From a virus (lineage: Duplodnaviria > Caudoviricetes), in the IMG/VR virus record IMGVR_UViG_3300009684_000146, positions 1 to 27,127 of that record: a stretch of 27,127 nucleotides of DNA; one strand, given 5' to 3'. The notes below the pieces were generated by a model. That model had not been told where the DNA came from. It saw only the letters and a program-made list of their open reading frames with translations, and did not search any database. A program made the position numbers and the translations under genes. Positions 1 to 27,127 of this stretch are shown here, one piece after another (the first letter of the stretch is position 1; the number at the start of each line of letters is the position of its first letter).

Positions 1-3000
1 AGCGGCATCGGATACGTTTTGTTGTCTGTCAACCATGTCTTGAGCATACTGAGCTGCTGCTTTGTCTACCTTGTGTGTTGCCCAGTCTATATTGGATACG
101 TCAACTCCTTTTTTCTTTAATTGTTTTTTGTAATAAGAAATAAATGAAGCTCTTGCGATGAATACGTCAGGTTTTTTTAAGAAAAAATCAAGATATACTT
201 CACTTGCCTTTTTAATAAAATCTAAAGATTTTTGTCCTTTATGTTTTGATGCTTGTTCTAAGTATTTATTAGCTGTGTTTATGGTTAATAATGACTCCAT
301 GCCCCTATTTGCAATAGGCATACCTAGTTCATTTATCCAATTATTTACATCTTTATTAAAAGCTAACTTAACATCTAACATTTCACCTGTATTAATTAAT
401 GTATTGAAAGCAACTGGAGCAATTTGTTTCACAGGTTGAGTAACCCCACCAAGAGTTAATGCTGCTCCAATAGACCCAATAGCGTCTAATGTTTTATTGA
501 TTTCTTGTATTGATGTTTTTGAAACATAGTTCTTGCCTCTAATTTCTCCAATGTATCCATTAATTCTGCGTTTAATCAATTTAACATCGTCAGACTTTCC
601 TAATTTATTAAATTCTTTTGAATTCATAAATCCATCAATTCTTCTTATTGGAGCTGCTGTTTCAAGATCTACCATTGCTGCTTCATATGCTCTGGCATTA
701 TTAGTGTCAAAATCAAAACTAACAACTCTATTGCTGTTTAATTTAGCTGGCTTAACTGCCTCCATAAGGACTCCTGTCTTTTTCTTTACAGTGTAATCCT
801 TCGTGGTCATCATGAACGCTGACTTTCTTAAATTGTCAACATCTTCTTGTGCCTCATCTGTTTTGTCATAAACATCAGGGGTATAGTTTTGATCTTTTCC
901 AAGGTCAGCATTATATATGTTAAGGGATAAATCCTTAAGGCGATCATAATCATTACTCCAATTATTAATCCACCAATCAACAGCGTCTCTATTATCTTTA
1001 CTGGCAGCATCAATAACGTCTTGAACTGTTTTTGCATCCTTGCCAATTCTGTCATATGTTTCTTGTATTATTTTAGCTTTGGCAACTTCTTTTTCATTGC
1101 CATTCATCATTTTCTCTATGCTTTGCTCAATAAGGCCTTTTCTTCTTTCTAATTCTTCTTTAGTTTCGTTTGTTCTAATCAAGAAAGAAAGAACGCCTCT
1201 TTCAATATTATTCTCAACGGTAAAGAAATCTTTTACACCTTTGAACTGTTCAACGTATTGAATTAGTTTTTGATTTGCAATTTTCCTTGCTTTTGCATTA
1301 CCATTTACAATATCATTAAAACCACTCAACGATCTAAAAATAGCAGATCTATCTTGGCCATTTAATGCTTGTTCTAATAAAATATTTAAGTTTGTTATAT
1401 TCTCTCCAATCGCTCTACCTATTTTGCTTGAGAAAAATAATTTCAAGTCTCTAAATTTAGCTCCTGTCTTTTTAAATTTCTTAAAGTTTTCTGATCCGGC
1501 ATAAGACTGAACAAGTCCACCCATTCCGTCTGTTATGCCATTTGTGATAAAATTAGACAAATACTCTAATGCTAATTTAGCATCTTGTATAGACATATTT
1601 TCTATGTCCATATTTAAGAATTGTTTAAGAACTAATTTTTGATCATCACTTAAATCAACCGGCAATCCAGTAACAGGGTCAACTCCTTCTGATAATATTT
1701 CTTTTCCTATAGCAGACAAAGAGTTAAACATCTTAACAAGATACTGTCTTACGTCTTCACCTTTGTCAATTGCTTCTTGGGTAGCATTGTCTTCAATGCC
1801 ATCGATGACCTCGATGATATCTTCATAGCTCATAGAGTCATCTAATATGCCAGCATCAACTAGATACTGATATTCAAGAAGAAGATCATTCTTTATTTTA
1901 TCTGCTTGTTCTTTTGCTGCGGCTTCTATATATTTATTGACATCTTTAATAACAGCTGGTTGCGTGCGCATAACAGCTTGTAATACTTGATTAGAAATAG
2001 ATAAGTATTGATCAATGTCAGACAATTTCTTAGGATTTAATGTCAAGAAATTCTTAGCCATTGTGCTAATAGTTGCCTGAACATTGTTTCCTTTATAAAG
2101 TCTTTTTATCTTATTTTTATTTTCATTTGCTATTCTAATCTTGTCAGCATATTCAGCATCATTAAAGACTTTTGTCATATAATCAACAAACCTATTAACA
2201 ACAACAGGGTTTTGAAGATTAATCTTGCCAAGCCTATTTGTAATAGTTTTTGCTTGTCTTGCTGAAATCTTACCTCCTTTTTCAAGGGCAGCTATCTCAG
2301 ATGATAAATTTTTTCTTAATTCATTGATATATTTAACAGCATCTTTAGCAGCTTTTACTTCAAGTTTTATTTGTTCTTTTAATGCAGTTGCTTCATTTAC
2401 TGTTACTTTGACAATATTCTTAATCTTACCAAGAATTTTGTTTACAGATGGCGCTTTCTTGAGTTTCTCTCCAAGTTCTGTGCGTAGCTCACGCTCCATT
2501 TCATTTCTTTGAACATCGTCAGCTCTCTCGTATGCAAATGTTTTCTTTAATGTACTGATAGCATTTTCTCTTGCTTCTGCAAATGTTTTTTGACCACGCT
2601 TTCTTGTCTTCTCAAAAGTGTCAAGAGACTTTTGTTTAGCCTCAACACCACCTTCAACCTGATCAAACGCTGATTTCTTTTTGGCTTCTTCTTCAATCGT
2701 AGGTTCGCCTCTTACTCCTTCAGCTTTTTGTTCTGGCAATCTTGTGCCTTCTTCTTGTATTGATGGCGCTTTAGCTTCCTGTACCCTAGGCTTCTCAGCT
2801 AACAAAGGAGTGATTAATTCATCATACTTGTTATAAATATCACTATACTTTGCTTGCTCCTTAGGAGTCATAAGATTCTTGTCTATCTCACCATTTACTC
2901 TAAATGTTTCTATGTTAGGGATAGCTTCTTCGTACTCTACTTGTTCTTTAGCTCTTAAGTCTTTTACTTCTTGGCTGACTTCTTCGCCTTGCTCGGCAAC

Positions 3001-5844
3001 GACTTGAGGTTTTGCTTCGGGTTTTCCTTGCTCCACTTCTTGGCTAACTCCGGTTTCTGGCTGTACAGGTACTTGACCTGAGCCTTGCTCTTGAATGGCA
3101 TAATCTTTTGCTTCTTTTCCTGTTAATGTATAAGAATAGCCGTCATTAACGGTTTCTTTTGTTGTTTTTCCATATGGAATACCAAGTATAGACTTTCTTG
3201 TTTCTACTTGCATCCCTTCGCTTTTCTTTGCTCTATCTCTAAATTGCTCTGGTATTTCTTCTAAAGTTGGCGCACCACGAACTATTATTTCATCATCTTT
3301 CAATGACGCTATTTCATTTGGGATAACTTCAACTTCTATAGGTTTTTCGTTTTCATTTGATTCTCCTTTTTTTAGTAATGATAATCTTTCTGTAACTGCG
3401 TTATTATACTCTTCATTTAAAGTTTCTATTGCAGATTTTTTTTGTTCCTCAGACAAATTTGCATCGTTTTTAATATTTAAGTATTGTTTCTTTACATCTT
3501 TTATTTTGTCGTAAAGCTCAACACTTCTTCTTATCTCAGACGGAGTTAATCCATCCATAATTTTTATACCTCCATTTATAAGAGATACATTCTCTTTGCT
3601 AAGTCTATCTATGGATGCTTGAATAGTAGGTTTGTTTACATCTTCAGCGTCAGCAAGAGCTGTTTCTAATTGCTTTAACTTTTCCGAGTTTGATTTTATT
3701 TTCTTTTCTGGATCATTAACAAACGGAGCAATAGCTTGCGCTGCTAATGCCGGAGCAACAGTAATAAGACCGCCAATAGTAGCTCCACCTACAAATGCAT
3801 CCTCAACTCCATCAAATATACCAACATTCTTTTTACCTAAAACATATTTATCAGCAAGGTTGCCGCCTATTTGAGAAAAGGCTTCAGCAGAACCCTCTTT
3901 AAATTGATTTGACCCAACTTCTTTACCAAGTGATATTGCGCCTTTGATTCCTTTTTTAAATTCATCACGCATCATATTTAACTCAAGATCAGTAGCTCCC
4001 CTTTTTGCAGCCTCAGATAATCTCCATGATGGTAAAGCTTTCTTCCATACTTTAATCTCTGCTTTTTCTGTAATAACTTCTAATCCACCTATCAAAAGAG
4101 ACGTTAATAGCTTTTGACCAGTGCTATATAATTCTTTACCTGCTTGTTGTTCTTCTTTTTCTAACTCTTTATATTTTTGACCAGTAGCAGATAATCCTAT
4201 AATATATGGAGCCATTCCTCCTGTATTTGCAGCTAACGCAAAATTTGCAGCTTGGTCAGCAATCAATGATCCAGAGTATCTAAAAAAATCATATGGGTTT
4301 TCTACATCTTTATAAGACATAGGTTTTGATAATGTACTTCTTAATTTCTCAGCAGATTCAATGCCTTTGCCTTCAAATCCACTTATCTTATTTCCTCCTG
4401 TAATAGCGCTTAAAACTAATCCAGTTATTTTAGATCCTCCTCCAAGAATACTTAAAGCACCAGCTTCAGCTTTTCCAACTGCATTTGAAAGTATTCCGTA
4501 ATTTCTTTTTAATAAATCGGCCTCTTGTTTAAAGTCTTGTATATTGTCATTACTATTATTCCATGCATCAAATTTATTATACAAATCCTTTGACAATAAG
4601 TTTAACTCCTGTTGCTTTGCGATAAAAGATCTCTTGTCTTCATCTGGCATAGCATTGAATTCTTCTTGAGAAATATCCGCAATCTCGCTTTTAAGAATAT
4701 CGAATTTCTCCATGTTTTTATCAAATCTTGCTTTTTCAAGTACAACTTTATTTTTCATTGACTCGATATCTTTAAGCATATTTGATTGATTGCCAGAAAC
4801 TAATGGATCTGTTATGATTTCTTTACCTGGATCTACTAAATTTATTAATGTATTTGCAAGATCTGTAGTAAACGGAGTGTCACTTGTTAGTATATTATCA
4901 ATTTCTTTGTCTATACTACCTTGTAATTTCTTTTCAGATAATATATCTTTTGCTCTTGAAATAATTTCATCGTTCGTGGCCTGTTGTTTATTCTTTTGAA
5001 ACTCTAATATTGATTGAGTGATTGCATCGTCAATAGGCCTTGAACTTGTTGACGGCAAATGAAACTTTAATCTATTATTGATTGCAGAAATTAATCTATC
5101 TGGGTCTTCTATTTTAGAAAAAGCATCTTCAGCATATTGGTTTGATTCCTCTTTAAATCCAGCAGTTTCTTTTGCCAGACCAGATTCAAGCATTGTTAGT
5201 TTAAATGAGGTATTTAACTCTTCTGGAGTAGGCTCACCTAAAACAGCAAGTTTTTTATTTAACTCAGTTACCTTTTGCTCTTCTTGAGCTCTTTGCTTTG
5301 TTGGTATTGGTGCTTTTTCTTTAATACCCAATGCAACCTCAGCAATTGGTTTAGCCGCAGGCTGAACAGGAGCTGCTTTAATAAACTTATTTGCAGTCTG
5401 TAGGTCTTCGTTAAGTAATGGATCAGAGGCTATATTGGGGTTGCTGGCACGTAACTGCTCAAGTTGTGATTGAGCATTCTTTATCGCTACTGCGTCATTC
5501 TTTTGCGCAGCCTCTTGTAGAGAACGTGTTAAGGCTTGGTGTGCTTGCCAGTCCCTAGACTCAATACCTTTATTATACGCTGATGGATTCCTTGGAGATG
5601 CCGACAAACCAATTGGTTGACCCGAAGATGAAACAGATACCCCAACGTCTTTTTTTTTTACGTCAGAGAAATACTTACTTTTAAAAGTATTTATGTCGTT
5701 TGTATATAATTCTTGCTCACTGAGTTTTTTATACAATTCATTTTGACCTTCTTCAGATCCATATTTAGCAACAAAATCATTGTAGCTATTTGTATATAAT
5801 TGTTCGCTATATAGCTTGTCGTATAATTCTTTTGATCCTGGCAT
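1..5844 (-). CDS. Giant (>1948 aa) internal virion / DNA-ejection protein, 3' end truncated by the window edge
   Basis: ATG at 5844, just after the TAA (5846-5848) of the 507-aa gene. Manual translation gives MPGSKELYDKLYSEQLYTN... and, at the edge, ...AAAQYAQDMVDRQQNVSDAA in the same frame. No stop was found, which also explains its absence from the ORF track. It is mostly helical and charged, with a Gly/Ala-rich hydrophobic region at about 3720-4500. It is the third and largest gene after the tail genes, as in podovirus ejection-protein cassettes. Confidence 0.85.
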   Translation of the reverse strand, partial: MPGSKELYDKLYSEQLYTNSYNDFVAKYGSEEGQNELYKKLSEQELYTNDINTFKSKYFSDVKKKDVGVSVSSSGQPIGLSASPRNPSAYNKGIESRDWQAHQALTRSLQEAAQKNDAVAIKNAQSQLEQLRASNPNIASDPLLNEDLQTANKFIKAAPVQPAAKPIAEVALGIKEKAPIPTKQRAQEEQKVTELNKKLAVLGEPTPEELNTSFKLTMLESGLAKETAGFKEESNQYAEDAFSKIEDPDRLISAINNRLKFHLPSTSSRPIDDAITQSILEFQKNKQQATNDEIISRAKDILSEKKLQGSIDKEIDNILTSDTPFTTDLANTLINLVDPGKEIITDPLVSGNQSNMLKDIESMKNKVVLEKARFDKNMEKFDILKSEIADISQEEFNAMPDEDKRSFIAKQQELNLLSKDLYNKFDAWNNSNDNIQDFKQEADLLKRNYGILSNAVGKAEAGALSILGGGSKITGLVLSAITGGNKISGFEGKGIESAEKLRSTLSKPMSYKDVENPYDFFRYSGSLIADQAANFALAANTGGMAPYIIGLSATGQKYKELEKEEQQAGKELYSTGQKLLTSLLIGGLEVITEKAEIKVWKKALPSWRLSEAAKRGATDLELNMMRDEFKKGIKGAISLGKEVGSNQFKEGSAEAFSQIGGNLADKYVLGKKNVGIFDGVEDAFVGGATIGGLITVAPALAAQAIAPFVNDPEKKIKSNSEKLKQLETALADAEDVNKPTIQASIDRLSKENVSLINGGIKIMDGLTPSEIRRSVELYDKIKDVKKQYLNIKNDANLSEEQKKSAIETLNEEYNNAVTERLSLLKKGESNENEKPIEVEVIPNEIASLKDDEIIVRGAPTLEEIPEQFRDRAKKSEGMQVETRKSILGIPYGKTTKETVNDGYSYTLTGKEAKDYAIQEQGSGQVPVQPETGVSQEVEQGKPEAKPQVVAEQGEEVSQEVKDLRAKEQVEYEEAIPNIETFRVNGEIDKNLMTPKEQAKYSDIYNKYDELITPLLAEKPRVQEAKAPSIQEEGTRLPEQKAEGVRGEPTIEEEAKKKSAFDQVEGGVEAKQKSLDTFEKTRKRGQKTFAEARENAISTLKKTFAYERADDVQRNEMERELRTELGEKLKKAPSVNKILGKIKNIVKVTVNEATALKEQIKLEVKAAKDAVKYINELRKNLSSEIAALEKGGKISARQAKTITNRLGKINLQNPVVVNRFVDYMTKVFNDAEYADKIRIANENKNKIKRLYKGNNVQATISTMAKNFLTLNPKKLSDIDQYLSISNQVLQAVMRTQPAVIKDVNKYIEAAAKEQADKIKNDLLLEYQYLVDAGILDDSMSYEDIIEVIDGIEDNATQEAIDKGEDVRQYLVKMFNSLSAIGKEILSEGVDPVTGLPVDLSDDQKLVLKQFLNMDIENMSIQDAKLALEYLSNFITNGITDGMGGLVQSYAGSENFKKFKKTGAKFRDLKLFFSSKIGRAIGENITNLNILLEQALNGQDRSAIFRSLSGFNDIVNGNAKARKIANQKLIQYVEQFKGVKDFFTVENNIERGVLSFLIRTNETKEELERRKGLIEQSIEKMMNGNEKEVAKAKIIQETYDRIGKDAKTVQDVIDAASKDNRDAVDWWINNWSNDYDRLKDLSLNIYNADLGKDQNYTPDVYDKTDEAQEDVDNLRKSAFMMTTKDYTVKKKTGVLMEAVKPAKLNSNRVVSFDFDTNNARAYEAAMVDLETAAPIRRIDGFMNSKEFNKLGKSDDVKLIKRRINGYIGEIRGKNYVSKTSIQEINKTLDAIGSIGAALTLGGVTQPVKQIAPVAFNTLINTGEMLDVKLAFNKDVNNWINELGMPIANRGMESLLTINTANKYLEQASKHKGQKSLDFIKKASEVYLDFFLKKPDVFIARASFISYYKKQLKKKGVDVSNIDWATHKVDKAAAQYAQDMVDRQQNVSDAA
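2964..3101 (-). CDS. Nested 45-aa basic protein (MPFKSKAQ-type small phage protein) in the +1 frame of the giant gene
   Basis: ATG at 3101 to TAA at 2964 encodes MPFKSKAQVKYLYSQKPELAKKWSKENPKQNLKSLPSKAKKSAKK. The leader is A-rich with A at -3 and -6. It resembles small stand-alone phage ORFs of pattern MPFKSxAQxxxxYxxxPxxAKxW (recognised from memory, not searched). Confidence 0.55.
   Translation of the reverse strand: MPFKSKAQVKYLYSQKPELAKKWSKENPKQNLKSLPSKAKKSAKK
5650..5659 (-). other. A10 homopolymer, candidate frameshift or transcriptional slippage site
   Basis: The minus strand reads GTA AAA AAA AAA GAC, which contains an in-frame A_AAA_AAA heptamer. Confidence 0.4.
5671..5829 (-). repeat. 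Tandem protein-level repeat (2 copies) at the N-terminus of the giant protein
   Basis: ELYDKLYSEQLYTNSYNDFVAKY and ELYKKLSEQELYTNDINTFKSKY. Confidence 0.75.
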
Positions 5845-5845
5845 T

Positions 5846-7369
5846 TTAATTTAATATTCCTTTTTTACTTGAAGACACTGGTATTGGTTGTGATGATTCT
5901 GAATATTTTTCAATATCTGGGAATGCAAATTTAGTTCCCCATTTTTGATTTATCAAAGCATTCATAACATTTTTATATTCACGCGGATCATTTGATAATT
6001 CTATATTGTATTCTTGATCACCAATAAGCTCTTTAGTGTTTGGATCGTATTTAGGTTTTGCTACTCTTATATATTTTTTTCCTTTATTACTAGGCTTGTT
6101 TCCAACCATTAAACCAATAACCCTTCCCTCATATTTAGGCATAGCAAAACTAATGTCTGCATTTTTTACAAGTCCAGCATATTTAGAGCTAGCCTTATTT
6201 GTATATATGTCGTTTAGTTGTTTAATTCTTTGAGATATATCATATACTTCCTTTTCCTCTTTTGCAATATCTTTTCGCTCAGTATAAGTAAGTTGTTGAG
6301 TTTCTTTTTCAGGCTTCTCTACTTTGTAGTCAATCTGAGATTCAATAACATCGTCTACAATTGACTTAGCCTTCTTCATTTGCTCTTCACTTAACTTCGG
6401 TGTAAAGATACCATTTTCATCTCTTACAAGCAAAATTGTTTTGTCACGCTGAGAAGATAAAGAGTTTATTTCTTTTTGTATTGCCTTCTTATCTGCGTCA
6501 GATTTCACAGATTGTCTTTGTGCAGCAAGCTTGTCAATCTGGCTATTAATCGCCTGAATTTCTTTAGCATTATTTGTGAAAGAATATTTTTCGTCAGTAT
6601 TGTCAGCCAATACACTTGCAGCTTTTCTTGGGTTGTTTGTGATGGCATCAATAATCTCTGGTTTAGTTTTGCTATTGAACTTACCCCTAATTGACTGAGA
6701 AATAACATATCTACCGTTAACCATTCTTGCCTCTGATCCTAAGTTCTTCACATAGTTATTTACCTCGTTGGAAATATTAAGCTTATCTACGTTCTGATTC
6801 AATCCGGCATTTATAGTTTGAACATCATATAAATCAGCGTCACCTACAACCTTTCCAGTTTCTGGGTCAACCTTAGCAATATACATTCTGCCATCCTTAG
6901 GGTTGATAAATGTAGTCTTGCCTTTTAAGTTAAGCAAGTCAGCTGTCATTTGTCTTTGATATAGTTCTTGACCGGCAGCTTTACCTTCCTCAATTCTTTT
7001 TAATCCTTCCTCATAGTTTGCATCGTACTGCTTAGTCAAGTCAGCAAGCCTTGACCAGCCATCTCTCGTGGTTGATACAATTCTTGAGTACTCGCTTGGA
7101 GTAATCATTCCTCTTTTAAGCAATTGGTTTTGCTCATACAAAGAATTCCTTACATTGTTTGCGCCATCCATTACAAACTGGTTGAACGTAGGAGACTTAG
7201 ATCCTTGATACTTATCTACAATAGATACTACGTCAGAGTATTGTTTGTCTAGCTCAACTCTTTTCGCTTCTCTATCTTCTTCTACTTTGCCAAGTTTCTC
7301 TAATATGTTCTGCGTTATATTACCCCAATCAATTGGGTTCGTGGCTTGATACTGTGAATATTCTGCCAT
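5846..7369 (-). CDS. Putative internal virion / ejection protein (507 aa)
   Basis: Long ORF with a helical, charged N-terminus. It lies between the small Gln/Ala-rich protein and the giant protein, the usual order in podovirus ejection cassettes. Confidence 0.6.
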   Translation of the reverse strand: MAEYSQYQATNPIDWGNITQNILEKLGKVEEDREAKRVELDKQYSDVVSIVDKYQGSKSPTFNQFVMDGANNVRNSLYEQNQLLKRGMITPSEYSRIVSTTRDGWSRLADLTKQYDANYEEGLKRIEEGKAAGQELYQRQMTADLLNLKGKTTFINPKDGRMYIAKVDPETGKVVGDADLYDVQTINAGLNQNVDKLNISNEVNNYVKNLGSEARMVNGRYVISQSIRGKFNSKTKPEIIDAITNNPRKAASVLADNTDEKYSFTNNAKEIQAINSQIDKLAAQRQSVKSDADKKAIQKEINSLSSQRDKTILLVRDENGIFTPKLSEEQMKKAKSIVDDVIESQIDYKVEKPEKETQQLTYTERKDIAKEEKEVYDISQRIKQLNDIYTNKASSKYAGLVKNADISFAMPKYEGRVIGLMVGNKPSNKGKKYIRVAKPKYDPNTKELIGDQEYNIELSNDPREYKNVMNALINQKWGTKFAFPDIEKYSESSQPIPVSSSKKGILN

Positions 7370-7371
7370 AA

Positions 7372-8202
7372 TTATTTTACGAATGGATTATATGCGCCAA
7401 ACAAATCATTATCATATGTGCTTTGAAATGGGCTAACTGATTGACCAATATTTGGGTTTCTTTGAAATGTAGCCAAAGGATTGTATTGTGAATTCTCCCA
7501 ATATTTTGCTTGAAGTCTTGGAGCAGGAGCAGACAATCCAGCTTCTGTAGCCGTAACTAAACCACTCTCCGGACCTGTTAAAATACCTGGATTTACTGAT
7601 TGTTGTTTTTCTGTTGCAATGGTATTTATTGTTTTTGCAGGAGTTTTATCTTTCTCATACAATGGTCTATTCTTCTCATATTGAACAGCCAATTCTCCAA
7701 TAGTTCCGGCAGCACCAGTAAGACCAGCGTTAATATTTGCCTGACCTTGTGCTCTTGCCATTTGAGCTCCTTGTAATTGAGATGTTAAGAAGTCATTTTG
7801 TTGTGCAATCTTACGAGCTTGCATCGCTTGCTCTTGTTGTGCAACAAATGTATCTCTCTCATATTTAGCCTGATCAAGTTGAGCGGCCAACTGTAAGTCT
7901 TGCGCAGTACCTTGCTGGCCAACACCTGGCAAGCCACCTAATACAGCAGCAGCGCCAGCACCTTGTAATGCCTGCACCTGATTCGCTGTTCTTTGAGCAC
8001 CCGATTGTTGCGCTAACTGATAACCAAGTTGTGGCACTTGTACGCCAGCAACTCTGTTTTGTTCAGCCAACATTTTTTGTTGTGCTCCAATGTCAGCAGC
8101 TGACTTAGCAGCAGCCTTCTCTTGTTGTACTCCTTCGTATGTTTGATATGCGTTAAGAGCCAATCCAGCTCCTGCAACCAATGTAGATGTTAATGCAGCC
8201 AT
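7372..8202 (-). CDS. Putative internal virion / ejection protein (276 aa, Ala/Gln/Gly-rich)
   Basis: Hydrophobic N-terminus MAALTSTLVAGAGLALNAY, Gln/Ala coiled segments and Gly/Ala stretches, typical of the first small ejection protein (T7 gp14 / P22 gp7 position). Confidence 0.65.
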   Translation of the reverse strand: MAALTSTLVAGAGLALNAYQTYEGVQQEKAAAKSAADIGAQQKMLAEQNRVAGVQVPQLGYQLAQQSGAQRTANQVQALQGAGAAAVLGGLPGVGQQGTAQDLQLAAQLDQAKYERDTFVAQQEQAMQARKIAQQNDFLTSQLQGAQMARAQGQANINAGLTGAAGTIGELAVQYEKNRPLYEKDKTPAKTINTIATEKQQSVNPGILTGPESGLVTATEAGLSAPAPRLQAKYWENSQYNPLATFQRNPNIGQSVSPFQSTYDNDLFGAYNPFVK

Positions 8203-8205
8203 GTT

Positions 8206-8616
8206 TTATTGTTTTATAAATACTAATTCTGTGCATCCTGTAGAACCCTCCAAGAAGCCAAATTCTTTCATGCTTTTTATCAATGAAGGGTTCTTCATTG
8301 ACGAGTAGATGTATGTTTTGTCAGATAAGACTGACATTGCTTTCACAACCTCAATCATATACGCTAACGCATTCTTCCTCAATACTTTATCTTTTACTTC
8401 AAAGTTACTAACGATAAACTCTAACCAGCAAATCTTTGAGTTTGTCATGTACAAAAAGCAGGCACAGATATCTACGCCATCTTTTGAAACCATAACTCCT
8501 TCTAAATTAAAAGGTAAGAAATCTCTCGCAGGGGCATCCCATCTCCAATCTTTCCACCATTTCTTTAAAATGTTCTCGTAATCAGATTCTGAAATGACTC
8601 TTGTTTCAAACTTCAT
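8206..8616 (-). CDS. GNAT-fold acetyltransferase-like protein (136 aa)
   Basis: GNAT-like layout: ETRVISESDYENILKKWW helix, beta strands GVMVSKDGVDICACFLY and CWLEFIVSN, then NPSLIKSMKEFGF. It sits between the tail and ejection genes, as in many podoviruses. Confidence 0.55.
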   Translation of the reverse strand: MKFETRVISESDYENILKKWWKDWRWDAPARDFLPFNLEGVMVSKDGVDICACFLYMTNSKICWLEFIVSNFEVKDKVLRKNALAYMIEVVKAMSVLSDKTYIYSSMKNPSLIKSMKEFGFLEGSTGCTELVFIKQ

Positions 8617-8623
8617 ATTAATG

Positions 8624-8631
8624 CAAAGATA
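8624..8631 (-). promoter_or_regulatory. Bacteroidota -7 promoter element TATCTTTG
   Basis: Intergenic match to TAnnTTTG, followed by CATTAAT-ATG (7-nt spacer). Confidence 0.7.
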
Positions 8632-8636
8632 CTAAA

Positions 8637-9431
8637 TTAAGGGTAACTTTTAAATACTTCTGAAGATACTTGAAAAACTTCTATAGAATCAGTGTTTGTA
8701 CTATCTAATTGTACATCCATATAATAGCCTCTTAGTCCAAATGATTCTGATACTGAATTCTTTACGGACAAAATAAAGTCGCCTACAGTTGGCGCAACAA
8801 GAGTTCCTGTTGCGTCAGCAATAATTCGTATAACTGTCCTGTTTGTTACAGGGTTGTATGTCTTTGTAGATGCCATACCACACTTTGCTTTTGCGGCTAA
8901 TGATCCATTGATTCTATAAATGATGTCACCGCTAAATCTACCAGGGCTATTTAGATTGACATTGTCTCCAACCTTTCCGGCAAATGTAATGTCTACAAAG
9001 CCAGCGCCAGAAGAAACAAGCAAAACTTCAGATACTCCTTGAGCCGATAAGTACACTGTATTCGACTCATTGTCCTCTCTGCGGATATAAGCAAACCACA
9101 TCCCTTCCTTTTTTACAAAGTTATCATTGTTAATATTGCCGGATCCAAGATTAGATAAAACTTGAGCTCCCCAACTATCGCTTGCCTCAAGATGCAATGT
9201 CTTAAACATCTTCTGTTCGTCAGGCGCATCGTTGAATATTGTTCTTACAGAAGAGTTGTATTGCGTCCCATAAAAGTTATTATGTACTGAATTGGTATTG
9301 TGCTTCCATATTTCGCCATTAACGAACGTGTAGAAGTTGTTATTCATATTTGCCATCCAATCAGGAAAGTAAGAATGAAATGATGTCCATCCAGCCAAGA
9401 CGGGAGAGTATGTTAATGTATAGTTCGCCAT
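8637..9431 (-). CDS. C-terminal part of the tail stabilization (muzzle / P22 gp10-like) protein, encoded as a separate gene (264 aa)
   Basis: TLTYSP..GWTSFHSYFPDWM..MNNNFYTF..GEIWKHN...NNFYG, KMFKTLHLE, FVKKEGMWFAYIRR and GLRGYYMDVQL motifs are typical of the C-terminal region of crAss-like tail stabilization proteins. Confidence 0.7.
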   Translation of the reverse strand: MANYTLTYSPVLAGWTSFHSYFPDWMANMNNNFYTFVNGEIWKHNTNSVHNNFYGTQYNSSVRTIFNDAPDEQKMFKTLHLEASDSWGAQVLSNLGSGNINNDNFVKKEGMWFAYIRREDNESNTVYLSAQGVSEVLLVSSGAGFVDITFAGKVGDNVNLNSPGRFSGDIIYRINGSLAAKAKCGMASTKTYNPVTNRTVIRIIADATGTLVAPTVGDFILSVKNSVSESFGLRGYYMDVQLDSTNTDSIEVFQVSSEVFKSYP

Positions 9432-10387
9432 TACTGCAAATTTAATCTTTTTTTGGCGGAGTTCTCAATCCACCTCCAATACAAGTAAGAACACCTGTTT
9501 GGATCTAATCCTTTTATATCCAATCCGATTGGATCTACATTGACATATTTGCCCTTTACAAACATACCAGTGCTGTCATCTATGGCTCCGGCATTATGAT
9601 AAAAGCTAACTTTGTCCCATCTTGGTGCGCCACACGTTGCCCATGCAAAGTCAAACTCTGGCACAACTTTAGTTTCTATGCCTCGTTTCCATAAACACCA
9701 TAGCTCGGCCCACATACTGGCACACCATATCTGCACACCGTAAGGGTCACCGTGTTTCTTTTTATCTTTTAGTTCTCCAAGGCCAAAGTACAGCGCATTG
9801 CTAATATCCTCAACCTCTTGCCAGTAATCAGCGTCAACGCCCTTCAGTAGTTTTTGTGCACCACCGCTCATCATTTCGTTGGCTTCAACAATATGATGGT
9901 CAATGCCAGCTAACTCACACATTTTTAAGAAGACATCTTCGCCCTTACTTTTGATATACTTTGCGCCAATATAACTTATCGTATCGGATAAATAGCAGAT
10001 ATTATCGTATCTATGCGTATCAAAATTCATCGGCCTTGTAAATAAAAAATCACAATCGTGATAAAAGATGTCACAGTTATCTGGAAATTTGTGACACACT
10101 TTCTTTAATATATGCGGCTGTATAGATGGCGCATAACCTTTGTTATCTCTCGTGTCCTCTGCGTAAATTAAATTTACTTTTGGATACATTCTCTGGCATC
10201 TCAGCCAAGATGCCGGCAAATCAATGTCTATGGCTGCGACAACATAAATATCCTTCTCATCTATTCCCATAGATGTAAAGTTATTTAAGTAAACCTCAAC
10301 CTGCCAGGCATAATAATCCGTGGCAGGTTGGGCTGAGAGATAGATTAAGGGCAATCTAGTGCTGATATCCATTGTGTGCCGTCCCAC
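9431..10387 (-). CDS. GT-A fold glycosyltransferase resembling peptide O-glycosyltransferases (HPAT/GT95, SGT1/GT96-like); start uncertain (10387, 10372 or TTG 10354)
   Basis: YYAWQVEVY near the N-terminus, YAPSIQPHIL, a DxD motif in IFYHDCDFLFTRP, QIWCASMWAELW and a C-terminal FYHNAG. The motif order parallels the Y-x-x-WQ / DxD / W-x-x-EMY / H pattern of plant protein O-glycosyltransferases. Confidence 0.7.
   Translation of the reverse strand: MGRHTMDISTRLPLIYLSAQPATDYYAWQVEVYLNNFTSMGIDEKDIYVVAAIDIDLPASWLRCQRMYPKVNLIYAEDTRDNKGYAPSIQPHILKKVCHKFPDNCDIFYHDCDFLFTRPMNFDTHRYDNICYLSDTISYIGAKYIKSKGEDVFLKMCELAGIDHHIVEANEMMSGGAQKLLKGVDADYWQEVEDISNALYFGLGELKDKKKHGDPYGVQIWCASMWAELWCLWKRGIETKVVPEFDFAWATCGAPRWDKVSFYHNAGAIDDSTGMFVKGKYVNVDPIGLDIKGLDPNRCSYLYWRWIENSAKKRLNLQ
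9437..9444 (-). promoter_or_regulatory. Candidate -7 promoter element TAAATTTG
   Basis: TAAATTTG-CAGTA-ATG, within the last codons of the glycosyltransferase gene and 5 nt before the ATG at 9431. Confidence 0.55.
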
Positions 10388-13300
10388 TGAAACGTTGCGA
10401 ATACTCCACCTAAGTCTCTCTTATACCATCCAGAGGGCGCAAGTATTGTTCCTCCAGCATTGGTGTATAAAGATCCTGTAGAGCCAAAGTTATTGGTATA
10501 GTAGTATCCAGTGAATGCGCTTGACGCACATGATGCGCCAGACGTTAATCCAAACGCTAAGCTTACATTGTAAACAGGAGGCGCTGTTGTTGTGGTGGTT
10601 GTTGTACTTGTAGTTGTACTTGTTGTTGTACTCGTGGTTGTACTTGTCGTTGTACTTGTAGTTGTTGTAGTGGTTGCGCAGTTATACTTTGCAAGAACTA
10701 ATCCTGTAATAGATATCTGTAAGGCGTATTTGTTTGCGCCTTCATTTACATAATACCACTTATTCAATCCATTGAACGGCAAAGTACCTATTGAGTTGGT
10801 ATAGATGAAGTCTCCAAGCGCAGGATATGCGCTAGCTCCGTTATGGTAAAATGTAGTTGAGTTTACACCTAAAGAACAAGAACTATACTGAGTGCTATAT
10901 CCCGTTAAATCCATAAGGTATCCAGTGAATACAGGCGCAGTCGTTGTTGTGGTTGTTGTAGTCGTCGTGGTAGTTGTTGTACCAATACACGTTGCACAGT
11001 TTGCGTAAAGAACTCTTGGATTAGGAATTAAATACCCATAAGGCTGAGCTGATACAGCCGCAGTGATTGTCCAGCAGTTTCCGTCAGACGACTTCAATAC
11101 ATTTCCTACTGATATTGATTGAGAATAAGCATCTAGCAATATGTCACTGTATGTAGTACCGCACAATGTTGCGCTATAATAATTACCTGCTGGCAAAGTA
11201 GTAGTGGTCGTTGTGGTTCCGCAATTAAATACGTCAACTACGTTACCAATATTATCAACCTTTATTGCCTGACCATTGTTTATTAAGTACCATTTGTTAT
11301 TGCCTGCCAATGGCGTAGCACCATTTTGATCTTCGTAAACAATGTCATCAACCCTTGGGAATACTGTGTATCCATTTGAGTACATAGTGACAAATGTAGG
11401 CACAGCAATAGCGCAGCACAATGATGCGCTCACTTGATTATTAACCTTATCCACTTGAATAGGTACATAATTTACCGGTTGATTATTGACAGTGATTGTA
11501 AATGTGTTTGGTGTACTTGTTCCTACGCAATTAGTTACTGTCACAGTTAAGTTATATTGCCCAAATCCAGACGCTGTCCCAGAAATTAATCCTGTTGCAG
11601 TGTCAAGTGTTAACCCTGCTGGCATACTATTGTTTTGACAAGGACCTACTAGCGAGAAGGTTACGTCTGATCCAGTTACAACTGATATTGTACCAGTAAC
11701 ATAGCATTTATAGAGAACTTGACCAACATTAACCACAACATTCTCATACAATAATGTATTTGGGTTCTGACCAGTAACAACGCCACCAACTATTCCACCA
11801 TCAATGGCATAGTTAGACGATGTAGTTGACACAGCAAAACTTGTCGGGTTATTTGTTGCAGCTATTTTAATGCTTACATCATTACCTTGGATGAATTCTA
11901 CATTGCCTTGAATAACAACTGGTACAGCAACTTCAGTACATCCGCAAGCGGTTACTGATAGAACAACACCAAAGTTATCAATCATTAACGCATAACCAGA
12001 GATATAGTAATACTTACTGTCTCCAGCAAACAATGTTGTTCCGGTAGAATTAGTGTAAATAATGTTTCCTTCAGAAGGTATGCTATTTTGTCCATTATAA
12101 TATATAGTTGTACTTGTGCTTCCTCCGCACGCAAGTGCTGAAGTAGTATAAGGCGTTGTCCCCATTGCAATTGACCTCAGTGTAGTTGCGTATGTTTGGA
12201 ATGACCATGTTGTGCTGGCAATAGGAGAGTAAACATACAAGAAATAACTTCCTGTTGTTTGCTTAACTTGTGTCAAGAACCCTACACCATTATTAACGGA
12301 GCCATTGTACGGTGAGCTTAAGTTTATATTGTCAACGCCCAATGCAACCAATGCATTATAGTTTGCTAAACTGTTTAGTCCAACATATCCACTATCATTT
12401 ATTAAGTTGTTGTTTGCATCATACAAAACAAACCTAGAAGCACCAACACCTGCGTTGTATTTTAACTGCACATTCCCTACGCTTGAACCATAGTTAAGCT
12501 CAATAATTTCAGGGTTCAATGTACCAGATGATGTAGACGATCCAACACTTGGAATGTTTACTTTGTTTCTATAGTCCCAAGTTAAGTATAAATTAGTACC
12601 ATTCGCTGCATAGTTAAAGTTTGCATTGTAAACTCCTGCGCTATAAACTGGTGTAATCTCAGTAGATGCTGCAATCAATGAATCTACGTTTGCAGGGTCA
12701 TAGGTTGCATTTGTATCTAACGAATATACTTTGTTACCCAAGCTTGGATTAAATATCTTTATATTGGATCCTTGTGCGTTTGTAGGTTCGGTGTAAGATG
12801 TAAGTGTAACAGTATCTCCAATCGCTGGGATATTGCCCTGTCCTACCACGCCAACGCTTTGAGAATATAATGACAATCCAGTTGGTTGCATTACTACGTT
12901 TGAGTACAAAGCCCCTGATGATCCTGAGCTTGTCCAATTCACGTTCTGTTGTGTTTGTGCGCCACGTTGAGATATTTGACCACCATTAGCAACCACAACT
13001 GTCTTAATAACAGCAGGCTTGTTAGACTGAGTCAATATCACGTCTTGGAATGTTCCGCAGGCATTCACTCTAATCCTTATAGACCTTGAAGCACCGGCAC
13101 CAATGTTTGACGTAAGCGTAACTTTAATAAGCTTATTACCTGTGTCAGCAACTTGAGAAAGCGTAGCCCATCCAGTTCCAAAACCATTGTCAATCAATGA
13201 CACAGTCCAGTTCTGAGATGCAGTGATAATAAATGTGTCATACGTTCCGGCAGTTCCTTCGATGAAGAAAACTGTTTTGTTGACAGAGTATGTACACAAG

Positions 13301-16300
13301 TTCACAGTCTTTGTGTTGCTTGTTAATACATACACGGCATCATAAGGATCATATGCACCAATCTTTTGTGTGTCTGGCCCACTTGAGAATAAATCTCTAA
13401 ACCAGTCTCTCATGCCTTGAGAAGATATCTCAAACAATCCAGACTCGTCAAGCTTCATCGCTGTGCCTCTTCTGGCATCAGTAAAGAAGATGTCAGATCC
13501 CCACTTCGCAAAACTCTCAGGGTTCAAGCTAATACCATATTCGCCCATATAAGGCACGGGGGTACCAAGTACTTCAGGAATAGAAGATATTGCGCCTCCG
13601 CCAATAGCATCGCTTAGTAAGTTTTTCTCGTAAAGAACTCTAAATACTTTATTTTCTTGAAATACAACTAAGTCAGTATCTCTTGAGTGCAGCTTTTGAA
13701 TGGAGCCATATGCTCTATCCAAAAACTTGAAGTTAGCTTTCGATAAGTTGAACTCATTCAATCTGTTAGTAGATGTCTCAGACTGATATATTTGTGAATA
13801 TGTAATGCCAGACTTCGCATTGCTTTGCGCATAGTTAGAAATGTATGAGTTAACTCTTGGAGTATTCCCCATAATAGGCTGGTTAAAATCATCTCTAACT
13901 CTATAACTCTCAACCCCATTACCAAAAGAGAATGCATTAAAGTCATTAATCTGCAATGTTGCAATACCATTTAATACTTGACCAACATCTCCAGAAATAT
14001 TTGACTTATGAAGCTTTGTAACTCCATCGGAAGCAGTTACAATAGGATATGTCGTTGGTATCTCATAGAATATCTCAGAGTTATTATCCTTTCCAATTGT
14101 TTCAAGTACTATAGGGGATTGACCAGCAGGAATATAAGTAATTTTAAATGTAATTGTATTTTGAGGAATTGAATTATAACCACCTCCATTTGAAAAATCT
14201 TTTTGACTATTTACATCATATCCTTTGATATACATTTGAATAGGATTTGGCGATAAACCATATCCATATTTTCTAAAGAAAACATTAAATGAACCATGAT
14301 TTACTCCGTCTTCAGAATATTGTTTGAATTTAGTATAAATCTGATCTTCATAAAACCACTCTTCAATATTTATATAATCAGAAGAAGCAATAAATGTTTG
14401 TTCTGGTTGATCTGCTGCGCCTTCGCTTTCAGATACATCTATTCTAATAGTATCTCCAGCTTTTATGTTATCTAAAGCTAAATGAGCAAAACCACCATCT
14501 CTTTGATTAATTGTTTTAAAGTTAATAGGTCCTCCAAAAACATTGGTTCCCCCAGAATCACTTCTACAATTTATTCTCCAAGAATCCCCAATTGTATATC
14601 CAGATGTTGATCCAAATATAATAAGGCCTACGGATCTACCAGAGGCATCTTTTAAAAGATTACCTTTCTTCAATCCTACGCTATCTTTGTTTACAGCAAT
14701 GTTTGATTCAATTGGTGTAGATAAATTAGGAAACAAAAAATAACTAAATGTGCTTATACCAGCTGTATTTGTTCCTGTTATTTTAACAACATATCTAGCG
14801 TCATTAGCTCCGTTGTAATTAGGTATGGCAGTAAGCTTATTATTGCCAGTTCCGTAAAATACTGGAGTTTCTATTGCCGTATATCCCTGATAAAATCCAA
14901 GAGTTACTTCAGGATAAAAAGTATCTCTATTATTTGCTTGTCCTTTGTTTTCAAAAACTTTTTCAGACCTGGATATTTTATTAAATAAAGATCCTTCAGA
15001 TTTAATCTTAATGTAAAATCCTTCAGGTTGAGTTGTTGGAGAGTTATTTAAGAAATTTACCGCCTTCATGTCTGCTTCAATAATCTTGTATCTTTCAGCA
15101 GAACCAGTTGCTCCAGACTCAGTAGACTTAATTGTTAAGTAAGCATCCTTTTGTACTTTGTCAATATCTGACTTAGGGATTAAGAACCAAGTATATAATC
15201 CATCTTGAAAATAATCAACCGGGAATACGTTATAATACTCTGATTTGTTTTGTTTTATAAAGAATCTATACTTTGTTGCAAAGCAAGGAGCATAGTTATT
15301 TACCTTTACTTTCAATAAGTTTTGTGCTGTAGACGCACTAGCTGGCACATGAACCGTGTTCCCATCAGAGGTAAGAACAGTTGTCATTCTGCCATAGTCA
15401 TCTAAATACACAATCCCTAACTCATAATCCCTGTCGCTTTTAAATGTTTTTCTTGGAACACCCTTAGTTACTACCGGTATAGAATTCAATTCAGCCTTAA
15501 GACTAACATTGATAGGCACTTGATTACAGTCAGCGATATCATAGAACTGAGTGTAGTTACCATAAGATAATCTGTTACCAATATACTCTTGTGCTTTTGC
15601 CTTCAATGGCACGTTGTCAAACAACCTTGTCAATTGATCTTCTGGCAAAGCAGCGTAAGCTTTGTTGTTTTGAAATTTAAACTTATTTGATAAAGCTGTC
15701 GCCTTGGTTATGTTCTCAATAATGTTTGCCGTCAATGAATAGCTGTCCTTAAATATTAACTGAACCTCTTTTACATTGCTGTCTCCAAAGTCAAAAGTAA
15801 TATCAACAGTATTGTTTGCATTGACCATTGATTTATTACTGCCTGTTCCATAGTCATATGAAAATACCTTAGGAAAAAATGCAACATCAGAGAATGGCGA
15901 TAATGCACTATATTCATTATCAAGGTACTTATATCTATAAGCAAACCTTATAAATCTCTCGCTGATATTATTTACGTCAGTACCATCATTGCTCATTACA
16001 ATTGTAGGCGCATTCAATGGAGGAGCCAAGATCACAGAGATGTCTTTGTCTGTAAACCCATCTAAGGCATATGTTCTTGTTACATTTATTTTTCTTGGTG
16101 GGTTTAATCCATCTGTCCAATACAATAAATTATCAACCAAGTTAACGCCAGTAATTAAATTATTAGTGCTAAACTTCAAATACTCAACCGGAGCTCTACC
16201 AACGCTTTCTATTAACAATATATATGTCTCTCCTGTTCCGTTTGCATTCTCATGGTATTTCACAACCATATTAAATATGCCCTTCACAAAATAGTATATA

Positions 16301-16554
16301 TTATTGTTTGCCAGATCAACATACGAACCAATCGTTGTATATGTACCTGGCAATGTTATGCCCATAGCCAATGCCGCGGCCCTTAATCCAGACACTTTGG
16401 TGTTACCCATTACATTCTGCACGGAACCAACATTGGTTGAGTCAGATGTACCTACACGGATGTTTCTGGCATCTCTATATTGGCCATTAGGTATAAGCCT
16501 CTCATCGAGGTCTTTGTTCATTATGCCAGCGGCAAAGTTTCTTTTTAATTCCAT
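10345..16554 (-). CDS. Tail stabilization (muzzle) protein, about 1080-aa core fused to a roughly 990-aa adhesin-like extension (2069 aa total)
   Basis: N-terminus MNKDLDERLIPNGQYRDARNI, LLYWTDGLNPPRKIN, FAYRYKYLDNEYSALSPFS, GNRLSYGNY, YGISLNPESFA and IGAYDPY, characteristic of crAss-like muzzle proteins. The C-terminal extension has BACON-like, Ig-like and Cys-bounded modules plus poly-Thr linkers. Confidence 0.85.
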   Translation of the reverse strand: MELKRNFAAGIMNKDLDERLIPNGQYRDARNIRVGTSDSTNVGSVQNVMGNTKVSGLRAAALAMGITLPGTYTTIGSYVDLANNNIYYFVKGIFNMVVKYHENANGTGETYILLIESVGRAPVEYLKFSTNNLITGVNLVDNLLYWTDGLNPPRKINVTRTYALDGFTDKDISVILAPPLNAPTIVMSNDGTDVNNISERFIRFAYRYKYLDNEYSALSPFSDVAFFPKVFSYDYGTGSNKSMVNANNTVDITFDFGDSNVKEVQLIFKDSYSLTANIIENITKATALSNKFKFQNNKAYAALPEDQLTRLFDNVPLKAKAQEYIGNRLSYGNYTQFYDIADCNQVPINVSLKAELNSIPVVTKGVPRKTFKSDRDYELGIVYLDDYGRMTTVLTSDGNTVHVPASASTAQNLLKVKVNNYAPCFATKYRFFIKQNKSEYYNVFPVDYFQDGLYTWFLIPKSDIDKVQKDAYLTIKSTESGATGSAERYKIIEADMKAVNFLNNSPTTQPEGFYIKIKSEGSLFNKISRSEKVFENKGQANNRDTFYPEVTLGFYQGYTAIETPVFYGTGNNKLTAIPNYNGANDARYVVKITGTNTAGISTFSYFLFPNLSTPIESNIAVNKDSVGLKKGNLLKDASGRSVGLIIFGSTSGYTIGDSWRINCRSDSGGTNVFGGPINFKTINQRDGGFAHLALDNIKAGDTIRIDVSESEGAADQPEQTFIASSDYINIEEWFYEDQIYTKFKQYSEDGVNHGSFNVFFRKYGYGLSPNPIQMYIKGYDVNSQKDFSNGGGYNSIPQNTITFKITYIPAGQSPIVLETIGKDNNSEIFYEIPTTYPIVTASDGVTKLHKSNISGDVGQVLNGIATLQINDFNAFSFGNGVESYRVRDDFNQPIMGNTPRVNSYISNYAQSNAKSGITYSQIYQSETSTNRLNEFNLSKANFKFLDRAYGSIQKLHSRDTDLVVFQENKVFRVLYEKNLLSDAIGGGAISSIPEVLGTPVPYMGEYGISLNPESFAKWGSDIFFTDARRGTAMKLDESGLFEISSQGMRDWFRDLFSSGPDTQKIGAYDPYDAVYVLTSNTKTVNLCTYSVNKTVFFIEGTAGTYDTFIITASQNWTVSLIDNGFGTGWATLSQVADTGNKLIKVTLTSNIGAGASRSIRIRVNACGTFQDVILTQSNKPAVIKTVVVANGGQISQRGAQTQQNVNWTSSGSSGALYSNVVMQPTGLSLYSQSVGVVGQGNIPAIGDTVTLTSYTEPTNAQGSNIKIFNPSLGNKVYSLDTNATYDPANVDSLIAASTEITPVYSAGVYNANFNYAANGTNLYLTWDYRNKVNIPSVGSSTSSGTLNPEIIELNYGSSVGNVQLKYNAGVGASRFVLYDANNNLINDSGYVGLNSLANYNALVALGVDNINLSSPYNGSVNNGVGFLTQVKQTTGSYFLYVYSPIASTTWSFQTYATTLRSIAMGTTPYTTSALACGGSTSTTIYYNGQNSIPSEGNIIYTNSTGTTLFAGDSKYYYISGYALMIDNFGVVLSVTACGCTEVAVPVVIQGNVEFIQGNDVSIKIAATNNPTSFAVSTTSSNYAIDGGIVGGVVTGQNPNTLLYENVVVNVGQVLYKCYVTGTISVVTGSDVTFSLVGPCQNNSMPAGLTLDTATGLISGTASGFGQYNLTVTVTNCVGTSTPNTFTITVNNQPVNYVPIQVDKVNNQVSASLCCAIAVPTFVTMYSNGYTVFPRVDDIVYEDQNGATPLAGNNKWYLINNGQAIKVDNIGNVVDVFNCGTTTTTTTLPAGNYYSATLCGTTYSDILLDAYSQSISVGNVLKSSDGNCWTITAAVSAQPYGYLIPNPRVLYANCATCIGTTTTTTTTTTTTTTAPVFTGYLMDLTGYSTQYSSCSLGVNSTTFYHNGASAYPALGDFIYTNSIGTLPFNGLNKWYYVNEGANKYALQISITGLVLAKYNCATTTTTTSTTTSTTTSTTTSTTTSTTTTTTTAPPVYNVSLAFGLTSGASCASSAFTGYYYTNNFGSTGSLYTNAGGTILAPSGWYKRDLGGVFATFQWDGTQWISALDCP
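10585..10674 (-). repeat. 30-codon Thr/Ser tract T6-(STTT)4-S-T7
   Basis: Read directly from the sequence; mixed ACA/ACT/ACC/ACG codons. Confidence 0.95.
10939..10980 (-). repeat. Poly-Thr tract (T14)
   Basis: 14 consecutive ACN codons using all four Thr codons. Confidence 0.95.
11197..11217 (-). repeat. Poly-Thr tract (T7)
   Basis: 7 consecutive ACN codons. Confidence 0.95.
13027..13296 (-). other. BACON-like domain inside the 2069-aa tail protein
   Basis: ITASQNWTVS...WATLS...TGN..IKVTLTSN....RSIRIRV.....VILTQ matches the BACON pattern (two Trp, Asn, Arg, terminal V-x-Q). Confidence 0.65.
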
Positions 16555-16556
16555 AG

Positions 16557-17450
16557 TTATTTAATCCACTTATCTCTACCACGAAGAACCATTAATAATC
16601 TTCCTGGCTTAAGGTTACTCAATCTAATTTTAGCATTTCTTAGCATCGCTGACTTCTCTTCTCTTGCGCGCCTTACAATGTACTCCTGAACGCCAATTCT
16701 GTTGTTTAGAATGCACCATTTGATGTAAGAGTAAATAAACTCTTCAGCAAACTTGTGAACCTTTAATTGTGATGGATCTGTGCTCTCAAGACCATCAGAG
16801 ATATACTCAAGCACAATCAATCTGCCTGATACAGCTGAAGAGAAGTTAATCACACCAGATGCTTTGTCAATTACAAACTTAGGGTTGACATTTGCTTCAC
16901 TTGTCTCCATACCAAAGCGTCCGCCAATTCCATATCTAAAATACCAGTAGCCATCATAGAACCAACCCTCTCTTCCATAGTACCATCCATCAATGTAAGC
17001 AATTTCCATTGCTGTGTTCTTGATGCGTGAGATATCTAATTCAGATTGACCAGTAAGAATGTTACCGTCTTGGTCATAGATAAAATCATCTTTGCTGTCT
17101 TGCAAGTATGCGCTGGCATAATTAACAGTTGTGTTTTCTGTTAACTTGAACAACACACCATTCGCTTCTAAAGAAATTCTAATATAGTCAACATAGTCAG
17201 GAGGTAAGATGAACTTCAAATCATCCTTTACCTTCATCTCAAGAACCTTCTTGTTTCTTAATGCGTCATAGTTTAGCTCCTGCAATGCTCTCTTTGCATG
17301 GAACAACACATTATAACGCGTTGCATTGTCAATCAATTTGTCAGGCCCAACATACATAAGCATGAAGTTGTTGACAATATCAGCCAATGTTGTATTCTGC
17401 CCTTCACCCCAAAGGTTTGAGTCGTTGTAATATTCTTGGTTTGTTGACAT
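16557..17450 (-). CDS. Tail ring / adaptor (tubular) protein (297 aa)
   Basis: AKRALQELNYD, FILPPDYVDYIRIS and LIVLEYISDGL...VHKFAEEFIYSYI motifs; located directly upstream of the muzzle gene as in crAss-like phages. Confidence 0.65.
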   Translation of the reverse strand: MSTNQEYYNDSNLWGEGQNTTLADIVNNFMLMYVGPDKLIDNATRYNVLFHAKRALQELNYDALRNKKVLEMKVKDDLKFILPPDYVDYIRISLEANGVLFKLTENTTVNYASAYLQDSKDDFIYDQDGNILTGQSELDISRIKNTAMEIAYIDGWYYGREGWFYDGYWYFRYGIGGRFGMETSEANVNPKFVIDKASGVINFSSAVSGRLIVLEYISDGLESTDPSQLKVHKFAEEFIYSYIKWCILNNRIGVQEYIVRRAREEKSAMLRNAKIRLSNLKPGRLLMVLRGRDKWIK

Positions 17451-18139
17451 TATTGTTGTTGTTGATTATTTTGTTCCTCCGCAGTTGCTACAGCAACAAT
17501 CTCATTCTCTCTAATAGTAACTCCAGCAAACTTCAATATCTTTATAATCAAGTCGTTCTGAAATATATCAGGCACTTCAAAGTCTTTATAATCTGGAGCC
17601 GCTTGGTCAAACAATGGCGCTTGCGTTGCTGGATCTGTGTAATAAGTCCACTTCGGATCTAATGGGTATCTATTGTAAACAATTGACACGTTAGTCTGAA
17701 TCGTTGATGGATATACAGTTATAGTTGTACCAGCTTGTGAGTATGCCGGATAGTATGTCGTTGGAGCTGTGTGGTTAGAAAACAAAAAGTAAGGCAATTT
17801 GTTTTTCTCAATTCTTTCAACATCCTTAAAGCTATACAATACATTTGTTACGCTATATACATCTGTAGGCAAATTGTATATGCCGGCAGAATATGTTAAT
17901 GCAGCGCTGGTAGAAAACTTATCAATACTCTCAGACAAAAGTTTGGCAATGTCCGAGCTGCCACTATACGATACCCCTGTATTCCTCTTAACAAGCCACT
18001 TATTGTATTGATAGAACATATCTTCAAATACTTCTAATTGTGCTTGTCTGGCAAATGCATTAAACTCATCAGGAGTAAGATATCCATTGTTATCCTTGTT
18101 AAGGAAGAACATTACGGTATTTCTTACGTTATTTATCAT
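17450..18139 (-). CDS. Tail tubular / ring protein, P22 gp4-like (229 aa)
   Basis: LNKDNNGYLTPDEFNAFARQAQLEVF N-terminus, YNLPTD, ITVYP, YNRYP and a C-terminal LIIKILKFAGVTIRE helix; consistent gene order. Confidence 0.7.
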   Translation of the reverse strand: MINNVRNTVMFFLNKDNNGYLTPDEFNAFARQAQLEVFEDMFYQYNKWLVKRNTGVSYSGSSDIAKLLSESIDKFSTSAALTYSAGIYNLPTDVYSVTNVLYSFKDVERIEKNKLPYFLFSNHTAPTTYYPAYSQAGTTITVYPSTIQTNVSIVYNRYPLDPKWTYYTDPATQAPLFDQAAPDYKDFEVPDIFQNDLIIKILKFAGVTIRENEIVAVATAEEQNNQQQQ

Positions 18140-18146
18140 TGTATCG

Positions 18147-18154
18147 CAAAGATA
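18147..18154 (-). promoter_or_regulatory. Bacteroidota -7 promoter element TATCTTTG
   Basis: TATCTTTG-CGATACA-ATG (7-nt spacer), immediately after a terminator U-tract. Confidence 0.7.
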
Positions 18155-18156
18155 AT

Positions 18157-18184
18157 AAAAAAATAGCAGGGACTTGCCCTGCTA
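18157..18184 (-). terminator. Rho-independent terminator after the 97-aa gene
   Basis: TAGCAGGG-CAAGT-CCCTGCTA hairpin (8-bp stem) followed by T7. Confidence 0.85.
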
Positions 18185-18210
18185 CTTTAATGAATGAAAG
18201 AAAGAAAAAA

Positions 18211-18504
18211 TTAAGCTAATGCTACAGTAGAAATAGCTATACCACTTGGCAATGTTGGTGCAATAAATTGCAAAGGTGCAGCGTTTGGCTTTTGTACAGC
18301 GATAATTGCATCAATGATTGATTGTACTGTTGCAAAAGTTGTATCACTTGTGTGAGTGATTGTAAGAAGGTCAGAAGCAGTACTACCCGCAGTATACGCA
18401 ATCGTAACAGTTGTGTTAGAAGCTTTAGAAACTAAGCCAATGCCGTCAGTTCCGATCAATACCGTTCCGGTAGTTGATGCCTCGATTTTTAAAAATTTGT
18501 TCAT
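18211..18504 (-). CDS. Small Thr/Ala-rich putative structural protein (97 aa; start revised to ATG 18504)
   Basis: MNKFLKIEASTTGTVLIG... The TTG start at 18516 in the ORF track is part of the promoter motif. The gene is flanked by its own promoter and terminator. Confidence 0.7.
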   Translation of the reverse strand: MNKFLKIEASTTGTVLIGTDGIGLVSKASNTTVTIAYTAGSTASDLLTITHTSDTTFATVQSIIDAIIAVQKPNAAPLQFIAPTLPSGIAISTVALA

Positions 18505-18513
18505 AATTGTATG

Positions 18514-18521
18514 CAAATATA
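18514..18521 (-). promoter_or_regulatory. Bacteroidota -7 promoter element TATATTTG
   Basis: TATATTTG-CATACAATT-ATG in the intergenic region. Confidence 0.7.
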
Positions 18522-18525
18522 ATAA

Positions 18526-19272
18526 TTATTCTTGACTAATCCTGTTAAGGCTCTCTTCTACTTCAATACCTTCTTGGGTTTTGAAATATGCTGCCATCGC
18601 GTTGATTGGCTCTTCCCCTAAAGGAACGCTCATCATTTTACGCTTATTGTCTTTAAGGTTAAAGAAGATGTCTCTTTGTGCATTTCTAAACTGCAAATAA
18701 CCCATCTCAATATACTTAGCTGCCTTGTTTCGTAATTGTAAGTCAGAGTCGTCAATCATCTCTAAGAACTCTTCTGGATTGTTTTTAGCATATACCATAA
18801 TATCTCTTCTGATTTCTTGCGATGTCATGTTTTCTACACGAGAACCAATCATCACACGCAATACTGCCATTGCTGTATCAATGCTAATTTCTCTTGCTGC
18901 AATTTGCGCATCAAGTTCAAAGTTTAAGTACTCAAGATTTTCAGTAGCTTCTTTTTCTGGATCAAACTCTTCAAAAATATCTCCTTTTGATGGATGTAAA
19001 TCTAAAAACTTTTGTAATACAGGATTGTTTTTTTGGACAACCAATGCGCCATCTTCAAATACAATTGGCTCTAAGATGTAGTTACCATCCTGTTCGTCCT
19101 CAAAAGGAGACTTTTGGTTTCTGGCATATCTTAACGCTCTATTGGTATTTGTTTCCTCATCGAAGTGTAATAAAGGAAAACGCTTGGTGTTGCGAGAAGG
19201 CAACATAAATGATAATGGAGGTGATCCGTCCTTCAGAACGTACACTCTGTCTTTGATTTCTGGTTTTTTCAT
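18526..19272 (-). CDS. Hypothetical protein downstream of the major capsid gene (248 aa, probably virion-associated)
   Basis: Long ORF with RALRYARNQKSPFEDEQ, IVFEDGAL and LQKFLDLHP motifs; position right after MCP. Confidence 0.6.
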   Translation of the reverse strand: MKKPEIKDRVYVLKDGSPPLSFMLPSRNTKRFPLLHFDEETNTNRALRYARNQKSPFEDEQDGNYILEPIVFEDGALVVQKNNPVLQKFLDLHPSKGDIFEEFDPEKEATENLEYLNFELDAQIAAREISIDTAMAVLRVMIGSRVENMTSQEIRRDIMVYAKNNPEEFLEMIDDSDLQLRNKAAKYIEMGYLQFRNAQRDIFFNLKDNKRKMMSVPLGEEPINAMAAYFKTQEGIEVEESLNRISQE

Positions 19273-19292
19273 TTGATTAAAATTTTACATTG

Positions 19293-19300
19293 CAAATATA
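19293..19300 (-). promoter_or_regulatory. Bacteroidota -7 promoter element TATATTTG
   Basis: TATATTTGCA immediately after the MCP terminator, 20 nt before the ATG at 19272. Confidence 0.7.
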
Positions 19301-19303
19301 AAC

Positions 19304-19332
19304 AAAAAAAAGTGGGGCTATTAACCCCACTT
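19304..19332 (-). terminator. Rho-independent terminator after the major capsid gene
   Basis: AAGTGGGG-TTAATAG-CCCCACTT hairpin followed by a T run. Confidence 0.85.
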
Positions 19333-19356
19333 AATTTATTGATTGCTAATTACTTA

Positions 19357-20757
19357 TTAGTTACGGAATAAGAAGAAGTTGTTAGCTCCCAAGGTGCACA
19401 ATGCACGCTCAGACAAGAAATGAACTTGCATAGCATCCAAGTCACTAGTAGTTGCACCACCGGCAGAACCAGTAATCCAAGTTTTGTAACGACGATCTTC
19501 AGTTTCGCTAGCTCTATAACGAACGTGCAAGAATGGACGTTTAGCGTTCTTACCTAACACTTGATCATAAACGCTAGTAGAACCTGCTGGTACTAATACA
19601 CCGTTTACAACACCACCATTAATACCACCACGTAAAGTAGCGTCATTAAGATATTTCCAGTCAGTTTTGTAGAACTCATAGCTACCACGTTTGAAGCCTT
19701 TGAAGCCCAAAGTTAATGCCATATTCTCGTCATTGTCAAACAAACCAAAGCTTGTTCCACCTGCACCGTAGCTGTTTTGAGCAGCCAACATATCATCAAT
19801 ATCCAAAGAGAATTGACGATTGATGAATAATGCGTTTTCTTGGATAGCTCCTTGTTTGTCAAGACGTTGCAAGATAGCATCGAAGTCAGCTAATGCAGTT
19901 GGGTTTCCACCGCCCCATACGTTACCACGGCTATTAACAACGTAGAACAAACCTTCAGAACCCTTGTTTCCAACGTCACCAGTAACTGCGATAGCTCCAG
20001 AAGAAGCTTCAGCAGGAACTGCTTCAACCATAGACATCTCTAAGTAGTCATCAAAACGTAAACGAGTTTCGTGCTCTGATTTCAAATACCACAAGTAACC
20101 TGTAGCACCGTTCTCAGTAGTAACTTCTACCCATCCGATTTGAGCCATGTCAGAACCAGAAACTTCATATTTGTCTTTGATAATGATTGGGCTGTTAGAG
20201 AAGATATCATCTTGCCCTTCCAAAGAACCAGTCATACCATTAGAACCTTTTTTGAATTCAGAACCGTAAACAAATGCACTAGATGCAGTTGATACAGGAA
20301 TTTGTTGTCCAGCAGCAGCATAATATGCTACAGTGAAAGTTAATCCACTTACAGCAGTGATGATTGCTTTGTCACTTGCTGTTCCACCTGCGTTACGAGA
20401 TAAGAAAACAGTTTGACCTACTCTGAAGTTACAAGCAGTAATACCTGAATCTGCAACAGTCCAAGTAGCAGTAGCGGAACCAGCAGCAGCACCAGAAGTA
20501 CAACTAGAGTACTTTGTATGCAAACGACCTTGTTCAGCCCATTTGATTAAGTCGGAGTTACTTGGCATCTCCGCACCGACCATGCGTAAGAAAGATGCAA
20601 TTGAACGATTACCATATCTTTCAAATTCTTTTTCGTAAGTATCAGGAAGATACTGGTTCAAGAAGTTGAAGTTGGTAATATAGTTAGTAGGCAATGTTGC
20701 CTTTACTGATGAGGGGGTTAATGCGAAACCCGGACTCGATAATACTGAACCAGCCAT
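19357..20757 (-). CDS. Major capsid protein (466 aa, HK97-fold expected)
   Basis: Follows the portal and scaffold genes, has a nearly pure-A leader and a downstream terminator. Motifs IKWAEQGRLH, VYGSEFKKG, PIIIKDKYEVSGSD, GSEGLF and FLSERALCTLGANNF are typical of Bacteroidota podovirus / crAss-related MCPs. Confidence 0.88.
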   Translation of the reverse strand: MAGSVLSSPGFALTPSSVKATLPTNYITNFNFLNQYLPDTYEKEFERYGNRSIASFLRMVGAEMPSNSDLIKWAEQGRLHTKYSSCTSGAAAGSATATWTVADSGITACNFRVGQTVFLSRNAGGTASDKAIITAVSGLTFTVAYYAAAGQQIPVSTASSAFVYGSEFKKGSNGMTGSLEGQDDIFSNSPIIIKDKYEVSGSDMAQIGWVEVTTENGATGYLWYLKSEHETRLRFDDYLEMSMVEAVPAEASSGAIAVTGDVGNKGSEGLFYVVNSRGNVWGGGNPTALADFDAILQRLDKQGAIQENALFINRQFSLDIDDMLAAQNSYGAGGTSFGLFDNDENMALTLGFKGFKRGSYEFYKTDWKYLNDATLRGGINGGVVNGVLVPAGSTSVYDQVLGKNAKRPFLHVRYRASETEDRRYKTWITGSAGGATTSDLDAMQVHFLSERALCTLGANNFFLFRN

Positions 20758-20781
20758 ATTTTTTTATTTTTTGTTTTTTTT

Positions 20782-21882
20782 TTATTTTTTGTTGCTTTTT
20801 ATAACTAATCTGTTGCCATGGTCATTGTCAAGAGAAGTTACCTTAAATCCACCTTTGCCCATATTTTCTGGTACGGATCTTACACCTCCCATATCTATGT
20901 TCTTTGATTCCTTTGCGATTGTCTCTACTGCCTCAGATTTTCCCTGATCGTAGAAATATTTTGCAAAGCCCTCCGGATTTCTGGCAACTGCTATCGCCCT
21001 ATGATACGCAGCCGGATCTTTCATAAAACCGTTGTCATCTAAGAATGTCTTGATAAACTCGGTCAAATTAGATTGATCCTTCTTAATCGCTTCTGTCTCA
21101 CCTGGTTTGTAAACAAATTCGTTATCTCCAACTTTAAATCCAAAACCTTTGAATTCATTAGAGAATAACTCGTCAGTTTTCTTGGCGAAATATTCAGCTC
21201 TTTCTCTCTGCGCCTGTTCAACTTCTTTGGCACTCTGGGCATATTGCTTAAAAGCGTTGTACTGCTCTTTTTCTTCATCTGGAATCCCAGCACCTCTTGA
21301 CTCAAGAGGAACTTTGTATTGGTCCTTCAGTTTGTTAAAGTAGTCCTTCGCTTTTGTAAGCTCTTGTTTGTGTGCTATTCGTTTCTTCTTAATATCCCTT
21401 TCATCGTCCATGTCTTCATCGTATTGAAATTTATTCTCAATTTCAAATGAGACTTCATCATCGTCAAGGTCAGGGTTATTTTGCTTGTAATAATCGAATA
21501 GCAACTTATTTGGGTCTTCGTTATCAACGTCTCTGTTTATTTTTAAGAAATCGTTAATGCCTCGACCTGTTTCCTTTTTGAACTTTAAAAACGCTGAGAC
21601 ATCCTCTGGTAACTCTTCACTTTGATTTCTCTCTTGAAGCAAGTCATCCAAAGTATTAATCTCTTTGTTATACCTATTCTTAATAAAGGACAGAACGTCA
21701 TTCTCTTCAAGTTCCCTTTGCTGTGCTTCTGGCACAACTATTGGCTCTTCAATTCTAACAGGCTCTTCTACCTGTTCTGTTGGGTGCTGTTCTTCGTGCT
21801 TGGCTAGTAACTCCTGTTCAATTTCTTGAACAGATTTTTCTTCACCGAAACTCACAGCTTTTACTGATGTGAAATTCTCCAT
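20782..21882 (-). CDS. Acidic scaffold-like capsid assembly protein (366 aa)
   Basis: Glu/Asp-rich and helical, located between portal and MCP; AKYFYDQGK near the C-terminus and a basic tail. Confidence 0.65.
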   Translation of the reverse strand: MENFTSVKAVSFGEEKSVQEIEQELLAKHEEQHPTEQVEEPVRIEEPIVVPEAQQRELEENDVLSFIKNRYNKEINTLDDLLQERNQSEELPEDVSAFLKFKKETGRGINDFLKINRDVDNEDPNKLLFDYYKQNNPDLDDDEVSFEIENKFQYDEDMDDERDIKKKRIAHKQELTKAKDYFNKLKDQYKVPLESRGAGIPDEEKEQYNAFKQYAQSAKEVEQAQRERAEYFAKKTDELFSNEFKGFGFKVGDNEFVYKPGETEAIKKDQSNLTEFIKTFLDDNGFMKDPAAYHRAIAVARNPEGFAKYFYDQGKSEAVETIAKESKNIDMGGVRSVPENMGKGGFKVTSLDNDHGNRLVIKSNKK

Positions 21883-21909
21883 ATATTTTATTTGATTAAT
21901 TTTTCGCTA

Positions 21910-21917
21910 CAAAAATA
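21910..21917 (-). promoter_or_regulatory. Bacteroidota -7 promoter element TATTTTTG
   Basis: TAnnTTTG match in the 42-nt portal-scaffold intergenic region. Confidence 0.6.
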
Positions 21918-21924
21918 GTGATTT

Positions 21925-24357
21925 TTATTTTTGTTCAAATTGAGCCAAATCAAAACCATCTAAAGAGTCTTCGCTTGATTCAAAATCAATGGCTGGCAAG
22001 TCTTTCTTACGCTGCTCAATTAACTTTGATTGGTGTGTGCTTTGGATGTCAATACGCTTATCCTTCGCCATTTCCTTCTCTTGGTCAATTGTCTTTGCAG
22101 CATTAACTTCTAAACCCTTCAATTGCATATTCATCTCAAACTCCATTTGCATTAACTGCATTTTAAGTTGAGCCTCTTGCTTCATCTTCTCGATATCAAA
22201 TGCTGACTCAGCTTGCTTTAATTGCGCCTTAGCTTGGAATTCTGCCTGAACCTTTTGTAAGCTCGCTTGTGCTGCTGCCTGAGAAGATTGGATATTAGAC
22301 TGCGTTTGCATCTCCATCTTTTGTTTCTCACGGTCCATGTCCTGCTCTTGTTTCTTTCTGCGCTTTAATTTCAAAAGCTCATTTGCTAATTTAATATTGC
22401 GAATCTCGCGAATATCAATAGCGTCTTCAAGATCAATCTGGTCACGTTGTAACGACGCTTGGATGTTAGCCTCAAGCTGAGACTTCTCCTCTTCGTCCGG
22501 AGATACTTCAATAAAGATACCAAAATCATGTAAGTATAAATCTTTTACGTCTTCTAATACACCAACATTGTACTTACCAATTTGGTTTATAAACTCTTCT
22601 TTAAACTCTGAATACTCAAGAACGTCAGATATACGGCAAGATAATGCCTCAGCCAATCTCTTCGTAATGAACAATGTTCCGTCTAAGATATGCCTTGTTG
22701 CTGTGTTTGAATTAAGCGCAGCCAACTTCTGTACACCAACCAACGATCTTGGATCAGGCATAGAGCCATCTCTCGCCTCGTTTAAGCCAGTTACGTCCCT
22801 AATCATACTCAAGTAGTGGTTGTACGAATTAATCAACGCTGTGATCTTTCCTTGGCCGCTATTTGAGTTTAGCTCTTGAATTGGAATCTTTCCTTGGTTG
22901 AACTCGCCATCTTGATTGTAAGAACGACCAATTACACTACCTGTTTGGAAGTATAACTTAAGTGCATCTTCTGGGTTGTAGTTTGCACCATTACCCAAGT
23001 CAACCTCGTTAACACCATCGGCATCAATGTATACACCATCTGGCACAACCTTAGCAATAACCTGTTGTAATTTAAGATGTGTAATTTGAATCAAATCAGC
23101 AAACGTAATCATACGCTTAACCAATGATTCAATCACACCTTTGTACATTCTTGGGGCCATTGCGATATAGTTAGGCAAAGCATACTGCGTAGCAGACTTT
23201 GGTCTAACCATGTTCTTACTGAGTTCCCATTTAAGCAAATAGCTTGAGCCTAACACCATGACACCTTCGTACCATACGTCAATTCTCTTTTCTATTTTTT
23301 CAAATCTTTCGTCAGTCCCAGTTGGTGGGTTAAAGTTTTCATCCTTTCGAATGACACGAGTACCACCATTATCCAAAAACTTCTTCTTGTAGACAAATTT
23401 CTTATCGGTTTTATAATTGAAATATAATAATGTTACGACATCTCTGTCGAACAATGTGTTCCTGTATGGTCTAATAATATTGTACTGAGTGAACCAGATA
23501 CTACTTAACTTAGATATTTTGTCAAGCTCCTCTTTTGTAATGGTCGGGTCAATTTTAATCAACTCACCAATATGAACTTGCTTGATCTCTCCATAGTAGA
23601 AGCAGTCATCAAATGTTGGAGACTCTGTGTATGAATAAACAACAGACGCAGGGTCAACATACTCAACCCTAATTCCGGCCCCTGCCTGGAACGTATGTTT
23701 AACCATACCAATACCCAAGACAGTCATGTCATAATCAACACGTCTTTTAATTTCTTGATATCTGTTCTGTTCAAATAATGTATCAATCGCAATTTCTTCA
23801 GCAATCTCAATAGCAGGCTTGTAGTTAAGTTGCATATGAAGGTTAAGCTCTTGATCATTCTCTGGCAAATCTTTAGGATTTGTATTGAAGGCATTGATAC
23901 CAAATTGTTCTTGCGTTTGCACTAAGAAATCTTTTGCTACCATGTCCTTTTCAATCATCTCTTTGTATCCTGAACGCTTGCCGGCAGCTAACTCATCTTG
24001 AGCAAATGCCTTTACCGCATACATTCTGTCAGACATACCGTTAACAACGATATCGACAAACTTAGGGATAATTGGAACCGGTTCCCAGTTAAGGTTCAAG
24101 TAAGACAAGTCACCGTCAACAGCTAACTCATCCTTGTACTTTTGTACAGGCTGTTCCCCACGGGCGTATAGTCTTAGCTTATGAAACTCAATCCATTGAT
24201 TATAAAAACGACAAGAATTAGTATCTCTTCTGAACCACTCATAAGAGATAGCCCTTCCTACTTTAATACCATATTCCTTGGACGCTTTTTCTGCATCAGT
24301 AGCCAACTGACTCGGAAATGATGTTGGGCTTATTAATTCTTGAGTTGTTTGATCCAT
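21925..24357 (-). CDS. Portal protein (810 aa)
   Basis: Directly follows TerL with a TAATG overlap. Motifs VPIIPKFVDIVVNGM, IRVEYVDP and IRDVTGLNEARDG, plus a long Gln/Glu/Lys coiled-coil C-terminus (P22/crAss-type barrel). Confidence 0.9.
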   Translation of the reverse strand: MDQTTQELISPTSFPSQLATDAEKASKEYGIKVGRAISYEWFRRDTNSCRFYNQWIEFHKLRLYARGEQPVQKYKDELAVDGDLSYLNLNWEPVPIIPKFVDIVVNGMSDRMYAVKAFAQDELAAGKRSGYKEMIEKDMVAKDFLVQTQEQFGINAFNTNPKDLPENDQELNLHMQLNYKPAIEIAEEIAIDTLFEQNRYQEIKRRVDYDMTVLGIGMVKHTFQAGAGIRVEYVDPASVVYSYTESPTFDDCFYYGEIKQVHIGELIKIDPTITKEELDKISKLSSIWFTQYNIIRPYRNTLFDRDVVTLLYFNYKTDKKFVYKKKFLDNGGTRVIRKDENFNPPTGTDERFEKIEKRIDVWYEGVMVLGSSYLLKWELSKNMVRPKSATQYALPNYIAMAPRMYKGVIESLVKRMITFADLIQITHLKLQQVIAKVVPDGVYIDADGVNEVDLGNGANYNPEDALKLYFQTGSVIGRSYNQDGEFNQGKIPIQELNSNSGQGKITALINSYNHYLSMIRDVTGLNEARDGSMPDPRSLVGVQKLAALNSNTATRHILDGTLFITKRLAEALSCRISDVLEYSEFKEEFINQIGKYNVGVLEDVKDLYLHDFGIFIEVSPDEEEKSQLEANIQASLQRDQIDLEDAIDIREIRNIKLANELLKLKRRKKQEQDMDREKQKMEMQTQSNIQSSQAAAQASLQKVQAEFQAKAQLKQAESAFDIEKMKQEAQLKMQLMQMEFEMNMQLKGLEVNAAKTIDQEKEMAKDKRIDIQSTHQSKLIEQRKKDLPAIDFESSEDSLDGFDLAQFEQK

Positions 24358-26570
24358 TATTTGTCTATTATCCTGCTATTATACCCTTCATTCTGGTATC
24401 TCGCAAATTTAATGCTTATTTTTGATTCTTTTTTTTCTGGCACATATAAGTGCTTTTGGTTTGCCATTATCGCTAAACCACTGCTAATTGTTGCATCAAA
24501 TTTAGTTCTATTATTGATATCAAACCTTGCCCAATCCTCAAGTGTTCTTGTAAAATACATCGATCCCATCTCGTCAGAATCTCTATAAACATTCTCAAAG
24601 TCTATACCAACGTGCTTCTCAATATATGTCTCAATAGCGGACGCGTGTGCTTGCTTTACGTCCTCAGATGAGTTAGGTATTCCCCCGATCTCTTTCTCTG
24701 TCTTAGAGAGCTTGTGTGTGGGCTTATCTGGTCTATTCAATGCAAAGTTTCTGTACCCTCTATTCTTAAAATGATATAATAGTCTTTGTTTGTTATTTTC
24801 CACAAGCACCGGCATACCATAGAACACACACGCCATCAATACCTCTTCAAAGAATATCTCTGCCGTCTGTGGCCTTGCCACGTACTCTAAGAAGAACTGG
24901 TTGCTTGGCGCATCTTCCATGCTGAACTTTGTCATACCATGGAGAGATCCGTTAGATCCACCGCCACCCACAACACCTGAGATGTCATAAGGGTCACATC
25001 CAAACGCGCCAAGGTGCTCATTACCAGGATAGAACAAACTACCTCGCTTTATAAAGTTATTTCTTAAGTTCTCTGGTGGAACCCATGACACAAGGAACCG
25101 GCCCTTATTGTCTGGCGTCCAAACAACTTGGCTGTCCTTCACACCGTCCTTCCAATGGAAGTAACCTCTTGTAAGGACCCTGTCCTTAATCAATGAGTCA
25201 TTGTAATCAATCTGCTGATATATCTTCGTAAGATTAAACAAAGATGCCTTACTCTCATCCCTGAACGCGTGTGACTCTGTGCGTGGGAACTGCCTGTAAA
25301 ATTCGTTCAATGAGTCTGAGTCGCTCTTCAAAGACGCAACCTCATTATTCCAATACTCAATTACACCAATCTTAATCATTCTGCCATCAATACCCTTAAT
25401 AGGCTTAGATGGCGTATTAAACACTGGGTGACCATACTCGTCAATATACCCTTCAAAGTTCCATTCCATTGGGATAAATAATGAATACAGGCCACTCTTG
25501 GTTTGCCCGTTCTCATTCTTCTTCCTTGGATCAGAGTCCTCGTATAATTTCTTAAAGTTAGAACCACCCTTGTCAAGCGCATTCGATGTAGAACCCATCA
25601 TACACTTACCAATGATCCTACTACCCAAACGCAAACACGTCTTGGTTACACGCCAGTTATTTTGTATGTTATTAGGTGCAAGCCATTTTCCGCTCTCATC
25701 TTGAATGAGCATCCGTAATTTTTCTCCGTCATAACTGTTGTCACCTGTGTTCTTCCAGTCAATTGTGGTATTAAGACCCTCTAAGTGATCCTCCTCAGCT
25801 TTTGCAATACTCTTTCTTGTGAACTTAGATGCCGGAACACGATACGCAAGCTCAGTCTTTGGCTTGTCCATACCATCTTGTATTGGCTTAAAAAAGAATG
25901 GATAGCTCAAAGATATATTCACGACCTTGTCTGTAAACATTTTCTTTGCATCATCTCCCGTCTTTGATAAGATACCAAACCTGGCATCCTTTGTGATTGT
26001 CGCTTGGTTGACCATCTCAGAGCTACTCATAAATGAGAAACCTGAACGTCTATTCTTTAGATAGCACATACCAAAGCACCTATCGTCAGCCTTGCAAGCC
26101 TCCCAGAATATAAAGAATATCCTGTTACTTTCACGGAAATCAGGTAGACCAACGTCTATCTTGCTCCATTGCAAGTACATATAGTGTGTGCCGGTGATAT
26201 ATGTCGGGATACTATTATTAATAAACCAGAAGCCATTATCTCTACGATTGAATTCTTGATCTATGTAATCATCCCATTTAGCTTTAAACTTATTGTCAGT
26301 CCTATCCCAATCAAAGATTGTCTTAATCCTTTGTAATTCTTTAGGATAATCAACGACCTCCCAGTGATTACTTCTATTCTCAACCTGTTCAGGCTTAGCC
26401 GGCAAGGCTATATTAACACCATTAATGTTATATATCTCACCGATGGTTCCATCCTTAGATATAATGACAACATCATATTTATCATTGTGGCCATACTTCC
26501 AGCTATTTGTAAGGTTACCTTTCTCGATAACCTTCGCACTAATAATATCTTTCTCAATTGTGTATAGCAT
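24357..26570 (-). CDS. terL: Terminase large subunit (737 aa)
   Basis: Walker A-like LKNRRSGFS, Walker B LIQDESGK, motif III GSTSN, and RNase H-like nuclease motifs FGCDPYD, VLVENN and FDATISSG. Confidence 0.93.
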   Translation of the reverse strand: MLYTIEKDIISAKVIEKGNLTNSWKYGHNDKYDVVIISKDGTIGEIYNINGVNIALPAKPEQVENRSNHWEVVDYPKELQRIKTIFDWDRTDNKFKAKWDDYIDQEFNRRDNGFWFINNSIPTYITGTHYMYLQWSKIDVGLPDFRESNRIFFIFWEACKADDRCFGMCYLKNRRSGFSFMSSSEMVNQATITKDARFGILSKTGDDAKKMFTDKVVNISLSYPFFFKPIQDGMDKPKTELAYRVPASKFTRKSIAKAEEDHLEGLNTTIDWKNTGDNSYDGEKLRMLIQDESGKWLAPNNIQNNWRVTKTCLRLGSRIIGKCMMGSTSNALDKGGSNFKKLYEDSDPRKKNENGQTKSGLYSLFIPMEWNFEGYIDEYGHPVFNTPSKPIKGIDGRMIKIGVIEYWNNEVASLKSDSDSLNEFYRQFPRTESHAFRDESKASLFNLTKIYQQIDYNDSLIKDRVLTRGYFHWKDGVKDSQVVWTPDNKGRFLVSWVPPENLRNNFIKRGSLFYPGNEHLGAFGCDPYDISGVVGGGGSNGSLHGMTKFSMEDAPSNQFFLEYVARPQTAEIFFEEVLMACVFYGMPVLVENNKQRLLYHFKNRGYRNFALNRPDKPTHKLSKTEKEIGGIPNSSEDVKQAHASAIETYIEKHVGIDFENVYRDSDEMGSMYFTRTLEDWARFDINNRTKFDATISSGLAIMANQKHLYVPEKKESKISIKFARYQNEGYNSRIIDK
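24404..24411 (-). promoter_or_regulatory. Candidate -7 promoter element TAAATTTG inside the TerL 3' end
   Basis: TAAATTTGCG, 46 nt upstream of the portal ATG. Confidence 0.4.
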
Positions 26571-26839
26571 TATTTGCCCCTTCTCTCAGCAAAGCCACCT
26601 TTTTTCTCTTGGATGTGAACATTACCTGTGATCATGTTGCGCTCTTCTTCTATCCTTGATAGAATCTCGAACGCATCAAAGATAGCCAACTTCTTTGTAG
26701 CTGCCGCATTTTTTAATTTGTCAGCAGATACATCACCCTCATCACCTGTCAAGATTTGCTCTTCAGCAACCTTAATAAGTTCTTTGATAGCCATTTCTCC
26801 TGCCTTGATTATTTTTAATTTATATTCTTCAGTTGTCAT
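26570..26839 (-). CDS. Small helical protein upstream of TerL, candidate terminase small subunit (89 aa; start revised to ATG 26839)
   Basis: MTTEEYKLKIIKAG... has an ATGA overlap with the upstream stop and a TAATG overlap with terL. Function is inferred from position only. Confidence 0.55.
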   Translation of the reverse strand: MTTEEYKLKIIKAGEMAIKELIKVAEEQILTGDEGDVSADKLKNAAATKKLAIFDAFEILSRIEEERNMITGNVHIQEKKGGFAERRGK

Positions 26840-27126
26840 AATACAATGCAAATATTTTTCTCAAACATTCTGTACAGTTTTTTTCCGTCAATATCAAACC
26901 TGTACTCTGTGTCAGGCTGGTAAGATACCAAAGCACCAGCAGGGATATTTAATTTATCACTAACGTATACAAGATTTCCAATCAATGGCTGCTCTACGCC
27001 AACCTCAAAAACAGACAGGTCCTTTTGCTTCTCAATTGGCTCCACAAAGCAATAAGGCGAGTGGGCCATCCATACACTATCATTCTTTTTGTATAGGAAG
27101 AACTGATCAAAATCTAAAATGTATAA
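26836..27126 (-). CDS. GroES-like (co-chaperonin-like) protein, 5' end truncated by the window edge
   Basis: The frame stays open to the edge (LYILDFDQFFLYKKNDSVWMAHSPYCFVEPI...). The pattern CFVEP...GNLVYV...GALVSY...EYRFDIDGKKLYRMFEKNI matches the GroES fold signature. Confidence 0.55.
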   Translation of the reverse strand, partial: LYILDFDQFFLYKKNDSVWMAHSPYCFVEPIEKQKDLSVFEVGVEQPLIGNLVYVSDKLNIPAGALVSYQPDTEYRFDIDGKKLYRMFEKNICIVL

Positions 27127-27127
27127 A

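Follow-up and report, generated by a model that had tools for sequence, protein, structure and literature searches.

The window, by which we mean the whole stretch of 27,127 nt that was analysed (viral record IMGVR_UViG_3300009684_000146), is the structural module of an Elemovirus-like podophage of Bacteroidota. Its genes run in the order terminase, portal and capsid, followed by adaptor and muzzle-like genes, then by genes for proteins of 136, 276 and 507 aa, and finally by a giant gene that overlies a much smaller one. The viral record is about 43% complete and contains a single copy of the nested gene family. The features concerned are:

1..5844, minus strand: giant virion protein gene (1948+ aa), cut off at the window edge, mosaic with a modular middle; BLAST matches to phi18:3 gp123 (E 5.5e-17) and phi38:1 gp101
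2964..3101, minus strand: nested gene for a 45-aa basic protein of the PHROG 1375-like 'MPFKS' family (phrog_1375, E 0.0016)
3102..3126, minus strand: start context of the nested gene, with A at -3 and -6 and no Shine-Dalgarno sequence at -16..-5; about 19 nt are common to relatives L013 and L038 (same family) and L257 (DUF6496 gene)
3102..3356, minus strand: in-frame module of 255 nt (85 codons) that L037, a close relative, lacks at its nested ATG; L013, L038 and L257 have a related module ahead of theirs
3336..3356, minus strand: displaced earlier start; in L037 this context stands before the nested gene, in the window before a 6-codon +1 ORF (matrix score 2.0)
5846..7369, minus strand: gene for a 507-aa protein (phrog_35506), by position likely the second ejection protein, conserved just upstream of the giant gene
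7372..8202, minus strand: gene for a 276-aa virion structural protein (phrog_13764), likely the first ejection protein; its homologue phi18:3 gp120 is structural by MS/MS
8206..8616, minus strand: gene for a 136-aa conserved protein (phrog_17252), used as independent anchor; a homologue is annotated as acetyltransferase subunit (MW202828)
19357..20757, minus strand: major capsid protein gene; closest named relatives ctfjg026 (65%), Maribacter phage Panino (56%), Elemovirus (51%) and Callevirus (42%)
21925-24357, minus strand: portal gene (phrog_6547)
24357-26570, minus strand: terminase large subunit gene (phrog_6681)

The giant gene and the reading frame nested in it

The giant protein aligns with gp123 of phage phi18:3, which is structural by MS/MS according to its GenBank note, and Kinase-PolyVal domains occur in the giant proteins of two relatives (L016 and L039). 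Judged by gene order, it is likely the largest ejection or internal virion protein. The layout of P22 and T7 comprises an acetyltransferase and three ejection genes, and the order in the window resembles it. The C-terminal 967 aa of the window giant gave no match among named phages. Further along the module, the C-terminal domain of the crassvirus muzzle (PF25729) forms a separate 264-aa gene (8637-9431, minus strand), and the remainder of phrog_14478 is found in a 2069-aa gene (10345-16554, minus strand) which also has Ig-like domains.

The nested frame is exactly as an earlier note on this DNA had described it, a 45-aa ORF on the minus strand from an ATG at 3101 to a TAA at 2964, in the +1 frame of the open ORF 1..5844. 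The main-frame residues under it (915-960) do form the acidic linker that was claimed, with a net charge of -7, and the nested peptide, in which about 30% of the residues are lysine, has a charge of +12, a pI of 10.3 and a mass of 5.2 kDa. When the main-frame protein was recoded synonymously, the ATG and 45 open +1 codons were retained in 176 of 1000 cases, so that the existence of the ORF alone is unsurprising; the caveat that a Glu/Gln-rich frame yields a Lys-rich +1 frame was justified to this extent, but no recoding came near the family score. Against a family profile built without the window peptide (alignment A4), the latter scored 61.0 bits; the recodings averaged 5.8 bits and did not exceed 27.5 (0/1000 as high). 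Another +1-frame ORF in the giant gene, of 75 aa (828-1055, minus strand; start score 1.4), lies outside the 25 largest recurring clusters and is probably due to chance.

Conservation, selection and start signals

Among the best 80 of 425 confirmed viral matches, every copy starts with ATG and is read in +1 relative to an open frame that spans 387-3336 codons. Matches were found in 68 Elemovirus records, beneath a giant 'structural protein'; the cultured Flavobacterium phage elemoA has an intact, unannotated nested ORF of 42 aa, with its ATG at position 54224 of MT497017.1 in the +1 frame of elemo79Aphanotate_90, and a nested copy is likewise present in ctfjg026. In order to avoid selection by the peptide itself, an anchor set of 84 loci with the 136-aa neighbour was used (best 80 of 594 matches returned), which is only partly independent, as 15 of the 22 rows in the anchor alignment stem from peptide-selected loci. 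At 48 anchor loci at least 1400 codons of the giant gene are visible, and 37 of these have a nested member of the family, 6 a different nested gene and 5 neither; the other 36 are too short, with a nested gene still present in 6. The comparison of homologous giant genes proposed in the earlier note thus came out in favour of an ATG and an open +1 frame in both sets. No family copy was found in the whole genome of phi38:1 or in those portions of the Panino and phi18:3 genomes that were examined, and because neither gene was detected in four anchor-selected loci and phi38:1, the nested gene is not universal. The net charge of the gene products ranges from +5 to +21 across all three sets.

Several other +1-frame ORFs were encountered in the giant genes. 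In relatives, the middle of these genes holds at least four more recurrent families, with start-context scores well above background (L074:6358, L075:6358, L078:6355, L103:14749 and L111:16174; L017:7069, L040:7807 and L108:16219; L034:6655 and L152:15823; L008:1935, L013:6853 and L043:6838), and these may be more nested genes on inserted modules. The giant gene of elemoA (MT497017.1) contains, at L081:13987 and near codon 1097, a 10-codon truncated duplicate of the nested-gene start and another lysine-rich +1 ORF of 40 aa with a terminal lysine run. Two lysine-rich +1 ORFs without a family match occur in gp123 of Cellulophaga phage phi18:3 (Pachyviridae; L091:27662-27814 and 28508-28621). Six giant genes (L029, L076, L123, L138, L145 and L160) look split or short near or past the nested gene, possibly due to assembly frameshifts.

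Substitution patterns indicate which of the two frames is constrained. For 86 unique nested DNAs, the hidden frame had a pN/pS of 0.08-0.18 and the main frame one of 2.3-4.0, in a set that represents the commonest subtype and was picked by motif, which inflates conservation. A less biased test compared close pairs, 13 in all and disjoint, after alignment by their giant proteins. Inside the overlap (473 codons), mismatches per codon at main-frame positions 1, 2 and 3 were 0.135, 0.040 and 0.019, as compared to 0.108, 0.074 and 0.222 outside it (20229 codons). The overlap mismatches are thus concentrated at main-frame position 1, the wobble position of the hidden frame, which is the kind of shift that the earlier note had advised to look for. 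Amino-acid entropy was 1.24 bits in the main frame versus 0.46 bits in the hidden one. Where a T-ended codon would create a stop in the main frame, 0 of 1159 codons end in T, versus 112 of 1039 elsewhere; at Phe3, where TTT would put a stop in the giant frame, all 86 nested copies use TTC, while TTT is found in 35 of 65 free copies. Purifying selection acts on the hidden-frame protein, and the giant frame is kept open at the cost of codon choice. With a complete ATG-to-stop ORF, purifying selection on the inner frame and an open outer frame, the locus has these three characteristics of a nested same-strand gene. The earlier note had offered a dual-coding overlap and an out-of-frame capture reused as linker as alternatives; capture and dual coding under protein-level selection turn out to be compatible, and reuse as only a linker is rejected because the captured-looking gene is still under such selection.

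Start contexts were scored with a matrix trained on 672 ordinary gene starts. True starts had a median of 4.75, the 91 unique nested contexts one of 0.89 and the 13394 remaining +1 ATGs one of -5.43; the P value of this test is overstated, since the nested copies are kin. In 63 of 125 copies the nested ATG ranks within the top three of its own gene. The window start has the A residues at -3 and -6 on which the claim of a Bacteroidota-like start was based, but its matrix score is only -3.3 (rank 32 of 88 +1-frame ATGs), a weak context as a whole; the terminase start scores still lower (-6.0). According to PMC6847099, Bacteroidetes do without Shine-Dalgarno sites and prefer A at -3. The 4 of 91 nested starts in the Bacteroidota group that have GGAG or GAGG at -16..-5 are consistent with this rule. 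Outside this group, such a site precedes all 12 nested copies (38-66% GC), as compared to 31 of 686 control +1 ATGs in the same genes. The start signals of the nested gene thus differ between phage groups. Of 125 copies, 35 have a +1-frame stop 0-2 codons ahead of the nested ATG (immediately ahead of it in 4), an arrangement that speaks against access by frameshifting. On these sequence criteria, the nested gene is very probably real and translated.

A free-standing family and a slot with two occupants

The sequence family to which the nested gene belongs is large, with 2767 clusters at E <= 0.001, and among the best 150 clusters the module is mostly located N-terminally, in small proteins or in fusions of 100-380 aa (in P0024, P0044, P0064, P0128 and others it is N-terminal to phrog_7595 or DUF5661). 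A scan of 80 loci seeded with other family members gave 65 free-standing copies, 13 nested in giant genes and 2 over a likely shadow ORF; the last two (L176 and L177) overlap a 268-codon ORF in another frame at 63% GC and were treated as free-standing. Named free-standing copies are found in S-CBS2, P-RSP2, C75C1, 023Pt_psg01 and FlowerPower (gp48), and those of C75C1, S-CBS2 and P-RSP2 had been left unannotated (L082:5001, L083:5001 and L085:5001). The earlier note was therefore right in recognizing the motif as one of small stand-alone basic phage proteins, and the absence of free-standing homologues, which it had named as a ground for refutation, does not apply. The window peptide matches PHROG 1375 at E 0.0016, and free relatives reach values as low as 3e-7; the bridge to PHROG 1375 and to gp10 of phage Patience runs via Barnyard gp9 (hhalign of A4 to Barnyard gp9, 96%). 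PHROG 1375 (Barnyard gp9, Patience gp10, cluster B, D and H mycobacteriophages, Gordonia phages) shares the pattern F-[KR]-S-K-x-Q ... A-x-K-W ... L-P and comprises basic proteins of 40-70 aa. In its actinophage members, which are free-standing, a basic N-terminal extension replaces Met-Pro, whereas the nested form is unannotated. In all, the family occurs in phages of Bacteroidota, Cyanobacteria and Actinobacteria that differ in morphology. Two other resemblances were not retained as homology. DUF3008 (PF11450) appeared only as a language-model neighbour (0.84, share 15%), and neither the peptide nor ten relatives had a Pfam hit to it; P0018, a DUF4379 repeat protein, matches profile positions 13-29 only, a motif-level resemblance.

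Since the family is mostly free-standing, the nested gene was likely captured, not born by overprinting; a de novo origin does not fit the 2767 clusters and the 65 of 80 free-standing loci. A one-step capture is feasible, since 7 of 60 free copies have no stop in the -1 frame to begin with; among the 14 with a GC content of at least 55%, there are 5 such copies. The nested giants from the seeded scan are barely or not BLAST-related to the window group in 12 of 13 cases, several match internal-virion or DarB-like families, and three are remotely homologous at the N-terminus (E values between 4e-9 and 9e-5, reversed controls giving no hit; detected with the N-terminal profile only, as a C-terminal profile missed its own controls and was discarded). 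One ancient capture and repeated captures are thus indistinguishable. Free, nested and adjacent un-nested states have all been observed. The last is represented by L142/G016, in which the gene directly follows the stop of the giant gene, with TTT and a closed -1 frame, suggesting that it is the product that is retained and not the overlap.

The slot can also be filled by a gene of a different kind. This alternative occupant is DUF6496 (PF20106; Pfam cut-off reached in 3 of 6 tested), which resembles the MPFKS family in being a small basic phage protein (PHROG 2423) in the same +1 slot of sister phages and is nested in 28 of 30 loci. Homology between the two was not detectable (hhalign 0.4%), and the window peptide has no Pfam match, DUF6496 included. 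No MPFKS member was found in 11 DUF6496 records (6 complete), and no DUF6496-type match in 26 near-complete MPFKS records, using a narrow profile of 7 rows that found 4 of 4 positive controls. In the anchor tree the occupant types interleave among close kin, with 5 changes for DUF6496, at least 2 of them forced by well-supported branches; this tree is weak (96 rows, 140 columns, quick method; L142 labelled 'none' in spite of its free copy) and cannot order gains and losses. Junctions coincide with the nested ATG, both between the window and L037 and in L257, where a DUF6496 gene lies behind the window-type module and start context. One giant gene carries two near-identical DUF6496-type genes 1125 nt apart (L291/L292; G007:C1:32371-33645). 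It may be, with even chances for and against, that giant ejection genes hold a swappable gene-in-gene slot, for which unrelated small basic genes would be captured in the +1 frame with host-matched starts, exchanged by recombination at the ATG and used to make an interchangeable virion peptide, and that this recurs across phages with different translation signals. The slot might then, at the same even chance, be seen as overprinting in reverse, in which a large gene grows over a small one.

Possible functions and significance

For the nested peptide, AlphaFold predicts helices at residues 6-15 and 17-26 and a loose basic tail (mean pLDDT 74). No fold match was obtained in the PDB by sequence or with Foldseek, the Foldseek viral search gave only family members at E >= 0.6 and the best VIA-align Z was 2.9, a 45-residue helical model being a poor query for such searches. 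Free copies are often adjacent to genes for terminase, portal, scaffold or capsid proteins. Of the 101 nearest neighbours scanned, the majority had no match to a PHROG at E 1e-5; those identified include two terminase genes, three portal or adaptor genes, two scaffold genes, one tail fibre gene, five phrog_7595 genes and two ribonucleotide reductase genes. The cluster B mycobacteriophage copy is located outside the structural operon, among non-structural genes. In PMC4324244, Patience gp10 was counted as a virion protein with 1 particle spectrum, as compared to 605 for the capsid, and gave 5 spectra at 30 min and 2 at 2.5 h. PMC7247149 lists phAPEC6 gp161c as detected in virions; the N-terminus of this protein is a remote look-alike (hhalign probability 42%), and several virion-annotated gp161c orthologues do not align across it. 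At least one phage thus produces a family member as protein (Patience gp10), and a virion location is plausible but weakly supported. We tentatively regard the nested peptide as a possible DNA-binding internal head peptide, at somewhat less than even probability, in view of its charge and size. Small basic core peptides such as the T4 internal head proteins are produced late and are proposed to reside with DNA in the head. No sequence or fold similarity to these was found, and the analogy is functional only.

The explanation that we favour as a whole, with a probability just short of even, is that translation of the nested gene would start at its own ATG on the late structural mRNA and give a 5-kDa, two-helix peptide with a charge of +12 that would bind and neutralize DNA within the phage head. 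An older free-standing gene would have been captured into a tolerant acidic linker, with the ejection protein reading through its -1 frame; the slot would later have been exchanged through recombination at the ATG, and occupants of the MPFKS and DUF6496 types would do the same job.

The main rival, which we consider rather unlikely, is that the peptide works in the infected cell and not in the virion, on a conserved nucleic-acid target such as the nucleoid, the ribosome or replicating DNA. A universal target fits the wide host range and the differing morphologies of the phages, and the higher gp10 counts at 30 min than in particles and the position of the cluster B copy point the same way; yet the nested copies are locked in a late structural gene, the un-nested copy remains alongside it, and the identified neighbours of free copies are often head or packaging genes. 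It is improbable that the peptide is a dedicated chaperone or counter-ion partner of the overlying acidic ejection protein, as Rz1 is a partner for Rz. The same DNA does specify a +12 peptide and a -7 linker, and distant phages also show such nesting in giant genes of the internal-virion type, but such charge complementarity follows from the genetic code, most members are free-standing, including those of siphoviruses that lack such an ejection gene, and a single, poorly conserved partner would need to accommodate two unrelated folds.

Three further explanations, all of low probability, deal with the reading frame instead of the peptide. If the act of translating the inner ORF mattered, by tuning or protecting a very long mRNA, with peptide sequence being secondary, acceptance of unrelated genes by the slot and the recurrence of additional +1 ORFs with fair start contexts on inserted modules would be expected; the near invariance of specific residues that are common to free-standing genes, and the persistence of the L142 gene outside the giant gene, make this highly improbable. 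Still less probable is a +1 frameshift by which ribosomes would enter the ORF and end a shortened giant protein with a basic tail. The upstream DNA is A-rich, and in the database protein P0017 (1075 aa) the N-terminal 1033 residues of the giant run in frame into the peptide, but this is a single record that may reflect an assembly frameshift or a natural truncation, and against it stand the invariant ATG, the Shine-Dalgarno sites aimed at it in the other phage groups and the +1 stops close before it. The least credible alternative is that of a dead captured gene or a by-product of the Glu/Gln-rich linker, with selection on the main frame only. The open frame in many recodings and the existence of truncated relics, such as the duplicate in elemoA, would suit it; with substitutions and entropies that follow the +1 frame and a profile score far above all recodings, it is effectively refuted by the pN/pS values, the close-pair mismatches and the Shine-Dalgarno counts.

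Complete small genes inside another gene, in a shifted frame of the same strand, are well known from the Rz/Rz1 spanin genes of lambda and from genes B, E and K of phiX174. The present case resembles these in that the inner gene has its own start and both frames are open; it differs in that the inner gene comes from a large free-standing family, was apparently captured and dominates selection, and in that the slot takes two unrelated families. A spanin pair of the Rz/Rz1 type was considered and rejected, as the peptide has no Cys or hydrophobic signal and its context is an ejection module with no lysis setting. Embedded out-of-frame ORFs on the same strand, with ribosome-binding sites and peptides detected by MS, have been described for Patience (PMC4324244), with ambiguous or no conservation and no close relatives, whereas the nested MPFKS gene is deeply conserved and has free-standing kin. 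In a literature search with thin coverage of subscription journals, no paper was found that describes the nested arrangement in ejection genes, nor any report of capture of a free gene, dominance of the inner frame or exchange of unrelated occupants.

The work adds an unannotated and strongly selected gene to common aquatic phages of Bacteroidota, including the cultured and directly testable Elemovirus, and provides a clear case of an overlap that arises via capture of an existing gene, not by de novo birth. The replacement of PHROG 1375-like genes and DUF6496 by each other in one slot suggests a common function, and if the function is indeed common, a single experiment could assign two large families.
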